Below, one piece after another: positions 1 to 64,000 of a DNA stretch of 64,000 nucleotides. The notes beneath the pieces were generated by a model, which was given only the letters and a program-made list of their open reading frames with translations, was not told the DNA's origin and ran no database searches. This DNA comes from Prorocentrum cordatum (Eukaryota). A program made the translations under genes and the position numbers. The stretch lies in assembly GCA_963575745.1 (NCBI GenBank), contig CAUYUJ010000281.1:434001-498000 (forward strand), in the 5' to 3' direction. How positions within the stretch are numbered: position 1 is the first letter of the stretch; every line of letters starts with the position of its first letter.

Positions 1-440
1 AGCCTTGGGGCTTTCTCGGGGGCCCTCGTACTCTCGGAGCCTCCAGGGAGGTCCGACAAGCTGTCCGAATCCCGCCCAGCAGTTGCCAAGAGTCCCAGGA
101 CAGCCCCAAGAGACCACGCTCTCCCAACTGATGGCTGGAGATCGTTGCAAATAGGGCCCTCTGGGAGGCCCTGCCGGGGCCTCCTGGGGCCTCCGTGGGG
201 CTTTCTCGGGGGCCCTCGCCCTCTCGGAGCCTCCAGGGACGTCCGACAAGCTGTCCGGATCCCGCCCAGCAGCTGCCAAGGCCAAGGGTCCCAGGACAGC
301 CCCAAGAGACCACGCTCTCCCAACTGAGGCTGGATAACGTGGCAAATCGGGGCCAACCGGGAAGCCCTACCGGGCCTCCTGAGGTCTCCTTGGGGCTTCC
401 TCGGGGGAACCTCGCCCTCTCAGGGCCTCAGCAGGAGCTC
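1..440. repeat. ~190-bp tandem repeat, about 2.3 copies visible (runs off the window start)
   Basis: The block ctttctcggggg...gtccgacaagctgtccg...tcccaggacagccccaagagaccacgctctcccaactga starts at ~11 and again at ~201; a third degenerate copy starts near 390. Confidence 0.85.
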
Positions 441-544
441 CCTGACGTTCGCTGCATACCGTTTGGCCCTTAGAGATGGATGCCCGACCAAGGCCATCCA
501 ACAGGGGACCTTCCACCCCTTCAGGAAGCGGATCGTCTAAGAGT

Positions 545-1445
<901 letters not shown>

Positions 1446-1739
1446 CCCCGTGGTGGCCAGACCGGGCGGGTGCATCCTGGAAGCCCGTGCTGCGCCCGTC
1501 TCGCAAGGGTGGGCGCCCCCACCCTGCCCGCGGCAAGGCCGAGAGGCCTGCACACTCACGTGCCCAGCGCATCGCTGGTCCTGAATGTTCCTCTGGTCGG
1601 CCCTCGCCCCTCCGCCTCCTCCTCCAGCTCCTCCTTTTTTCCTCTTTTTGCCGTGGTTCCCGATGAGCCTCCTCATGACCGCGCCCAATGCTTCGTTCGT
1701 GCCTCCTCCATCCCCGCGCCATCGAGTGGGTACCCGCTG

Positions 1740-4100
1740 ATTCCCCTGTCAGCTGAAGGGTGGCTCCTCACACTCCCTTCTACCGCCCTATCCAATCCTT
1801 TGCCTCCTCCAGCGGTCGTCGCCGCTGGAGGTGCCTGGAGGCACCGTGGCCGCGGCTGTCCAGCCCCCGAAGCTGCCCCGACATGCCGCAGCAGCTTTAT
1901 TTTGATTCGCTCCGTGCCTCCCCCGGCCTGCCCAGATGGTAGCGTGTTCAGGTCCTGTGGAGAGGCCCCATGCCGCTGGGCGGGCCTGCGGGGGGTTAGC
2001 TGCTCCGCGGCCTGAGCAGGTCCGGACGCCCGCGACCGCGATGGCTTGGCGAGACTGGTCACGCGGCGAAGAAAGTTCAGAGGTTGGGCCCATCGTTGGA
2101 CGGATGACGAAGCGTGGACCCTAGTCAATTGAGGTAAGGGTGGTCTGCCACGCCTAATGCCCCATGTCTTTGCTGTTACCTGGAAACGGCGTCGATTGAA
2201 GATCCGACCTGGGTTGCAATCGATTGCTCCGCGGACAAGTCACAGGAAGAGCCTTGGCCAATTCGTCGAGCGCGCGGAGACTTGCGCAAGAGGCCTCGGC
2301 TCCGCGCAAGAGCGTGGCCCTCGAACTTAGGTGTCGACCTCGCCGTGGGCAATTTAAGTGCCGCAAGTCGTGTCGCCCGGCACGCGAGAACGCATGGGTC
2401 GAACCGCATTAACTCAGGGCGCCTTACGGCACCTACGGAGTCCGGGGTCGATGAGGCTGAACTGCGCCAGTTGCATCTCAGGCGCCGGCCCCGCGGCGAC
2501 AACCGTTCTCGCTCTATTGAGGACCCGCAAGGGCGGGCCCGGCGTCTAAGATTGCATGGCGTGCCCACGCAGATAGATCCGCACACCTTTCCCCATCTCG
2601 CTGCTGCCCCCATCCTGGCGAAGATTTAAAAATGGGGCCGCCGCGCCAGCTGGGAAGCGCTGCCTTTGTGGACCATGCGCGCACTGGCCTCTCATTCCCC
2701 GAAATTCTTGGAGAGCAAAATCTGCGGAAACTAATCTTGAGGCAGGAGCCAACGTAGATTTGTCGGTCGCCCGGCAGGTCATCCACCCACAGCCTCTCCG
2801 TAGATACCGGCATTCTGCAGTCTTTCTGTGCCACTGTTTGGGCCGGGCGGGAGTTGCAGCAGGCAGGTTATGAGGCGCCTCGGTTCGACTGCGGCAGCCC
2901 AACCGATGGCGTCGCAGCGCCCCCCGATGCCCCTTTGGCCCCGCGCAGAGGAGTGTTGGAGCAGACACTTCGCTCCGTTCGCCGGCTTTCCCGCTTCTGC
3001 TCCCCGGCGACTCCTGAAAGATCCGCAAGCGGGCACCACTCTTTTTCGCTGCGGGCGCCCCCCTACAGTGCGGGGGGCGTTTTCGCCGAAGCGGGCAGCC
3101 TTTGTCCCCCGGCTGGCAGCGGGGGGCGTCATCAAACTGGGAGCTGGTGGACCTGTTTGCGGCCCTCTGGGGTCCGTGCCTCGCATTACCCGCGCCCTTC
3201 CCCAGAACAGAGCGTGGCCCTTCGCCGTCATCGAACACGGCCCACAGGCAGGCCATTCACTCCGACCTGGGCCTAGTCCGCTTGAGGAGGGCCCCGTGGA
3301 GCCATCCTCCCAGAGGCACCACATGTACGCAGGCATCCGCACCAGGCTCGGGCGGGCCCGCTTCCCCCTAAGCAGCGCCTGGCGATGCCAGTCCCTGGCA
3401 CCCCGTAAGACGGACGGTGGGCGCGTACTCGGCGCCGCTGTCACGGGCTGGCGTGACGCGGGGGAGGCTGCACCACTCGTCGCCAGAGCCTACCTTCGGG
3501 CCCGCACAGCCGAAGAAGGCCCGGTCCAAATGCAACAAGTCACTGCGCCAGGTATCAAACCGGTGCGCGAGGCCGAAAGATGCACTGCCTCACCCGCCTC
3601 CCACCTCTTTTTCCGCCAGCCCAGGCGCAGGCTAAACCCGGCCCCGAGCGCTGACAGCTGGGCTGGAGGCAGAGGACGCGGGGGGTATCACGAGGCTCCT
3701 GGGCGGCCGAGGTTATTGGACCTGCCAGGATTGCCAGCGGCGCAGCACCAGAAGTCGATCGTCCTGCCCCGAAAGGCTCGCCCCCCGGCCCCCCTCCCGT
3801 TGCTGAAGGATGCGGGGGTGCCCATCTCCGCTCCCTGTTCCATGACCAGCGTGGCCACAACCTTTTCGTGCCAGAGCACCCTACTGGCATTTTAATCATC
3901 TGTAAAGCGTGTGGCAACTACTCGGAAGGTGCGCGCGCGGTCAAATTAGAGGACAGATGCCCCCTGCCCGAGGCTCTTGCCGAGCGGGAACCAATTGGAA
4001 TAGGGCGTGCAAGGGGCAGTCCCCTAATCACCGGCGCGGGAACGGGGTGATTCTTGGCGATCTGATACCCTTCAGCACGCTGCTCGCGCTCCGTAGTGAA
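1740..4100 (+). mobile_element. Heavily decayed LINE ORF2 remnant
   Basis: Scattered frameshifted peptides resemble LINE ORF2 parts: FYRPIQSF (RT RPI-like, ~1780), VWAGRELQQAGY...CG (~2840), YWTCQDC (~3715) and GHNLF...LIICKACGNYS (3853-3925), a Cys-rich C-terminal tail. No intact catalytic motif was found. Confidence 0.4.
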
Positions 4101-5712
4101 TTGACCCCCCGGCGATCCAGGCCCCCTCTTCCTCCCCTTCCTCTCCCGCCGCCGCCCTTCCGCCTGCTGCTGCGAGCTCTGCCATTGCCGCTGAGCACAG
4201 TCGCAATATTGGAGTCACTGGTGCTGAAATTCATCCGCTTCTTGCCGACAGCGAAGCTGCTGACTTTTTATTCGCCTCGGGCACTGCTTTTTCCAGCGCT
4301 CTATTGCCGCCAGCTCAAGAGGGCGGTGGCGCCTGCGCCCGCGGGGGCACTGCTGGGGCTGTTGCCCGGCGGCCTGTCCCAGAGCCTACTTGTTCGTCGG
4401 AGGCCAGGCTCCCCGCGCGGTGCGCAAGCTCTGGCACAGGAGGTAGGCCGCCGCGAGCCTGAGCCGACTCCGCTCGAAGGGAAGGGGTCTTCCAATCCAG
4501 GGTGCGCCGTCTTTAAAGAGCTGCGGGAGGCAGTGGGCGGAGAGCACTGGCTAGCGCGGGCCTGAATGGGCCCGCGCGCCGGCGGCGGACTGGCAGAGCA
4601 GCCGCGAAGGTATGATCGGGTTTCCTGAATTCGCGTGCGTTGTTTAAAGTCCTCCATGTCTCACACGTTGTCATTCAGCTCCGCCGCTTGCCGCCCTCCC
4701 ACCATCATGCCTCGGCCTTTCCGGCGGGTTTGCCACCAACGCAGCGCCCCCTTACCTGCATCCCCTCTCTCACCCGAGCCAGTCCCAACCCCGCCGCCCA
4801 CTTCTCCACAGGCCGCCCTCCGCCGCGATCCTGCGGGCACTCTGTTTGAAGAGTGATAACCTGTGCAGCCCCCCGTTTGAGGGGGGGCAGGGCGGCCTTA
4901 ATCCAGCGGGGCAAGAGAAGGTAGCCAAACGGCCGCCACTCCTGTCATTTTTATTTTTTCTTCCGCCGGCACCGATTTTGAGCGCTCCGAGGAGGAAAAC
5001 AGCCCAACAAGGTCGCCTTTTATGCGAGGGGGGGTCCGCCCTACCTTAAGTGTGTAGGGCAACGCTGGCCTCGGCGAAATCAAATAATAAACCACGACAA
5101 CAAGGGCAGCGAAGGTAATGTTACTCTAGACCGGCTTTTTCCCCAAGGCGCGCGCCGAGGAAATGTTACTTAAGACCGGTTTTTTCCTCGATGCCCGCTT
5201 CTGGGTCGATCAGATGGAAAACTGCTTTAACAGTTTTAACGCAGGCTGGGCCTGCATTCAGAGCTGGCAGCACGAGAGGTCATGTGGGTTTGGGCGTCCG
5301 AGTGGAAGAGGGGGGAGGGAAAGGAGGGGGAGGAGGGGGAAAAAGGGGAGGAGAGGTCATGCGCCAAGCATGGTCAGCCCCTGCCTAAACAGGGCTGCCA
5401 CGTGAGGCATGGCTATCTTGAGTCTAACCTCTCCTCCTCCTCACCATCATCCCGCTGGCTCCCACTGCTCGCCCCCCCTTGCGATTTTCCTCTTACCTCC
5501 TTCTCCCCCGCCCGAGGGCCGGGAGCCCGAGCCGGCGTTCGATGTGGGGCTGCTAACCAGGGCGGGTCCTCGTTAGCATCCCCCGCAAACAGGCTGCGAG
5601 TTGGGGTCTCCCCAAGCAATGGGCTCCCCATTGGCAATCCCAAATGCGGCCAACGGCCCCGAGGGACTGCCCAATGGTGGCCCGCTCGCTGTCCTGGCAG
5701 TTTGGTCAGTGA

Positions 5713-6545
5713 TCCTCCTCCTCCTCCTCTCCTCCTCCTCCTCCTCCTCCTCCTCCTCCTCCTCCTCCTCCCTCCTCCCTCCTCCTCCTCCTCCTCCTCC
5801 TCCTCCTCCTCCTCCTCCTCCTCCTCCTCTCCTCCTCCTCCTCCTCCTCCTCCTCCTCCTCCTCCTCCTCCTCCTCCTCCCTCCTCCTCCTCCTCCTCCT
5901 CCTGCTCCTCCTCCTCTCCTCCTCCTCCACCTCCTCCTCCCCTCCTCCTCCTCCTCCTCCTCCTCTCCTCCTCCTCCTCCTCCTCCTCCTCCTCCTCCTC
6001 CTCCTCCTCCTCCTCCTCCTCCTCCTCCTCCTCCTCCTCCACCTCCTCCTCTCCTCCTCCTCCACCCCTCCTCCTCCTCCTCCTCCTCCTCCTCCCCTCC
6101 TCCTCCTCCTCCTACTCCTCTCCTCCTCCTCCCCTCCTCCTCCCCCTCCTCCTCCTCCCCTCCTCCTCCTCCTCCTCCTCCCCCTCCTCCCCTCCTCCTC
6201 CTCCTCCTCCTCCTCGTCTCCTCCTCCTCCTCCTCCCCTCCCCTCCTCCTCCTCCTCCTCCTCCTCCTCTCCTCCTCCTCCTCCTCCCCCTCCCCCTCCT
6301 CCTCCTCCTCCTCCTCCTCCTCTCTCCTCCTCCTCCTCCTCCTCCTCCTCCTCTCCTCCTCCTCCTCATCCTCCTCCACCTCCTTCCTCCTCCTCCGTTT
6401 CCCCTCCTCCTCCTCCTCGCTTTCTCCTCTTTCTCCTCCCTCCTCCTCCTCCTCCTCCTCCTCCCTCCTCCTCCTCCTTCTCCTCCTCCTCCTCCTCCTC
6501 CTCCCTCCTTCCCTCTCCTCCTTCCCTCCTCCTCCTCCTCCTCCG
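5713..6545. repeat. (CCT)n microsatellite, ~830 bp, degenerate
   Basis: Directly visible. Confidence 0.95.
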
Positions 6546-6823
6546 ATCCTCACCCGATGGGCGCCGAAGAGCCCCTCACCATGGCGCGAACGTGGGCGAC
6601 GATCAGAGACAGTGGGGGCGAACAGTCCAGAGGGCAGCAATGCATGTAATTATCCAGGGACGCCGGTGGTTGATGTCTTCGGCGAGGCTCTCCGACGCAT
6701 GCGTGTAAGGCGCGCTCCTGAAAAACAACCCTCCGGACCTATAGACCCATCTGGACTGCTTGGAACCTCGACTGGATCTTGGATGGTGAGGTTTCGGTGC
6801 TATGGTTTAGCACTCGAGGATTC

Positions 6824-7040
6824 AGGCCTCCCAGATGGGGTCCGAGAAGATGGGGTCGGGGGATCACGCCGTATCGCCGATGCATCGGCGATGCACTGGC
6901 GACGTCGGCGATACATCGGTGATGTCGGCATGGAGAGAAGTGGGCCCCGCATCGAGCCGCATCGGCGATGCAGCGCCGATGCAGCGGAGATGCGGCACGA
7001 TCCTCCGGCCCCGTCCACTCCGACCCCATCATGGAGGCCT
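6824..7040. mobile_element. MITE with ~42-bp imperfect terminal inverted repeats (TIRs) and internal catcggcgat repeats
   Basis: Left end aggcctcccagatggggtccgagaagatggggtcgggggatc matches the reverse complement of the right end, aggcctccatgatggggtcggagtggacggggccggaggatc. Confidence 0.75.
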
Positions 7041-7049
7041 AGAGAGGAA

Positions 7050-7262
7050 GGCCTGCGGGCAATATTTATATCCATAACCAGTGCGTCTTGGACTTTCTTG
7101 GAAGGGGCGCCGCAAGGCCGAGGCGCACTGGATAGGGATAAAAATCCAGCCTTTTTGGAGGCAGATTATAATCCATATCCAGTGCGCCTCATGTTTCTTG
7201 GGAAGAGAGTCCGAAACTCCAAGACGCACTGGATGTGGATATAGACATTGCCCGCAAGGTCT
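7050..7262. mobile_element. MITE with ~42-bp TIRs
   Basis: Left cctgcgggcaatatttatatccataaccagtgcgtcttgga versus reverse-complemented right ccttgcgggcaatgtctatatccacatccagtgcgtcttgga. Confidence 0.8.
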
Positions 7263-7649
7263 CGGGTGACCCCCCACCCGCCTCCCGCGGTGTGCAGAGC
7301 TGGCCTCTGGCCTCCTCGTGCGTCTGCCGCGGGCCTCCCATGGGGCCTCTTGAAGGCCGCGCGGGGTGCCTCCGCGGGCCTGCCAAGGGGCCTCTGCAGT
7401 GGAGCCTGCGCTGGCCACCCGGGGGCCTCCTCCTCCACCTCCTCCTCCCTCCTCCTCCCTCCTCCTCCTCCTCCTCCTCCTCCTCCTCCTCCTCCTCCTC
7501 CTCCTCCTCCTCCTCCTCCTCCTCCTGCTCCTCTTCCTCCTCCTCCTTCTCCCCCTTCTGCTCCCCCTCCCCCTCTGGTGGAACCTGCGCCGGTCACCCG
7601 GCCTGCAGAGGCCCCATGGGGCGCGTGTCCGGGAGCGCCAGCGTCCAGA

Positions 7650-7840
7650 GGCCCCAGACCCCCTCGAGTCATGAAAAAAATCACGGCGGGAGGTTTTTCT
7701 ATGTTTTCGGCCTCCAGGGGCCCTTACCGGCCCTCGGGGCCGTCAAAGAACGACTCGGGGTGGAGAACCGGTCCCGGCGGATAGGTCCGGACCTCTGGGG
7801 GTCGTGTCATGAAAAAATCATGACGTCGGGGGTCTGGGGC
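7650..7840 (-). mobile_element. Dispersed repeat family D, inverted copy
   Basis: Reverse complement shares ccgacgtc.tgattttttca...accggtt.t.ca.cc..agtcgtt.tttgacgg.cccgagg.cc with copies at 34928, 44778, 56346 and 57515. Confidence 0.7.
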
Positions 7841-7930
7841 CACAGCCACGCCGTCGTCGTCGCCGTCGCGGTCGTCGCCGTCGTTGTCGTCGTCGTCGTC
7901 GTCGGCGTCGATCGTCGCCGCCGTTGTCGC

Positions 7931-7962
<32 letters not shown>

Positions 7963-8522
7963 TCGTCGCCGCCGTCGCTGTCGTCGTCGGTCGTCGGTCG
8001 TCGGTCGTCGATCGTCGTCGTCTCCGTGAAGGTCGTCGCCGAGCGTCGAGCGTCGATCGTCGATCGTCCAGCGTGGCCGGGGCGCTCGTCCGCAGGCGGT
8101 GGCCGCTCGCTCGCTCGTCGGGCCTCCGCGCCGCGCGCCGCGCGCGGAGCGCAGGATGAGGTCCGGCCAGTGTGCCCTCTTGCGGGCGGACTTGCCGACG
8201 CCAGCTGGAGCATCGTCAGTGGCATGCCCCGACATGGCCACGGATAGGGGAGGAGTCGCCCTAAAGCCTATGTGCCTTTACTGTGTGTGGTGCTGTCCTC
8301 CTTTTCTTTCCCATCTGTGTTTAGCATCTATTGTTGCTCCCACGTTTGATTGTTCCTCCTGTAGAGGGGTAGGCCCGACGTAAGCGCAGAAGGGCGCTGG
8401 TCTCTCGCGGCCTGGCGCGCTTGGCGCCCGGGAGGGAGCCGGCTCTGCGGCCAAGGCCCCTGGGCGCGAGGAGCGACTGCCCTCGCTCAAAAACCAGAAG
8501 GCAGAGAAAGACCCCACCCCAT

Positions 8523-8940
8523 CCGAGGGGCAACGAGAGGGGGGGGCGATAGGCATACTCCAAAACCCTTATGCATCGTCCCCCGAGTCCGGTTTTTAGG
8601 GGCGCCTTTTTTGTAACTGGGGGGGTCCGGTTTATTAGGACGCCTTCTTTGGATTGGAGTTTAGAGGGCCCGGTTTATCAAGGCGCCCCGCCGAAGAGGG
8701 GGGTCCGGAATATTAGGTCGCATTTGGAGGGGGGTCCCGTTTTTTTAGGGGGGGTCGATTCATAAGGGATTTGGAGTAGGGGGGGGGATGCATCGACCTG
8801 GAATCGGCGATACACCGTCGACTGACCGGCGATAGGCCCCCGATAGCGACTCCGCACCTTCCTGGGCGGGGTGGGGCTATCGGGCCCCCGTCGGCGATCA
8901 ATGGGCGATTGGGGGTATCCCCCACAATCGTTGCCCCCGG
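8523..8940. mobile_element. TIR element flanked by CCAT on both sides, carrying a nested MITE
   Basis: Ends ccgaggggcaacga and tcgttgcccccgg are inverted; CCAT at 8519-8522 and 8941-8944. Confidence 0.65.
8558..8776. mobile_element. Stowaway/Tc1-mariner-like MITE, TA target-site duplication
   Basis: TA|ctccaaaacccttatgcatcgtccccc ... gggggtcgattcataagggatttggag|TA, with internal gggtccggtttattagg-like subrepeats. Confidence 0.85.
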
Positions 8941-9240
8941 CCATCCGTCTACGGCCCCACGGGGCTCAGCGTCTACCAAGAGAGCTGGCGCAGTTTTTGC
9001 GTGGTATGCGCTACGGCGCCCGAGGGGACGTAGCGCTATATGGAGCGCCGCAGGTGGGGTGATGTCGCGTGTTGTGTTTTTTTGTCGACGTTCCCCCTGC
9101 GGGCGGCACGGGGGAGGGATGGGGAAGCCGGGACTCTGACGCCACGGGGCGCCCGGGGTCAGACAGGGGTCCGCAACCTCGCCTGCGGGCCACAGCTTTT
9201 GCCAGAGGCTACCCAGGTGGCCTAGCGTTGCGAGAGAAAT

Positions 9241-9245
9241 CGTCG

Positions 9246-9313
<68 letters not shown>

Positions 9314-9334
9314 ATCATCATCATCATCACCCTG

Positions 9335-9410
<76 letters not shown>

Positions 9411-9411
9411 G

Positions 9412-9443
<32 letters not shown>

Positions 9444-9590
9444 GCATCATCATCATCATCATTTCATCATCCTCATCCTCATCCTCATCCTCATCATCAC
9501 CCTCATCATCATCATCATCATCACCCTAATCATCATTCTTCATCATCCTCATCCTCATCCTCGTCCTCATCCTCATCCTCATCATCACCC

Positions 9591-9621
<31 letters not shown>

Positions 9622-9812
9622 TATCATCATCATCACAATCACCATCACCATCACCATCACCATCACCATCATCATCATCATCATCATCATCAGCATCATC
9701 ATCCTCATCCTCATCCTCATCCTCATCATCATCATCATCATCATCATCATCACCCTAATCATCGTCATCATCTTCGTCATCCTCATCCTCATCCTCATGC
9801 TCATCCTCATCA
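9241..9812. repeat. (CAT)n / (CATCCT)n microsatellite
   Basis: Directly visible. Confidence 0.95.
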
Positions 9813-10540
9813 GCAGGCGCAAAATCGGTCGGCCTCGCATCCGCAAATCGGGCCGACTCGGATCAAGCAGGCGGGGTCGCGCCGCATCGGCACGGGAGCC
9901 GGAGCCGCACCGGGTCGGCCGCGCCAGGCTGCACAATGCAGCGCCGTGCAGCCGTCGGGGCGCATCGGCCGAGAGCAATCCGCCATCGAGTAGGGTCGGG
10001 CCGGCCGGGATCGGTGTCGAAGCGGGTGGATCGGACCGAAGTGGACCTCGGAGAGGTGGAGAAAGGAGGGGGGCTGGATGAGGAGGGGAGGATGACGACC
10101 AGTCAGATGAGTCCTACTCTGCCTTGCTCTGCCCTCCCAGCGAGCGATGACAGGCGGGCGCGGGCCCGCAAGAGGGAGGCCCCGTCTATCTGCCCCCTGC
10201 TCCCGCTGTTGCTGCCGCTGCCTTTCATCGCGCTGCACTCTCGGCGGGGTATGAAGAAAGCGGAGGAGCGAGTGGGCGGGAAGGGGAGAGCAATTTTCTC
10301 ACGGGCAAGATGTGTGATTCCAGTTGGCCGGTGATTTTTCCCATGGCCAAGGTTGCTCGGGGAATCTCACACAGCAAATGCGGTGCAGATGCGGAGGGGT
10401 GTCGTGCTTCTGGAAGCCGAGCCAAGGCCCGCGCTTCCTCCTGGGCGCCTCTCACAAGAGAGGTTGCCCCTGAACAGCCCCTCCTCCGACGCCTCGTAAG
10501 AACTTCTTGGGAGCCTGGCATACATGGTGCCTCTTAAGAT

Positions 10541-10695
10541 TTGGTCCGGCATGTCCTCCTAGAGGCGGATTCGGAAAGAACAACAAAAACAGCCAAACCA
10601 AGAATCACAAACAGTCAGAAGAGCAAGACAAATCGTCACCTGACCATTTTCCCTATTCTTGAATATTCCTCCTGTAGAGGGACATGCCCGTCTTA
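10541..10695. mobile_element. MITE family C, copy 1 (~155 bp)
   Basis: Right TIR aatattcctcctgtagagggacatgcccgtctta is shared with the copies at 14613-14768 and 35130-35286; the left TIR is degenerate. Confidence 0.65.
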
Positions 10696-10719
10696 GTGCT
10701 AAGGGCTTATTACAGAACA

Positions 10720-11105
10720 TATCTGGCGAACATTACGAGCCGTTCTGGCGCCTCTTGGCCGTCTGCCTGCTCAAGCTATACATGGCGCCACCAAGCACCT
10801 CTGTGGCGCCATTGAAACAAGTAGGGGGGCCTCTCTGGCGCGTCAAAAAAAAAGCTCGTTCAAGCCTCGCAGGCGTCTCGGAAGATCCATCTGGCGCCTT
10901 TCAACAGTTTCTGCGAGCGTCTCTGGCGTGCCCGAAAAAACTATGTGTGCCTCTGTGGCGCCTCTTAACAGCCTCTGTGGCGCCCCAATCAACAACATTC
11001 AAAATCGTTTCGGGGCCTCTTGGACGACTCGGCGGTCCCTCTTGCGAGCCGCTTTTTGGGGCCTCTGCGGCGCCGCTGACACACATCTTGGGGCCCCTCA
11101 GAGGC
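10720..11105. repeat. Degenerate short-period minisatellite with core ctctgtggcgcc
   Basis: More than ten variants of the (ct)ctgtggcgcc(tctt) core recur at short intervals. Confidence 0.6.
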
Positions 11106-11169
11106 CTATGATGAAGCATTGGGCCGCATCTATTTTTCTTTGGCCGGGCCAAGGACCCAACACTCAAAG

Positions 11170-11430
11170 ACAGCCTGCGGTAGGGGCCAAGAAGTGTGTA
11201 AGGGGTGTGCCGAATGGCGGGGCCGCCATGCGGCCGATGCCGCTGGCGCTGTCGTTGGAGCCCTCTGAGCGGCCAGGAAGTGTGCGAGGGATGTGCCCAC
11301 ATGGGGCGGGGCGGCCATGTGAACGCAGCCGCTGGGGCCCCCGGTGGAGCTCCCTATGGGGCCACGGAGCGTGTGAGTGGTGTGCCAAAATGGGCCGGGG
11401 CCGCCATGCGGACGCAGCCACTTGGGCTGC
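11170..11430 (+). repeat. ~88-bp satellite, about 3 degenerate copies (same family as 15990-16870)
   Basis: Shares gccgctggggccc.cggtggagctccctatggggccacg.a.cgtgtgag.ggtgtgcc.aaatg. Confidence 0.75.
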
Positions 11431-11807
11431 CCTGTCTTGCCGCCCCGAGGCAGGCAAGCAGAGCAGCTGCGAGCGCGAGCAACCATCAGCCAGCCTTGCG
11501 GGGCGAGAGGCGAGAGGTAAAGTCGCATCACTCAATCTCCAATAGGTTGTAACTCTAAATTGGCCAATCTCGTTGTCGAGCAACTCGCAATGTCGAAGCG
11601 TCCAGGCCTCACTCAAATGGCCCAGGATGCCGAGCTGTAAACCGCTGCCTGCAGACATCTGCCGCGATGGTTTGGGAAGCAGAAGCGTTCACCAGGCTGT
11701 CGCACCTGTCTGTCGAATGCTGCTGTACGTTGGCATAGCCCTGCGCTGCCGTGTGAACATTGCATGGGGCATGCATGCCAGGGGTTGACCCGCGAGCTTC
11801 CTCATAT

Positions 11808-11977
11808 AGAGGGGCCCTGGGACACACACACACACACAAACAAATACACACAAATAAAAAAGGGTCCCCATATTTTCCAATGTTCTGGGTTTTCGTCTTC
11901 CCGCACGATTCCCATATTTTCCCATATTTTCTTGGGGATCGACGTTTAATTGTGTCTGTGTTTTTTTGCCATCCTGA
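11808..11977 (+). mobile_element. Dispersed repeat family A, copy 1 (~165 bp, MITE-like)
   Basis: aggggccc..ggacacac...aaatacacacaaat...cccatattt...gatcgacg.ttaattgtgtctgtgt...cctga; five copies in the window. Confidence 0.85.
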
Positions 11978-12167
11978 TCGTAAGACGGGTCCAGTGGCCA
12001 GAGTCCTGGACGGGCACAGGAGCACCTCAGAGTGGCGGCGAGCCCTGGACCCGGGGGGAACGACAGGGGGGGGAGTAGCAACGAGAATTGGGACGATTTT
12101 TCGAGTATGTTCGGGTCCTTGTTGAGTATGTTTTGACATGTTGTTTCATTTTTCGTCGGAAATCCGC

Positions 12168-12225
12168 CTGTACGATGACATGCCCGACCTCATGAATCAG
12201 CTCACGTAGCTGATTTTCCCAGCGC
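12168..12225 (-). CDS. Candidate micro-exon (RWENQLRELIHEVGH VIVQ), containing HExxH
   Basis: AG|G acceptor and CAG|GC donor; open frame in non-repetitive sequence. Confidence 0.35.
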
Positions 12226-13166
12226 CTCACAGCCGGGAGGAGGCGCCCATGTATCGAGGAGTTGTCCCGGTGGCGGGGCCGAAACCAGCTGCCTGCAGCA
12301 GATTGCGTACCCCCCCCCCCCTTTCGTGCGGCCCGATAGACTTCAGGAAGTCTCCACGTACCTCATCGCATGCTATGGGGTAACCCATCCAGCCGCGCTC
12401 GGCCGCGCAAACACCTGACAGGTCTCCCAAAACACCAGTGGCCAAGCCCAAACCCAGGTTGCGGGAGGAGGGCGTGAGGATCCGGACGAGTAGGAGGAGG
12501 AGGAAGAGGAGGAGGAGGAGGGAAGAGGGAAGGGAGGTGGGGTGAAGAATGGGATGGAGGGTCGGTTTCGTCCCGCCCGCTGCGCTCTGTCTTCCCTCCG
12601 TCCTGCTGGCTGTTCTTTCTTGCAAATGGGGTAGTGGGACAGGCGAGGGATACGGTTCGTGGGACATGAGAGGGAAGCGCGGGGGATGCACGGATGCAGG
12701 GATGGGGGGAGGGGGACGTAGAGAGGGCGAGAGGGGAATGGCGAGAGGGAGGTATGGACAGAGGCGAGGCGTGAGGAGGGCGGTCTGTACCGAGGCGAGG
12801 CGAGGCGAGGAGCAGGGAGATGGAGAGGCAAGGGAGGGGGTGGGAGAGGCGCGAGATGGACGGGGGTCAAGTGGGGAGCAGGGGCCCGGGGGCACGAGGA
12901 GGGTCCAGGGACAAGGGAAGGCCCTGACCAGGCCAGAGAAGAGGTATCGGCTCGATCTGGGGCCTCCGCTCGAGGGGGAAGGATTAACGCCGCCGCCGCC
13001 GGCAGCGCCCGCCGCCGACGACGACGCCGGGGGGATCCCCTCGCAAGGCTGAGAGGCCCCACCTCGGTTTGGTCAAAGGCATTCCTTCCCCTCGGTGGCA
13101 GAAGAGGGCATGACAGGAGCGCCGGGGCGAACCGGCGCCCCGCGGGCCCGTCTCCTCCTCGAGCGC

Positions 13167-13223
13167 CTGCGGCGTGAGCACGCGCTGCTCCAGTGCCGCC
13201 CTGATGGCCTCGACGTACTGCTC
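13167..13223 (-). CDS. Candidate micro-exon (EQYVEAIRAALEQRVLTPQ)
   Basis: CAG|G acceptor, CAG|GC donor, 57 nt in phase 0, GC3-rich codons, flanked by low-complexity DNA. Confidence 0.5.
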
Positions 13224-14612
13224 CTGGCAGGAGCCCGGCGGCACGTAGATGCCGGGGCGCAGCAAGAGGAGGACGGCAACGAAGAGGAGGAGGAGGAGGA
13301 GCAGGAGGAGGAGGAGGGGAAGGAGGAGGAGGATCCTTTTGGAGGAGGAGGAGGCGGAGGAAGATGACAACGAGGAGGAGGAGGAGGAGGAGGAGCGAGC
13401 GAGTGGAGACAAGGACGACAGATGCCGGCGGGACGACAGGCTTAAGTCCTGGCAGCGATGGCGCTGGCGCGGTGTGGCGGCGGTCGCGGCTGGCCGCAGC
13501 AGGATGGCGACGAGAAGGAGTAGGAGGAGGACCCTTCCTGCTCTTGCTTGGCTGCCACCGCCACGTGTCTCTGCTGTGCTGTTCTCTTGCTGCCCCTCCC
13601 GCGTGGAGCCTCCCACGTGTCTCTGCTGCTGTTCTCTCCGGCCTGTGCGGGGGAGCGGGCTGCCCGCCAACTGACGCATCGAGCGCTCGCACCCGCGGCT
13701 TGGCCGAGAAAACGAGGATGATGATGAGGAGGAGGAAAAGGAGGAGGAGGATAAGGAGGAGGAGGAGGAGGAGGAGGAGGAGAAGAAGGAGGAGTAGGAG
13801 TAGGAGTAGGAGTAGGAGTAGGAGGAGGAGGAGGAGGAGACGAGAGGAGGGAGGAGAGGAGGAGGAGGAGGAAGAGGAGGACAACGAGGAGAAGGAAGAG
13901 GAGGAGGAGGATGAGGATGATGATGAGGAGGAGAAGGAGGAGGAGGCTTATGAGTGGGAGAAGGATGATGAGGGCCGAGCCCGAGGCGTGCTGTCACATT
14001 GCCTTTCTTCTGCGACGCTGTCGTCCACAACGCCCCAGACGGCTGTCCTGCGCTGCCTGCCACACGCCCGCCTCCCGTGCGGCGCTGCGCGCTGGCGCTC
14101 GCAGCTGGCACAGGTGACTGGGCTCCTTCAGCACTGGCGCGCCCCCTCTCACGCGTCGCCTGCTCCCCCCTGGGCCGCGCACGCCGACATCCACGAGACG
14201 CGCCCGCTCCCACCGAGCCCTGCGCCGGGAGGCGATCCCTCGCGCATTCCCGGCAGACCGCGCCTCCCCCCCCCGGAGCACCGCTCGCGCTCGGCACCGT
14301 CCGCGGTGGCGCCGGCGGCCAGGGCCGGCGTGGCGTGCCTCTGCGCGCAAGCAGGCAGGCCACTGCAGAGGGTGTCGCGGAGCTCGGGCCGGGGACCCCT
14401 TGGAGGAGGCAGAAGGGCGCGGAGGCCGATGACGCAGCCGAGCGGGCGCATCCAGACGGCGGAGACACTCCGAGGGGCGCCAGTGCGGATGGAGCCCCCG
14501 CTTGTAAGCGCACTGGCCCCGACCAGGTTCTGGGATCGGAGCCGCCGAAGGTCTCATGCGCAAACAGGGGAGGAGCAAGGTTTCTACCATCCTTATCCAG
14601 GGGAACAGGAAT

Positions 14613-14768
14613 TAGGTCGGACGTGTCCCCCTACAGGCGGATGTTGGACGAGAAATGAGGTACCACAAAACTACTCAAACATATTCAAAAATAGTCCAAG
14701 CATCGTCCCAAAACTATGTTTGACGATTGTGGAATCTACTCTTCCTGTAGAGGGACGTGCCCGACTCA
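14613..14768. mobile_element. MITE family C, copy 2
   Basis: taggtcggacgtgtccccctacagg ... cctgtagagggacgtgcccgactca form inverted ends. Confidence 0.75.
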
Positions 14769-15383
14769 AAACAAGGAGCGGCATGAAGATACACGTCTGG
14801 CGGTCCGCGCGGAATTCGTGGCTGGGCGCGCGGAGCGCGTCAGAGGGCGGTGCCCGAGGCGCCGCCAGGGGGGGGGGGGTCGCAAAGATCCAAGAAAACT
14901 GCGCGGACCTCCGAGGAGTTTCTGTCAGAGCGAGGGGGCCGAACGGTCATTCACTGCCCTTGGGTGCGCGGCTGAAGTGGGATTCCGCGATGCGGACTTT
15001 TGTTGTCGTTTGCCTGTTGTTGTTTGGCGCCGTCCCCCCCGCGACCCGGCCCGCGACCCGCCCGCGACCCGGCCCGCGACCCACCCCGCGACCCTTCCGC
15101 GAGCCAAGAAATCTGCGCGGAGCGCCAAAAGTTTATGGTTATGCACTTTGGCTCGTCTTCCATGCTCCCTCCTCTCCCGCAGCGACATTCGACTCGTCTT
15201 CGTCTTCGATGTTTTCCCTCGTCTCCGTCTTCGGTGCTCGTCTTCGTCTTCGTTCTCGTCCCTGCCGTCCCTCTCGATTCTCCCTCGCCTTCGTCTCCAG
15301 CTTTCGTCTCTAATTCCCCATCAACAACTGCGTCCTGCCATGGACGCTCTAGGGCCGCGCCTCCGAAGCTGTGGGCGATCGAC

Positions 15384-15463
15384 CTGTCGCCCTGTATCCT
15401 CGCGGATCCAGAGCAGATGCTTGCCCTGTTGCACCGTGACGCCTGGCTTCTGTGCAGCGCAGC
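15384..15463 (-). CDS. Candidate micro-exon (CAAQKPGVTVQQGKHLLWIREDTGRQ)
   Basis: ttttccAG|G acceptor, CAG|GT donor, open frame. Confidence 0.35.
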
Positions 15464-15989
15464 CTGGAAAACATCGGGGGGGGAGAAAACGGTGGGACAG
15501 CAAAGGGCAGGGTAGAGAATCAGCTGACGCAGCTGGATTTCATGGCGCCACCTGGCGCCGGGAGGGGCCAATGCATCGAGACATGGGCCTGGCGGCGGGC
15601 CGAAACTGGCTGCAAGCGGCAGATTTCGTAAACCCGCTTTTCTCCATCCTGCCCGTTCGTCTGGCCCGAAATGAATGAATAGCAGCCGTGCTCATGGGCA
15701 GGTTGGCGAGAAAAGCCCTGCAAGTCTCCTGCTGTGATTCTCGCAACGCGCTGCTGCTACACGAGAGAGGCACGGAGAATCGCACCGCCAAGCTGTAACG
15801 CAAACTTGAATCTGGATTTCGTGCGAAGCAGAGATCTAGTGAGCTGTGTGCGCAATGGTGCGCCCGAGTGTCGAAATTATGTCCACGGAAATAAAACATT
15901 AGCTGGGAAAAACAACACCCCCCTAATTAACACGGGGCGACAGTAAACTGGACCGCCCAACACACGAAAACACATTGAGGGACCTGCAG

Positions 15990-16870
15990 TAACCCTGCCA
16001 CTAGGGTCCTCGGTGGAGCCCCCTATGAAGGCACGAAACGTGTGAGAGTCTGCCGAGAGGCGGGTACCCATGTAAATCCTGCCAGTGGGGCCCTCGGTGG
16101 AGCCCCCTTATGGGGCCACGAAGCGTGTGAGGGGTACGGCGAGACGAGGCGAGTACCCATGTGAACCCTTCCACTGGGGCCCTCGGTGTAGCCCCCCTAT
16201 GGGGCGACGAAACTTGTGAGGGGTCTGCCAAGATGAGGCGGGTACCCATGTGAACCCTGCCACGGTACGCATGCGAACTGGGGCCTTCGGTGGAGATCCC
16301 TATGGGGCCACGAAGCGTGTGAGGGTTCTGCCAAGATGAGGCGGGTACCCGTGTGAACACTGCCACTGGGGCCCTCGGTGGAGCTCCCCATGGAGCCACG
16401 AAACGTGTGAGGGGTCTGCCGAAACGTGGCAGGTACCCATATGAACCCTGTCACTGGGGCCCTCGGTGGAGCCCCCTATGAGGCACGAAGCGTTCGATCT
16501 GCCGAAATGTGGCACCAATGAAACCCTGCCGCTGGGGCCCTCGTTGGAGCCCCCTATGGGGCTACGAAGCGCGTGAGGGGTCTGCCAAAATGGGGTGGGC
16601 AACGGTGTGAACCCCGCCACTGGGGCCCTCGGTGAAGCCCCCTATGGGTCCACGAAACGTGCGAGGAGTCGGCCGAAATGGGGCGGGTACCCATGTGAAC
16701 CCTGCCACTGGAGGCCTCGGTGATGCACCCGATGGGGCCACGGAACGTGTGAGGGGTCTGCCGAAGTGCAAAAAGTCAAAGCATGAGGCCTCCTGCACTG
16801 CTGGAGCCGTCGCTGGGGCCTTCGGTGGATCTCCTTAGGAAGGCACGAACCGTGTGAGGGGTGTGGCGAA
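15990..16870 (+). repeat. ~88-bp tandem satellite, about 10 copies
   Basis: The core gggccctcggtggagccccctatggggccacgaa.cgtgtgaggggtctgcc recurs at ~16004, 16087, 16176, 16280, 16368, 16456, 16534, 16622, 16710 and 16815. Confidence 0.92.
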
Positions 16871-17403
16871 CATTGTGACGATAATGATGAGGGTGGTGAT
16901 TGATACCAAGATGATGATGCTGACGAGGAGGAGGAGGAGGAGGAGGAGGAGGAGGAGGAGGAGGAGGAGGAGGAGGAGGAGGAGGAGGAGGAGGAGGAGG
17001 GCAGGAGGAGGAGGAGGATGAGGAGGAGGAGGAGGAGGAGGAGGAGGAGGAGGAGGAGAGTATGTGGAGAAGGAAAAGGAGGAGGATACGCGCGGCGCTG
17101 CGAATTCAAACCGAGGACCCAACTCCACAGGAGGATTAGGGAAAACGCAAAAGTCGAGTTACAAACGACAATGCTGGAACAAAGTCTGGTGAGTCTTGAA
17201 AACCAGCCTCGAAAGAAGGAATCGGGAAAGCAAGCCTGGCCTGGAGACATCATGGCGGCCTGACGTATTTGTTTACTGGTTGCTTGAACGGCGCAGATAT
17301 TAGCCCCTTCTTCCTGCCACTCTGCCATCCTATTCCTCTTCCAGCTGGGGGGCGCAACACTAAATCAAGGAGCGCATCGCTCCTTGTGATCTGAACGAGA
17401 TGC

Positions 17404-17457
17404 CTCCATTGAGCTGAGCACATCCACCAGATCGTCCGTGCATATCTTCTTGCCGGC
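17404..17457 (-). CDS. Candidate micro-exon (AGKKICTDDLVDVLSSME)
   Basis: CAG|G acceptor, GAG|GC donor, 54 nt in phase 0. Confidence 0.4.
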
Positions 17458-17981
17458 CTGAGGCGGATATGCAAGGGAGAGAATGATGCAGAAATGCTGC
17501 GGTGGCCAGTCAGCGCGCGCTGAAGGATGAAACGAAGGTGGGCTTAGGGAGCGGAAGAGATGAAATAATAAGGGGAGGAGAGGGGAGATTGGTGAGGGGC
17601 CTGGGATCGGTAAGGGGCTCGGGACGGAGAAAGGGCGAGGGAAGAGGGGAAATGGCTAGGATTGCTGACGGTCTCCTCTTACCATTCCCCTCCTTCCTTC
17701 CGTCCGCTTCCCCTCTGCCGTCCTCCTCCTGCCTTCTCCCCCTTCTTCTCCCCTTGCCCTCCTCCTCCTCCTCCTCCTCCTCCTCCTCCTGCTGCCCTCC
17801 CTCCTCCCCCTGTTGGAGCCAGGGGCCCGGAAGCCTGAAGGTGGAGGCGACCGGTGGCTGCCAGCGGAGCACCGGAGATCTGGCCGGTCCGTCCCTGATC
17901 ACCCCTCTGGGCGCGGGAGGAGCGAGCCCGCAGCCCCCTCGGCTGGCCGGCCGGACGCGGGATGCGCGCCTGGCTTGGACG

Positions 17982-18084
17982 CCCGAATTATCCGGGGTAA
18001 CTCGGGTCCGGGATAACTTGGGTTCGGATTCCCGAAAAACGAACCCGAGATAGCCCTGACCCGAGTTACCCCTGATGATTCGGG
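17982..18084. repeat. Hairpin / foldback with ~45-bp arms and a 13-nt loop
   Basis: cccgaattatccggggtaactcgggtccgggataacttgggttcg versus reverse-complemented right arm cccgaatcatcaggggtaactcgggtcagggctatctcgggttcg. Confidence 0.85.
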
Positions 18085-18253
18085 GCTCTGACTGGCCCCG
18101 CAGACCTCATGCGGCCGGCGCCGCGGCGCCTGCCCAAGGGAGGCCGGTGCCCGGAGGGGGTGGCGCCGCGGCCGAAGCGGATCCGTGCTGTGCGCCCTGC
18201 GCCTGGCGGCTGGCCCGGCGCTGGGGAAGGGGCGCGCCCGGGGGCCCCACCTT

Positions 18254-18419
18254 TGAAGGGGCCCCAGGACACACAAATAAATACACACAAATGAAAAGAT
18301 ACCCCATATTTCCCATATTTTTGGGGTTTTCGTCTTCCCCCCCACACCCCATATTTTCCCATCATATTTTCTGGGGAATCGAGGATTAATTGTGTCTGTG
18401 TGTTTTTGTCCCCCCCTGA
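18254..18419 (+). mobile_element. Family A, copy 2
   Basis: Same sequence as 11808-11977. Confidence 0.85.
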
Positions 18420-18500
18420 ACCTTGGCTGCGCCATGGCCCTCGGGCGCACTGTGCCGTTCTCGGCCGCCGCCAGCCTCAGCCTCCATCCCATGTTCCTTA

Positions 18501-18672
18501 CACTCGGGGCGTTGACCTGAGGAACAGTAAGGAACGAGGCCCCTTTTTCCCATAAGTGAAACCTCGACTTCCCATGGAACACCTGAGAAAAACACAAGGC
18601 AAGCTGCAAAACAATCAAGGAACACACAGCCCCTCCCCAACGAAAAGGGTTCCTTCTTCAGGGCCCCGGCTG
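18501..18672 (+). mobile_element. Tc1/mariner-type MITE family B, copy 1 (TA target-site duplication)
   Basis: TA|cactcggggcgttga ... ttcagggccccggctg|TA; internal sequence shared with 25006-25182 and 37838-38012. Confidence 0.88.
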
Positions 18673-19658
18673 TATAGATCAATGCTCCGGGTCGCACCCC
18701 GAGGCGTGTCGGTAGGGCGGGCCGCGGGCTTCGCAAGAGAATTCCTCACCACTTCTGGTCCGTAAGCTGAACATTCGAATGAACCTTAAGGACGTTTGTT
18801 ATCAACCTGTGGCTCTCGCGCTGGCTCCGCGCACATTCTGTCTGAACCATTGAAGCAGTTTCACGGGTGGAGGGCGGGCCGTGTTCAAACTGTAGCTATC
18901 GCGCTGGCGCGGCGAACATACTTTCTGAGCCGTTATAAAAGCTGCACGCAACGAGCGCTCCGTGCAATGCAGACGCGACCTTGGGGGACCTGGGACGGCA
19001 GGGTTACTGCAGCATCGTTGATGCGTCCTGCGTGTGCTCTGGTCCCCCTCCTCCTCCACAGCCTCGTCCCCCTCCATCTGCACCTCTTCCCAACCTCCTC
19101 CTCCCTCTCCTCCCCCTCCTCTTCCCTTCCTCCCCCTCCCCGTCCCCGTCTTCCTGTCTCTTGCCCCCTCCTCCCCCCCCTCCTCCTCGCTGCCTGCCCC
19201 TCTCATTCCCCCCCCACTCCCACTTGCCCCCCCCCCTTCCCTTCCCTTCCTCCCCGCCCCTTGCCGTCATTCCCGCCTTCTGGCTCCCAGGCCAGACCCC
19301 AGAACGCACGACTCGGCCCAGGGCTTGGGCAGCGGAGGGGGGGGGCAGCCTTGGCCTCGTCGACGGCGACCATCGCCGCGGCCTTCTCCTGGCATCGAGG
19401 TGCGCCGCTGCACGAGCGCCGAGATGCGGGAGGGAGGAGGGGCGAGGAGGCGGCGCCAGGCGGGCACGCGCTTCCAGGCGCTGGCGGTGCCAGCCCGCTG
19501 CGCACCACCCAGCTCGATGGCCGCATCAGCGGCACGTGTCACTCGGCGGGGGTTCTCGCCCCGAAGGTCCTCGAGGATTCGCGGCCCGCGGCAGGCAGGG
19601 GTCGCTTCTCCATGGCCAGGAGGGGGGGGGGGGGGGGGGGGGCAAGTGGCGAGGACAG

Positions 19659-19990
19659 GAACCACGAAGGACTCGAAGGACTGGACAGACGGATGGACGC
19701 CCGCATACGCGCCGAGGCCGAGCGCGTGGCCAGAGAGCAGGTGGCTGACGAATCGCTGACGAAGCCGCGCGGCGGAGGACACATACGGCGCGGACGAGCA
19801 CGCCCACGCCGTGTGTGCTTACGGAACGTGTGCTCGGCACCGACACAGGCGCAGAGGACACCAGGGGCGCCGTCGCAGCTCGCGGCTTGGGCCCCCGGGG
19901 AGGGGGGAGTGCCGCAACCTGCAGCACGCCACGAGCATACCCATCTTGGCGGGGCTGGAGGAGCCGGCCGTCGCGCAGCTCAGGGCGAAG
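19659..19990 (+). CDS. Two candidate phase-compatible micro-exons, 19659-19740 (NHEGLEGLDRRMDARIRAEAERVAREQ) and 19925-19990 (HATSIPILAGLEEPAVAQLRAK)
   Basis: AG acceptors, AG|GT donors and an in-frame junction; product unknown. Confidence 0.4.
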
Positions 19991-20712
19991 GTCAGGCAAG
20001 GCTAGAGCCCATGCTGCTGCGGGGAATCGGCCTCGCCCCCAGCGGTGTCGCACGCCCAGGGAGAGAGGCTGGGAGACAGACCGGAAAAGGTGAACATGGA
20101 GACGAGGGGGCGGGAGAGGCGAGAGGGTGAGGGGCCGGCATCCCGCACCGAGGCGCGCCCCTGCACACGTGTGGCGTTACAGGAAGAGGGATGGGGGCGA
20201 GAGGGAGGGGGGACGGTGAGGCGGGGCGAGGCGGAGAGAGACGATGAGGGAGGAGGAGGAGGAGGAGGAGGAGGAGGAGGAGGAGGAGGACGAGGAGGAG
20301 GGGAGGTGGGAGAAGGACGAAGGGCGCGGATGAGGAGGGTCGATGATGACGATGATGATGAGGACAAGAAGGAGGAGGAGGAAGAGGAGGAGGAGGATCA
20401 GGATGATGATGATGAGGAGGAGCAGGACGAGTAGGATAAGAGAAGGAGGCGAGGAAGGAGAAGGAGCAAGGGAAGAAGGGCGAGGATGATGATGAGGAGG
20501 AGCGATACAGAAGTAGGAGGTGCAGTGGGGGGATAATGAGGGGTCGCGATGAGGGGTGGGGTGAACAGGGGGGCTGGGATGAGGGCCACGGAGAAGGAGG
20601 AGGAGGAGGAGGCGGATGAGAAGAAGTGGGAATTCAAACATGAACCCAGCGCGAACCCAATTATGGGATAGTGTCCTATTGCATGGGCGCATTGCTAGGC
20701 ATTGCGTGGCAT

Positions 20713-20842
20713 TGGAACCCGAGGAACCCGAGGAACCTCCAAGCAACGAAGAACCCGAGGAACCTCCCGAGGAACCTCCCGAGGAACCTGAGGAACCCGA
20801 GGAACGGGGCGGGGAACCCGAGGAACCCGAGGGACCTCCGAG
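20713..20842. repeat. 9/12-bp minisatellite (gaggaaccc / gaggaacctccc)
   Basis: Directly visible tandem units. Confidence 0.85.
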
Positions 20843-22214
20843 CAACGGACAAAGTAGCCCCCCGAGGCACCAACCTTCGCCCAAGTAAGAACGCCATAGA
20901 CAAGCCGAATTCGAGAACAAGACTGAGACCGTCTTCGTACCTACCACGCAAATTATTCCTCATCCCTCCCCGTTCCCTCCCACCTCATCGTCATGTCCTC
21001 TTCCTCCCACCTCTCCTTCCTCAACCTTCCCTCTATCCTCCCCCTTCTCATTCGTCCTCCACCTCCTTCCCCCTCCATCCTGTACTCCTCCTTGGTCCCC
21101 CCCGTTCCTCATCCTTCTCTTCGTTCCCCCTCCCTCCTCCTCCACCATCTCTCCTCCCTCCATTTCTCCCCACCCTGCCTCGTCATCACTCTCCTCGGAC
21201 CCCGTCCTTTTCCTTTTCATCTTCCGTTTCATCCTCCTTTTCGTGCTCCGCCCTCTTCCTCTATTTGTCTTCCCCCCTACCCTGCCCGCAAGGGAGGATC
21301 TTCCCCATATTCCTCCTACTCCTCCTCCACCTCCTCCTGGAGCGTCATTGGCCTTCGTGCGGCCACCTGCAGCGGCTCTTAAGCCTCAACGGCGACGACG
21401 ACGGCGAACCCGACGACAACCGCCACGATGACGACGTAGACGACGTCCTGGGACGGGACGGCGACCTCTGCAGGTCTCCGAAGTCCCCCCGCAAGTCCCT
21501 GGGTGCCCCTGGCGACCTCGCAAGTCTCAGGAGGCCTCCGGGAAGGGGCAGAAGAAGACCCCCAAGCGCCCCAAACGCCCTGCTTCCCCTGTCCTCCTGT
21601 CCCTCCCTCCCTGCCGGCGACGACAGCGACGGGCGCCGCCAAGCGCCCCATAGGCTATGCCTGCTCTTTCCTCCTATCCCTCCCTCCTTCCCGGCGGCGA
21701 CAGCGACGGACGCCGTCTCCTCCCTCGGGTGGCCATGAAGCCTCTCGTCCACCATGTCCGCGACGGCCGCCTCCACAGCCTGCGGCGCGGTCGGGAGCGA
21801 GAGCGTCGCCGTCGTTGTCGCCGAGAGGACGGAGAGGAGGAGAGGGACTTGCACCGAGCGCTCCAGCGAGCGGTCAGAGAGGAGGAGGAGGAGGAGGAGG
21901 AGGAGGAGGAGGAGGAGGAGGAGGAGGAGGAGGAGGAGGAGGAGGAGGAGGAGGAGGAGGAGGAGGAGGAGGAGGAGGAGGAGGAGGAAGGAGGAGAAGG
22001 AGGATGAGCAAGAGGGAGGAGGGAGGAGGAGCAGGAGGAGGAGGAGGAGGAGGAGGAGAGGAGGAGGAGGATGAGCAGGACAGCAGGGAGGCAGCAGGAG
22101 GAACAGGAGGAAGAGGAGGGGGCGGTTGAAGGACGGCGGCGGCGGCGGCAGCAGCAGCAGCTGCATCTACCGTCTTGGCCTGCGCGCTGAAGGCCTCCGC
22201 CCTCGCGCCGGCGC

Positions 22215-22445
22215 CCGGGATCAGGCCCTTCGTAAAGCTCTGGAGGTGTTCGCCTCCGTTCTTGGCGGGTGGCTTACACACCTGGGCTAAATTGATGATC
22301 GACCTATCCACTCCTGCTTGGCCGGTGGCTTACACTCCTTTCTTGGCGGGTGGTTTACACCCCTTTCTTACGGGATCAGGCGCTCGCCTCCTTTCTTGGC
22401 GGGTGGCTTACACTCCTGGCCTAGCTTGCGCATCGACCTATCCAT
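22215..22445. repeat. Local duplication built from a ttcttggcgggtggcttacac motif (4 copies)
   Basis: The motif occurs at ~22259, 22317, 22340 and 22392; atcgacctatcca closes two larger units. Confidence 0.7.
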
Positions 22446-22449
22446 GTTG

Positions 22450-24420
22450 TGCACGCCCAACAATCTGCAACATCAAACGAATACCGGACTGCGTGATATG
22501 GGCGCACGGTACGAATCTGGAGAGGGGCGACCAGGGAAGAGGACGGGGCAGCAGCGGGATCGATGGGGACACGCGGGGTGCCGAGCCATTTGGCCTCACC
22601 TGCTTGCGCTGGCTCTTGGTGGCGTAGCGCAAACGGAGTCCTACATCCATCAAAGCTCAAACTGGGGCGATTGGGGGGGGAGCCAAACGCCTTCTCAAGG
22701 AGGGATTGGCTAGTCTGGCCAACCCGTTCTAAATCTCTGGCTCGTTCTCTCTGCCCCTCAGGGTCGTGACCATCAGCAGCGACAATGGATGCTGCGAGGC
22801 GGTCCCCAAACTGCTTCGCGACAGCGTCCACTCCAAGGACGCTGCTCGCGATGTCGGATCTATCTGCGCTAAACGGTCAGCTCCGATGTTGGCCAACCGG
22901 AAAAAAACAGTGGGAAACCCCTCGGGCCCGCAAAGTCAAAGCACAGCAACAACGAATGCGTGCCCAAATCGCGTCCATGGAAGCGACGCTGACCCATTTG
23001 ACTGAGTAGGAGACGTAGCTGCAGCTTCAAGCTCTGAAGCTCCACGCGGAACGAGAAAATATTGCTGCGAAGCTACTGAAGCGGCGGGACCACCACCAGC
23101 CCCACCGTGTCCAGCGGGAAGGTGAACATTTGGAGTTCGCCGTGGGTTGCATTGTTGAAAAGAGGCTGACCTGCCAGACTAGGGCCCAGCTCTTTTCATG
23201 GGGCCACTGTCCCGAGCAGCTTGCCAACGTTGAAGGTGTCCATGCGAGTCAGCTCGCTGCTATGGATGCCTGTCACGGTTTAGATGGTCAGCGGGCTTGT
23301 CACGATGTCGGTGTCTCCGCTGCTGCAGTACTTTGAGTCTTTGGTTGGCTTGAACACACCCGTCTCTGTCGATGACGTGGCGAATGCTGTCTGCGTCAAT
23401 TCTCACGTATGCTGCTTCGGCGGATAGCTGCGTCCATGGCTGCAATCGCGACGGAGTGAGGTATAGCTTGGCGCCAAAATCCTGGAGACTCCGTGAATCA
23501 GTGGGATGTTGCCGATGCTGAGGCGTAACAGCACGTGCAGATCGACCGTATCTTCAAGTGGTTCGTCCACCAGCAGCCTACTTAAGCGTGGCGTGACTAG
23601 CTGCTGCTAGGACGCCAACGGGCTGCTCGGTGCGCAGCGGCTGGCCAGGCTCGCACACGGCCTTGGCTTTGTGATCAACATGGGACGCCAGGACACGGAG
23701 CGTCAATGCTCCTCCTGCACGGCTCACCGCCGATCGCACAATCGGCGGTATTGGATTCGCTCGGGGGTGCGGGGCCCAGCAAGTGGATAGGAGAAGAGGA
23801 GAAGTCAAGGAGGCGACGAAGGACGGGACAGGTGAGGTAATGAGCGATCGCGTCGGGCACATCGGCGCATCCGAGCAGGCAGGATGCGGTGTCACATACG
23901 TGCATACGGTGAGAAGTCGTCCACCCTCCTGCGAGGGTTGAGAGCACTGACCATTGCCAAGCAGGGCGCTGCGCCCGCAAGACCGAAAGACAATCCGCCC
24001 ACCGTTTCCCGACCGACTCCGTTATCAGCTGCAGCAAACCTCATGCACGCAGTCGCTTGCTAATGGTGAGCAGGAAATCAGGGGGGGATGAGGGAGCGAC
24101 GCAAGGAGGCGGAGAAGATACGCTGCACCTCAGCTTTGCGACCAGCTGCACACGCGATCCCTGCGCTCATCGCGAGCGGCGGAAGCGGCATTCATCCATT
24201 GAGCGTCGGCCACGCTCGGGTCAGTAGCACGCCCCTGGAGCGATAGCAATCATTGCAGGATGCCCTGCGAGATCTTCCACCACGTCCCGCTGCATGCCTG
24301 CTGGAGCCAGGCAGCACGCGGCACGTCTCTCCCCGCCTGCTTCGGCCAGGAGCGGAGATCTTCTTCCCACCCCGTCCGGGTGGGATGCGCGCAGCGCCAC
24401 AGACTCGCCACGGTGAAAAG
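22450..24420 (-). mobile_element. Decayed 3' fragment of a LINE, same type as the element at 61.2-64 kb
   Basis: WQWSVLSTLAGGWTTSHRMH...CLLGC...DAIAHYLTC (23675-24037) parallels WVWAALRTWCDGWLTSSRI...CALGC...SLLHYSRC in the 61230-63944 ORF; ASLWRCAH near 24400 parallels ASLLRAAAH. Stops and frameshifts are present. Confidence 0.7.
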
Positions 24421-24674
24421 CCGCGCGGGTGTTGGTGAGATGAGCGCGTGATCCTTAAATGCGGGAAGACCCGCCTTTCGGAAAGGTGCCCAGAGGAAGG
24501 CGCAGAACTCTGTGTAATGCGAAGTTCTCCTTCAGCAGCGAATGCCGCGGGATCGGGTAGAGCTGCGCGAGATAACTCAACACAAAAAGGGCAGTGCTGC
24601 TATACCTATACGACCACCCTTCGGGTGATGAGGAGGTTGTGTGGGGGGGTGAGTTGGGGGAACCAACATCTGAC

Positions 24675-25622
24675 TCAATCGATCTTTCGATCGATCTCAC
24701 ACCACGGGACACCACGGGACACCACGGGACACTTGTCTATCTCACAATCGATTTTATTTGACCTCACTCAACGGGACACCACGGGACACCACGGGACACT
24801 TGTCGATCTCACAATCGATTTTATTTGACCTCACTCAACGGGACACCGCGGGACCCCATGGGCCACCATGGGACACCTCTCGATCTCGCTATCGATCTCA
24901 CTCGACGGGACACCATAGGACACCACGGGACACCACGTGACAACACGGGACACCACATCGATCTTACTATCGATATCACTATCGATCTCAGTCTCACTAT
25001 CGATACAGTCGGGGCGTTGACCTAAGGAACCCAAAATTAAGGAACGAGGCCCCTTTTTCCCAGAAGTTAAACTTCGATTTCCGATCGAAAACATAAGGAA
25101 AACCCACGGCAAACTGTGAAACACTTAAGGAACGCGGAGCCCCTCCCCAACGAAAAGGGTTTCTTCTTCAAGGCCCAGACTGTATCACTCAATGGGACAC
25201 CACGGAACACCACGGGACACCTGTCGATCTTCCTATCGATCTCACTATCGATCTCACTTTTTGGAACACCACGGGACACCTCGGGGCACCACATCGATCT
25301 CAATATCGATCTCGCTATCGATCTCACGTTCGATCTCACTCAACGGGACACCACGGGACACCACGGGACACCTGTCGATCTCACTATCGATCTCACTTTT
25401 TGGAACACCACGGGACACCACGGGACTCCTCGGGACACCCCATCGATCTCAGTATTGATCTCAGTATCGGTCTCACAATCGATCTCACTACCGATGTCAC
25501 TCAACGGGACACCACGGGACACCGCCGGACGGACGGACGGACGGACGGCCAGGCGGGGGAGAATGATTTGTTTTGACGTCGCCCTCGCAACGGCGGACAC
25601 CACGGGACACCACGGGACACCG
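24675..25622. repeat. Compound minisatellite of 10-bp ACGGGACACC and 12-bp ATCGATCTCACT units
   Basis: Alternating blocks of both units are directly visible; the array is interrupted by a MITE. Confidence 0.9.
25006..25182 (+). mobile_element. MITE family B, copy 2, inserted in the minisatellite
   Basis: TA|cagtcggggcgttga ... ttcaaggcccagactg|TA. Confidence 0.9.
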
Positions 25623-27276
25623 CTAGGGCCACCGCCGCACGGACGGACGGACGGACGGCGGAGCAACATTTGTCTTGACTTCGCCCTAGCAAGCGGCGGG
25701 TGCATTCCTCTCGCGCGCCCACGCAGCTTCGCCTCGCCCGCACGCACGACACGAACGAAACGACACGATTTCCTGGTTGGGGGTCTCCGTTCCACTGCGA
25801 TCTCAACCCCCAACCTCCGATAACAAGAGGCTCACGCTTGTCGGGCTGTCTGCTGCGGGAACTTCACACGGGCGAGCCCACCCCTTGCGAGCGGCATCGG
25901 CCCAAATGGCGGCCTCAGTCGCCCTGGCCCGAATTGGGCGCCGAGATATTTCGTGTGCGAGCCGATCGGAATGTCCGCCCACGTCGGAATGTGACGCTCG
26001 AGGAGGCGCCGAATACGAGCATCTAACAGCACGTGTAGATGTGCGGCATGATGGTGTAGAGGGACCACTGCACAAAGACGCACGGGAGCACGAACGCGTG
26101 CAGGATGTAGGGGGCAACTCTGCAGCAATTGCGGGCAGGGGGCTTGAGATATGGAGCGCCCACCTTTGCGTGGGACTTGTGCGAGAAGGCTCGAACTGGC
26201 CGAGGAGCAATGGTATCCATGGGTCGACCCGAAAAAAAGGCATCTTGAGTCACAGTGGATGATGTACGAGGGGGGGAAGTGGAGAAGCACGAGGCGGAGA
26301 GGAACGAGGAGGAAGAGGAGAAGCATGGAGACGACGACGGCGACGACGACAACGACGATGATGATGACCAGAGGCTCTCTGAGGCCTCCGAAGTCTCAGG
26401 AAGTCCCCATGGTCGCCGGGCCCCCAAAAGCGCCCCCGAAGACCCAGCAAGAGCCACAGATGCGCAGAAAAGCCTCTGCCCTCGAGCCCCAGCCGCTCCC
26501 TCGACGAGAACGGCGACGAGAAACACGACAACGATGACGACGACGACGACGACGCGACGGCGACGGCGGCGACGGCGGCGGCGAAGCTAACGACGACGGC
26601 GGCGGAGGCGGCGACGACGACGATGGCGGCGGCAGCCGTGTGCGCCTCTCTGCACGCGCCCCTGCCACGGGACGGGTCCGTGCCGCGGCGCTGGAGCCTC
26701 CGCGCCTCTGTGCCGCGGGGTTTGTCGTCGTGGCCGTCGCGGCCGCCGCCGCCGCCGCCGCCGCCGTCGCCGTCGCCGCCGCCGCCGTCGCCGCCGCCGT
26801 CGTTCTCCTCCTCCTCTCCTCCTCCTCCCTCCCCTCCTCCTCCTCCTCCTCCTCCTCCGCCTCCTCCTCCTCTCCTCCTCCTCCTCCTCCTCCTCCTCCC
26901 CTCCCCTCCCTCCTCCCTCCTCCGCCCTCCTCCTCCTCCCTCCTCCTCCTCCTCCTCCTCCTCCTCCTCCTCCTCCTCCCTCCCTCCTCCTCCCTCCTCC
27001 CTCCTCCCTCCGTCCTCCTCCTCCTCCGAGTCGGCGCGCGTGGTGAGCCGGGAGGCCGGCGGGAGGGAGGCGGGCACGCAGCAGGTCGTGAGCCCCCCGC
27101 GGGCACGCGGCGGCCCGAGGGGGGCCTCCGCCCGCGGACCCCGGTGGGCGCGAGAGCGCGCGGCGCCGCCATCCCGCTGCGGGGCCCTGCTCGCACGCGT
27201 CGTGCATTCCCGGCGGCCACTTGCCCGAGGCGTGCTGCCTCGCGCGGCGCGCTGCCTGCTGTGGAGGAGGTGCTAC

Positions 27277-27451
27277 TCAAGGGGCCCCAGGACACAAACA
27301 TGAACACACACACACACAACAGTAACAGGATTCCCCATATGTTTCTAATATTTTCTGGGTTTTTACCTTCCCCCCCATTAACCATCTCTTCCCAGATGTT
27401 CGGGGGAATCGACGATTCATTGTGTCTGTGTGTGTTTTTTGTTCCTCCTGA
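27277..27451 (+). mobile_element. Family A, copy 3
   Basis: Same sequence as copies 1 and 2. Confidence 0.8.
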
Positions 27452-27774
27452 GCTATGCTGCACTGCTCTCAGCTGCTCAGGGTTGGTTTCCGCGCCAGGT
27501 GAATTCGGTCTGCTTCGTGGTCAGCATGATCGGCGGCGTGTGTTCGCAATACGTCAGCCGACAGTGCTAACGGCAATTCCTGCGAGCGCAGGCTCTCGCC
27601 GTATTCACCACGCCGCTAACTCTGGCACACTGGCTTCTGCGGTTTGGCCCCTTTGTGGCCGCCCATGCGTGCCCTTTTGCGCGGTCGCGGCCTACCGCGC
27701 GGCGACGAAGCGGAGCAAGTCGGGAAGTCGGAACGAGCGAGCGCGCGCGGCCGGGCCCTCAGACGAAGGACCAT

Positions 27775-27808
27775 GCACACACACGCACGCATGCACACAC
27801 GCACACAA

Positions 27809-27847
<39 letters not shown>

Positions 27848-28121
27848 AACACACAAGCGCGCACACGCGCACACACATGCACACTTTTAAATCAGCGGCG
27901 CAGAGGGTGCCCAGGTGCGGGCAGCAGATGGAAGTGGAACACACACACACACACGAACACACACGCACACACACGCACACACACACACACACACGCAAGC
28001 AAACACACACACACAATCACACACGCACACACACACACACACGCACACGCACACAATCACCCACACAGACACACACAAACACACAAACACACAAACACCC
28101 ACACGCGCGCGCACACACACA

Positions 28122-28212
<91 letters not shown>

Positions 28213-28228
28213 CAAAGCACACACAACA

Positions 28229-28267
<39 letters not shown>

Positions 28268-28268
28268 T

Positions 28269-28360
<92 letters not shown>

Positions 28361-28391
28361 CGGACGCACACACACACACACACCACACACA

Positions 28392-28425
<34 letters not shown>
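27775..28425. repeat. (CA)n / (GCAC)n microsatellite
   Basis: Directly visible. Confidence 0.95.
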
Positions 28426-28783
28426 GGGCGACGACAAGGCGTCGACGGCGACGGCGGGGCCGCCAGACCGCCACGCAGGCCCAGACGACGGGCGGCGACG
28501 AGGCAGCGAGGGGGCGGCGACGGCGACCACGGAGCCGCCAGACCGCCACGCAGGCCCAGATCCTTAGACGACACAAGAGAACCCCAAAGTGCAAGCGCCG
28601 CTTGGGGAAACAACGAACCTCCTCCTCCTTCTCGTCCTCCTCCTTGCCCATCTCTCCTCCCTACGTGCTAACTAGTAACTCCTCCCCGTCGCACATCGAG
28701 ACACGTCAGTCGGGGGGGGGGGGCTGGGAGCTTCGCCTGAGAAACCATCTGTGGCCATGAGGACGAGCGTTCCCCACCTTCGT

Positions 28784-29031
28784 TGGCCCCGGAAACGGCA
28801 GGGCCGTTTTGTTCACCGTTTCCCAAAAAATGCCCCTTGAAAATGGAAACGGCAACAAAAAAAAACGGCGACCGCACACGGCAAAAAACGGCTCCAGGAT
28901 TGGAGCCGGAACCGGAGAACCGGACAAAAAGCGGCGCCGGAACGGGTGAAAGAACGGCGTCGGAACCGGCCAACAAAAAACGGCAAAGCAGGACCGGCAA
29001 CAAAAGCGCGGCCCTGTCGTGCCCAGGGCCC
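28784..29031 (+). mobile_element. MITE family E, copy 1 (GGGCCC-type ends, PIF/Harbinger-like)
   Basis: Ends ggccccggaaacggcagggccg and cggccctgtcgtgcccagggccc are inverted; an inverted copy lies at 34352-34590. Confidence 0.8.
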
Positions 29032-29942
29032 GCTAAGCTCCCCACTGCTCCACGGGCGGAGGGCCGGTCGTCTCCCAGCGGCGGCTCTCTCTCGCACCGT
29101 GCGCCGTGCGCACTTGTCCGTCCGCGGAGGCTTTTGCAGGAGCTCCGCGGAGGGAGGGGCGGCGCCGCGCTCCGCGCAGGAGGCTCTCGCCGGAGCACTG
29201 CGCGCAGCCGCGGCACAGAAGCTGCACGAGCCTCGCGGGGGCGGCGCCTTCTCACTCGCCATCGCTCGGACGTCCATTCCCCGTGTTTTTTTTTCGGTTT
29301 CGTGCGTGGTTTTTTCGCCGCATGATCAAGGATGCTCCTCGATGGTTCTCGCCGAGAAAAAGTGCACACGTCCGAGCGATGCCGGGCTCAAGCTGTGGCT
29401 TTTCGCCCTGGCGCCGCGCGCGCGCGTCTTTTGCGGGGGCGCCCCGGATGGAGGGCGGCTCATGTTCAGTCTGTGGCTCTCGCCTTAGCGCTGCGCACAT
29501 TCGTCTTCTAAGCTTGCAGCGTGTCGCATATTCTTATGGTTGACGTCCCAAGAAAAGGTGTTTCCGTGCACTTCTGGACTGCCACAGCGCAACAAACACT
29601 GTGACTCGTCGTGTTCATGTCCCAGGACTGGTTCTTTGGAGCGAGTGAGATCGTCGTACCGCGACAGTAACGTTGATTCGCGGCGTTGAAGTCCCAAGAA
29701 TGGTATTCTGTCGCGGTCGAAGACTCTCATACGGTTATTGTCCAACGGGGCACGTTCCGCAGTGAACATGGACCTTTCTAGGGACCTATGGAAAGGAAAT
29801 TTGGAGGGAGGCTTGATTGCAACATCGTTGATGCTCCCTCCTCCTCCTCCTCCTTCTCCTCCTCCTCCTCCTCCTCCTTCCCTCCCTTCCCTCCCTGCCT
29901 CCTTACTTTCTCCCTCCCCCCCTCCATTCCTCCCCCCTCCCT

Positions 29943-30115
29943 CTGGGAAAACCAAAAGGTACCGATACCGCCACTCCCCGGACCTCTCCCGGGTTGCGTT
30001 CTGACCGGGATTGCGATGCGAATCCACCGGTGGCGACGAGAGCCTCCCAGGAGGCCTAAAACAGGGAAAACAAAGGAACGGTAGGGGTATGGGTGCCTTT
30101 TCCTCTTCGGACCCT
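29943..30115 (+). mobile_element. MITE family F, copy 1
   Basis: aaaaggtaccgatac and gtatgggtgcctttt are inverted; an inverted copy lies at 43795-43967. Confidence 0.7.
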
Positions 30116-30688
30116 CGTTCCCACGGAAGACCTCGCAGGACGGGCGCGGGCCGAGGCTTCCTAGGCTCCCCCCATCCCATCCCTCCCTCTATCCCTCGCT
30201 CCCTCCCCCCATCCCTCGTTCCCTCCCTCCCCTCGCTCCCTCCCCACATCCCCTCGCTCCCTCCCCCCGTCCCCTCGTTCCGTCCCGAGGCTTCCGAGGG
30301 CTTCCAAGGCCCCCCCTCCTGTGCTGCAGGGGGGAAAGGAGAAGGAGAAGGAGGAGGAGGAGGAGGAGGAGGAGGAGGAGGAAGAGGAGGAGGAGGAGGA
30401 GGGAGGAGGGGAGGAGGAGGAGGAGGGAGAGGAGGAGGAGGAGGAGGAGGCGGAGGAGGAGGAGGAGGAGAAGGAGGAGGAGGAGGAGGACCGAGCAGGA
30501 AACACGAGGGCGGCGGCGCCAGCTCCCCGGCCAGGTAGTCCGGCGCGCCAGGCAGGGCGGCCCATAGCTCCGGGCACCTGGGAGCCCCCGGGGCCACCCG
30601 GGTGAGGCGGCGCCCGCGGACGTCGACGACGACGGCGGGGGGGGGGGCAGGGAAGTCCTGGTCGAGGGGGTCGAGGGGGGGTCGAGTG

Positions 30689-30719
<31 letters not shown>

Positions 30720-30781
30720 TGTGTGTGTGTGTGTTTTTGTCATCTGTCCCATGAGGGCATGGCCGTGGTGCACGCGTGCTA

Positions 30782-30865
30782 TCAGTCGGGGCCGTCCGAG
30801 CCATCAACGACCGCCGTGATCAGCGGCTCCTGGACCTCCACATGGGCGAGGGGGGCTCGGACACC
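30782..30865 (-). CDS. Duplicate copy of the candidate terminal exon at 31603-31686
   Basis: Appears identical by eye, offset 821 bp. Confidence 0.4.
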   Translation of the reverse strand, partial: GVRAPLAHVEVQEPLITAVVDGSDGPD

Positions 30866-31443
30866 CTGCAAAACAACGGCACCCCGGGGCACTGCGGAGG
30901 GCGCTGACGCCGCCGACGTGGCGGCAGCCGAGGGCGTGGAGAAGGGAAGCCTCGCAGCGCGACAGCTGCGACACCCGCTGACACCGCTGGCAGCCCGTCG
31001 CCCGCTCGGCGGCCGTGGGCGGGCCCCCTCTCATCCCCAGTCGGGGGGGGCCCCCCCTCGTGCCACAGTGGGGGGAGGAGGCGTCGGAGGAGGAGGAGGA
31101 GGAAGGTGGGAAGGGGGAGGAGGAGAGGCCGGGCGGGTTAGGCCGCGGCGTTCCCTCTCCCATGCTCGCCGGGCTCCGACCGTAGCACGGTTCGGCCCCC
31201 ACCAGCCGGAGGCGGGGGTCCGGGGCAAACCCGCAACCTGGGAGCCCCCGGGCCACCCGGGGAAGGCGGGCGGCCCCGCGGGGGGGACGTCGACGACGAC
31301 GGCGGGGGTCCGCGCCTGGGAAGTCCTGTCGAGGGCGAGGGGGTCGAGGGGTCGAGTGTGTGTGTGGGTGTGTGTGGGTGTGTGTGTGGGTGTGTGTTTG
31401 TGGGTGTGTGTGTGTGTGTGTGTCTGTGTGTGTGTCTGTGTGT

Positions 31444-31558
<115 letters not shown>

Positions 31559-31602
31559 TGTCATCTGTCCCATGAGGGCATGGCCGTGGTGCACGCGTGC
31601 TA

Positions 31603-32120
31603 TCAGTCGGGGCCGTCCGAGCCATCAACGACCGCCGTGATCAGCGGCTCCTGGACCTCCACATGGGCGAGGGGGGCTCGGACACCCTGCAAAACAACGG
31701 CACCCCGGGGCACTGCGGAGGGCGCTGACGCCGCCGACGTGGCGGCAGCCGAGGGCGTGGAGAAGGGAAGCCTCGCAGCGCGACAGCTGCGACACCCGCT
31801 GGCAGCCCGTCGGCCCGCTCGGCCGTGGCGGGCCCCGCACTCCCGTCGCGGGGGGGGCCCCCTCGTGCCACAGCGAGGGGGAGGAGGAGGCGGAGGAGGA
31901 GGAGGAGAAGGAGGAGGAGGAGGAGGAGGAGGAGGAGGAGGCCGCGGCGGGTTAGGCCGCGGCGTTCCCTCCCCATCGCCGGGCTCGACCGTAGCACGGG
32001 TCGCCCCCCCCGGGAGAGGTCGGCACCGCCCTTGGCCTCACGGGCCTGGACGCGTGCCAGAAGCGCCGGCAAACCTGGCGTGGGGATGCTGGAGCTTGCC
32101 ACGGCGGTGTCAGCGACCTC
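31603..32120 (-). CDS. Last two candidate exons of an unidentified gene: 32046-32120 (EVADTAVASSSIPTPGLPALLARVQ) and 31603-31686 (GVRAPLAHVEVQEPLITAVVDGSDGPD*)
   Basis: CAG|G acceptors (the second is gttgttttgcAG|G), a CAG|GC donor, an in-frame phase-0 junction and a TGA stop. Confidence 0.5.
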
Positions 32121-33644
32121 CTGCCGAGGCACAACTCAAGAAGGGGGGAGGGGGGGGGGGTCTGGCTCCAGACCTCTGCTGAGCGCGACTGTTCTTCACC
32201 TGCTCGAAACAGGCGCCAAGAACAGCCAAGATCTACTCCGGGGGGGAAGAGAGGGGGGCGAGAGCCCGTGCCGATCAGCAAACCAATGAATAAGAAATCG
32301 ATCACTACTATGTTTCACCGTCTTCGCTTCCCTTGGAAGGGAACCAGGTCCAGATCAAGATCACACTTTCCCCCCTCCCTGCGAACCGAGGTCGGATCGG
32401 TTCCGGACGTCTTTCGAATCCCTGGACTGCCCACGCCGCTTCGGTGAACCACTTGTCTTCCGCGCTCCTGTGAAGCCTTTGTTCTGCCGCTCTCACGACG
32501 TCTCGCGAGACGGGGCCCGCCGCCCCCGAGGTCCGTGGGTCGTGGGGGAAGGGGCCAGGGCAGGCCTGGCCTCGGCCCGTCCCGAGTGAGAGGCCATCGG
32601 CGGTGTTGGAGCGGCAGGGGATGGCTCGGGGCAGGGGAAGAGGAGGGGGAGGAAGAGGGGGAGGAGGAGGAGGAGGAGGAGGAGGAGGAGGAGGAGAGGA
32701 GGAGGAGGGAGGAGGAGGGAGGAGGAGGAGGAGGAATGGAGGAGGAAGGGAGAGGGGAGGAGGAGGAGGAAGGAAGAGAGAGATGAGAGGGGAGGAGGAG
32801 GAGGGAGGAGGAGGAGGAGGAGGAGAGGAGGAGGAGGAGGAGGAGTGGGCTGCATGAGGAAGAGAAAAAAGGAAAAGGGAGGAGGAGGAGGATGAGTGCT
32901 CCATGAGGAGGAGGAAGGAGGAGGAGGAGGAGGAGGAGGAGGAGGAGGAGGTGGAGGAGGAGGACGAGGAGGAGGAGGAGGAGGAGGAATCCTGCACGAG
33001 GGCTCCGAGGGCTTCCTAGGCCCCCCCTCATGTGCTGCAGGGCGGGAAGGAGGAGGAGGAGGAGGAGGAGGAGGAGAAGGAGGAGGAGGAGGAGGAGGAC
33101 GACGAGGAGGCGGAGGAGTAGGAGGTGGTGGTGGAGGAGGAGGAGGAAAGAGGAGGAGGAGGAAGGAGGAGGAGGAAGGGGAAGGAGGAGGTCCGTGGGC
33201 CCTGGGTGTGCGTGCTCTCGGCCAACCCGGAACAATGCCGACCCCATGATTACACACACCATCCCTATTAAAACATACAAGACACCGTCTGCCTTCTCAG
33301 TTGGAGCATGCGCGGCCGCCCCGCGACCACATTGTTTTTGCAGTTTGCAGGGGCGGCCGGGATGCCGGCAGATCCAACCTGCCGTCTGGGCGCAGGTGGT
33401 CGACGGACTGATTTGTCGGCCTCTCGCCTTTTCGGTTCCGATAAGCTTTCGAAGCGTCAACATGGCTCCAAGATTGGCCTGGAAAACTCCATGCAGGGAC
33501 CAAGAGGCTTCCAAACCGCCCCCAAGAACGCCCCACGCGCGCGTCGGCCAGCAGCCACAAGCATGCGCTGGGGCGTGCGCAATTGCTGGCGCAGCAGCAA
33601 ATGCGTCGCACGCAGGTGGAGCCCCTATTGGTTCCCAGTGACTG

Positions 33645-33730
33645 GCGCACCTGGCGCAGCTGGAGCACGTGGAACACTGGGCGCACGTGGAGCACGTGCC
33701 GCACCTGGCGCGCCTGGCATGCTTGGGCAT
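33645..33730. repeat. 9-bp minisatellite (gcacgtgga / gcacctggc variants)
   Basis: Directly visible. Confidence 0.65.
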
Positions 33731-34031
33731 CCATGGTTTCTGGTGCATCTGGAAACCGTTGCTTCTGCGTTGTTTTAACGCGATATGCTGGCACCCTGAT
33801 GTTACTTCTGTGTCGGGAGGGCGGAATGGAGTGAGCAAGACGGCTTGCGGGCGGGTGGGTAGCCCGACACCTACACGTCCTTCATTTCTGATCGTGTTCC
33901 TTTCTACTTGTGCTCGTTTCTGACTGTTCCTGGCCCCCTGGTGGCCAGGAAGAGGCCCAGGATAGCACAATCAGAAATGACAGGATCCTGCCCCCCTAAA
34001 AATCAAAGAACTTTCGAAGAATTAGAAATGT

Positions 34032-34200
34032 CAGCGGTGGATAAACCTCCCTTTCGTAGACCTCCCCTTAGTGAAAACGGCCTGGGACCGAAACCGACGG
34101 ACCTGGACCCGCAAAAATGACGGCCGCGACGCCCTCTCGCGAACCGAAAACGGCCAATTCCCTAATCGACGTGTTAGGGTAGGAGGTCTATCCACCTCCG
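34032..34200. mobile_element. MITE-like element with ggtggata(a/g)acctcc inverted ends
   Basis: gcggtggataaacctccc versus reverse-complemented ggaggtctatccacctcc. Confidence 0.55.
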
Positions 34201-34351
34201 AAAAGGAACCATGTGTGCCCCTGCCCCCCCCGCCTGGGTCCAGGACGGGGGGGGGGAGAGACGAGCCGGCAGAGCGCCCCAAGATGGCCCACGATGTCTC
34301 CAAGCGGGCCCCGTGGCAGCCCAAGACGCCCTCGAAGATGGCTCGAGTCGA

Positions 34352-34590
34352 GGGCCCTGGAAACGACAAGGCCGTGTTTTTACCGGTTCCGTTCTGCCGT
34401 TATTTTGCTGGTTCCGACGCCGTTTTTTTACCCGTTCCGTCGCCGGTTTTTGACCGGTTGCGGCTCCGGTTCCAATCCTGGAGCCGTTTTTGTTGCCGTT
34501 TCCGGTCGCCGTTTTTGTTGCCGTGTCCATTTTCAAGGGACATGTTTTTCGAAACGGTAAAAAAAAACGGCCCTGCCGTTTCCAGGGCCC
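34352..34590 (-). mobile_element. MITE family E, copy 2
   Basis: gggccctggaaacgacaaggccgt ... acggccctgccgtttccagggccc, a 24-bp TIR with 2 mismatches. Confidence 0.85.
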
Positions 34591-34927
34591 ACAAAGGGCT
34601 CGAGATACCTCAGCATCGTTCACGGGAGCCTCCAGCATGCCTCCGAGAAAGCCAGAAGGCAGCCCTAACACGGTTCCAAGTGCCCTTCGAGCCTCCCACG
34701 GCACTCCCGACAAGCCAACATCCGTCAACAACCGGTGGAAAATCAATGCTTTGGGGCGTTCCGGTTTTCGTTTCCAATGAGCCTCTGGGGCTTCAAGATA
34801 GCTCCCAAACGGCCCAAGAGAGCCCCACGAGGGGCCCAAGACGACCCCAACACGGCCCCAAGAGCGCCCAAGAAGTGTCCAAGAGCTGCCCCAGAGGCCC
34901 CCAAAAGGCCATCTTGGAGCTTCCGAC

Positions 34928-35125
34928 CCAGAGATCCGACGTCGCGATTTTTTCAATGCGGGGTCCCCAGAAGTCTCGACCCATTCACCGGGACCGGTTT
35001 TTCATCCTAAGTCGTTTTTTTGACGGTCCTGGGGCCCGGCGAGGGCCCCTAGGGGCCGAAATTTGCGAAATACCTCCGTCCAGATTTTATTCAGTACGTT
35101 GGGGGTCTGGGGAGGGCGGAGCCTA
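34928..35125 (+). mobile_element. Family D copy
   Basis: gagatccgacgtcgcgattttttcaatgcggggtccccagaagtctcgacccattc... shared with five other copies. Confidence 0.8.
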
Positions 35126-35129
35126 AAAT

Positions 35130-35286
35130 TAAGTCGGGTACGCCCCCCTGTAGGGGGATTTTGGGCGAAGAATTAAAAATACCCAAAAAGTACTCCAAGA
35201 ATGCCAAAAGATAGTCACAAATGGTCCCCCGATTATTGCCTGACTATTTTTGAATATTCCCCCTGTAGAGGGACAGGCCCGACTTA
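35130..35286. mobile_element. MITE family C, copy 3 (TA flanks)
   Basis: taagtcgggtacgcccccctgtaggggg ... ccccctgtagagggacaggcccgactta. Confidence 0.8.
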
Positions 35287-37429
35287 CGTAAGCCTAAACT
35301 GATTCCCCACCCCCTTCTTTGAGTGGTCTCCTCCAGTTTGGCCCCACGAGACCCCAAAGGGGCGCCCAGAACCACCAGGGAGGCGCCCAGCACTGCCAGG
35401 GAGGCCCTCGAGAGGCCCAGGAGGAGACCGAAGATGCGCCAATAGGCCCCCTCCGAGGCACCGAAGACTCCCCAAGAGGTCTCAAGGACCACAAAGACAT
35501 CTCCTCCTCCTCCTCCTCCTCCTCCTCCTCCTCCTCCTCCTCCTCCTCCTCTTCAGGGCACTTAGACCTATCTTTTGCTAAAGCCGTTCGAAGAAGCATC
35601 GGCAGCGAATGACACACATCCAGGGCCGCATGATACCTCCTCCCCCTCCTCCTCCCCCTCCTCCTCCTCCTCCTCCTCCTCCTCCTCCTCCTCCCTATCC
35701 GGTGCAATCTGATGTGTTTCCTAAGTCCTTTCGGGCGAAAAGCTTTGGCAGCATGGTGGTGCATGAGCCCCTCCCCGATGACATGACCGTGGCAGGTCAC
35801 AACTTGTCGAAAAGGACCCCAGGAAGACCCCCGTAGAACCAAACTGGCACCAGGTCGACCTGTTCAACCCACCTTTTGACGACTTATACAGCACGTGTTC
35901 CCGTCCTCCCCGCACCCCCGAAAGGCATCCTAGGCGGCTGTTGCACTGTATTTTCCTACGCTGCCCATCAAGGTAACTCACCTGGCGATCGTGTCTGGAT
36001 GGGCTAGTGGGAATACTTTTTTGTCAGCGGCCGCGGGCGAGCGCGCCAGCGGCGAGTCAGGTCCAAGCGGGCTACGCAGAGACGAATTAGGCAGAGGCGA
36101 CGCGCAAGGCAACAGCTCCGCGGCAAGCCGAGGCCTCACGCAGCGGCCCAGCGGCAGGTGGATGGCTGGAGGAAGTGGCTAGTGGGAATCCACGAAGCGT
36201 CGAGAAGCGTGAAGTGGGGGAGGGGGAGACGGGGGGGGAAGGGGGGCCTGCGGAGCGCCAGCGCACCAGGGCGCACACGGGCCAGGCACTTCCGACAAGT
36301 GCCGACACACATGGGCCGCGTGGCCGGCTCCAGGAACCCTACAGGGCAATTTTTAATACATGGGATTTTGAAGCATATAGGTTTTATTTTACATGATTAC
36401 TTTAGAAATAAATGTATGCATGAGCTCATCGTTGTTTTTAAGACTAAATCCCTGCATGTGTAAAACATGATCCGCACGCGGAGCATGTATTAAAAACGGC
36501 ACTGCAGGTGTGCCGACGCCGAACTTCCTTGAGGGGTCGACTGCCACTTCGGCCAGCTTCCGCCCAGCTGCCGCTAGCGGAGCCAGCCTCGCGTTGCTGC
36601 TGCCAGTTTCCGCGGACCCTGTGCCAGCTGCCGCCTTCCACAGCATGCCAAGCTCTCGACCCCTCGACGGCGAGGTGATAATGGAACGCCCTGCGTGTAT
36701 CCAGCTCTCGCCTATACCCGTTACGCACCTCTGGACTCTGACTGCCCAGGTCCCCAGAGGCAATCGATCGCGCCTCGTCGAAAGGCGCTCAACCTTGAAC
36801 GCCCGCGCTGGCCCCGGCCGCGCCGGCCGCGTCTTGGCGTCACGAATCTGGCGGAAGTGAACCACGCCAATGCCGCCAGGTTGGACAACTTCCGACAGCC
36901 GACCGATGTGAAGGCGACTTGTCGACGTCAGCATCTCCCTCCTCATCTCACCCCAGGAGGCTCGGAGGAGGACTGGGAGGGAGGGGGGGGAACGGGGATC
37001 CGTCCACTCCGGTTCTCCTTCCTCCACCCCCTCCTTCCTCTCCCCCCTCATCCTGCTCCTCCCCCTCCTTCCTCCTCCCTCTCCTCTCCCACGCACCCCG
37101 CAACCCGCCCCCTCCTTTCTTCACCTTCTCTGACCCTCCCCCCTCTTCCTCATTGTCCTGCTCCTCTCCACCCCCCTCCCAAAAATTCACTGCCTGTACA
37201 ATCGCTCAATACGAATACTTTCCTCTCTCCCCTGGAATTGTCCAGACGATCTCCCGCCCCATCCGCGTCCTGTTATTTTTCCACATAGGATTGTGCCGAA
37301 CTGTTTCTCGATGGTCTTTGACAGTGTGATCTCTCGTGTTCCGAGAAGTGTGCTCTCGCTTTGGCGGGGGCCTCATGTTCGGATCGGCGATGTGCTCCCG
37401 TCGCTCAGAATGGCGCTCTCGCCCCAGCG

Positions 37430-37810
37430 TGGGCCACCTCCCTGGATCCCACAGGTCTAGCAGGTCCCACAATTCTCGCAGGTCTCGCACATCCCACACG
37501 TCGCACAAGACCCACAGGCGTCGCACGTCGCCCCGCAAGTCCAGCAGGTAACACAGTTCTGACAGCTTCCACAGGTCCCACAACTGTCGCAGGTCACACT
37601 GGTCCCACAGGTCTGACGGGCCCCGCGCGCCCCACACAGGTGTCACATGTCTCACAGGTCCCACAGAGGTTCTCCGGGTTCACACGTCACACTGGCTCCG
37701 CCCGCTACACAGGTGCAACAGGTCGGGCAGGCCCCACAAGCCCCACAAGGACCACATGCCCCACAGGCCTCACAGGTCCCACAGGTCCCAGACGTTTCGC
37801 AGGTGTCGAG
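37430..37810. repeat. Degenerate 9-bp minisatellite (cacaggtcc)n
   Basis: Many cacaggtcc / cgcaggtct variants in tandem. Confidence 0.8.
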
Positions 37811-37837
37811 CGCACCTGGCTTGCCTTTCCCCCCCTA

Positions 37838-38012
37838 CAGTCGGGGTGTTGACCGAAGGAACCCTAAATAAGGAACGAGGCCCCTTTTCTCCATAAGTCG
37901 AATTTCGATTTGCCATCGACAACCTAAGGACAACCAAAGGCAAACTGCACAACAATTAAGGAACACTGAGCCCCTCCCCAAGAAAAGAGTTCCTTCTTCA
38001 GCGCCCCGACTG
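37838..38012 (+). mobile_element. MITE family B, copy 3
   Basis: TA|cagtcggggtgttga ... ttcagcgccccgactg|TA. Confidence 0.9.
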
Positions 38013-39420
38013 TAGCCTCCTCACCCTGACTCCCCCTCCGCTGTCGGCCGCACACCGCGCGCGAGGAGGCGCCTGCCGGAGGCCCGCAGGGCGGCGCCGA
38101 CGGCAGCCCTCTCGCCCCCCTCCTTCAGGGTCTCCGCGATGGCCGGGACCTTTCTCTCGTCGGCGGCGCCGGCGTCGTCAGCGCCGTCGTCGTCGCCGCC
38201 GCCGTCGTTGTCGTCGATGTCGCCGCCGCCGCGTCGCCCTCTTTGTCGTCTTGGCTGTCGTCGGCGTAACCGGCTCCATCAGCGTCGTCGCCATTGTCGT
38301 CGCCTGGCCCTCCCCGTAAGAGCAGGAGGAGGACTTGAGGGACAGAGGGAAAGTGGGTCGTGGAGGAGGAGGAGGAAAGATGAGGAAAATCATGGATCGA
38401 AGTTGCGGAGAGTGTCGTGGTTCCGAATGCTCCGAATATCTTCCGTTGCGTCTTACCAAGGTTTAAGATTTCACAGATGATGTTAGGACGCCGGGAAGAG
38501 GACGGACGGAGGAGGACGAGGAAGAGGAGGGAGATGGAAAAGTGGAGAATGGCGGCGCAGGTTCTAGGATCTGTGCAGTTGCATCGCGCTTGGACGATGG
38601 GGTTCTCGAGAGGCGCTGGATGCGCTGAGGATGTTAGAAGGCTCTGGGGGGCTCGGAGAGGGTCGAAGGAGAGGGAAGATACTGAAAAGGAGCAGCAACA
38701 CTATTAGCAGAAAAAATGACGAGAGAAGGGGGAGGATAAGCTGAACAAGCTGGAAAAGGGACGCTGCCCCGCTTCGCCCAGGAGCCGATGGACGGCCCGC
38801 GAACTCAGACGCCAAAGAATGCACTCGCCGCCCCGTCAGCTCGTCACCACCCCAGGGGGCCCTCGGCACTCGCACCCACTTCGGTACGAATTAACAGCAA
38901 CAACAAATCCTCTCCACTCCTCCTCCTCCTCCTCTTCCTTCACCTCCTCCTCCTCCTCCCTTTCCTCCTCCTCCTCCTCCCCTCCTCCTCCTCCTCCTCC
39001 CTCCTGCCTCCCCTCCTGCCCCTTTTCCGCCTCCTCCTCCCTTTCTCATCCACACCCCCCCCCCTCTTCTCTCTTCCTCCCTCCTCGTCCTCCTCCTCCG
39101 ACTTTCTCTCCTCCTCCCTCCCTAGTTCCCTCCCCCTCCTTCCTACTCCAAAGCCTCCTCCTCCCTCCTCCTACCCCTCCTCCCACCTCCTCCTCCTCCT
39201 CCTCCTCCTCCTCCTCCTCCTCCTCCTCCTCCTCCTCCCCTTGCTCCCCCTCCTCTTGCTCCTCCTCTGCACCCTCCTCATCCTGCTCCTCCCTCCACCT
39301 CGTTTTCATCTTCGTCGTCTTCAGTGTCGGCGGCACCGGCCGCAAGGCCTTCGCAATCAGCCCAGATCCTGGATCTCACAATGTCCCCAAGAATCATGGA
39401 CGCAGCAATGCTGCCTACTT

Positions 39421-39583
39421 TGAAAGGGCCCAGAGACACGCAAATAAATACACACAAATCCAATGGATCCCCCATATTTCAACATATTTTATGGGTTTGT
39501 GTCTTCCCCCCACTTCCCATATTTGCCCACATTTTCCTGGGAATCGACGATTAATTGGGTCTGTGTGCTTTCTTCCCTGCTGA
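39421..39583 (+). mobile_element. Family A, copy 4
   Basis: Same sequence as the other copies. Confidence 0.85.
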
Positions 39584-40838
39584 CACTTTCCCTCCTTCAT
39601 CGTCCATCTCCTGTAGACTGTGCAATATGTCAGCTCGCACTCGCTTGGGGTCAGGGATTAGCCTACTCCGCAATGTCGTTATCGTCGACTGCGTCGCGCG
39701 CGCCGAAGACACGTCCATCGATGATAGCCGACATGACTTGATCATTATGATGCGGGGGTCGCACAACTAGTGAACCTGAGGCCTGCCGGTTGTTCTCATG
39801 TCGAATGAAACGCCCATTGCCCTGCGACGCTGACTTCTGCGCGTGACAGACGAGCGCGCCCCTTGAACTTGCCGGGAGGGCGAGGGCAGGGGGCGGGGCG
39901 GGGGGGGGCGCGTTGGAATTTCAAAAGCCCCCCCCCCTGGGGCGTGAAAAGAACACGGCGACGACGCGACGTCGCTGTCGGGGCTCTGGCGAGAAGCTGC
40001 TGCTGGAGGAGTCCCCTGCATAGAGATTGCGAGCATTGGTATTGTGCCCAAAAGAACAAATTTAGTTTGCCATGCCTCAAGAACAGGGCGCCACGGTGCG
40101 ATCCTGGACCAGCGAGGGCGGGGGGCATCTCCTGCTTGGCGCGTTTCTGGCAGCGGACAACGGAGTCCAACGCTATGTCGAGCTCCTCGTTTGTCTCGCG
40201 ACTGGCGCTGGCTAGCTCTTCCAAACCCTCTCCGTACTCTGGCCATTCTCGTCTCGAATTGGCGCGAACATGCGCTTGCCATTCGATTCGTGATTGGTTT
40301 TCTATCCTCAGTTCCTCTGCGTCGGCAATTTGTCCTTCAGTGCACGCGGCCACTTGTTGGCCCCTGTCTGAAATCCAATGACAAAACGGCAAACAACCGA
40401 CGTGTCACCCAAGAGAGCTCCGCAGTTTGGCTGCAGCTGAGTGGGCGGGCCCTGAGGACTCGGCAGAGCTGCGACAGCTCCCTGATGTCGTGGCTTCACA
40501 GGCTCTCCGAAATCTTCTCACAGAATGAAGCCCCGCGCTGGCCTCGTCAAGCTCCGCCCGCCCGACCCTGCCGAGCATGCTGCTCAAGTCGCGAAACTGG
40601 TGATGGCAACTGCGGCCAACCCTCCGTTGCCATGTCGGATGACATTCACCGTGACAGGATCGTTCTCTTGGCAAACTCGATGTAGAAATCCCTGTGCTGT
40701 ACTGGGCAATCCGTGGCATTTTCACGCGCGCCATGCCTTCGCCAGCGGCGCCAAGAGGTGCACGGTGCGCAGCCCAATGGCAGTGCCGCAAATATTCGTT
40801 GTGCACTCGGTGCCCGTGTGTTGACTCGTGTGCCCGTA

Positions 40839-41026
40839 CGGCAGGTTCGTGTCGTGCCGACCCCAGCGTTGGTTTTTGACACCGCAGGGATCGTTCAACC
40901 TTGAACGATCGGCCGCTGCCGCAACGTCCGATCGTTCAACATCGATCGATTCTGGGCCGCCGGCGGCGTTCAACCTTGAACGTCCACGCTGGGGTCGCCG
41001 CTGGTCGACACGACGCAAACCTACCG
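40839..41026. mobile_element. MITE family G (188 bp, TA target-site duplication, internal cgttcaaccttgaacg palindromes)
   Basis: TA|cggcaggttcgtgtcgtgccgac ... gtcgacacgacgcaaacctaccg|TA; a second copy lies at 42272-42431. Confidence 0.85.
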
Positions 41027-42271
41027 TAGGTTGGCGCGCAACCAGCCGTTCGTTTTCTGACCAATCCGTCCTCCACTGCACGCCGAAAGAGAGGAACCCG
41101 CCAGACTTGAGCGACTAGTCTAAGTCTCTAAGTCCCCGCCCTTCTGGCGCCACATCCTCTGGAAGTTGCGGCCCACTTCCCATCAGAAGTGCGAGTAGCT
41201 CGAGAAGTGCAGACCATGGTGGAGAAACTCTTCGTCTTGATGCTCGGCAGAGGGTTTTTTGAATCCGTCGAAGATCGCCCCTTGCTGCTCTGCGTGCCAG
41301 TCTTCCAGCAGTTGGGCGCCCATGCCTCCTCGGTGGCCTGGCAGACCCCACTGTTGCATCCATGTCGTGTTGATCAGGCCGGCCGTACGAACTGCAAGAC
41401 GATGCCGCAGCCTGGCACCGCACTTCGTGCCCGCCGCTCTACGAGACAACTGGTGCACTTCAGCGTCACGTCTTTTGTTCTCAGGTTCCCAGAGTGAGTC
41501 CTGGGCACGCTATTGAAATGGCTGCCACTGTCGACAACGGTATTCCTTCATGCGCTGTGATTACGCATCCAATTCAATTTCCAATGAATCCATGTCCTAA
41601 TTAATCATGCCTGTGTCAACTAAGCTCGCTGAGCCACCCTGTGCTTCAGTATGAGCTATTCTTACTCTTTGCGTCGTGGATACGCGGGGTATTCATCTAG
41701 AGATTCGCGATTGCATTGCTCCAACAGTTCAAAGAAGTGGATCAGGAGAGGCTGGGTTTCAGAGATCGATAACTTTGTCAGCATGCGCCTCAGACAGGAG
41801 GGAGGCGGAGGAGGAGAGAGGGGGGACTGTTGATCAAGGAGGCGGAGGAGGAGGAGGAGTAGCCAGACACGCTACCACGAGAAAGGATAAGGTGATGCGA
41901 CAGGGGAGGAGCTCATCTCGGCACCGTGAGCGCCAGCGCTCACCGAAAAATCCACGGAGCACCGGCGCCACGCGTGGCGCAGGTGCCCGCGACGAGAAAA
42001 ATCGTGGGCCGCATCCACCTGTACAGACCCCGCTCAACGCTGGACCCTGGTCGCCCCGTGAGTGGGCACGTCGACTCCACTACGGCACCTCCTCCTCCTC
42101 CTCCTCCCCCTCCCCCTCCTCTCTCCTCCTCCTCCTCCTCCTCCACCTCCTCTCCTCCTCCTCCCTCCTCCTCCCCTCCTCCTCCTCCTCTCCTCCTCCT
42201 CCTCTCCTCCTCCTCTCCTCCTCCTCCTCTCTCCTCCTCCTCCTCCTCCTCCTCCTCCTCCTCCTCCCCCT

Positions 42272-42431
42272 CAGGTTCGTGCTAAGCCCGGCGTTGGTCT
42301 CTGTCTTGCACGATCGGCCGTGTCCGGAACGTCGGATCGTTCAACATCGACCGATTCTGGGTCGCTGGCGGCGTTCAACGTTGAACGCCAGCGGCGGGGT
42401 CGCCGCCAGTCGACACGGCGCGAACCTAGCG
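42272..42431. mobile_element. MITE family G, copy 2 (left end abuts a CCT tract)
   Basis: Shares gatcgttcaacatcga.cgattctggg.cgc.ggcggcgttcaac.ttgaacg and ends gtcgacacggcgcgaacctagcg|TA. Confidence 0.8.
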
Positions 42432-42799
42432 TAAACTGCCTGGCCTCGGGCCCTTGCGTGAAGCGACTCGCGACGAGTGAAAAATGGATCAATGGTGCGC
42501 GCGTGCGTCTCCGACTCCCTCCCCCATGCGTCCCCATCCACTCCCCCTTCCCCCCTTCCAGGATCGAGCACTTGGCATGAGAAAGTGCTGAAGCACTCGG
42601 GCGTTGCTCAGTGCACGGGAATGCGATCAATGTTTGGGGCGGGGTAAAAAAACGTGCACCTTTCGTGCTCCTCTTGGGCCCCACAAGGCCCCTCTTTGGA
42701 CACAAGAGGTCGTCCTTTCTCCCCCCGCTGCCCCCCGCCCCGCCGAAGTCCGGGGGAGCCCTGCCCTCCGGGGGGCACGCGCGCGGCTCCCAGGTGGCG

Positions 42800-42902
42800 T
42801 CACGCCGGCGGCGATGGGCCCTCCGCTGGCAGGGGGGCCCCCTCCTTGGCCCGCGAGGCCCACTGCTGGGCCATCCGCACCCGGTGCCCCAGCGTGGGCA
42901 TC
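42800..42902 (-). CDS. Probable terminal exon of the NDC1/NdbB-like type-II NAD(P)H dehydrogenase
   Basis: AAG|G acceptor; (R)MPTLGHRVRMAQQW...* resembles the R(L/M)PTxxHRxxVxxxW C-terminal motif recalled for NDC1-type proteins. Confidence 0.65.
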
Positions 42903-43024
42903 CTTGCGGGTCCCAAAACCACCACCACCACCACCACCACCACCACCACCACCACCACCACCACCACCACCACCACCCCTACCACCACCACCACCACCCC
43001 TACCACCACCACCACCACCACCAC

Positions 43025-43124
43025 NNNNNNNNNNNNNNNNNNNNNNNNNNNNNNNNNNNNNNNNNNNNNNNNNNNNNNNNNNNNNNNNNNNNNNNNNNNN
43101 NNNNNNNNNNNNNNNNNNNNNNNN
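43025..43124. other. Assembly gap (100 N)
   Basis: Run of N. Confidence 1.
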
Positions 43125-43245
43125 GGGGGGGGCAGGGCATGCGCTGAAAGGATGAGGGGTGCCACGAAGTCCGAGGAGGCATCGTGGCCCCCGCCATGAC
43201 ATCCACCCCCCTTAGTCGTTACCCCCCTCTCGGCCGCTCCCGAGC

Positions 43246-43769
43246 CTCCGCGCCAGAGGGCTGGCCGGGACAGAAGGCGGCTGCATCAAAGCGGATGGTC
43301 TGCTCGTTGGTGCCCGCGTGGTCCTTGAACGTGGCCACCCGGCGCCGCCAGTCGACGGAGGCGATGATGCCACGTAGATGGTCCACTTCTGCTGGCCCGG
43401 TGCCTGGTACGCCTGGTGCGCTTCGGCGCTCTGCCCTCGCGAACTGCTCCAGCTCGTCGTAGGTGGGGGCGAACTCGTCCAGCATGATCTCGCCCTCGAC
43501 GGCGTAGTCGATGAGCAGCGGCGTGAACACGAAACGGTCCTTCGGATCCACCAGCAGGATCCTCGGCGGCTTCCGCAGCCCCCCCGTCGGCCACGGCATC
43601 TCGGCCAGCCTCGCGGCAAGATTGAAGCCGCCGATGCCGCCGCCCACCACCAGCACCGTCTGCCTCGTCCTGTCGCTCCCCCCCTCCGCGGCGGCGCGGC
43701 GCGCGCCGCGCCGCGCCCCGGCGCCGCCGCGCCGCAGGGCCGCCCCGGCCGCGAGGGCGGCGGCGCCGC
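43246..43769 (-). CDS. Exon 2 of a type-II NAD(P)H dehydrogenase (NDC1/NdbB-like FAD-dependent oxidoreductase)
   Basis: Rossmann motif VLVVGGGIGGFNLAARL, followed by ILLVDPKDRFVFTPLL...EFAPTY and TIRFD, which is the NDH-2/NDC1 N-terminal pattern. AG|G acceptor (phase 1) and GAG|GC donor. Confidence 0.85.
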
Positions 43770-43794
43770 CTCTCTGCCATCGCTCGGACGCCCA

Positions 43795-43967
43795 GTCCCC
43801 AGAGAAGGAAAAGGTGCCCATACCTCGGCCCTTTCTCTCGTTCCTTCCACTTTGTGGGCCTCCTGGGAAGCCCTCGTCGCCACCGCTGCCTTCGCCCCGA
43901 AATCCGGGCCGGAACGCACCCCGGGAGGTCCGGAGAGTAGCTGTATCGGCACCTTTTGGTCTCCCCA
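43795..43967 (-). mobile_element. MITE family F, copy 2, in intron 1 of the dehydrogenase gene
   Basis: aaaaggtgcccatac ... gtatcggcacctttt; reverse complement of 29943-30115. Confidence 0.7.
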
Positions 43968-44334
43968 ACTCTCCCCCCCGTGCACCTCCCCCCCCCTCGT
44001 GGCTCGAGGATCCGGGAGGCTCCCCGCGGGCCCGTCCCGAGGGCAACGATCACGAGACAGCTCGCCGCTGGGGCCCCAGCGCCGGCCCAAAGGCCGAGCA
44101 GAACTCGGGCGCAGCCTCGCACGCGTTCGAATGCCGACACTTCGTCCTCGCAGTACTCGTATTCCTCACCGTCCTCCTCCCCATCATGATCGTCGTCGTC
44201 CTCCTGTTCGTCCTCCTCCTCATCCTCCTCTTCTTCCTCGTTTCCCTCCTGCTCCAGCTCCCCCTCGTCCTCGTCAAGGGTTTCGTCCTCGTTTCTCATC
44301 TTCCTCCTCCTGCTTATCCTCATTCTCCTGGCAC

Positions 44335-44520
44335 CTCGGCGGCCGAGAATAAAACCGTCTCCCATCGGTTGCGCCATAGGGTGCGCCCTCGGCGGCAGAT
44401 AATAAAACCGTCTTCTACCGGGTGCGCCATAGGTTGCGCCCTCGGCGGCCGAGGGTAAAACCGTCTCCTCTCGGTTGCGCCATTGGGTGCGCCCTCAGCG
44501 GTCGAGAATAAAACCGTCGC
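44335..44520. repeat. 53-bp tandem repeat, about 3.5 copies
   Basis: aaaaccgtc occurs at 44351, 44404, 44457 and 44510. Confidence 0.9.
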
Positions 44521-44777
44521 GTAACGGGCGCGACCAGTGTGTTCAGTTCAGTTCAGTGCAGAAGCTCACTTCAGTTCAGTTCAGTCAGTTTATCTCGCGT
44601 GAAACAAACTCGGGCTACGCCAGGAAGAACAAACAAAGACGTCCAAACAATGACGAGATCGGTGGTTCAAAGATGGGGTCCTGAGAGATGGGGTCCTGAG
44701 GACAGGAATGGGGCCCAAGGGTGCATCTACATTGCTTGAGGCACAACGTCCTTTGGACCCCATCCCTCGGGACCTCA

Positions 44778-44990
44778 AAGATCCGATGTCGTGATTCTTT
44801 CAAGTCGGGGTCACCAGAAGCCTCGACCCATTCCCCGGGACCGGCTTTGCAGCCTGAGTCGCTTTTGACGGTCCCGAGGCCCGGCGAGGGCCCCTGGGGG
44901 CCGAAACTTGCGAAAACCCCCGCCTTCATTTTTTCAATAATTTGGATCTCTGGGGTAGTCCAGGGCGGTCTCAACAACCCTCCGCCCTCC
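44778..44990 (+). mobile_element. Family D copy
   Basis: Close match to 56346-56560. Confidence 0.8.
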
Positions 44991-45502
44991 CCCTCCTACT
45001 CCTCCTTCTCCTCCTCCTCCTCCTCCTCCTCCTCCTCCTCCTCCTCCTCCCCCTCCTCCTCCTCCTCCTCCTCCTTCTCCTCCTCCTCCTCCTCCCTTAT
45101 CCTTCCTCTCATCCTCCTCCCCTCCTCCCTCCTCCGCCGTTCCTCCTCTCCTTCCTCCTCCGCTCCTTCCCTCCGCACACTGTTCCTCCTCCTCTCTCCG
45201 CCTCCGACCTCCCTCCGCCTCCGCCTCTCCTCATTCCTCTCTCCTCACCCTACCTCCCCCCTTTCCGCTCCTCCTCTTCTCTCCTCCTCCGACCTCCCTC
45301 CGGCCTCCTCACTCCTCCTCCTCCTCCTCCTCTCATTACTTTTCTCCTCATCCTCCTACTCCCTTCTCCTCCTCCGATCATCCCGTCCTCACCTCCGCAT
45401 CATCATCAACACACGCGCTCGACACACCATCCGCCCACACCCCCCCCCTCTCCCCCTCTCTACATCCACCTCCTCTATCACTATGGCGAGCCGAGCCCGA
45501 GC

Positions 45503-45665
45503 CTCTGGCGGTGCGGCACCGGCCCGGGCCGAGGCGCGCCCTCCGCGCGCCTCGAGCCGCCGGCGCACACTCGGGCGCGCGTGCGGGCGGCGGCCGGCGG
45601 CCAGGCAGGGCAGCGGCAGCCGCCGCCGGGGGCGCGCCAGCCGCCGCGCGGGCGGCCATGGCCAT
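45503..45665 (-). CDS. Probable exon 1 of the dehydrogenase gene (Ala/Arg-rich N-terminal presequence, MAMAARAAAG...)
   Basis: ATGGCC start preceded by a ctAG|G candidate trans-splice acceptor; the AG|GC donor in phase 1 matches the phase-1 acceptor at 43769. Confidence 0.6.
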
Positions 45666-45896
45666 GCTCGAGCCTAGCGGCTCCTCCTCCCCCTCCTCCC
45701 CCGCCCACCTCCCTCCTCCTCCTCCTCCTCCTCCCTCCTCCCTCCTCCTCCTCCTCCTCCTCCTCCTCGACGACGACTGGCGCGAAGAGTATCTCCGCGC
45801 CACATGCCGCTTACGCCGCCTCGGCCCCGCACTGAGCAGGGCACGAGGGCGGCGCCTCCGACCGCTCGATGACGAACGGTATCAAAGCCAGACGAG

Positions 45897-48800
45897 TTAG
45901 CCCACCGAGGCAATCGACGCGGAGGAGGCGCCACGCGCAGACGACGTCTCCCCCGCGCGGATCGTTTCAGCGGACAGCAGGCGCTGGCGCAGCAGGTGCC
46001 AGCGCTTGTTCAGGCTGAAGCGTGCAGGATCACGCGACAAATTCTGCAAAACACGAAAGCCATGCGATCCAGGGAGAGGATTCCCCAGACAGGCTTGCTG
46101 GAACTGCTGGGAGACCTTCCTGCCCCCCAGCCCACACACAAGACAGGCGACGCACCACGCCCCGCCTGTGAGCTGGAAAAGATGACAGACGTGCTGGCGA
46201 TCGCCAGCGGCGGCGATGCGCACGCATGCCGAGTCAGCCTGGGCGAGGGCTCGTGGCGTACGGGTGGGAGGAGGAGGGAGGACCTCAAGGGGAGGAGGAA
46301 CCTTCACTCTCTGAGCCCTCGCCTTGACCTGCACATGCAACGAGTCACAGTCACACAAACGTGGCCCAACGCGCGCGCACCATCTGGCATAATGTCGGAG
46401 CACGCGCGCTTTGGACTGCCTGGTAGTACGAAGCTCAGCTGGCACTCTGGCGCGCTCCGTGCTCCACTTGGCCCAATCATCGGCCTCCCCGTTGCCGTCG
46501 CGACAAAACTGAGACACTCTACCCGCTTGCACTGCAGCACGCGTGGTGTGAGCTGGGACCTTGATTAGAGCGAAGGATTGCACTCCACCCCAGTCGTCAA
46601 TCCTGGCCCACACGAGTCTCCAAATTTCAGCCCAGGCGCTGCTGCTGCTACAGCAGTGCCTGCGACCGCGAACAAGCACGCCCTCGAAAACGAAACTCGA
46701 ATCGGTGTAAAAAGTGGCCCCAGGGGTGGCATGCTGGAGACCCCTGAGGAAAGCAGTGAGCTCGGCCGCATCGATGTCTACGAGCGTGCCAGGCAGAACT
46801 CCGACGAGCACAGACCGCACCTTAGCCGAATCGGCCTCGACAGCGACGACAGCCCACCCCGCGGCCTGAGCGTGGGCGGGCAGATCCTGGTCGTGCCAGG
46901 AGCCGTCCAAGAAAATATGCCCATCCATCTCTGTGGGACCGCCGCCGAACCATCTCTCGGGAGGTTTGGTGGAAGCAGGCAGCACAGCAGCAGGCACGAG
47001 CAGCCTCTCAGCAAAGAGGTTGGTGAGAGGGGAGGCGGCGGCAGCGCGCGACAGAGGGCCGAGGTAGGACGGAATATCCTTAGCCTCCATCACCTCCTCC
47101 TGCATTCCGCAAGCCGTGTGCCTGTGCCTGAGCGTGCACGGGTTCTGGCGGCAAGCCAAGCACACAGGCGAATCGGTCATTCCGGTGCTCCACTGTCGAT
47201 GCTGTGGCCACTGGCCGCCTGATACAACACTCTTGAGGTAGCCTTTTTCCGTAGGCAAGAGCTCCTTACCTTGCATGAGCGACACCAAAGGCTGAAACAA
47301 GCATCCGTCTTGCAGCTCTGGCATCTTTTCTGTCTGCGCGACGCGGGACCAGAGCCAACAATCAATAACTCGCACCAGCCATAGCCCTACCGTGCGAGGC
47401 GAGACTTCTTGGACAGAGATGCGTCCAAGCACAGAGTGAGACCATTGGAACCCTTGGACCAGGATCTCAAGGCGGATCGCCGTGGCAGCACAGGCCGAGA
47501 ACGGGCCACGAACGCTGCCCCAGGCGTTGCCACTCTGCTGGATTCGCTCATAGGCTTCAGTGATGCCTTGCTCGAGCAGCTTGGCTGGGAGCCACAAATC
47601 CCAAACGGCGCTGGCGAAGGCAAGCAGCGGGTCCATGTTGAGACGATACACAGGATCACACCGCGGGACCTCCGCAAGCATTAAAAGTAGCGCGATAGAT
47701 CTACCAGCCAAACTGTTGACTTGCACATAAGCTTGCATCGCACGAGCGGTGCGTAGCTGAGTGTTGTTGCTGCCATACACGTTGCCCCCATACTTGAGGG
47801 AGGCCAAGCAAGCAGCCGACACCATATGATGCACACTGCGTTTTTTTAATCACTTTGGCGAAACTGTGCAGCTTCCGCGCCCGAGCAATAGCTGGACGCA
47901 TCCTAGCAGCACGAGTCTCTTTGGCCATAACTCTAGCAAAGGCAAAGTCGATCCCCAAGTTGCGCTCACTGGAGACCCCTTTCAACTTGACAGACTTCAC
48001 CCGCTGCACTATCCGATCTCTCAACCCTTTATCCGACGCGACGACGCGACCCTTCCGACTGTGCACGACGAGACCAATCTTCTTGAGCTCGGTGTGCAGC
48101 AGGGTGGTGGCATTAGAGAGCTCGTGTTCTACATCAGTAGCGCGCCCTAGCTTTTGCAAACCGAAATCATCTACTACTATGCCCAAGTCAACGCGAGGGA
48201 ACGTAGCGCACACTCGATCTACAGGCAGCAAGAGCACTAGCTGCAGCATGACCGTTGCGAAGTGGCATCCTGGCAGCACCGCTTGGTTCGCGGCCAAGGG
48301 CTGCGATACAGCATCGTTGAGGGAGAGAACACGTGGGGACCTGTAGAGCTCCACGAGGAGCTTCAGCTGGCGAGTCGGAAAATTCGTACGCAGCGCCGCA
48401 GAGAGGAGCTCTGCGTGGGAGACGTGCTCGAAAGCCTTCTGCAAATCGAGCAACACCAGGCCAGAGCTGAAGCCTTTGGTGGCGGCCCATTCAGCTCCAG
48501 CTACTTGAATCCAGACTAACTTGTCGCTGCTGCGACCGCTGGTGGACCACCAGTACGGCCGCGGGTTGGCCTCTTGCCAGTCCTTGATCAGGGGACGCCT
48601 GAGCCGTCCCTGAATTCTGGCTAACATGTGGATTAGCGCTATTGGCCTCAGGCCACCTTCCCGTTTGGCCAGGAAAACGACCTTGGTCCAGAACCTGGGC
48701 CAAGAGGCAGCTCGCTCGATCTCTTCGAGCAGGTCCAGCAGCAACTCTAGGCCGGCATCGGAGAGGGCCAGAAGTTGTCGCGGCGTGACCTGATCAAAGC

Positions 48801-50350
48801 CACAGCCTGAAGCACGTGGGAAGGTGCCCAGACATTCTTTCAACTCTTGGAGACTGGGGCGAGGAAACTCAGGCCCTAGATCGCTTGGCCAAGGGATGCT
48901 GGACTCCTCCGCCCCCACCCTCCACCAGTGCGACCACTCCTCCTCCAATAAATCAACTTCCTGCTGCATGGTTGCAGGCTGCGCAGGCACACCAGCTCCG
49001 CTGGCGAAGGTGAAAGAGCTGGCGTGCCACGGCACAGGCGGCCTGGAGGTGGCGAAGAGCGCCGCTCCTCCGTTGATGCTATGACGCTGGACCCAGGACC
49101 GCCAGCCGTCGCGCTTGCTTTTTTTCAGCTTGCCTGAACGCTTGTTCAGCTTTGGTAGTGGCCACCACAGAGAGCGCAGAGACTAAATCGTACGGCAACA
49201 CCTGAGCAAGCGAGAGCAACGCCTTCCAAGGCGCAGCAACATGCGCCTCTACCTTACTGTCTTGACGTTGAAGCAGAGACGCAAGACGTAGATCTGGCAC
49301 TCGACGACAAGGTGGTTGCCAGGAGCCCATGGAGTGGAAGCACTGCGCCACCAGCCTCCACCAGAGAGCCTCAGGACTCAGCCTCGGGTATGGCAGCTTG
49401 CCAGGGCTGGGCGCCTTGCGCGTGACGAAGGAAGGCCCCTCAGCGCGCCCAGCATACTCAGGGTGCTCGTCCAGGCTGACGTCGTAGATGTCGGCCCAGT
49501 CTTTCTCGGCTGCTCGAATCCACTCTTGCCACATGCCATCTACATTGCCAGCAGCCGTCATGGAGACCTGCGCGTCTGCCCAGTACTGATCGGGGTCGTG
49601 ACGGCGACATCCAATCGGCAACTCAACTGGGAACCGCTTTGGCACCCGAGCCACTCGGTAGCACAACTGCTGCGCCACCTCGGGCTGAAGAGTGAGGAGC
49701 ACAGGGCTGTGAGGCTTGGTGCCAACTCCATGCACAAGCTCTGCCGTGGCCCCGTACTGCAGGGTGGCAGAGACTATAAAGAAATCCAGCACGCGCCCTT
49801 TCGACTGAGCCGAATTGCTGCAGGTCGCCACTGACGGAGCAACGATGGCGCCATCGATGGCCTCAACCCACCCAGAGCCATTAAGCTGATCAGGAGTCAT
49901 CTGAAAGTCACCATTGATAATGTACGGCATGTTGGCGATCTTGATGGCCTCGCCAACTGCATTGAGGACGGCCCAGTTCCTCGGGCCCAACTGCTCACCG
50001 TCGTGCAGGTAGACGTTGACCCACAGGAACCCGCACGGCGTGAGACCTGAAGCGTGAAGCGCCGAAGCCCTCCCGTTCGCGATGGTGACGGGAAGATGCT
50101 CCACCTCCGCCAGCCCCTGGTGTCCAGGGACTGCTTGAAGAAGACCGCCACTGCTGCCTCCTCTCCCTGTGGCCAGAGCTGGCTCCATTCTGGCGCGCCA
50201 GCCCGTGCCCTTCAACTTGGCCTCCCAAGACGCACACTGCCATTGCTCGACGTGGTGTTCTTGAACGGCTAAAGCATCGCAACTTTGCGCAACGGAGTGC
50301 CCAAGAAGAGCCTCCAGGCCGAGAAGGCCCGTGACGATGCTGGTAATCAT
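45897..50350 (-). CDS. LINE ORF2 in three frame segments, with frameshifts near 49122 and 47844
   Basis: APE endonuclease: AVQEHH, VNVYL, INGDFQ, VLDFF, PHSPV. RT: GLRPIAL, LLDLQKAFEHV, VLPGC, IVVDDF, RNLGIDF. RNase H: IFLDGS, AELTA, YTDS, KVPAH, GNGEADDWAK. Cys/His clusters CLAC...HRHTAC and CVACLVC. Confidence 0.92.
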
Positions 50351-50366
50351 CCTCCACCTCTGTTTG

Positions 50367-51374
50367 TCAAACCTGCTGGGCACCGCCTGCTGCCGAGGCC
50401 GCGTCGTCAGCCCGCAGCTTCTTGGAGGCCTGCACACGCACCTGGCTGAAGATGTCGGCGACCAGGCTGTGCTTGACGCCGTGCTTCTCGCCAAGCTCGG
50501 CAACCATGGCACTGCCCTCGTCCTCGTTCTCGGCGAGGTACTGGAGCAGGTCCTGATGAGCAAGCCTGGCACGCTCCTGCGCTGCGAGGGCGTCGGCACT
50601 GGGAGGCTGTGGCCCAGCAGGCGGCATGTCAGCGTCAGCCCCGCCAGCAGGAGGAGCAGAACCAGCTGGAGGAGCAGCGGGAGCCGCGGGGGCTGGCAGC
50701 GCCTCTCGAAGCGCGGGGACGACACCGGCGAGCGTGGCCGCAACCTGCTTGAGCGGCTCGGACTGCTCGAGCGCCGCCACGAGCTTCTGGAGCTGGCCGA
50801 GCGGGTCGGCGGGCGCCATGGTGGCGTAGGCGGCGGCGGCACGCGCAGCTGCAACCTTCTCAGCCTGCACAGCTGCGGCCAACTCCGCCTTGAGCTTGAC
50901 CGCATTAGCCACTGCTCTCCCCACTGCCTCCTGCGCCCTGTCATAGGCGCGCTGGGCCTTGACCTTTTTGTCCGAGGCCGTGTCTTGCTCGAGCCTTGCA
51001 GCCTTGGCGCTGGCTTTGGGCTCGTCGCTCTGGAGAGCGCGCTGCACCTTGATCTTGGCAACGAGCTTCGCAGGCCAGCCCTCGGTGGCGACCTCGAAGT
51101 CCTCCTGGGACATGGACGCGTAGACTTTGATCTGCTCCGTCGAGAGTTGCAACATGCGAGGCTGCGCTGCAGCCTTGGGATTGGGAGGCCCTTGCATCCA
51201 GGCGCCGAGAAGACGCTCGCCTGGCGCTTGACCTTGCCCCGCTTGACCACGTGCTGCTTGCCCAGGGAGACGCCCAGGCTTCCAGCCGCACCTGTAGCAA
51301 CTCGTTCTTGAAGCATAGTTGCGTTGAAACCCACACCTCTTGTTACAGCACGCCCAGCGAGAGAAATCTCCCAT
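50367..51374 (-). CDS. LINE ORF1, 335 aa, with an N-terminal RanBP2-type zinc finger and Ala-rich coiled-coil-like region
   Basis: MGDFSRWACCNKRCGFQRNYASRTSCYRCG approximates W-x-C-x(2-4)-C-x(3-4)-N-x6-C-x2-C; first ATG after the spliced leader; stop lies 17 nt before the ORF2 ATG. Confidence 0.85.
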   Translation of the reverse strand: MGDFSRWACCNKRCGFQRNYASRTSCYRCGWKPGRLPGQAARGQAGQGQAPGERLLGAWMQGPPNPKAAAQPRMLQLSTEQIKVYASMSQEDFEVATEGWPAKLVAKIKVQRALQSDEPKASAKAARLEQDTASDKKVKAQRAYDRAQEAVGRAVANAVKLKAELAAAVQAEKVAAARAAAAYATMAPADPLGQLQKLVAALEQSEPLKQVAATLAGVVPALREALPAPAAPAAPPAGSAPPAGGADADMPPAGPQPPSADALAAQERARLAHQDLLQYLAENEDEGSAMVAELGEKHGVKHSLVADIFSQVRVQASKKLRADDAASAAGGAQQV

Positions 51375-51487
51375 GTGCTCAGCGTAGTTGGAAGGCAAGG
51401 GCGTGCGGGCTGAAACCGCAGTTCTGTACCGATGTAAGTGAGGAAACTGACGGGGTCGCGAACCCCAGGCCAAAGAAAACTCTTGTC

Positions 51488-51530
51488 CTTGAGCGAAACG
51501 CCTACGGACTTGAGCCAAAATGGCTACGGA
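51488..51530 (-). other. Genomic copy of the dinoflagellate spliced leader (51509-51530, perfect) plus an adjacent degenerate copy (51488-51508)
   Basis: Reverse complement reads TCCGTAGCCATTTTGGCTCAAG followed by TCCGTAGGCGTTTCGCTCAAG. Confidence 0.95.
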
Positions 51531-51671
51531 CCTCCTCACCTCCTCCTCCTCCTCCTCCTCCTCCTCCTCCTCCTCCTCCTCCTCCTCCTCCTCCTCCTCC
51601 CTCCTCCTCTCCTCCTCCTCCTCCTCCTCCTCCTCCTCCTCCTCCTCCTCCTCCTCCTCCTCCTCCTCCTC
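51531..51671. repeat. (CCT)n tract separating the two divergent spliced-leader-capped inserts
   Basis: Directly visible. Confidence 0.95.
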
Positions 51672-51738
51672 ACCATAGCCATTTTGGCTCAAGCCATGTT
51701 GGCTCAAGCCATTTTGGCTCAAGTTGCCACCGCTCAAG
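51672..51738 (+). other. Spliced leader plus three stacked 15-nt relics
   Basis: ACCATAGCCATTTTGGCTCAAG (51672-51693), CCATGTTGGCTCAAG, CCATTTTGGCTCAAG and degenerate TTGCCACCGCTCAAG. Confidence 0.93.
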
Positions 51739-51802
51739 CCAGCTGGGCAGGAGCAGCCTGCCCACAGTTTTCGCGCTACATCCACACGCCGCAGTTGCCG
51801 CC

Positions 51803-52735
51803 ATGTCTTCCAGGACGCCCTGGGTTCGTAAAGGAGGAGTAGGAGCTCCAGTTGTTTCGCATTCAAAGTTGCTTTGCCCGCGTGGCAGGCCAGACTGTTG
51901 GATCTGGCCAAATAGAATTGCTTCTCAGCCGTTATGTAAGTGCGGCCTTCCTTGGCATGGGAAGAGTTCCCAGCCACTTCCGCCACCTCCGCCACCACCG
52001 TCAGCAGCGAAGTCTGGTCGCACAGAAAAGATCAAGGCTGAGGTAGTAGTTGGCAGGGAGAAGTTTCAGTCCAATCACAAGCACACTGTTCAGGTAGAAG
52101 CCGACAGTGTGAAGGAGCAGCCACCATCGCCGCCTCTTGTGGCAGTGAAGCCCAATCCCAAAGATAAGGCCGCCAGTCAGGTAGAAGCCAACAGAGAACA
52201 GGGCCAGGATTTCAAAGTCAGGCATCAGTTCAAGCTTTTGATCTCGGATGTCTTCCAGCAGTACGAACCGCCGATGCTGGATCAGCTGGGCCATTTCTTG
52301 GACAAGTACAAAGGGCAAGAACAGCTTCTTTATTTGGCAGTATGCGAGAAATTCAATGCGGAGCCTAAGGTAAAGGTTCAGATCACCAAGAAGGAAGACA
52401 AGCTTCCAGTTTTGGACAGCGATAGCGTGTCCGACTCACCTTCTGCCAGTATAAAACATGTCGACAGTCCTCGTTCGACTTCTCCAGAGTACGCTAGTAA
52501 GCGTGCAAAGGTTGGGCACAGCGATGCCGCCCCTTCCAGTGGTTCTGCCCCGTCCAATTCAAGACTTCTGGAGCTAAAGTGTGGTCTCCAGGATATCAAG
52601 AGCAAGCACCTCCAGCAGAAGCTGGAGACACTTCAGGAAGAGCTCAAACGTGCTAAGAATCAAACCGCAGCTTCATGCAGTGCGCCTGTTCCAAGGAGGA
52701 GCAGATCCAGCTCAGACTCCACTTCTTCAAAGTAA
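51803..52735 (+). CDS. Intronless 310-aa hypothetical protein in a retroposed unit (N-terminal Cys4 cluster, central helical motif, C-terminal coiled-coil-like segment)
   Basis: GCCGCCATG start 65 nt after the relics; non-repetitive open frame; CPRGRPDCWIWPNR...CKCGLPW, FQQYEPPMLDQLGHFLDKYKGQEQLLYLAVCEKF and LQQKLETLQEELKRAK. Confidence 0.8.
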   Translation: MSSRTPWVRKGGVGAPVVSHSKLLCPRGRPDCWIWPNRIASQPLCKCGLPWHGKSSQPLPPPPPPPSAAKSGRTEKIKAEVVVGREKFQSNHKHTVQVEADSVKEQPPSPPLVAVKPNPKDKAASQVEANREQGQDFKVRHQFKLLISDVFQQYEPPMLDQLGHFLDKYKGQEQLLYLAVCEKFNAEPKVKVQITKKEDKLPVLDSDSVSDSPSASIKHVDSPRSTSPEYASKRAKVGHSDAAPSSGSAPSNSRLLELKCGLQDIKSKHLQQKLETLQEELKRAKNQTAASCSAPVPRRSRSSSDSTSSK

Positions 52736-53904
52736 TTGGAGCAATTATGTTGGTAGTATCCAACTTTCTTTTCAGCGGCAGAATTTGTATTGCATCTTGG
52801 GCAAAATGGCAACTTGAGTATTGGCTTAGTGTGCAACATTCTCGGCTACAGGTTTTGGTAGAATCCTTTGTGTTGGTCATTTGCGTTTGGGTAGGACAGT
52901 TGTCAGCTACCCAGGGTTCTTTAATGTTCACGTCTTGTTTCCTTGGCCAGATTGGCAGTACTGTGAAGCAGGTAGCTTACTTGCAGTTTCTTCTTCATGC
53001 GCTAGTTGGGCAGTTGTATCCAGCCCAGTTTATTTTTACTCTTCAGGGGTCCAGGAAAGTCTGGCGAAGTAATCCCCTAGTAATCTCTCTACCCTTTGGG
53101 GGATGGTAGGTCTCGCTCTGCTAGGGGACTCCCATTAGTATGTGGGAAGAAAGTTTACCCCAGTGCATTGCAGTCTTGATCTCCTTCCCCTTCTTTGGTC
53201 CTTCTTTCTTCCCCCCTCCCTCCTTCCTCCCTCCAGACAGGTCAAGGAATTGGCAGCCAGGTCACAGGCGAAAGCAAGTGGCCTTCCCTGGCGGGTCTTG
53301 CCATGGTCTCACCATGCCCGAAAGTCCGAACCTGCAAGTTGGCGTTCAGGGATTGCTCTTGTCTGGTGTGGGGGATATTTGGTGGGTGGTATAGGATTAT
53401 CCGCCCCGTTCTGGGGAAGTTCTGCATTGATTCCGTTCTGGCCTGGGAACGGCCCATTAGAAGGTGGGCAGCGTTTAACCCGGACGAGTTTTGTTTCATG
53501 CTGTCCTGCTCCTCCTCTCCTCCTCCTGGGGTAAGGTTCTTGGCGCCGACTCGGAACTGGCAACGCCCCAGGCTTGGACTGGGGGTCAGTTGCTGTCCGC
53601 GGAACGCGCATGAGCTTTAGTTCAGCCCCGAAGCGAATGTCAATGTCCTCCTCCTCCTCCTCCTCCTCCCCCTCCTCCTCCTCCTCCTCCTCCTCCTCCT
53701 CCTCCTCCTCCTCCTCCTCCACTGCCGGGGCTCCGGGAGGGCGGTGATCTCGAGCCTAGCGGCTGCCCAGACCTTCCTCGAGGGCTACAAAAGAGCGCCA
53801 GGACTTCGACGGCTGAAATCCAATCGAGGCCTGAAGCAGCCCAGATAGGTCTAGAGGTCTGGAGGGCGTTTTTGTCAGCACTCTGGAAGGTCAAAGAAAT
53901 GACG

Positions 53905-54075
53905 GACCCAGAGATCGGATGCTCCAAAAAGATGGGAACGGGCGGTGTTTTTGAATGATTTGTCGGTCTCCCGGGGCCCTCGCCGGGCCTCGGGGCCGTC
54001 AAGAAGCAGCTCAGGGCGAAAAGCTGGCCCCAAGGAAGTGGTCCGAACCTCTGGGGCCCACGCCTCGAAAAAAGC
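53905..54075 (-). mobile_element. Family D, inverted degenerate copy
   Basis: ggggccctcgccgggcctcggggccgtcaagaagc.gctcagg is the reverse complement of the family D core. Confidence 0.65.
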
Positions 54076-54949
54076 GGAGCAGCTGGATGTTCAGGGGCCA
54101 GGACGAGGGAGGAGCAGGACGAGGAGAGGGCAGAGGAGAGATGGGGGCAGTCCCCCCTTGCACACCTGCCCCTCCTCCCCTTCCTTCTGCCCCTGCACCC
54201 CTACCTTTCCCCCCCTCCTCTCCGATCTTCTGCGTCGTCCTCCCTGCCCCCCGCCTCGCCGTTCCCTCTTCCACAACCTCCTCCTCCTCCTCCTCCTCCT
54301 CCTCCTCCTCCTCCTCCTCCTCCTCCTCCTCCTCCCCCAAACCGCCTGATACCTCCTAGGATCCCAACAGATTCTCGCACAACCTCCTGGATTGTCCGAC
54401 CACCTCCTCCCCTCTTCCTGGCGCAGCGAAGCAAGCCTGTCGCGCCGCACCATGTAGAAGCCCCCAGATCTGATGAAATTCACGCCCAACCTTTTTTTCC
54501 AGCACGGGTTTCTACACCTCTATGTCTATGAATATACGTAAGCATGGGTCCGCTACGGACAAGCTGATTCGGGACTATTCGGGATCATCAAGAAGGCGGG
54601 GCTGATTGAGAACGTGCACTGAACCACCGACCCAATGAGACACATCAAAATAATCGATATGTAACCTTGTGTGAAGTGGCCAGTCGTGCTCACACGTCCA
54701 CACATCCTCCACATCCATCATCCTCCCTACCTGCCTTCCTGGTTGTTCTCCTCCACCTGTCTTTCCCTGCCTCCTCCTTTATCGGTCCTTCCTCCCAACA
54801 TGGGGGGCTCTTACGACATTCGAGCGTTTCGAAAGACATGCGAACACAATAGACATCAACGATGGAAACATACAAGCACCTCACACGATAAGCAATCCCA
54901 TGCAGCAACACATGTGCAAACAAATGCTTGCCAGCGTGAACCCAACCAG

Positions 54950-55340
54950 TGGAGTGTGGCACTGTGGCTGTGTAGGCTATGTAGTGTGATCTGCGAAGCG
55001 ACGTCTAAGTGGGATAAGTATATGGCGCACTATACGTGGTGCCTCTCTACATGTGGTGTGAGCTGTACATGGCCGATACGTTACGTGGTGCCTCCAATGT
55101 GGTACGACTAGGGGTCTGAGCTATTCAGTGCGGTGTAGGTGGTGCAATACATGTGGTGCGATGTGTGCGGCGCACGCTGTGCAGAGCAATCCCAATTCCG
55201 CAATACATAGTGTGCAATGTTAGTGCTGTGAGCTATAGGGTGTAATACATTGTGGCCTAAGCTATGTGGAGTTTATGTGGCATGGGTTATGTGCTGTTCA
55301 CTTCGTGCTGGGTATCGATGTCATTTGAGCTATGCAGCGC
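54950..55340. repeat. Degenerate TG-rich short-period repeat (tgtggtgtgagcta-like)
   Basis: Recurrent gtggtg / gagcta / aatacat motifs. Confidence 0.5.
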
Positions 55341-56109
55341 TGTAGATCACGCGCGGGGCCACCACGAAGAGCCCGCGGGCGGCAACGTGGCGAAAACTTG
55401 GCGGACCCACCCAGCGGCAGCGGACGGGGCGCCCACGAGGCGCCCGCGGGCGGCAACGTGGCGAAACCTCGGCGGACCAATCCAAAGTCTTGGGAAGGAC
55501 ACATAACAACTCTTCGTGCAAGCTCTGCTTGGGGAATCGAAGAGCCACTGGAGGCCGCAGAACACCTTCGACATCCTGTGCAAGCTGCCGAAGCATCCTC
55601 CCCCCCATCCAAGAGAGGAGGATAAGGTAGCAGGAGGAGGGAGGAGGATAATGAGGAGGAGGGGGAGGAGGACGACCAGATACCGCCAAGAGGGGTCACC
55701 ACTCCAGTACCACCGCTGAGGGGTTGCTATGCTAAGGGGGTCTCCTGAGTGTGCAGGCTTGCGGGGCATCGCGGGCACGACAGGATCATGCGCACACGTT
55801 GCTCAAGCGGCCTCAGGAGGCTCCTGGCCACAGGCCCTCCAGGAGATCCCCGCGGACGCCTCCGGAGGTCTCTGTAAGGAGGCGCCTGATATAGGGCCAG
55901 AAGGAAGGCAAAGGAGCTAGACAGGCAAAGAACAGCCTGGATCCCCGCACGTCAACTCTCGATCGGAGTCTCGACCACCCCTTCCTTCGGTGCTTCCGAG
56001 AGGGGGCCCAGAGGGATGGGGCCCCATTGACGAGAACCTCAAAGAGTGCAGTCTCAACTCGCGATCCACTTCCTGTCTCCAGGGCCCCATCCCTCAGGGC
56101 CGCATCCTT

Positions 56110-56263
56110 TGAAGGGGCCCCAGGACACACAAATAAATACACACCAAGATTCCCCATTTTTCAATATTTTTGGGGTTTTTGTCTTCCCCCCCCACTTCCC
56201 ATATTTTCCTATATTTTCGGGGGAATCGACGATTAATTGTCTGTGTGTTTCTTTCCCTCCTGA
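56110..56263 (+). mobile_element. Family A, copy 5
   Basis: Same sequence as the other copies. Confidence 0.85.
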
Positions 56264-56345
56264 TCCTTGAACCGCCGAACTGATAAGGCTTCCGGCTGAG
56301 CACAGGCAGCCGTAGTCCTGGCTGGCCCCATAAAACGACCCGAGT

Positions 56346-56560
56346 CCCAGAGATCCGACGTCGTGCTCTTTTCAATACGGGGTCCCCGGAAATCTCGACC
56401 CATTCCCCAGGACCGGTTTTTCATCCTGAGTCGTTTTTGGACGGTCCCGAGGCCCGGCGAGGGCCCCTGGTGACCAAAATTTGCAAAAACCTCATTTATT
56501 TTTCAATACTTTGGATCTCTGGGGTATTCCAGGGCGGTCTCAACACCCCTCCGCCCTCCC
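56346..56560 (+). mobile_element. Family D copy
   Basis: Close match to the copies at 34928 and 44778. Confidence 0.8.
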
Positions 56561-57024
56561 CCTCCCCCTCCTCCTCCTCCCCCGCCCCCTCTCCCCTCCC
56601 CTCCTCCTCCCCGCTCCTCCTCCTCCTCCTCCTCCTCCTCCTCCTCCTCCTCCTCCCCTCTCCTCCTCCTCCCCTCCTCCTCTCCTCCACAATTACTCAA
56701 TATGAAAATACTCTCCCTCTTCCCCTGATGGCGTCCGGGTGATGGCCGCGCACCCTCCACGTACTGTTTTTTACACACAGGATTCCCGGGAAATCCCCGG
56801 AAACGACTCTCGCTGCGGCGCCGGCGTCATTTTTCCCCAAAATGCTGCTCTCGTTGAGGCGCCAGCCTCATTTCTGCTCCCGAATCGTTCCGAATCGTGC
56901 TCCCGCTGCAGCGTGGGCCTCATTTTCGGATCGGTGTTTGGCCTCCGTCGTTCAGGATGGCGTTCTCGCCCCAGCGCGGGCCTTTTTCTCGCGCGCCCAT
57001 CCGCCCGCCACCAACGCGCCGCAC

Positions 57025-57124
57025 CGCCACCACCACCACCACCACCACCACCAACACCACCACCACCACCACCACCACCACCACCACCACCACCAGCACC
57101 AGCACCAGTACCAACACCACCACC

Positions 57125-57155
<31 letters not shown>

Positions 57156-57210
57156 CCACGACAACCACGCACACACGCACGCACGCACGCACGTGCACCA
57201 CCACCCACTA
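57025..57210. repeat. (CCA)n followed by (GCAC)n microsatellite
   Basis: Directly visible. Confidence 0.9.
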
Positions 57211-57557
57211 CGCACGCGCACGCGGAGCCACAGGTCCGCTACGACACGCGTCCGCGGATAGAGAAAATCAGCGCCATGGTAAGGGATGGGAGGGAGGGGT
57301 AGGACGTCAGATATGGCGCGAGCGCACCTAGCTTGTCCTCCTCCTCCTCCTCCTCCTCCTCCTCCTCCTCCTCCTCCCCGAGGCGCGGAGCTCCCCAGGG
57401 CGGAGGCTGCCCTGGCCTGCTCGGGGGGCCCGTTGAGGCCCGCTGGGACCACTCGGGGGGCCTGCTGAGGCCAGGCGGGGCTCAGAGTCACTGCCTGAGG
57501 AGGGGGCTGTCCTGAGAGATCGGACGTCGTGATTTTTGTCAGCGCGGGGTCCCCAGA

Positions 57558-57744
57558 GTCGGGCGTTGGCAGAACTGGGTTTAGTGGAACCTGGTGTAGT
57601 GATTTGTACCCGGGGCGCCCCCCCGTCCCATTTCCACTAAGCGGAACTGCCGTCACCCGAAAAACACCAGTTACGGCAATTGAGGGGCCCCAGGGCCCTA
57701 CCACTAACCGGGTCCCCTTACCTGGGGTCCTCGCCATCCCCGAC
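57558..57744. mobile_element. 187-bp TIR element with AGA duplication, nested in a family D copy (57515-57872)
   Basis: cccc-AGA|gtcgggcgttggc ... gccatccccgac|AGA-ggtctcgac; the uninterrupted family D copy at 34928 reads ccccagaagtctcgac. Confidence 0.8.
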
Positions 57745-58529
57745 AGAGGTCTCGACTCCTTCCCCAGCATCCCGAGTTGCTCTTCCATGGCCCTGCGGCC
57801 CGGCGAGGGCCCCTGAAGGCCAGAAACTGCGACAAGCCTCCGTCTTGACTTTCTCAATGTGTCGGATCTCTGGGCCTGTGTCTGTGCGCAACCCGAAGCC
57901 TCACCACGCCGACCCCGCCTGGAACTCCCACCGCCACTCGCCCGGCGCGCGCGCGGGGGAGGCCCCCGCCTTCCGCACGAGCGCGGCGCCCGCGCCCTCT
58001 GCGGCGCTGCCCAGCCCCTGGAGGGACTCCTCCGGGGGCGGTGACGACGACGGAGAGGGGAGGAGGAGGAGGAGGAGGAGGAGGAGGAGGAGGAGGAGGA
58101 GGAGGAGGAGGAGGAGGAGGGGGAGGCAGGAGGAGGAGGAGAAGGAAGGAGTAAGAAGAAAAGAGAAAGAGACTCCTGGGGGCGGCTGCCAGCGCGGTGC
58201 GGCGGCTCCGGTGAGGAGGGCGGCTGGCGGGTGGGGCGGCGGCGGCGCGCCGGCGGCGGTCGCGGCATCGACGGCGGTGACGACCACCACGAGGGCGGGG
58301 GCGGCGACGACGACGGAAAGGGGAGGAGGAGGAGGAGGAGGAGGAGGAGGAGGAGGAGGAGGAGGAGGAGGAGGAGGAGGAGGAGGAGGAGGAAAAGAGG
58401 AGGCGGAGGAGGAGGAGGATAGGAGAGCGGAGAAGTAGGCGGACGAGGTTGAGGAGAGGCGGAGGCAGCGGAGGAGGAGGAGGACCGGATGGATGCGGCG
58501 ACGAAGACGACGACGGAGACCGCGGCGAC

Positions 58530-58602
58530 CGGCAGGGTCGTCCAGGAAGTTGCCCCGCGCGAGGGCGGCCAACGCCAGCAGCGGCGCAGGGAGCCGCCAC
58601 AT
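58530..58602 (-). CDS. Candidate first exon with a signal-peptide-like start (MWRLPAPLLALAALARGNFLDDPA)
   Basis: ATG followed by a hydrophobic stretch and a G|GT donor, in a unique island among repeats. Confidence 0.35.
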
Positions 58603-59479
58603 GAAGGCGGCAAGGGGGCGATCGAGGAGGGGGGGCGGAGGGGGGGGGGAGGAATTGGAGAAGGAGCGATAAGGGTTGGGGGCGATGGGGGAAGGGGAAG
58701 TGGGCGGAAGGAGGAGGATAGTGGGGTAGCAGGAGGAGTCAGGCGGAGGCGGGGAGACTAGGCGGGTAGACGGGAGGGGAACGAGAGGATGAGGGAGAGG
58801 AGGATCAAGAGTCGAGGAGGAGGGTAAGAGGAAGAAGGGAGGAAGGGGAGATAGCGAGGAGCGATCGAGGGGGAGGGCGGGAGAGAAGTTGGGAAGAGGG
58901 GGGAGGAGTCAGGGAGGGAGCAGGAGAAGGCGGAAAGGGGAAGGGAGAAGTAAAGGGAAGGAGGAGGGAAGGAGGGAGGAGGAGGAGGAGGAGGAGGAGG
59001 AGGAAAAGGAAGAGGAGGAGGAGGAGGAGGAGGAGGAGGAGGGCGGTAGGCGGCTGCGGAGGATGCGGTACGGAGGAGTAGGACTGGGCGGAGGAGGGCT
59101 GCGGCGGAAGGATGCTGCCTCCGCCGATGCTCACACCCCCTCACACCGGCGCACAGCTTCCCCCCGGCCCCACCGGACGCGCAATGCCAGGGCCCCCCTC
59201 CCGCGAGGCCAGGGGGCTGGGCGGTCAAAGCGGAGATCGGCCGCCTCGCAAAAGCGTTCTCATCATGCGCTCGCGAGTGCTTTTTTGGAGCTGCTGCCTC
59301 GGGTCCTTCGGGGGATTCGAGCGAATCTGGCGGTTGGGCGACGGGAACGGGAGGGCCCGCTCACACGAGTACTCACTCCCCACCCCCTCGAGGAGAAAGG
59401 GGGGGTGGGGCGTGCGGGAGAAACGTGCACTAGCCCCCACCCTCCTGCTAAAAAAAAAAAACCCATATTCCTTCACTGC

Positions 59480-60412
59480 TCCTTCCTATCCTCCTGCTCC
59501 TCCTCCTGCTGCTCCTCCTCCTCCTCTTCCCTTCCTTCCCTCCTTCCTGCCTGCCTGCCTTCCTTCCCTCCTCATCCTCTTCCTGTCACTGCCGCTGTCG
59601 GCATCGGAGCTCGAATCGAATGCTGTCGTCGCCTCCTTCAACTCCTCCTCCTCCTCCTCCTCCTCTTTCGTGTCCTTCTCATCCTCCTCCTGCTCCTCCT
59701 CCTCCTCCTCTTCCTCCCTGCTCCTCCTCCCACCTCCTCCTTCTCCTTCTGATTCATCAGCACCTCCTCCTCCTCCTCCGCCTCCTCCCCTTGTTCCTCC
59801 TCCTCCTCCTCCTCCTCCTCCTCCTCCTCTTGCTCCTCCTCCTCCTCCTCCTCTTGCTCCTCCTCCTCTTCCTCCATTCTTCCTCTTCTTTATCATCATC
59901 GTTAACACCATCCGCGTCATCAGCATCAGCAGCATCATCATTAGCATTATCATCATCAGCATCAGCATAATCATCGTCAGCATCGTCAGCACCACCACCA
60001 TCACAATCAACAACATCATTATCATCATGATCATCAGCATCATCACAGCAGCACCAACATCAGCACCAGCATCATCACCAGCATGCTCATCAACATCATC
60101 AGCAGCATCAGCATCAGCATCATCAGCATCATCGCCATCATCACCAGCATCTGCATCAGCATCATCACCATCATAAACATCATCATCATCAACATCACCA
60201 TCCGCATCAGCAGCATCATCACCATCATCAACATCATAATCAGCATCAGCATCAGCATCATCATCACCATCATCAGCATCGTCATCATCATCATCATCAT
60301 CATCATTATCATCATCATCATCATCGTCGTCGTCGTCATCATCATCAGCATCATCATCAGCAGCATCAGCATCAGCATCAGCATCAGCATCATCATCATC
60401 ATTATCATCATG
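59480..60412. repeat. Compound (CCT)n followed by (CAT/CAG)n microsatellite
   Basis: Directly visible. Confidence 0.92.
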
Positions 60413-60571
60413 CCTCTCGAGGGTTCCCGAGGCCCAGCGCGATGCCACCAAAAGACGTCCGAAGACACAGGACCTCAATCCTCGATCCCTCTGTGCCCGT
60501 AAGACGGAACGTCGTCCATAAAAGAGAAGCCCAACACATTCGTATATGCCAGTGTCGGCCGTCAACCATTT

Positions 60572-60778
60572 GGACGCCCGAAATGGGCACGGAAACAATG
60601 GGCACAACGCCCAACAGCAAATCTTGTCCCGAACCAAAAGCGGCCGCTCTTGGGCAGGCGGTCTTCTGGCCCAGATGGACACAGGCCGCGGCGGCGCGGA
60701 CAGCGAGTCCTGTTCAAAAAGAACAGGAACTGCTGTTGGGCATTGTGCCAATCCTTTCAGTACCCATCTCGGGCGCGC
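60572..60778. mobile_element. MITE with ~48-bp imperfect TIRs
   Basis: cgcccgaaatgggcacggaaacaatgggcacaacgcccaacagca versus reverse-complemented cgcccgagatgggtactgaaaggattggcacaatgcccaacagca. Confidence 0.75.
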
Positions 60779-61200
60779 AGGAACCAGAGATCTTCGTCCG
60801 AGAGCGCTTCTGGCCGCATCCGCCGCAGAGCTTTTCTTGCCCGGACCGCTGTGCCAGCAGGGCCTGGCTGGGGCTGTCAGGCCCCCTGAGGGCCCAGAGC
60901 ACTGCACCGCACGCTGAAGAGCACCCCCTCTCCCCCCCCCCCGCCAGCCAGGGTCCCCGCAGCCGGGATACTGCCGAGCAGAGCCTGGGGAAGCCCGAAA
61001 GAGCGACGAAGGGCGGAGGCTTAGACCCATGGCTGCAGGCTTCCCTGGGCGCGCCCAAGACCTCGGCCCCGTGGAGGGGCCCCCTCCGTCCTCCAAAGGA
61101 CTGTGGAGGGGGGCCCCCTCCGTGGCGGGGGGCCCCCTCCACAGCCCCCAGGGGGGCCCCCTCCAGAGGAGGAGGAGGAGGAGGAGGAGGAGGAGGAGGA

Positions 61201-64000
61201 GACGAGCGTAAGGGGGGCGCGAGTCCGACCTAGGCCGGCGGGTGGAAAAGGAAAGCAGGCGGCCGGGGCGCGCTGGCGGCGGCCTCCTGCTGCGCCTCGA
61301 TGGCGCTCATGATGCCGCCGTGCGGGGCCGCTCTTTCAATCGGTGGCGGCGGGGCAGGAGCGGAGGAGGGGGCCGAAGCTGGACAAGGCAGAAAAGGGAA
61401 GCGGGGTGGCATGAAATCAGCATAATGATGAAAGGACGGGTGAGAAACAATGCTAGGACACACAGGCGCAGACGCGGAGGGAGGGGGAGCAGGCGGGGGG
61501 CAGGCAGCGGCAGGGGCAGAGCACATCGTCGAACGAGGGAAAGACGGGGGAGAGACAGCACTCAGGCGGATGCAAGGCTGCAAGGACGAGGCTGTGCGTG
61601 GAGCGGGGGGCTCGTGGGGAGAGGAGCGCCGAGCATCGGGAATGGGAAAAGCGGGCACCCTGGAATGGATTTTTCCAGGCGGGGAGTCAGGGCGGGAGGG
61701 AGTCCATGACGCGGAACGCGGAGAGGCAAGACATAGCCTCTGAGACCGCGGAGTCGCCGTGGACGCGCGACTCGTGGCAACACGAGAGGAGGAAGCCGCC
61801 ATTCGAGAAGCACCCGCAGTAGTCGGCGCCGACGGGGTAGCCATCAGGGTTGAGGGAGCCCGCATCTGTGAGCACGGCGACGCACCCCATGGAGTCGTCG
61901 ACCAGATCCAGCCGCGGGGAGAGTATCTGGCAACTCGTGAAGCGAGAGGCTTCGCAGTATCATCCCCACAATTTGCGATGGCCAATGGCTCAGGGTTCGA
62001 GGAGCACCCATGAGCAGGGCTTTGCGATCTGACCTTATCCGCGGGTGGGGGGCACGTGGGAAGAGCCGCGCACATCCCAGCAGAGACACCCTCGCAATAT
62101 ACTCTAAGAACCTGAGGCGGCGGGTTCGAGGAGCACCCGCCGTCAGGACTTCGCGTTCTGAACTCAGCAGGAAGACGAGACCCCTCCTCGAAACATACTC
62201 GATGAGCCTGAACAGTCGGGTTCGAGGAGCACCCGCTGACAGGACTTTGCGTTCTGACCTCGACGGGCGTCGGTCCCTCCCAGTCGCAATCGTACATGTC
62301 ATGCGAGCGGCCAGCGTGCTGAGGGGCGGCCACGGCAGGCGATGGGGTCCCAGGCGTCGCGAGAGGAGTACACGGGGAGAAGTCGAATGACACCAGATCG
62401 TCCGCGTCCGTGTCAGAGTCCCGCATCTCGGTGATCAACGTCGGCGTCAGGTCAGGGCCGCTGGAAGCGTCTGTGTCAACCACGTCGGCACAGGACGGCG
62501 AGGATGAAGACGAGGAAGAAGACGAAGAGGAGGAGGACGGGCGCCGAGTACGTCTCGTCATAAAGCGGACGCTCCATTGTAGTGGTGAGTCGTCAGGCAG
62601 GGCACCAGTCGAGGCCATCCGCATGCTCCTCACCCCAGCCAGTGCAGCACTCTGCGCTTCCTGCTCCGAGATCGGCCAGTCGGGGATCAGACGGATCGTG
62701 TTGTACATGCTCACCGCGGCGGCCATGAAGCCGAAGGCGGCAGCGGAGGGCGCCACGAGGCCCCACCTCTCAGCGAGCTCCAGCGGGAAGCCATGCCCGA
62801 GGGCACGGCGCAGCGCAGCATGCATCCGCACGCACCTTGAGTAGTGAAGAAGCGAACCGACACAGTTGTGACACCCCAGGGCGCAGCCGCGCCTTCCTGC
62901 AGGGTGGGGGATGCGAGATGAGGTAAGCCAGCCATCGCACCAGGTCCTCAGAGCGGCCCACACCCATGAGCAGGGGCACAGGTTGAGCGTGGCTGAGACT
63001 CGCTGCCAATCGATTAGGTCGAGGAGAGCACCGTGACGAGGAAAGAAGAACTTCTGAAGTCGTGCGCGGAGGAAGTCGTGCAGCGGCGTGGCAGAGGCCG
63101 CCAAGTCACGAAGGGCACGATGAACAGCAGGCTGGGGGCGGGGGCGGACACCAGGAGGGGCCTCGGCAGCACTGGCAAGCGCTTCACGAGCACGAGGGAG
63201 AAGCGATGTCCACGGCCCAGCGGGGGCGGGCCCATCCAAGGCCAGAGCCAGGTTCTCCACAATGGCAGGGCTCCGCCAGAAACCAGGGCACGGCGCGCCA
63301 GATCCGACCATGCATAGCGTCCTGGAGTCCGCGAGCTCACACGCGTGGGACCGCATGTCGTCCAGCAGCCTCTGGTGCTCGGGGAAGGTGTGGGCGGCCG
63401 CTCGCAGCAGGGACGCCGCGTTGAGGTGAGCCCAGCTCAGAGCGCGCGGGCCGCGCCAGCGGTCCATCTGCACCCAGGCACTCAGCGGGAAGGTGCCCAG
63501 CGCAACACGAAAGACCTGTGCAAGTACACCCAGCTCGCATGCGAGGACGGCTCGTGGCATCCAAAAGAACTGGCTGACATAAGAGAGTGTGCTGACAATA
63601 CGAGTATTGTAGATGATGGAAGAGAGGCTAGCAGGGGTGGCGCCTCGTCCGACTGCTCGAGCCCGCAGCCGCGCCTTAGCAAGCGGGTCAATCCAGGGCT
63701 TCATAGAGTCCACAGAGGGTCCCAACCATATCCCAAGGTACAGGAGCTCCGAAACGATCTTCATGGCGGACCAGTGGGGCACCGTACGAGAGAGCCTCCC
63801 AAGAGCTTCCGACGCGAGAGCGGGACTGAATGAGGCTGACAGGGGCACAATATGGCACTTCTGAATCTTCAGAACAAGGTTCGCCACCAACTCCGCCTCC
63901 CTCATCACGAGGGCGACCCAGGCCAAGTCCTCTATGCTCACCATCGTGCCACCGATGTCGCCGGCGCACGCGCGCGCGAGCCCGCGGCCCGTCTCTTCGA
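61201..64000 (-). mobile_element. 3' part of a second LINE (RT C-terminal region, Cys/His motif, long tail); continues beyond the window
   Basis: RACAGDIG at the YADD position, LKIQKC, LLYLGIWLGP, YNTRIVSTLSY and GWLTSSR...CALGC...HYSRC; the 3' end abuts (TCC)n. Confidence 0.85.

What the first reader, a model, noticed from the sequence alone, without database searches (positions are those of the whole stretch)
45769..51530. A near-complete LINE whose 5' end is a perfect dinoflagellate spliced leader
Seen: the element begins, to the base, with TCCGTAGCCATTTTGGCTCAAG directly after a (GAG)n tract, followed by ORF1 and APE-RT-RNase H. Known: dinoflagellates trans-splice this leader onto mRNAs, and leader relics mark retroposed genes. 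Inference: the retrotransposon RNA itself was trans-spliced and then copied in full. LINEs normally keep an internal promoter in their 5' UTR. This one may instead be cut out of host read-through transcripts by trans-splicing, using the AG within its integrated leader as the next acceptor. That would be a self-renewing, promoter-independent cycle.
Basis: partly seen in the sequence, partly recalled or inferred. Interest (0 to 1): 0.88.

Follow-up and report, generated by a model that had tools for sequence, protein, structure and literature searches.

The report
Spliced-leader-capped full-length dinoflagellate LINE
A full-length jumping gene (LINE) in a dinoflagellate genome starts exactly with the short leader that these algae splice onto their messenger RNAs, followed by an older worn copy of that leader, so it was copied back into DNA from processed mRNA at least twice.

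Summary
A perfect 22-nt DinoSL (51530..51509) follows a (GGA)n tract. Behind it come a full-length degenerate second leader (51508..51488), a 156-nt 5'UTR in all, an intact ORF1 (335 aa) and an ORF2 with APE, RT and RNase H.

The two ORF2 frame breaks sit in T7 runs. All three run-X1 contigs covering them are one T shorter, which gives one ORF2 of about 1483 aa, colinear with 1545/1548-aa homologues.

The element belongs to a multi-copy family: 362 contig pieces at 85-100% identity in run X1. One short-read contig bridges leader, relic, 5'UTR and ORF1 start.

Best reading: a copy reverse-transcribed from a mature trans-spliced LINE mRNA, in a lineage recycled at least twice. Promoter independence is untested; no RNA data could be obtained.

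A related LINE family from metagenome contigs begins with the last 10 nt of the leader.

This extends the known "mRNA recycling" of dinoflagellates to the retrotransposon itself. That is expected in principle, but three full-text searches found no explicit description.

The parts
51531..51671 (.). (GGA)n on the minus strand, (CCT)n on the plus strand: microsatellite forming the 5' flank of the LINE and, on the other strand, the 5' flank of the neighbouring SL-tagged unit
   Evidence: TRF: period 3, 47.3 copies, 94% matches; sequence read
51509..51530 (-). Perfect 22-nt dinoflagellate spliced leader at the exact 5' end of the element
   Evidence: 0 mismatches and 0 of 100 shuffles with any match; sequence read
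51488..51508 (-). Second, full-length but degenerate leader (relic): 21 nt, 3 substitutions and 1 deletion against the leader
   Evidence: Read; TRF period 22, 2.0 copies, 82% matches
51375..51487 (-). Rest of the 5'UTR. The whole 5'UTR, 51530..51375, is 156 nt.
   Evidence: X1 contig record 8 covers 51217-51527 with 1 mismatch.
50367..51374 (-). ORF1: 335 aa plus stop, intact. It has an N-terminal Cys4 zinc-finger-like motif (WACCNKRCGF...CYRCG) and an Ala-rich middle part.
   Evidence: Translation. Homologues P0166 and P0167 (34-46% identity) are aligned to it; P0166 starts at the same MGDFSRWAC. Pfam zf-RanBP is not detected at E<=1, so the zinc-finger label is by eye.
45897..50350 (-). ORF2 (APE-RT-Cys/His motif-RNase H-C-terminal Cys motif). 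It reads in three frames in the window and becomes one ORF of about 1483 aa if each of two T7 runs is one base shorter.
   Evidence: Frames; homopolymers. X1 contigs lack one T at 49119 (2 of 2 covering contigs) and at 47841 (1 of 1). Colinear with the 1545/1548-aa proteins P0004 and P0005.
49646..50350 (-). APE-type endonuclease domain (ORF2 residues about 1-235). Conserved E, D, D and H are present. The first catalytic Asn is Ile, and GDFN reads GDFQ in this copy.
   Evidence: AF2 model and Foldseek hits to L1 ORF2p/L1 EN, APE1, ExoIII and TRAS1 EN. Family profile against PDB: ExoIII 6e-4, L1 EN 8.6e-3. Alignment.
48037..48666 (-). Reverse transcriptase core (VVVDDF active-site motif)
   Evidence: Pfam RVT_1 E 1e-6. 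Family profile against PDB: R2 4.2e-6, LINE-1 ORF2p 6.2e-4. 3286 representative proteins at E<=1e-3.
46467..46916 (-). RNase H domain (D-E-D-D kept in the alignment)
   Evidence: Pfam RNase_H E 9.4e-6, above the cut-off. Profile against PDB RNase H 2.1e-6. Alignment.
45769..45896 (-). 3'UTR (128 nt), ending ...GTCGTCGTC without an A-run
45681..45768 (.). (GAG)n on the minus strand, (CTC)n on the plus strand: microsatellite at the 3' flank. It is either the element's tail or the other half of a microsatellite target; undecided.
   Evidence: TRF period 3, 28 copies, 85% matches
51673..52735 (+). Head-to-head neighbour. A near-complete leader (CCATAGCCATTTTGGCTCAAG) is followed by truncated relics (51694-51708, 51709-51723 and a weaker one), then a 310-aa ORF at 51803-52732. 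Pieces of X1 contigs also lay on this part.

Best explanation
This is a full-length (5,762 bp) and probably young copy of a multi-copy dinoflagellate non-LTR retrotransposon. Its layout is ORF1, then ORF2 with APE endonuclease, RT and RNase H.

The copy was made by reverse transcription of a mature LINE mRNA that carried the 22-nt trans-spliced leader, so the leader was written into DNA at the exact 5' end.

The degenerate full-length leader right behind it is the leader of an earlier round. The lineage has therefore gone at least twice through this sequence: integrate, be transcribed from outside the element, receive a new leader by trans-splicing at or near the 5' edge, be reverse-transcribed.

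Shown: the anatomy, the two leaders, family membership, multi-copy status, and the junction in an independent contig.

Inferred:
- In this lineage the mRNA 5' end is set by trans-splicing and not by an internal promoter's start site.
- The relic-forming round used an acceptor at the 5' edge of the old leader.
- Later rounds may use the AG that ends the integrated leader (CTCAAG|TCCG...). That would replace the old leader exactly and add no further relic.

Not shown: that the integrated leader has any function in the next round.
For: - Perfect leader at 51530..51509, with chance expectation 0 in 100 shuffles.
- A full-length second leader directly behind it.
- Complete LINE anatomy behind them.
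- Run X1 (DNA): 362 contig pieces lie on 45300-52300, split 71/97/115/79 over the identity bands >=99, 95-99, 90-95 and <90%.
- X1 record 8 (314 nt, 1 mismatch) spans 51217-51527. That covers the ORF1 start, the 5'UTR, the relic and the leader down to 3 nt from its first base.
- Another X1 contig joins 51502 (leader plus relic start) to 51375 (just before the ORF1 ATG). Its shorter side is only 26 letters, so this is weak.
- Contigs of X1 and of X2, a different study, match the leader plus the first 13-19 nt of the relic and then continue with other sequence. In one of them, seen in both runs, the continuation completes another degenerate 22-nt leader-like unit (all).
- Homologous full-length ORF2s (P0004, P0005) and ORF1s (P0166, P0167) exist. 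P0004's 90% cluster holds proteins labelled Prorocentrum cordatum / Polarella glacialis.
- Four metagenome copies of a related LINE family (L004, L005, L008, L009; RT 31-33% identical) become alignable to each other exactly at AGGTTGGCTCAA(G/A). That contains the last 10 nt of the leader (10/10 in two copies, 9/10 in two). Their upstream flanks are unrelated.
- Song et al. 2017 (PMC5585692, passages read) report the GO term 'RNA-dependent DNA replication' enriched among leader-relict genes of Symbiodinium.
Against: - No RNA evidence: no RNA run was available.
- No second full genomic copy of this family could be fetched, so the statement 'every full-length copy starts with the leader' is untested.
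- X1 may be the sample the window was assembled from, so its contigs are not fully independent. The leader/(GGA)n junction itself was masked as a repeat.
- The upstream flank of this copy is a 140-nt purine tract with no pyrimidine tract, a poor-looking acceptor context. This copy may be dead on arrival.
- This copy has Ile for the first catalytic Asn of the APE and GDFQ for GDFN. Read as assembled, it also has two frame breaks.
- 0 of 37 related metagenome loci carry a recognisable full leader (<=3 mismatches) or the 15-nt core (<=1 mismatch). The related family carries only the last 10 nt, which a simple 'copied from mature mRNA' model does not predict.
- An internal promoter in the 113 nt between the relic and the ATG cannot be excluded.
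Confidence: 0.72

Rival explanations
1. The LINE has no promoter, is cut out of host read-through transcripts, and the AG inside its integrated leader (TCCGTAG|CC) is the acceptor of the next round, giving a self-renewing cycle.
For: The leader and a relic sit at the 5' end. The internal AG is the acceptor that the classic truncated relics imply, and such relics occur 150 bp away in the neighbouring unit. The recycling model is described in passages of PMC7245778 and PMC12014239.
Against: The LINE's own relic is full length and starts at TCCGTAG, so the internal AG was not used in the round that made it. There is no truncated relic (CCATTTTGGCTCAAG, <=2 mismatches) in the element other than the leader itself. 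There are no RNA data. The upstream flank is purine-rich.
Confidence: 0.08
2. Passive tag with master copies. The leader is only a by-product. The family is amplified from a few master copies driven by a conventional or neighbouring promoter. Their transcripts are trans-spliced at an AG just upstream of TCCGTAGG. The integrated leaders of daughter copies never function.
For: This is compatible with every DNA observation here. This copy has a poor acceptor context and altered APE residues. It also explains why only one relic is seen despite many copies.
Against: The relic is itself a former leader, so at least one daughter copy became a source. Contigs with the leader plus a differently diverged full-length relic in X1 and X2 suggest more than one source lineage, but their link to LINE bodies is not shown.
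Confidence: 0.3
3. The second leader arose after integration by slippage duplication of the 22-nt leader. Only one round of leader capture then occurred.
For: The two units are directly adjacent and in register (TRF period 22).
Against: All 4 differences lie in the downstream unit and none in the upstream one, which has a chance of about 1 in 16 for copies of equal age. Other contigs in two runs also show a leader followed by a degenerate full-length unit.
Confidence: 0.08
4. Coincidence or artefact. Either a LINE landed right behind the leader relics of an older retrogene, or the junction is an assembly chimera.
For: Leader relics of another unit lie 150 bp away. The window has homopolymer-length discrepancies against short-read contigs.
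Against: X1 record 8 bridges leader, relic, 5'UTR and ORF1 with 1 mismatch. The only N gap is at 43025-43124. ORF1 homologue P0166 starts at the same ATG, so the element is not 5'-truncated.
Confidence: 0.04
5. A spliced-leader-gene-specific LINE of the SLACS/CZAR/CRE/NeSL kind, sitting inside an SL RNA gene.
For: Leader sequence is present at the element's border.
Against: The leader is complete and lies on the element side. The upstream flank is (GGA)n, not an SL RNA gene, and no leader half follows the 3' end. The endonuclease is APE-type and N-terminal. That the SL-gene-specific LINEs carry a restriction-like endonuclease is recalled, not tested. There is no Rfam match in 45000-53500.
Confidence: 0.01

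Closest known systems
DinoSL-tagged retrogenes / 'mRNA recycling' in dinoflagellates. Slamovits and Keeling 2008 is recalled. The model was read in passages of PMC7245778, PMC12014239 and PMC5585692.
   Same: There is a DNA-encoded leader at the 5' end of a retroposed unit. A relic leader in tandem marks repeated rounds. Insertion is presumably by LINE machinery.
   Different: Here the retroposed unit is the autonomous retrotransposon itself. The relic is full length instead of truncated at the internal AG. No A-run is seen at the 3' end, which abuts (GAG)n. The papers read treat RT genes and leader relicts separately. The one exception is a GO enrichment note in Song 2017.
APE-type LINEs with RNase H (I, Tad1, LOA, Ingi and plant L1 lineages; clade features recalled)
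   Same: ORF1 plus ORF2 with N-terminal APE, RT, a Cys/His motif and RNase H. The elements are multi-copy.
   Different: The RT is too diverged for a clade call here. A single-sequence search of the PDB gave only non-significant R2 hits (E 0.5). No reference clade sequences were available, so no phylogeny was made. Relatives are many (3286 representative clusters). The only organism names seen, in 1 of the 10 clusters looked up, are two dinoflagellate labels plus one 72-aa member labelled Pyramimonas.
R2 and L1Tc: LINEs whose 5' end is cut out of a co-transcript by an HDV-like ribozyme (recalled). L1Tc Pr77 internal promoter giving unspliced transcripts (abstracts of PMC1874656 and PMC8190864 in the listing).
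   Same: The idea is shared: a LINE can do without its own transcription start by processing a longer transcript.
   Different: No ribozyme or any Rfam family was found in 45000-53500. Processing here would be by the host's trans-splicing. In trypanosomes, L1Tc avoids the leader; this element carries it.
SLACS/CZAR/CRE (trypanosomatids) and NeSL-1 (C. elegans): SL-gene-specific LINEs (recalled)
   Same: A LINE is physically associated with spliced-leader sequence.
   Different: Those elements insert into SL RNA genes and are flanked by the two halves of the leader. This one carries a whole leader as its own first 22 nt, in a microsatellite context, and has an APE-type endonuclease.

Membership tests
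Non-LTR retrotransposon (LINE), APE-type | Reverse transcriptase of the non-LTR type | tested here: met
   Pfam RVT_1 E 1e-6, 29.0 bits, just under the 29.6 cut-off. The family profile hits R2 (4.2e-6) and LINE-1 ORF2p (6.2e-4) in the PDB.
Non-LTR retrotransposon (LINE), APE-type | N-terminal apurinic/apyrimidinic-like endonuclease | tested here: met
   The AF2 model of the window's own residues matches LINE-1 ORF2p (E 1.1e-10), L1 EN (TMt 0.72-0.74), TRAS1 EN, APE1 and ExoIII. Pfam gives no hit on the window piece and only weak hits on the homologues. Two catalytic Asn positions are substituted in this copy.
Non-LTR retrotransposon (LINE), APE-type | No long terminal repeats | tested here: met
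   The repeat finder on 44000-55500 gives no long direct repeat bracketing the element, only microsatellite families.
Non-LTR retrotransposon (LINE), APE-type | 3' tail (poly-A or simple repeat) and target-site duplication | tested here: inconclusive
   Both flanks are (GAG)n on the element's strand. Tail, target and duplication cannot be told apart. About 9% of the window is CCT/GGA repeat (my sum of the rows), so chance flanking is not negligible.
Non-LTR retrotransposon (LINE), APE-type | Dispersed multi-copy family | tested here: met
   362 contig pieces at 85-100% identity in X1 and 87 in X2. There is no second copy inside the window.
DinoSL-tagged retrocopy (mRNA recycling) | DNA-encoded leader at the 5' end of the unit | tested here: met
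   22/22 at 51530..51509.
DinoSL-tagged retrocopy (mRNA recycling) | Relic leader truncated at the internal AG (CCATTTTGGCTCAAG) behind the leader | tested here: not met
   The relic is full length, TCCGTAGGCGTTTCGCTCAAG. The truncated form occurs only in the neighbouring plus-strand unit.
DinoSL-tagged retrocopy (mRNA recycling) | Transcripts of the copy receive a fresh leader | not testable with these tools
   No RNA run was listed for this stretch.
SL-gene-specific LINEs (SLACS/CRE/NeSL) | Insertion inside an SL RNA gene, with leader halves on both flanks | tested here: not met
   The flanks are microsatellite and the leader is whole and internal to the element.
Ribozyme-processed LINEs (R2, L1Tc) | HDV-like ribozyme at the 5' end | tested here: not met
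   0 Rfam matches at E<=1 in 45000-53500 on both strands.

The most novel reading that the evidence does not exclude
A LINE lineage that has handed the making of its mRNA 5' end to the host's trans-splicing.

Each integrated copy carries a portable acceptor as its first 22 nt, namely the AG that ends the leader. Any read-through transcript can then be trimmed back to exactly leader + body, round after round, without adding relics and without an internal promoter.

The same element, inserting at (CCT/GGA)n repeats, would be the long-sought reverse transcriptase source of dinoflagellate retrogenes such as its head-to-head neighbour.
Probability: 0.25. Interest if true: 0.8.

Novelty: new variant of a known kind. 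Interest (0 to 1): 0.52.

Why it matters
Dinoflagellate genomes are full of leader-tagged retrogenes. The papers read here say the reverse transcriptase behind them is unknown (PMC5585692) or propose Ty1/copia (PMC3942190).

This element is a full-length APE-RT-RNase H LINE. Its ORF2 is possibly intact, since the two breaks are homopolymer-length differences. It bears the same tag, and a relic of an earlier round.

It shows that the retrotransposon goes through the same recycling as the genes. It also offers a concrete candidate for the retrogene machinery.

It further raises a testable question in transposon biology: can host trans-splicing replace the internal promoter that LINEs normally need?

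If only the passive reading holds, this is an expected consequence of universal trans-splicing, but still a useful marker of full-length, recently active LINE copies.

Tried and rejected
- Other copies in the window: none by blastn.
- Viral contigs with ORF1 and with the RT piece: no relative.
- Metagenome contigs with ORF1: 258 pattern matches, none confirmed.
- A 24-sequence alignment was too diverged for the locus finder. A 6-sequence alignment gave 37 loci. None carries a full leader.
- Exact leader 21-mer in viral contigs: 119 stretches. They have median GC 20% and no homologue of this LINE at E<=1e-2.
- Protein search for short fragments carrying the leader/5'UTR-encoded peptide in frame with ORF1: 8 candidates, none significant.
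- RNA: no RNA holder was listed for 50900-51560.
- In one search, run X3 laid nothing. X4 laid only on low-complexity and leader parts. The stretches 45675-45782 and 51528-51683 were skipped as repeats, so the leader/(GGA)n junction and the 3' junction are not covered.
- Single-sequence PDB searches of the APE and RT pieces: nothing significant.
- Pfam on 143 long ORFs of the window: only this element's RT and RNase H, plus low-complexity hits.
- Rfam: nothing.
- The plus-strand neighbour's protein is not detectably related to ORF1 (E 0.17).
- A 40-nt inverted repeat bracketing the two units is part of a dispersed repeat, with a 17-mer from it present 5 times in the window. It was rejected as a structural feature of the element.
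- Earlier notes of this scan: none by place, words or sequence.
- An RT clade phylogeny was not attempted, because no reference clade sequences were available from any tool.


Full report
OBSERVATION.

The feature lies on the minus strand. The 21-nt core of the dinoflagellate spliced leader matches 51529..51509 without mismatch. With the T at 51530, the full 22-nt leader TCCGTAGCCATTTTGGCTCAAG is present. None of 100 dinucleotide shuffles of the window gave any match at up to 3 mismatches.

On the minus strand the leader is preceded by ...GGAGGTGAGGAGG. That is the end of a 141-bp (GGA)n array at 51531-51671 (47 units, 94% matches).

The leader is followed at once by a second, full-length but degenerate leader, TCCGTAGGCGTTTCGCTCAAG (51508..51488). 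It has 3 substitutions and 1 deletion. TRF reports period 22, 2.0 copies, 82% matches.

ANATOMY.

- The 5'UTR is 156 nt (51530..51375).
- ORF1 runs 51374..50367 (335 aa, intact). It starts with a Cys4 zinc-finger-like motif and has an Ala-rich middle. Pfam does not call a zinc finger at E<=1, so that label is by eye.
- After a 16-nt spacer, ORF2 starts at 50350 and stops at 45899-45897.

In the window ORF2 reads in three frames. Both frame changes lie in T7 homopolymers, at 49119-49125 and 47841-47847. In the contigs of run X1, every contig covering these places lacks one T: 2 of 2 at 49119 and 1 of 1 at 47841. One base fewer at each place fuses the three frames into one ORF of about 1483 aa. 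The breaks are therefore either homopolymer errors of the assembly or private to this copy. The covering contigs differ from the window elsewhere too, so they may be other copies.

The three pieces are colinear with two full-length homologues of 1545 and 1548 aa, P0004 and P0005.

Domains:
- RT: Pfam RVT_1 E 1e-6, 29.0 bits against a cut-off of 29.6.
- RNase H: Pfam E 9.4e-6, above the cut-off.
- A profile of 13 family members hits PDB RNase H (2.1e-6), R2 (4.2e-6), LINE-1 ORF2p (6.2e-4), exonuclease III (6e-4) and the L1 endonuclease (8.6e-3) in the expected order along the protein.
- An AlphaFold2 model of the window's own N-terminal 423 residues has block pLDDT of 83-94 over most of the first 220. 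It matches human LINE-1 ORF2p (E 1.1e-10), L1 EN (1vyb, TMt 0.74), TRAS1 EN, APE1 and ExoIII.

In this copy the first catalytic Asn of the APE is Ile, and GDFN reads GDFQ. E, D, D and H, the RT VDD motif and the RNase H D-E-D-D are kept.

The 3'UTR is 128 nt and ends ...GTCGTCGTC without an A-run. It abuts (GAG)n. No long terminal repeats bracket the element.

IS IT A FAMILY, AND IS THE JUNCTION REAL?

No genome is held for the window, and the window has no second copy.

One DNA run, X1, holds 84% of the sampled words of 50900-51560. Laying its contigs on 45300-52300 gave 362 pieces in the identity bands 71 (>=99%), 97 (95-99%), 115 (90-95%) and 79 (<90%). A run of another study, X2 (a metagenome), gave 87 pieces, mostly below 95%. 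The element is therefore one copy of a diverged multi-copy family.

Evidence on the junction, all:
- X1 record 8 (314 nt, 1 mismatch) covers 51217-51527. That is the ORF1 start, the 5'UTR, the relic and the leader to within 3 nt of its first base. The junction between leader, relic and LINE body is thus not an artefact peculiar to the window's assembly. X1 may, however, be the window's own source sample.
- A further X1 contig joins 51502 to 51375. It links the leader plus relic start to the base before the ORF1 ATG, skipping 126 nt. Its shorter side is only 26 letters, so this is weak.
- Contigs of X1 (three) and X2 (one) match the leader and the first 13-19 nt of the relic, then continue with other sequence. 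In the variant seen in both runs, the continuation completes another degenerate 22-nt leader-like unit. A leader followed by a full-length worn leader therefore recurs at other loci and in a second study. Whether those loci are LINE copies is not shown.
- The leader/(GGA)n junction and the 3' junction were masked as repeats and are unverified.

RELATIVES.

The RT piece has 3286 representative relatives at E<=1e-3 and 172 at E<=1e-30. Of the 10 clusters looked up, only the closest full-length one carried organism names: proteins labelled Prorocentrum cordatum / Polarella glacialis and one 72-aa member labelled Pyramimonas. ORF1 has homologues of 336 and 330 aa; the 336-aa one starts at the same MGDFSRWAC, so the window's copy is not 5'-truncated.

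A scan of metagenome contigs with a 6-sequence RT alignment returned 37 loci.
- Against my reading: 0 of 37 carry the leader 21-mer at <=3 mismatches or its 15-nt core at <=1 mismatch.
- For it: four contigs of one related family (L004, L005, L008, L009; RT 31-33% identical to the window's) contain the element's 5' end. They become alignable to each other exactly at AGGTTGGCTCAA(G/A). The upstream flanks cannot be aligned. TTGGCTCAAG is the last 10 nt of the leader, 10/10 in two copies and 9/10 in two.
- L011 has GGTTTGGGCTCAAG about 220 nt before its first long ORF, at a change from AT-rich to GC-rich sequence. Its boundary is not established.
- Of the 12 closest loci examined (L001-L012), the other seven lack the motif. 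They are short, or their ORF runs off the contig start.

A second LINE family of this superfamily thus carries leader-derived sequence at its very 5' end, but only the last 10 nt. I cannot explain why all copies stop at the same base with AGG in front.

MECHANISM.

Shown: a perfect leader at the first base of a full-length LINE, an older full-length leader behind it, and multi-copy status.

Established knowledge, from passages read in PMC7245778 and PMC12014239: dinoflagellate nuclear mRNAs receive this leader by trans-splicing, and leader-bearing mRNAs that are reverse-transcribed and re-integrated leave DNA-encoded relics.

Inference:
- The copy was made from a mature trans-spliced LINE mRNA copied to its 5' end.
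- The relic records an earlier round. At least one integrated daughter copy was therefore transcribed from upstream, received a new leader and retrotransposed again.

The form of the relic matters. The classic relic is truncated because the AG at leader positions 6-7 serves as acceptor. That form is seen in the head-to-head neighbour: CCATAGCCATTTTGGCTCAAG, then CCATGTTGGCTCAAG, then CCATTTTGGCTCAAG. There it follows a (CCT)47 pyrimidine tract. The LINE's relic is full length, so in that round the acceptor lay immediately 5' of the old leader.

A variant fits better but is only inferred. If the AG that ends the integrated leader (CTCAAG|TCCG) is the acceptor, each round replaces the old leader exactly. 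The first unit then stays perfect while the never-refreshed relic decays, and no further relics pile up.

The main rival is a master-copy model in which integrated leaders never function. The data here cannot separate the two.

This particular copy looks a poor source. It has a purine tract upstream and altered APE residues.

KNOWN RELATIVES OF THE IDEA.

- It is not an SL-gene-specific LINE (SLACS/CRE/NeSL, recalled). The flanks are microsatellite, the leader is whole, and the endonuclease is APE-type.
- It has no HDV-like ribozyme or any Rfam match, unlike R2 and L1Tc (recalled).
- L1Tc's Pr77 promoter gives unspliced transcripts (abstracts in the listing). That is the opposite solution in another trans-splicing lineage.

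NOVELTY.

Three full-text searches were made: dinoflagellate / spliced leader / retrotransposon / LINE, 39 papers; DinoSL / transposable element, 12 papers; non-LTR / spliced leader / trans-spliced / retrotransposon, 16 papers. Passages were read in eight papers: PMC12014239, PMC3229502, PMC7245778, PMC5585692, PMC3942190, PMC11453091, PMC8045281 and PMC10666404.

None gave an explicit description of a LINE capped by the leader. The nearest is Song et al. 2017, who note 'RNA-dependent DNA replication' enriched among leader-relict genes and say the reverse transcriptase source is unknown. Supplements were not read.

Since nuclear mRNAs in general are trans-spliced in these organisms (passages), a leader on a LINE copy is expected in principle. 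I rate this a new variant of a known kind, of moderate interest.

FLANKS.

Both flanks of the LINE are (GAG)n on its own strand. Both flanks of the neighbour are (CCT)n/(TCC)n on its strand. About 5.9 kb of the 64-kb window (9%) is CCT/GGA repeat, by my sum of the rows. Some of these arrays belong to a dispersed repeat. Microsatellite targeting or a templated (GAG)n tail is therefore possible but not shown.

Noticed in passing
window 51673-53645 (+): A head-to-head neighbour starts 143 bp from the LINE's leader, across the same microsatellite. It has a near-complete leader (one mismatch), then two clear 15-nt truncated relics and a weaker third. A 310-aa ORF (51803-52732) follows, with no Pfam family and no detectable similarity to the LINE's ORF1. 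GC is lower (47-51%). Many X1 contig pieces lay on it. It is followed by (TCC)25 at 53646-53720. It looks like a classic recycled retrogene or a non-autonomous retroposon.
   Followed up: partly
L004:100-112, L005:307-319, L008:78-90, L009:143-155; L011:279-292: A related LINE family from metagenome contigs begins, exactly where its copies become alignable, with AGGTTGGCTCAA(G/A), which holds the last 10 nt of the DinoSL. Upstream flanks are unrelated. Three of the copies (L004, L005, L009), and L006, share a 3' end ...GTTGAGCTGAAYGTCTG...; in L004, L005 and L006 a short A-run follows. It is unexplained why only 10 nt of the leader are present and why AGG precedes them.
   Followed up: partly
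L038 onward (119 IMG/VR loci), e.g. L061:6001-6121: 119 stretches of the viral-contig collection hold an exact 21-nt DinoSL. Most lie on contigs binned as giant-virus MAGs. Median GC of the fetched loci is 20%. In L061 the leader recurs three times at 50-nt spacing ahead of a more GC-rich stretch. None encodes a relative of this LINE. These are either mis-binned AT-rich protist DNA or viral capture of leader-tagged cDNAs.
   Followed up: no
window 49119-49125 and 47841-47847: Two T7 homopolymers are one base longer in the window than in all three X1 short-read contigs that cover them. Each causes an apparent frameshift in ORF2. This may be a homopolymer-length error of the assembly.
   Followed up: partly
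window, whole: About 30 CCT/GGA microsatellite arrays make up roughly 9% of the 64 kb. There are also (TCATCA)n arrays (9246-9812, 59917-60411), an 88-nt tandem repeat (15991-16765), a 53-nt repeat (44334-44518) and (ACAC/ACACGCACACAC)n (27939-28425). Apart from the LINE, none of 143 long ORFs has a convincing Pfam domain.
   Followed up: no
window 44776-45135 and 56348-56688; 17-mer at 35033, 44878, 53973(-), 56451, 57797: A dispersed repeat (84% identity over 362 nt) runs into a (CCT)n array, so some CCT arrays may be the tails of another repeat family. It explains the 40-nt inverted repeat 44865-44904 / 53963-54002 that brackets the LINE and its neighbour.
   Followed up: partly
window 43025-43124: A run of 100 N (scaffold gap) lies 2.6 kb from the element's 3' end. 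It does not touch the element.
   Followed up: yes

What the first reader, a model, noticed from the sequence alone, without database searches (positions are those of the whole stretch)
45710..53720. Two spliced-leader-capped inserts head-to-head in (CCT)n tracts, without poly(A): microsatellite-targeted retroposition?
Seen: the order is (CCT)n - LINE on minus - 141-bp (CCT)n - SL unit on plus - (CCT)n. Neither insert has an A-tail, and they have opposite polarity relative to the repeat, so a single element-templated tail cannot explain all the tracts. The second LINE also ends directly in (TCC)n at ~61200. Inference: the insertion machinery prefers GGA/CCT microsatellites, and any target-site duplication is hidden in the repeat. 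Caveat: CCT tracts are very abundant here, so chance insertion is possible.
Basis: partly seen in the sequence, partly recalled or inferred. Interest (0 to 1): 0.75.

Follow-up and report, generated by a model that had tools for sequence, protein, structure and literature searches.

The report
Leader-capped LINE plus retrogene block
In a dinoflagellate genome a jumping gene (LINE) and a copied cellular gene, both made from leader-capped RNAs, lie head to head among CCT repeats inside one 16-base target duplication, which points to LINE enzymes as makers of dinoflagellate retrogenes.

Summary
On the + strand the order is: CCT-rich tract, a 5.7-kb LINE on the minus strand, (CCT)47, a 2-kb leader-bearing gene copy on the plus strand, then (TCC)25. 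Neither insert has an A-tail. The LINE (APE endonuclease, RT, RNase H) starts with two dinoflagellate spliced leaders (SL). The gene copy starts with one SL and two truncated relics.

It lies outside the outer tracts and has sharp edges, so I read it as a target-site duplication. The founding integration therefore hit unique DNA, not a microsatellite. The left tract is most simply the LINE's own (GAG)n tail.

Route, not resolved:
- One twin-primed LINE/mRNA chimera, about 0.4.
- Nested insertions into a tract, about 0.3.

Microsatellite association is partly supported. Locally, two insertions in CCT/GGA runs have a chance of 0.4-1%. In environmental dinoflagellate DNA, 11 of 66 genomic SL sites abut a microsatellite, against 2.4% background. 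No whole genome was held, so the genome-wide test could not be run.

This is a new variant of known kinds. Side find: giant-virus contigs carry DNA-encoded SL 46-48 bases after their early promoter.

The parts
45667..45682 (+). Left copy of the 16-bp direct repeat CTCGAGCCTAGCGGCT (target-site duplication of the whole block)
   Evidence: Two exact copies and no other match with up to 2 mismatches. It is the only exact direct repeat of 16 nt or more, 1 kb or more apart, without flanking similarity.
45683..45768 (-). CCT-rich tract, which is (GAG)n-rich on the LINE's strand. It abuts the LINE 3' end and the left duplication directly, and is read as the LINE's 3' tail.
   Evidence: Its status as a tail is inferred.
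45769..45896 (-). LINE 3' untranslated region (128 nt), ending ...CCAGTCGTCGTC
45897..50353 (-). LINE ORF2: APE-type endonuclease, reverse transcriptase, RNase H and a C-terminal region. In the window it is read in three frames (49079-50353, 47701-49182, 45897-47849) because of two 1-nt T-run differences near 49119 and 47841.
   Evidence: Pfam RVT_1 E 9.3e-07 and RNase_H E 9.3e-06. Colinear with the 1,545-aa P0001. EEP family in 23 of 29 aligned members. Model pLDDT 86.6, with best fold matches to AP endonucleases and L1 EN. Short-read contigs lack the two extra T (table 4).
50367..51374 (-). LINE ORF1 (335 aa). By my reading it has an N-terminal W-x-C-x4-C...C-x2-C zinc-finger-like motif, followed by an Ala/Lys/Glu-rich (AKE-rich) stretch that may be helical (composition only; I ran no coil prediction).
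   Evidence: No Pfam family at E up to 0.01. The motif is my reading of the translation.
51375..51487 (-). LINE 5' untranslated region
   Evidence: An X1 contig covers 51217-51527 with 1 difference (table 8, record 7).
51488..51530 (-). Two full-length spliced leaders in tandem at the LINE 5' end: a 22-nt canonical one (51509-51530) and a 21-nt diverged relic (51488-51508)
   Evidence: (period 22, 2.0 copies).
51531..51671 (.). (CCT)47 between the two leader-bearing 5' ends
   Evidence: 47.3 copies, 94% matches.
51672..51723 (+). Spliced leader (ACCATAG..., one G>A change) plus two 15-nt relics truncated at the leader's internal AG
51724..53645 (+). Processed gene copy. The conserved coding part is about 52139-52735 (uncharacterised protein family), followed by about 910 nt of 3' region.
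   Evidence: ORF. P0002 is 91% identical to residues 113-310 of the window ORF, its own full length (197 aa), and P0003 is named Prorocentrum cordatum. Contigs of four runs cover it at 90-99% identity up to 53632.
53646..53720 (.). (TCC)25 at the 3' side of the gene copy
   Evidence: 25 copies, 97% matches.
53721..53748 (.). 28-nt unique spacer between (TCC)25 and the right duplication. It is either the end of the copied RNA or the 5'-truncated body of an older (GGA)n-tailed element.
   Evidence: No second copy in the window.
53749..53764 (+). Right copy of the 16-bp direct repeat
61166..63998 (-). Second RT-like open frame (61233-63998, runs off the window), with (GAG)12 at 61166-61201 about 30 nt past its stop. 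Not shown to belong to the same phenomenon.
   Evidence: No Pfam hit. Atlas lead only. No similarity to the first LINE.

Best explanation
Core claim, about 0.8 likely. The 8,066 bp between the two 16-mers (45683-53748) are the product of LINE-type target-primed reverse transcription into a unique site, which duplicated 16 bp. Both passengers were copied from mature, trans-spliced RNAs:
- a full-length mRNA of an APE/RT/RNase H LINE whose lineage has gone through at least two leader-capped cycles, and
- a cellular mRNA that has gone through at least three.
The LINE carries a (GAG)n-type tail instead of poly(A).

Route I think most likely, about 0.4: a single twin-primed event.
1. After staggered nicks 16 bp apart, the top-strand end primed on the (GAG)n tail of the LINE RNA. 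'AG/CT' is shared at that joint.
2. The bottom-strand end primed inside the 3' region of a second RNA, the gene transcript. That is why its poly(A) is missing.
3. Both cDNAs ran to the capped 5' ends and were joined 5'-to-5'.
4. The central (CCT)47 is junction filler. It may have been copied from the (GAG)n tail of another LINE RNA after a template jump, which gives the right polarity, and it may have expanded later.

Shown: the anatomy, the domains, the duplication, the absence of A-tails, and the general leader-microsatellite association.
Inferred: the tail status of the left tract, the order and number of events, and the origin of the central tract.
For: - Exact 16-mer pair with sharp edges, outside the outer tracts. 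There are only 2 matches in the window with up to 2 mismatches. Of 21 exact direct repeats of 16 nt or more lying 1 kb or more apart, 20 sit in longer dispersed repeats and this is the only one without flanking similarity.
- Both 3' ends face the duplications and both leader-bearing 5' ends face each other. Twin priming requires this. Nested models give it only 1 time in 2 to 4.
- The LINE is of the class that makes such duplications: APE fold (Foldseek E about 1e-11 to AP endonucleases and human L1 EN, model pLDDT 86.6), PF03372 in 23 of 29 aligned relatives, RT and RNase H, colinear with one 1,545-aa relative.
- The two frame breaks are single-T differences that short-read contigs lack (table 4), so the copy is young or intact.
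- Leader arrays of the relic type and no SL-RNA intron after them (compare the 29 SL genes).
- In mammals, twin priming on a second RNA is the proposed source of antisense RNA/LINE-1 and mRNA/LINE-1 chimeras within one insertion (PMC13174262, passages read).
- Microsatellites abutting genomic SL 5' ends are common elsewhere: 11 of 66 against 2.36%; 0 of 66 just downstream of the SL; 0 of 29 SL genes. A junction tract is therefore not a special plea.
Against: - A 141-bp microsatellite is not the short microhomology or filler usual at twin-priming joints.
- All three tracts are CCT on the + strand. One split tract (the nested model) explains this for free, whereas here the right tract's polarity is a 1-in-2 coincidence.
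- Twin-primed segments are usually 5'-truncated. Here both are full length.
- The tail of this LINE family rests on one copy, because no other copy with flanks could be fetched.
- Whether the gene family's transcripts really contain (UCC)n and the 28-mer is unknown.
- The assembly could not be checked with spanning reads. Only short contigs, cut at the repeats, were available.
Confidence: 0.4

Rival explanations
1. Nested insertions into one pre-existing tract. This is closest to the first reader's idea. There are two versions of the founding event that made the 16-bp duplication: a 5'-truncated element (the 28-mer plus a long (GGA)n tail, on the minus strand), or the gene copy itself with a junction tract. 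The LINE, and in the first version also the gene copy, later landed in that (GGA)n.(CCT)n tract. Their own duplications are hidden in the repeat. Priming would be by annealing of a repeat in the RNA's 3' region to the nicked repeat: (GAG)n of the LINE to the CCT strand, (UCC)n of the mRNA to the GGA strand. This would explain both polarities and the missing A-tails.
For: - All three tracts have the same polarity on the + strand, as expected of one tract split twice.
- Each insert is flanked on both sides by the same repeat.
- The local chance of two hits in CCT/GGA runs is 0.4-1%.
- General excess of microsatellites at SL 5' junctions.
- The gene copy's 3' region holds further CCT-rich stretches at about 53190-53235 and 53500-53530.
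- Microsatellite-specific APE-type LINEs exist in animals: Waldo, Mino, Kibi, Koshi (PMC3812793, passages read).
Against: - Needs two or three independent events in one tract of about 300 bp.
- Head-to-head with 3' ends outward is only 1 of 2 to 4 possible arrangements.
- No second copy of the 28-mer in the window.
- No intermediate allele seen.
- The junction microsatellites elsewhere are of many unit types and often only 12-30 nt long. That fits a general junction phenomenon better than a CCT-specific endonuclease.
Confidence: 0.3
2. One long read-through RNA (5' transduction). A progenitor locus already held gene copy, tract and LINE. A transcript that started upstream of the LINE, antisense to the gene copy, was not trans-spliced. 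The LINE's own protein copied it from its (GAG)n tail and truncated it at the 28-mer. The leaders are then relics only.
For: One duplication around the whole block, with the LINE tail next to it. The LINE protein would act on the 3' end of its own RNA, as is usual for LINEs (established knowledge of L1, recalled).
Against: It only moves the question to the progenitor locus, which still needs twin priming or nesting, and it adds one more event. The outer LINE leader is a perfect 22-mer, as expected of a freshly capped RNA rather than an old relic. No second copy of the arrangement could be sought.
Confidence: 0.08
3. Chance neighbourhood. Two unrelated retro-insertions happen to lie beside abundant CCT tracts, and the 16-mer pair is unrelated to them, for example a short dispersed motif.
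For: - CCT/GGA runs are very common: about one per 2 kb, 5.8% of bases. All simple repeats cover 10.6%.
- The finding was picked after the fact.
- Another 16-mer pair (8353/10666) that looked like a duplication proved to be part of a 3-copy 45-nt motif.
Against: - Four of four junctions lie within 8 nt of a run.
- The 16-mer has sharp edges and no flanking similarity, unlike the 8353 family.
- Its two copies sit exactly at the outer edge of the left tract and 28 nt from the right tract.
- Independent excess of repeats at SL junctions in other dinoflagellate DNA.
Confidence: 0.1
4. Assembly artefact: contigs wrongly joined at the CCT repeats.
For: The window is from a scaffolded assembly, with 100 N at 43025-43124. 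It carries two homopolymer differences from short-read contigs. No read or contig spanning a tract was available.
Against: The tracts are only 75-141 bp long. Matching unique 16-mers on the two outer sides would not arise from mis-joins and tie the left and right halves to one locus. There is no N inside the finding.
Confidence: 0.04
5. The LINE is a spliced-leader-gene-specific element, like SLACS, CZAR, CRE or NeSL-1, sitting in an SL RNA gene. The leader in front of it would then be target DNA, not a cap.
For: Leader sequence lies directly upstream of the LINE.
Against: No SL-RNA intron follows the LINE or lies anywhere in the window: 0 matches with up to 3 mismatches to the intron start seen in 29 environmental SL genes. 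The leaders are in tandem like retrogene relics. Upstream lies (GGA)47, not an SL-gene promoter. The endonuclease is APE-type, not restriction-like.
Confidence: 0.02

Closest known systems
DinoSL-tagged retrogenes of dinoflagellates (recycled processed cDNAs; Slamovits and Keeling 2008, not read, as described in PMC7245778, PMC5585692 and PMC6050394, of which I read passages)
   Same: DNA-encoded 22-nt leader at the 5' end, followed by 15-nt relics cut at the leader's internal AG. This indicates repeated rounds of transcription, trans-splicing and re-integration.
   Different: - One of the two leader-capped copies here is itself a full-length autonomous LINE, with two full-length leaders.
- A target duplication and the junctions are visible.
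- There is no A-tail.
- In the passages I read, those papers give neither insertion-site features nor the enzyme. They say the RT source is unknown and lean to LTR elements.
Twin-primed LINE-1 insertions and antisense RNA/LINE-1 chimeras of mammals (Ostertag and Kazazian 2001, not read; PMC13174262, passages read)
   Same: Two reverse-transcribed segments in opposite orientation, 3' ends outward, inside one target duplication. The second template is another RNA, primed internally, so it has no poly(A).
   Different: Both segments are full length up to their caps. The joint is a 141-bp microsatellite rather than microhomology. The LINE tail is (GAG)n, not poly(A). The organism and LINE family are far removed.
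Microsatellite-specific APE-type LINEs: Waldo (ACAY), Mino (AC), Kibi (TC), Koshi (TTC), and Dong (TAA) (Kojima and Fujiwara 2003 and 2004, as summarised in PMC3812793)
   Same: An APE-type LINE flanked on both sides by the same simple repeat in one polarity, without an A-tail.
   Different: - Only one copy could be examined.
- The duplication of the block is unique sequence outside the repeats.
- A non-LINE mRNA copy shares the site in the opposite polarity.
- Clade membership was not tested.
LINEs with simple-repeat 3' tails (for example the I factor with (TAA)n and CR1 with an 8-nt repeat; recalled, from no call)
   Same: The element ends in a short tandem repeat that abuts the downstream target duplication.
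   Different: The (GAG)n tail here rests on a single copy. The same repeat also lies at the 5' junction.
Spliced-leader-gene-specific retrotransposons SLACS, CZAR, CRE and NeSL-1 (recalled, from no call)
   Same: Leader sequence lies immediately upstream of a non-LTR element.
   Different: No SL RNA gene remainder. The endonuclease is APE-type, not restriction-like. The leaders are in tandem.

Membership tests
APE-type non-LTR retrotransposon (LINE) | N-terminal apurinic/apyrimidinic-like (EEP) endonuclease domain in ORF2 | tested here: met
   The window piece itself has no Pfam hit. However, 23 of 29 aligned members match PF03372 (best E 1.3e-10). Conserved E37, Y120, D154, D195 and H220 columns. 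AF2 model pLDDT 86.6. Foldseek PDB best matches are AP endonucleases and human L1 EN, E about 1e-11, TM on target 0.6-0.69.
APE-type non-LTR retrotransposon (LINE) | Reverse transcriptase domain downstream of the endonuclease in the same ORF | tested here: met
   RVT_1 E 9.3e-07, 29.2 bits, which is 0.4 bit under Pfam's curated cut-off of 29.6. The three window pieces are colinear with one 1,545-aa protein, P0001, carrying EEP, RVT_1 and RNase_H.
APE-type non-LTR retrotransposon (LINE) | Target-site duplication of variable unique sequence flanking the insertion | tested here: met
   Exact 16-bp duplication, but around the LINE plus the gene copy together.
APE-type non-LTR retrotransposon (LINE) | 3' tail (poly(A) or simple repeat) shared by copies | tested here: inconclusive
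   An 86-nt (GAG)n-rich tract lies between the 3' UTR and the duplication. No second copy with flanks could be fetched.
DinoSL-tagged retrocopy | DNA-encoded spliced leader(s) at the 5' end, not followed by the SL-RNA intron | tested here: met
   for both inserts. There are 0 matches to the intron start in the window.
DinoSL-tagged retrocopy | Intron-containing or leaderless parent gene elsewhere | not testable with these tools
   No genome is held. Relatives P0002 and P0003 are known only as proteins.
Microsatellite-specific LINEs (Waldo, Mino, Kibi, Koshi, Dong) | Most copies inserted at one position and in one orientation of a given repeat unit | not testable with these tools
   No genome. 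No relatives in viral or metagenome contigs.
Microsatellite-specific LINEs (Waldo, Mino, Kibi, Koshi, Dong) | Target-site duplication made of the repeat itself | tested here: not met
   The only detectable duplication is unique sequence outside the tracts. A hidden one for a nested second event cannot be excluded.
Microsatellite-specific LINEs (Waldo, Mino, Kibi, Koshi, Dong) | Placement in the R1, Tx1/L1 or R4 clades | not tested
   No reference set of clade RT sequences was available. PDB sequence searches gave only E 0.6-0.8 to R2 proteins.
Twin-primed LINE/RNA chimera | Two cDNA segments in opposite orientation, 3' ends outward, within one target duplication | tested here: met
Twin-primed LINE/RNA chimera | Joint of the two cDNAs by microhomology or short filler | tested here: not met
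   The joint is a 141-bp (CCT)47. Later expansion is possible but not shown.
SL-gene-specific retrotransposons (SLACS, CZAR, CRE, NeSL-1) | Insertion inside an SL RNA gene, and a restriction-like endonuclease | tested here: not met
   No SL intron. APE fold.

The most novel reading that the evidence does not exclude
Dinoflagellate retroposition is done by LINE-type target-primed reverse transcription that does not need poly(A). Priming and joining would use simple repeats: the LINE's own (GAG)n-type tail, repeat stretches in mRNA 3' regions, and tails of other LINE RNAs reached by template jumps. Each event would then leave or use a microsatellite at its junctions. This would explain three things together:
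- why genomic spliced-leader sites abut microsatellites about 7 times more often than background (about 24 times by the stricter measure),
- why retrogenes lack A-tails, and
- part of the huge microsatellite load of these genomes.
The leader-capped LINE would carry its start signal with it, because the leader becomes its heritable 5' end.
Probability: 0.25. Interest if true: 0.8.

Novelty: new variant of a known kind. Interest (0 to 1): 0.62.

Why it matters
More than a fifth of dinoflagellate genes are reported to be leader-tagged retrocopies. Yet reviews state that the enzyme and mechanism are unknown and lean towards LTR elements (PMC5585692 and PMC6050394, passages read).

This locus gives a direct, testable handle:
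- a young, probably intact APE/RT/RNase H LINE that is itself leader-capped, and
- a leader-capped cellular retrocopy beside it, inside a single 16-bp duplication. That duplication is the signature of LINE-type integration, not of LTR integrase.

The leader-microsatellite junction excess seen in environmental contigs suggests a general rule that can be checked on any dinoflagellate assembly. If it holds, it links two hallmark features of these genomes: rampant retroposition and very abundant simple repeats.

Tried and rejected
- Other LINE copies: the search for related loci with the ORF2 C-terminal piece found no relative in viral contigs (8 pattern matches, none confirmed) or in metagenome contigs (96 pattern matches, none confirmed). 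tblastn of the LINE, LINE2 and gene-copy proteins against the 126 metagenome loci gave no hits.
- Sequencing runs: no RNA holder is listed. Of the 8 runs listed, 4 were laid. They are short contigs that the tool cuts at the repeats (45675-45782, 51528-51683 and others). No tract is bridged, and no empty-site joint (about 45682 to 53765) is listed. One low-depth joint (45458 to 53509, depth 2.4) lies between low-complexity stretches, and I did not rely on it.
- Sequence searches of the PDB with the EN, RT and LINE2 pieces and with a 2-row profile gave nothing meaningful. The fold search was needed instead.
- Pfam gives nothing for ORF1, for the window's own EN piece or for LINE2.
- The 28-mer has no second copy in the window.
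- The 8353/10666 16-mer pair, first noted as a possible second duplication, is part of a 3-copy motif of about 45 nt.
- Similarity beyond the 16-mer ('GGGCGG' upstream of both copies) was judged chance.
- Phase of the repeat across the gene copy: uninformative, because the ends are ambiguous.
- Relic-bearing SL sites are not significantly more often repeat-adjacent than others: 3 of 9 against 8 of 57, Fisher P 0.16.
- Literature: searches listed no paper on leader-capped LINE copies or on microsatellites at retrogene junctions. I saw listings, abstracts and selected passages only, and no supplements. The repeat tables in the supplements of the Prorocentrum cordatum genome paper (PMC10666404) may bear on CCT abundance.

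Full report
**What the window is.** The DNA is about 60% G+C and very rich in simple repeats. All perfect simple repeats of 12 bp or more cover 10.6% of it, and CCT/GGA runs alone cover 5.8%. [quoted passage not shown] The gene copy's product is 86% identical, over a third of its length, to a protein that a source names Prorocentrum cordatum. That fits the high G+C reported for that genome (PMC10666404, passages read). No whole genome is held for the window.

**The observation.** It is correct at the coordinates given. The elements on the + strand are:
- a CCT-rich tract, 45683-45768;
- a LINE on the minus strand, 45769-51487;
- the LINE's two leaders, 51488-51530;
- (CCT)47, 51531-51671;
- a leader plus two truncated relics on the plus strand, 51672-51723;
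- a gene unit running to 53645;
- (TCC)25, 53646-53720.

The leader core occurs four times in the window, all at these two heads. The chance expectation is 0.12, and 0 of 100 shuffles reached four. Neither insert is followed by an A-run.

**The LINE.**
- ORF1 has 335 aa.
- ORF2 is read in three frames in the window. The pieces carry RVT_1 (E 9.3e-07, 0.4 bit under Pfam's cut-off) and RNase_H (E 9.3e-06, above the cut-off).
- All three pieces are colinear with a single 1,545-aa protein, P0001 (28-41% identity). P0001 has EEP, RVT_1 and RNase_H hits.
- The N-terminal piece belongs to a large family: 2,115 representatives at E up to 0.001 and 691 at E up to 1e-10.
- Of 29 aligned members, 23 match PF03372. 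The window's own piece does not.
- The predicted structure has mean pLDDT 86.6. Its best PDB matches are AP endonucleases and the human LINE-1 endonuclease, at E about 1e-11.
- The two frame breaks coincide with single-T differences at T-runs (47841 and 49119) that short-read contigs of run X1, and at 49119 also X2, do not have (table 4). The copy is therefore young, and it may be intact if these are assembly errors.

**The leaders.**
- The LINE's outer leader is a perfect 22-mer. The inner one is a 21-nt full-length but diverged relic.
- The gene unit has a full leader with one G>A change and two 15-nt relics cut at the leader's internal AG. This is the classic mark of repeated recycling (PMC7245778, passages read).
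- Neither array is followed by the SL-RNA intron that follows the leader in 29 environmental SL genes. The window has no match to that intron start.
- The leaders are therefore caps of retro-copied RNAs. They are not target DNA of an SL-gene-specific element.

**The gene unit.**
- Its conserved coding part (about 52139-52735) is 91% identical to a 197-aa protein from a JGI source. Its function is unknown.
- Contigs from four runs cover the unit at 90-99% identity as far as 53632, which is 13 nt before the (TCC)25. The unit therefore reaches the tract.

The exact 16-mer CTCGAGCCTAGCGGCT lies at 45667-45682, directly left of the left tract. It lies again at 53749-53764, 28 nt right of the right tract.
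- I listed all exact direct repeats of 16 nt or more lying at least 1 kb apart. There are 21 pairs.
- Nineteen lie inside longer dispersed repeats seen by self-BLAST.
- One more pair (8353/10666) proved to be part of a 3-copy motif of about 45 nt.
- Only this pair has sharp edges and no flanking similarity.

I read it as a target-site duplication of the whole 8,066-bp block. Three consequences follow:
1. The integration was of the staggered-nick, LINE type.
2. The founding event hit unique DNA, not a microsatellite.
3. The left and right halves belong to one locus, which argues against mis-joins at the repeats.

**How the block arose.** Three routes fit.

Route (a): one twin-primed event.
- The two ends of a staggered break each prime reverse transcription, one on the LINE RNA's (GAG)n tail and the other inside the 3' region of a second RNA.
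- The two cDNAs are joined 5'-to-5'.
- This route requires exactly what is seen: 3' ends outward next to the duplications, capped 5' ends inward, one duplication, and no poly(A) on the second RNA.
- Such antisense RNA/LINE-1 and mRNA/LINE-1 chimeras are described in mammals and ascribed to twin priming (PMC13174262, passages read).
- Against it stand the 141-bp repeat at the joint and the full length of both segments.

Route (b): nested events.
- Either an older 5'-truncated element (the 28-mer plus a (GGA)n tail) or the gene copy with a junction tract made the duplication. The LINE, and in the first case also the gene copy, later landed in the tract.
- This explains for free why all three tracts are CCT on the + strand.
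- It needs two or three hits in about 300 bp, and it gets the head-to-head layout only 1 time in 2 to 4.

Route (c): one read-through RNA from a progenitor locus. This only moves the problem back one step.

I put these at about 0.4, 0.3 and 0.08. Chance neighbourhood gets about 0.1 and artefact about 0.04.

**Is there a microsatellite preference?**
- Locally, 6.2-10.0% of positions outside the finding lie within 0-15 nt of a CCT/GGA run. Two insertion events in runs therefore have a chance of 0.4-1.0%. The four junctions are 1, 8, 1 and 1 nt from a run. The finding was chosen after the fact, so this is moderate evidence.
- As a substitute for the genome-wide test, I scanned public metagenome contigs for the exact 21-nt leader.
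- I set aside 29 SL genes, 30 sites of the giant-virus type and 7 sites too close to a contig end. That left 66 sites that look like retro-insertions.
- Of these, 11 have a perfect simple repeat of 12 bp or more ending within 10 nt upstream of the leader. The background at other positions of the same loci is 2.36% (binomial P 4e-7).
- The controls are 0 of 66 just downstream of the leader, 0 of 29 SL genes and 1 of 30 virus-type sites.
- Drawing one random position per locus gave a mean of 1.49. None of 20,000 draws reached 11.
- Earlier variants of the count gave 7 of 67 against 0.44% under a stricter 20-nt periodicity rule, and 10 of 66 against 2.35%.
- The repeats are of many kinds (AT, GT, CT, ATC, GGGT, ACACC). 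Some are only 12-30 nt long and bounded by unique DNA. In several, the repeat pattern runs 1-3 nt into the leader.
- Caveats: I cannot tell DNA-derived from RNA-derived contigs. Assemblies under-represent repeats. The species are unknown.

I conclude that an association between leader-bearing 5' junctions and microsatellites is real and general. It is not CCT-specific. These data cannot say whether the repeat is the target or is made or brought in at the joint.

**The second LINE.** The open frame 61233-63998 (minus strand) has no Pfam hit and no similarity to the first LINE. It has only an Atlas lead to clusters with RVT_1 and zf-RVT. About 1.4 kb of non-coding-looking sequence with internal 76-nt repeats lies between its conserved part and (GAG)12. 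That tract also borders a G6C5 palindromic motif that precedes four other GGA tracts. I do not count this junction.

**Comparison with what is known.**
- Leader-tagged retrogenes are well known.
- Microsatellite-specific APE LINEs are known in animals (PMC3812793).
- Twin-primed chimeras are known in mammals.
- My searches (listings, abstracts and passages only) listed nothing on a leader-capped autonomous LINE, on a LINE/retrogene block within one duplication in a dinoflagellate, or on the junction-microsatellite excess.
- Two papers state that the enzyme behind dinoflagellate retroposition is unknown, and one of them favours LTR elements. This locus argues for LINE-type integration.

**Verdict.** This is a new variant of known kinds, and I score interest at 0.62. 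The decisive tests need the whole assembly and long reads.

**Seen in passing.** The same 21-nt leader occurs in 119 stretches of IMG/VR, nearly all in contigs named as giant-virus genome bins.
- Of 130 distinct sites, 108 have AAATTGA within 100 nt upstream. In 103 of these it starts 46-48 nt before the leader's first base, which is A in 125 of 130 sites.
- AAAATTGA is the Mimiviridae early-promoter word.
- The 600 nt after leader-bearing promoters have median G+C 35%, against 17% after leader-less promoters in the same loci. That is 90 and 199 sites, Mann-Whitney P 2e-17. The loci were chosen for holding a leader, so the 90/289 share is not a genome share.
- This looks like viral mimicry of the host's leader, capture of leader-capped host cDNAs behind viral promoters, or both.
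- Searches listed no paper on it.

Noticed in passing
Loci L127-L206 (IMG/VR) and L002, L003, L016-L018, L030, L045-L047, L053, L061-L063 and others (metagenome contigs): Giant-virus genome bins carry many DNA-encoded copies of the dinoflagellate spliced leader, placed 46-48 nt after the start of an AAATTGA early-promoter word (103 of 130 distinct sites). The first base is A in 125 of 130. The genes behind them are much richer in G+C than those behind leader-less promoters (35% against 17%, P 2e-17). This suggests leader mimicry, capture of host leader-capped cDNAs, or both. Searches listed no paper on it.
   Followed up: partly
window 30300-30349, 31040-31086, 31850-31892, 33000-33048, 61103-61165: A G/C palindromic motif (GGGGGGCCCCC(C)TC...CACAG-like) directly precedes five (GGA)n tracts. 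Two of the five belong to one local 0.5-kb duplication. It may be another repeat-associated element.
   Followed up: no
window 7652-7838(-), 34925-35112, 44771-44955, 56346-56493, 53947-54041(-), 57797-57874: A dispersed repeat family of about 190 bp. Two copies (44776-45128 and 56348-56688, 85% identical over 355 bp) include the CCT tract that follows them. Run depth is very high from 53963 on.
   Followed up: partly
window 8310-8400, 10623-10713, 35214-35304: A three-copy motif of about 45 nt (…TTGAATATTCCTCCTGTAGAGGGACAGGCCCG…). I first mistook two of its copies for a target duplication.
   Followed up: yes
window 47841 and 49119: The window has one extra T in two T-runs compared with short-read contigs of runs X1 (both sites) and X2 (49119). 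These two letters alone split the LINE's ORF2 into three frames. They are likely residual homopolymer errors of a long-read assembly (table 4).
   Followed up: partly
window 51494 (minus-strand leader relic): Contigs of runs X1, X2 and X6 share the leader and part of the diverged relic, then run on into a different sequence (the same 30-nt loose end in all three). So another locus carries this relic variant (table 7).
   Followed up: no
window 43025-43124: A run of 100 N (scaffold gap) lies 2.5 kb upstream of the finding.
   Followed up: no
window 1174-1442, 9246-9812, 59917-60411: Long imperfect (CAT/TCA)n tracts. Three environmental leader sites (L054, L112, L114) abut (ATC)n-type repeats of similar make-up, possibly from related organisms.
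   Followed up: no

What the first reader, a model, noticed from the sequence alone, without database searches (positions are those of the whole stretch)
51672..53645. Retroposed 2-kb unit with four stacked spliced-leader layers and an unknown zinc-finger/coiled-coil ORF: possible non-autonomous partner element
Seen: one full leader (1 mismatch), two 15-nt CCAT(T/G)TTGGCTCAAG relics and one eroded relic precede an intronless 310-aa ORF. About 900 nt of unique 3' sequence follow, ending abruptly in (CCT)n. Known: each round of trans-splicing at the leader's internal AG plus retroposition leaves one 15-nt relic. Inference: this unit went through up to four rounds, so it behaves like a serial mobile element rather than a one-off retrogene. 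Its Cys4 N-terminus plus coiled coil resembles an ORF1-like layout, and it has no RT of its own.
Basis: partly seen in the sequence, partly recalled or inferred. Interest (0 to 1): 0.82.

Follow-up and report, generated by a model that had tools for sequence, protein, structure and literature searches.

The report
Recycled dinoflagellate retrocopy beside a LINE
This 2-kb unit is a reverse-transcribed copy of an ordinary dinoflagellate messenger RNA that kept several layers of its spliced-leader tag, a known process, but here it sits head to head with a retrotransposon that may have inserted it.

Summary
A 22-nt dinoflagellate spliced leader (SL) with one mismatch sits at 51672-51693. Two clean 15-nt relics follow, then one or two eroded in-phase relics. 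After them come an intronless 310-aa ORF (51803-52735) and 910 nt that end at (TCC)25.

Stacked relics are the known "mRNA recycling" signature. Song et al. 2017 tabulate genes with up to 8 layers.

The protein is not ORF1-like. It is mostly disordered, with one three-helix domain that is widespread and often repeated in other proteins in the search library, and one C-terminal helix. A full-length relative at 37% identity keeps the same layout. It shows no similarity to the neighbouring LINE's ORF1. The unit's 3' end does not resemble the LINE's 3' end.

The family is small: about 10 protein fragments, and at most 11 contig variants at one place in one sequencing run. Fourteen listed substitutions against the laid contigs split 3 synonymous to 11 non-synonymous, which looks unconstrained.

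Three further things stood out.
- The unit lies head to head with a full-length, SL-capped, frameshifted LINE across (CCT)47.
- An exact 16-nt direct repeat brackets the pair.
- Ten metagenome loci repeat the (TCC)n-SL junction, and the two whose 3' ends are visible lack poly(A).

Verdict: a known kind of element in an informative context.

The parts
45667..45682 (+). Copy 1 of the exact 16-nt direct repeat CTCGAGCCTAGCGGCT. It directly abuts the left array and is a candidate target-site duplication.
   Evidence: the 16-mer has exactly two perfect matches in the window, both on the + strand; this pair is one of very few exact 16-mer pairs that lie outside the window's repeat families.
45683..45768 (.). 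(CTC/CCT)n array abutting the 3' end of the LINE. It reads (GAG/AGG)n on the LINE's sense strand.
45769..51530 (-). Full-length SL-capped LINE. It has ORF1 at 51374..50367. ORF2 is read in three frames (50365..49121, 49122..47860, 47855..46038) and is therefore broken by two frameshifts.
   Evidence: RVT_1 at E 1.3e-6 and RNase_H at E 9.5e-6. P0135, a 1545-aa ORF2 homologue, aligns over its residues 47-1523 across three frames; the endonuclease region is 27% identical to L010, which hits Exo_endo_phos.
51487..51530 (-). 5' end of the LINE: a perfect 22-nt SL (51530..51509) followed by a second, full-length but degenerate SL (51508..51487).
   Evidence: Metagenome locus L006 shares the same double-SL 5' end.
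51531..51671 (.). (CCT)47 array. It is the only sequence between the two head-to-head spliced leaders.
   Evidence: Inverted repeat I13 shows the two SLs as 21-nt arms 143 nt apart.
51672..51693 (+). Full 22-nt DinoSL with one mismatch, the newest layer.
51694..51723 (+). Two 15-nt SL relics, matching 14 of 15 and 15 of 15.
51724..51753 (+). Two in-phase eroded 15-mers, matching 7 of 15 and 9 of 15. They are possible older layers.
   Evidence: background P(>=7) is 0.046 and P(>=9) is 0.0033.
51803..52735 (+). Intronless ORF of 310 aa. It has a CWxW..CKCGLPW motif, a poly-Pro stretch, a three-helix domain (residues 133-183), a Ser-rich linker and a long helix (residues 252-290).
52736..53645 (+). 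3' untranslated part with no poly(A). Related copies in other runs share it at about 95% identity, up to 53643.
   Evidence: table 8: X2 record 16 covers 53099-53643 and X1 record 8 covers 52770-53193.
53646..53720 (.). (TCC)25 array at the 3' end of the unit.
53721..53748 (+). 28-nt spacer between the array and copy 2 of the direct repeat. It may be the true 3' end of the inserted material.
   Evidence: That it is the true end is inference.
53749..53764 (+). Copy 2 of the exact 16-nt direct repeat.

Best explanation
The unit is a processed, SL-tagged retrocopy of a member of a small gene family that I found only in dinoflagellate-type data. The family encodes a mostly disordered protein with one three-helix domain and one C-terminal helix.

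Its ancestors went through at least three, and perhaps up to five, cycles of the same sequence of events. First came transcription from upstream of the genomic leader. Then came trans-splicing of a new leader onto the AG inside the old one, which leaves a 15-nt relic. Then came reverse transcription and integration. This is the known dinoflagellate 'mRNA recycling', not a dedicated non-autonomous element.

The copy in this window is most likely evolving without constraint, as a retro-pseudogene whose reading frame is still open.

Integration was most likely carried out by LINE machinery without using a poly(A) tail. That step is inferred. The unit lies head to head with a full-length SL-capped EN-RT-RNaseH LINE. 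Every junction is a (CCT)n array. The LINE-plus-unit segment (45683-53748) is bracketed by an exact 16-nt direct repeat that looks like a target-site duplication.

Shown: the anatomy, the family, the protein features and the repeat. Inferred: the number of rounds beyond three, neutrality of this copy, LINE mediation and the target-site-duplication reading.
For: Anatomy and significance:
- The SL and relic stack stand far above chance.
- Published counts of 1-8 relicts per gene come from Song 2017, PMC5585692, Table 1, passages seen.
- The definition of the 15-nt relic comes from PMC12014239, passages seen.

The stack is inherited, not private to this copy:
- Run X3 has a 445-nt contig covering 51699-52146. 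That span holds the end of relic 1, relic 2, the eroded relic, the 5' UTR and the start of the ORF, with 23 differences and 4 gaps (table 8).

Family size:
- 2 hits among 1788 near-length candidates.
- 8 hits among 116 shorter candidates.
- All 4 laid runs hold contigs 80-99% like the unit, across the ORF and the 3' part.
- At most 11 contigs cover one place in X1, and one per place in X3.
- Some fragments are decayed. P0002 and P0032 run into unrelated sequence, and P0017 and P0003 look frame-shifted against the window (the frame reading is my own).

Host-gene nature of the protein:
- The P0024 group (4 members, 258 aa, 37% identity) is collinear end to end.
- Residues about 140-200 match a domain present 1 to 17 times in 127 library representatives.

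Structure:
- Only residues 133-183 (three helices, pLDDT 95-97) and 252-290 (one helix) are confident.

Neutrality of this copy:
- Of the 40 differences listed, 14 fall in the ORF.
- Of those 14, 3 are synonymous and 11 non-synonymous, against a random expectation of 22.6% synonymous.

LINE context.

16-nt repeat.

Recurrence of the same layout elsewhere:
- 10 metagenome loci have (TCC)n fused to a full SL.
- They include a ribosomal protein L28e retrocopy, L007 (Pfam E 2e-21).
- L007 and L005 both end in (TCC)n with no A-run.
Against: - No genome was available, so the copy number, the number of relics per copy and the presence of an intron-bearing parent are not established.
- The neutrality test rests on only 14 differences chosen by the tool as 'best supported'; 178 more were not shown.
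- The ORF is still intact over 310 codons, which could mean it is functional.
- There is no poly(A) remnant, which differs from classical LINE-made processed pseudogenes.
- The LINE's sense strand is flanked by (AGG)n while the unit's sense strand is flanked by (CCT)n. A single strand-specific targeting rule does not fit both.
- The neighbouring LINE copy is itself broken by two frameshifts.
- L007, the one metagenome locus with unique sequence visible beyond both arrays, shows no flanking direct repeat of 8 nt or more.
Confidence: 0.75

Rival explanations
1. The unit is a dedicated non-autonomous retroelement. Its zinc-finger and coiled-coil protein acts like a LINE ORF1, and the neighbouring LINE family mobilises it as a partner.
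For: - The family is multi-copy.
- Several SL layers are stacked.
- The unit is directly adjacent to a LINE, inside one 16-nt direct repeat.
- The LINE's own ORF1 also begins with a Cys-rich motif followed by an Ala/Glu-rich region (read by eye).
Against: - BLASTP against the LINE's ORF1 gives a best E-value of only 0.17.
- Pfam finds no domain in the protein.
- The model has no beta structure or RRM-like part, and the N-terminal Cys region has pLDDT 41-54.
- C25 is absent from the P0024 group.
- A collinear relative at 37% identity, and a core domain shared with KH-domain, nucleoporin-FG and PH-domain proteins, point to a cellular gene.
- The unit's 3' part is not similar to the LINE's 3' end, and its fold z-score is +0.54.
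- Ordinary genes such as ribosomal protein L28e show the same flanks.
- Only about 10 protein fragments, and at most 11 contig variants, were seen.
Confidence: 0.07
2. The window copy is a working retrogene. It is transcribed, possibly from within or beyond the LINE's 5' end through the (CCT)47 tract. It is trans-spliced at the leader's internal AG and translated into a functional family member.
For: - The 310-codon frame is intact.
- It is the most complete member of the family seen.
- A pyrimidine tract directly upstream of GTAG|CC resembles a strong 3' splice site. This is read from the sequence and is inference.
- Reviews argue that relict leaders help retrogenes to be expressed (PMC6050394 passages; PMC12014239 passages).
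Against: - Of the 14 listed ORF differences from the laid contigs, 11 are non-synonymous and 3 synonymous, as expected with no constraint.
- The listed differences are at least as frequent in the 3' part (24 in 910 nt) as in the ORF (14 in 933 nt).
- GC3 is 0.537 in a window with 0.62 GC.
Confidence: 0.2
3. The relic array arose by local replication slippage of a 15-nt unit after a single retroposition. In that case the number of layers overstates the number of rounds.
For: - TRF reports a 15-nt period with 3.1 copies and 93% matches.
- The leader's own last 15 nt and relic 2 are identical, while the relic between them carries the only mismatch, so erosion does not increase steadily from 5' to 3'.
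Against: - The period of 15 nt and the CAAG|CCAT junctions are exactly what splicing at the AG in leader positions 6-7 predicts.
- Slippage needs two relics to begin with.
- The two further in-phase 15-mers are progressively eroded, which fits age layering.
- The copy in run X3 shares the stack from 51699 onward, so the stack is older than this copy.
- Stacks of 2 to 8 relics are documented genome-wide.
Confidence: 0.05

Closest known systems
DinoSL-relict retrogenes ('recycled' processed cDNAs: Slamovits and Keeling 2008, as cited in PMC6050394; Song et al. 2017, PMC5585692)
   Same: - A genomic full leader is followed by 15-nt relicts that start after the leader's internal AG.
- The coding region is intronless.
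- Several layers record several rounds.
- The family is multi-copy.
   Different: - Four or more layers is rare. In Song's Table 1, 7 of 8,564 and 6 of 9,339 retrogenes have four.
- Here both ends abut (CCT)n arrays and no poly(A) is left.
- A full-length LINE lies head to head within the same 16-nt direct repeat.
- I found none of these three features described, either in the listings of searches or in the passages read.
LINE-1-made processed pseudogenes and twin-priming inversions in mammals (recalled; L1-mediated retrocopies are mentioned in PMC12014239)
   Same: - An intronless copy of an mRNA is inserted by a LINE's endonuclease and reverse transcriptase.
- A target-site duplication of 7-20 bp is typical.
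- Twin priming places two cDNA 5' ends head to head, with both 3' ends next to the duplicated target.
   Different: - There is no poly(A) tail here.
- The two halves are two different RNAs, a LINE and an mRNA, rather than one.
- A 141-nt microsatellite sits at the central junction.
- The single-event reading is inference only.
APE-type LINEs that insert into microsatellites: Waldo (ACAY), Mino (AC), Kibi (TC), Koshi (TTC), Dong (TAA) (PMC3812793, passage seen)
   Same: - The neighbouring LINE carries the same trinucleotide array at both ends.
- Its 3' end runs straight into the array with no poly(A).
- Related LINE 5' ends in metagenomes (L001, L010) also abut (TCC)n.
   Different: - The LINE clade was not determined.
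- Only one complete copy was seen.
- The metagenome loci were selected by the (TCC)n pattern itself.
- The LINE and the unit have opposite polarity relative to the array.
- The 16-nt repeat lies outside the arrays, which argues that the arrays came in with the insert and were not the target.
Spliced-leader-associated LINEs (SLACS and CZAR of trypanosomatids, NeSL-1 of nematodes; recalled, not checked here)
   Same: A non-LTR element is physically associated with spliced-leader sequence.
   Different: Those elements insert into SL RNA genes. Here the leader sits at the LINE's own 5' end, as expected if the LINE transcript is itself trans-spliced, and no SL RNA gene is nearby. No SL in the window is followed by a GT intron.

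Membership tests
DinoSL-relict (recycled) retrocopy | A DinoSL encoded in the genome directly upstream of the coding region. | tested here: met
   The SL at 51672-51693 matches 21 of 22 positions and lies 110 nt before the ATG.
DinoSL-relict (recycled) retrocopy | One or more 15-nt relicts (the leader minus its first 7 nt) in tandem behind the leader. | tested here: met
   In-phase 15-mers match at 15, 14 and 15 of 15, then weakly at 7 and 9 of 15. The observed count is 4 against 0.12 expected.
DinoSL-relict (recycled) retrocopy | Intronless and collinear with the mature mRNA or protein of relatives. | tested here: met
   The single ORF is collinear with the full-length P0024 group and with P0001, P0003 and P0134. 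Read laying listed no ordinary skip joint; the only joints shown (table 5c) are X3's (TCC)n-to-SL junctions.
DinoSL-relict (recycled) retrocopy | An identifiable parent gene, possibly with introns. | not testable with these tools
   No genome is held. The metagenome and genome-contig scans with the protein found nothing.
Non-autonomous partner of a LINE (SINE-like or tail-sharing element) | A 3' end shared with the partner LINE. | tested here: not met
   The repeat search and the window self-BLAST found no similarity between 52736-53645 and the LINE's 3' region. The arrays at the two 3' ends are complementary on the elements' sense strands, not identical.
Non-autonomous partner of a LINE (SINE-like or tail-sharing element) | High copy number with conserved termini. 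| tested here: inconclusive
   About 10 distinct protein fragments were found. At most 11 contigs cover one place in run X1, and one per place in X3. No genome was available for a census.
LINE ORF1p-like protein | An RNA-binding module (RRM plus CTD, or CCHC knuckles), or similarity to a LINE ORF1. | tested here: not met
   Pfam finds no domain. The model has helices only. BLASTP against the adjacent ORF1 gives E 0.17. I saw no C-x2-C-x4-H-x4-C motif in the sequence (read by eye).
Cys4 zinc finger | Four conserved metal ligands and a folded knuckle. | tested here: inconclusive
   C32, C45 and C47 are conserved in the P0024 group, but C25 lies in an N-terminal extension that group lacks. pLDDT is 41-54 with no secondary structure, although the alignment is shallow over this region.
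Microsatellite-targeting APE-type LINE (applies to the neighbouring element) | The same microsatellite at both ends of independent copies, in a fixed orientation. | tested here: inconclusive
   The window copy has (AGG)n at both ends on its sense strand. The LINE 5' ends L001 and L010 have (TCC)n on their sense strand, but the search pattern selected them for that.

The most novel reading that the evidence does not exclude
The LINE and the leader-stacked retrocopy entered this site together or in nested steps through target-primed reverse transcription, leaving one 16-nt target-site duplication.

If so, this would be direct physical evidence that SL-capped LINEs drive dinoflagellate mRNA recycling. 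Reviews call that an open point.

The integration would be independent of poly(A) and tied to microsatellites. A (TCC)n tract ends up immediately 5' of the genomic leader. There it forms a pyrimidine tract plus GTAG|, a ready trans-splice acceptor. Each new copy would then be primed to be trans-spliced at the internal AG and copied again. That would explain why layers stack.
Probability: 0.3. Interest if true: 0.7.

Novelty: new member of a known kind. Interest (0 to 1): 0.38.

Why it matters
The stacked-leader retrocopy itself is ordinary for a dinoflagellate. It adds one uncharacterised gene family to a known process.

The value lies in the context. A 2018 review says it is unknown which type of retroelement performs retroposition in dinoflagellates, and it leans towards LTR elements (PMC6050394, passage seen). 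A 2023 paper argues for LINEs only from proximity of 95 bp to 17 kb (PMC10235124, passage seen).

Here a full-length SL-capped LINE and a multi-layer retrocopy are separated only by a microsatellite and share one 16-nt flanking repeat. The same (TCC)n-leader junction recurs in ten environmental contigs, and in the two whose 3' ends are visible (one a ribosomal-protein copy) no poly(A) is left.

A census of a Prorocentrum-type assembly could therefore settle the mechanism and the target preference.

Tried and rejected
- **Whole-genome copy count.** No genome is held for this window.
- **Earlier scan notes.** Four look-ups gave nothing for this genome, nothing for the sequence and nothing relevant by words.
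- **Protein-guided DNA scans.** The scans of metagenome contigs and genome contigs confirmed no relative.
- **Sequencing runs.** No run holds more than 17% of the sampled words, and no RNA holder is listed. Expression could therefore not be examined.
- **Cover in run X3.** The unit's stretch from about 52730 to 53040 and its last 60 nt had no cover. I draw nothing from that.
- **ESM Atlas.** No usable hit.
- **PDB sequence search.** I searched with P0016, a repeat-domain relative of the ORF, not the ORF itself. The only hit was at E 0.91.
- **Fold search of the model.** Only generic three-helix bundles came up, with best Z 5.4, which is below the level the tool calls meaningful for helical domains.
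- **Rfam on 44000-56000.** Nothing reached a gathering score. One mir-483 match at E 0.015 I take as chance.
- **RNA fold of the last 406 nt.** The z-score is +0.54.
- **Pfam on 31 other long ORFs of the window.** Only low-complexity hits, so I could not test gene orientation against array polarity.
- **Target-site duplication around L007.** No direct repeat of 8 nt or more.
- **Idea that (TCC)n arises from RT stuttering on the leader's own 5' UCC.** This is weakened by an unselected set. Of 12 non-SL-gene leader loci in MAG contigs with 30 nt or more of 5' flank, 4 abut other microsatellites (a GT-rich array, (TCA)n, (AG)n and (GACA)n) and none abuts (TCC)n.
- **Idea of a structured or LINE-like 3' tail.** Rejected.
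Full report
**What is there**

The window is GC-rich DNA (0.62 GC), full of (CCT)n/(AGG)n arrays. By my sum of the TRF table, there are 33 such arrays covering 5,966 nt, or 9.3% of the window.

The named close protein relatives are gene models of Prorocentrum cordatum. I therefore treat the source as a Prorocentrum-like dinoflagellate.

At the coordinates given, the + strand reads in this order:
- (CCT)47;
- a 22-nt spliced leader with one mismatch (51672-51693);
- two 15-nt relics (51694-51723);
- an eroded in-phase 15-mer;
- 64 nt of 5' UTR;
- a 310-aa ORF (51803-52735);
- 910 nt of unique sequence;
- (TCC)25 from 53646.

The relic motif occurs 4 times in the window against 0.12 expected, and 0 of 100 shuffles reach that count. 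All four occurrences lie at this junction. The fourth belongs to a leader on the opposite strand.

In-phase 15-mers match the relic at 15, 14, 15, 7 and 9 of 15 positions before falling to background. Three layers are therefore secure and two more are plausible.

**Is the stack special?**

No. The 15-nt relic is the published signature of a retrocopy whose transcript received a new leader at the AG inside the old one (PMC12014239, passages; PMC6050394, passages).

Song et al. 2017 (PMC5585692, Table 1, seen) list genes by number of relicts in two Symbiodiniaceae genomes:

| Relicts per gene | Genome 1 | Genome 2 |
|---|---|---|
| 1 | 7,452 | 8,327 |
| 2 | 1,009 | 921 |
| 3 | 91 | 82 |
| 4 | 7 | 6 |
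| 5 | 1 | 2 |
| 6 | 3 | 0 |
| 7 | 1 | 0 |
| 8 | 0 | 1 |

Four layers are uncommon but known.

A 445-nt contig in run X3 covers 51699-52146 with 23 differences and 4 gaps. So a roughly 5% diverged sister copy carries the same relics, 5' UTR and ORF start. The stack is inherited and was not made by private slippage in this copy.

**The family**

No genome was available, so copy number had to be approached indirectly.
- The 5.8-billion-protein search gave 2 near-length hits among 1,788 candidates and 8 shorter hits among 116 candidates.
- Together with one member found in a cluster look-up, that makes about 10 distinct fragments at 58-91% identity (alignment A1).
- All four laid runs hold contigs 80-99% like the unit over the ORF and the 3' part up to 53643.
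- Run X1 has up to 11 contigs over one place, and X3 has one per place.
- Table 5 listed no ordinary skip joint. Table 5c shows only X3 contigs in which a TCC-type stretch runs through TCCG into the leader, the (TCC)n-to-SL junction.
- Several fragments look decayed. P0002 and P0032 run off into unrelated sequence. By my reading of the window's frames, P0017 and P0003 are frame-shifted.
- Of the 40 differences that one search lists between the window and the laid contigs, 14 lie in the ORF. Of these, 3 are synonymous and 11 are not, against 22.6% synonymous expected at random. A further 178 differences were not shown.

This points to a small family of retrocopies, and the window copy looks unconstrained.

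**The protein**

- Pfam finds nothing significant.
- The exhaustive HMMER search gave 127 representatives at E<=1e-3.
- The close ones are the fragments above. One group (P0024 and three near-identical members, 258 aa, 37% identity) is collinear from the N-terminal CWxW..CKCGLPW motif through poly-Pro, the core domain, a Ser-rich linker and a helix to the C-terminal SD(S)TSSK.
- All the other hits share only residues about 140-200. This roughly 50-aa module is present 1-17 times in proteins of up to 3,000 aa. Among the twelve hits scanned, five also carry KH (two), nucleoporin-FG (two) or PH (one) domains above Pfam's threshold.
- AlphaFold (32-row alignment, mean pLDDT 63.5) is confident only for three helices at 133-183 and one long helix at 252-290. 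The Cys region has pLDDT 41-54.
- Fold search returns only generic three-helix bundles, with Z of 5.4 or less.
- C25 of the proposed Cys4 lies in an extension that the P0024 group lacks.
- There is no similarity to the LINE's ORF1.

I conclude that this is a cellular gene of unknown function, not an ORF1 analogue.

**The neighbour**

On the minus strand a perfect leader (51530..51509) faces the unit's leader across the 141-nt array. It heads a full-length LINE, made up as follows:
- a second, degenerate but full-length leader copy;
- a 335-aa ORF1;
- an ORF2 that aligns to residues 47-1523 of P0135, a 1,545-aa homologue, in three frames, which means two frameshifts.

Its 3' UTR runs straight into (GAG/AGG)n on its own strand. 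The unit's 3' part shares nothing with the LINE's 3' end and is not unusually structured. So the tail-sharing test for a partner element fails.

**A 16-nt direct repeat**

CTCGAGCCTAGCGGCT occurs exactly twice in the window, both times on the + strand.
- The first copy (45667-45682) touches the array at the LINE's 3' end.
- The second copy (53749-53764) lies 28 nt beyond the unit's (TCC)25.

Of the 113 exact pairs of 16 nt or more in the window, nearly all belong to repeat families with extended similarity. This pair is isolated.

By my estimate, the chance that such a pair falls within about 30 nt of both outer array borders is of the order of 1e-6. I read the repeat as a target-site duplication around the 8,066-nt segment 45683-53748. 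That reading is inference.

Four routes fit:
- the unit inserted first, and the LINE later entered its 5' array;
- the reverse order;
- one event priming two RNAs from the two nicked strands;
- a read-through transcript or a template jump that carried both.

I cannot choose between them. All four imply LINE-type integration.

**Recurrence elsewhere**

A metagenome scan for (TCC)n, 0-4 nt, then the leader returned 10 loci.
- In 6 of the 10 the array runs in phase into the leader's own TCC.
- L010 is a LINE, by an Exo_endo_phos hit and 27% identity to the window LINE's endonuclease region. L001 shares its 5' end. L002 and L006 have Cys-rich ORF1-like starts but no Pfam hit.
- L006 shares the window LINE's double leader, although their ORF1s are unrelated.
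- L007 is a ribosomal protein L28e retrocopy (E 2e-21).
- A 3' end can be seen in only 2 of the 10 loci (L005 and L007). In both, the 3' UTR ends in (TCC)n with no A-run.

These loci were selected by the pattern, so they show recurrence, not frequency.

An unselected set came from scanning the prokaryote-genome collection for the bare leader. That gave 20 loci with 19 distinct contexts.
- 5 look like SL RNA genes.
- 2 have too little flank.
- Of the remaining 12, 4 abut a microsatellite: a GT-rich array, (TCA)n, (AG)n and (GACA)n.
- None abuts (TCC)n.
- None of the 10 examined shows an A-run of 12 nt or more.

So leader-capped retrocopies often abut whichever microsatellite a genome is rich in. 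This argues against the array being made from the leader's own UCC.

**How it most likely works**

Shown: a leader-tagged, intronless copy of a family member lies between two like-oriented pyrimidine arrays, beside a LINE.

Inferred:
- LINE endonuclease and reverse transcriptase integrated it without a poly(A) tail.
- Transcription entering from upstream would meet (CCT)47 followed by CCATAG|CC. That is a pyrimidine tract plus AG, and it would favour trans-splicing at the internal AG.
- That in turn yields exactly the 15-nt relic seen in each layer.

I found no paper describing microsatellite flanks, absence of poly(A), or LINE-retrocopy composites in dinoflagellates. This rests on the listings and on the passages read. 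I did not look at supplements, so supplementary tables of those papers could hold relevant data.

**Verdict**

- The 'partner element / ORF1-like' reading is not supported.
- The element is a new member of a known kind.
- The flanking repeat, the arrays and the LINE make the locus a useful test case for how dinoflagellate retroposition works.

Noticed in passing
window 45769-51530 (- strand): This is a full-length LINE whose 5' end is a perfect DinoSL followed by a second, complete but degenerate leader copy. LINE transcripts therefore appear to be trans-spliced like host mRNAs. ORF2 has two frameshifts relative to the 1545-aa homologue P0135.
   Followed up: partly
window 45667-45682 and 53749-53764: An exact 16-nt direct repeat brackets the LINE-plus-array-plus-unit segment (8,066 nt). 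It is a candidate target-site duplication. The arrays lie inside it.
   Followed up: partly
L001-L010 (metagenome contigs): (TCC)n is fused directly to a full DinoSL in ten contigs, and in phase in 6 of the 10. The ten include LINE 5' ends and a ribosomal protein L28e retrocopy (L007). L005 and L007 also end in (TCC)n without poly(A).
   Followed up: partly
L006:1325-1573 (- strand) and window 51487-51530 (- strand): The same 'leader plus TCCGTAGGCGTTTCG...AGGAC' double-leader 5' end heads two elements whose ORF1 proteins are not detectably similar. It could be a shared 5' module or a variant leader.
   Followed up: partly
L011, L014, L024, L026 (contigs in MAG records): Perfect DinoSL copies in bins labelled as bacteria, presumably dinoflagellate contigs binned by mistake. 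These four abut a GT-rich array, (TCA)n, (AG)n and (GACA)n. L016, L017, L023 and L029 look like SL RNA genes, with the leader followed by GTAC.
   Followed up: partly
P0003, P0006, P0007, P0017, P0023, P0028, P0134: These close relatives of the ORF come from a EukProt set labelled Pyramimonas sp. CCMP1952, with protein numbers above 430,000. The other close relatives whose source names an organism are P. cordatum gene models, so that data set may hold dinoflagellate sequence.
   Followed up: no
window 7652-7838, 34925-35112, 44771-44955, 53947-54076, 56346-56524: An interspersed repeat family of about 150-190 nt at 72-84% identity, in both orientations and often beside (CCT)n arrays. A second family lies at 11832-11979, 18242-18425, 27279-27451, 39410-39583 and 56097-56269.
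   Followed up: no
window 30686-31200 and 31506-32009: A direct duplication of about 520 nt at 91% identity, 820 nt apart, flanked by (GT)n arrays.
   Followed up: no
window 15991-16768 and 11183-11427: An 88-nt tandem repeat array of about 8.7 copies, with a second shorter array of the same unit 4.6 kb away.
   Followed up: no
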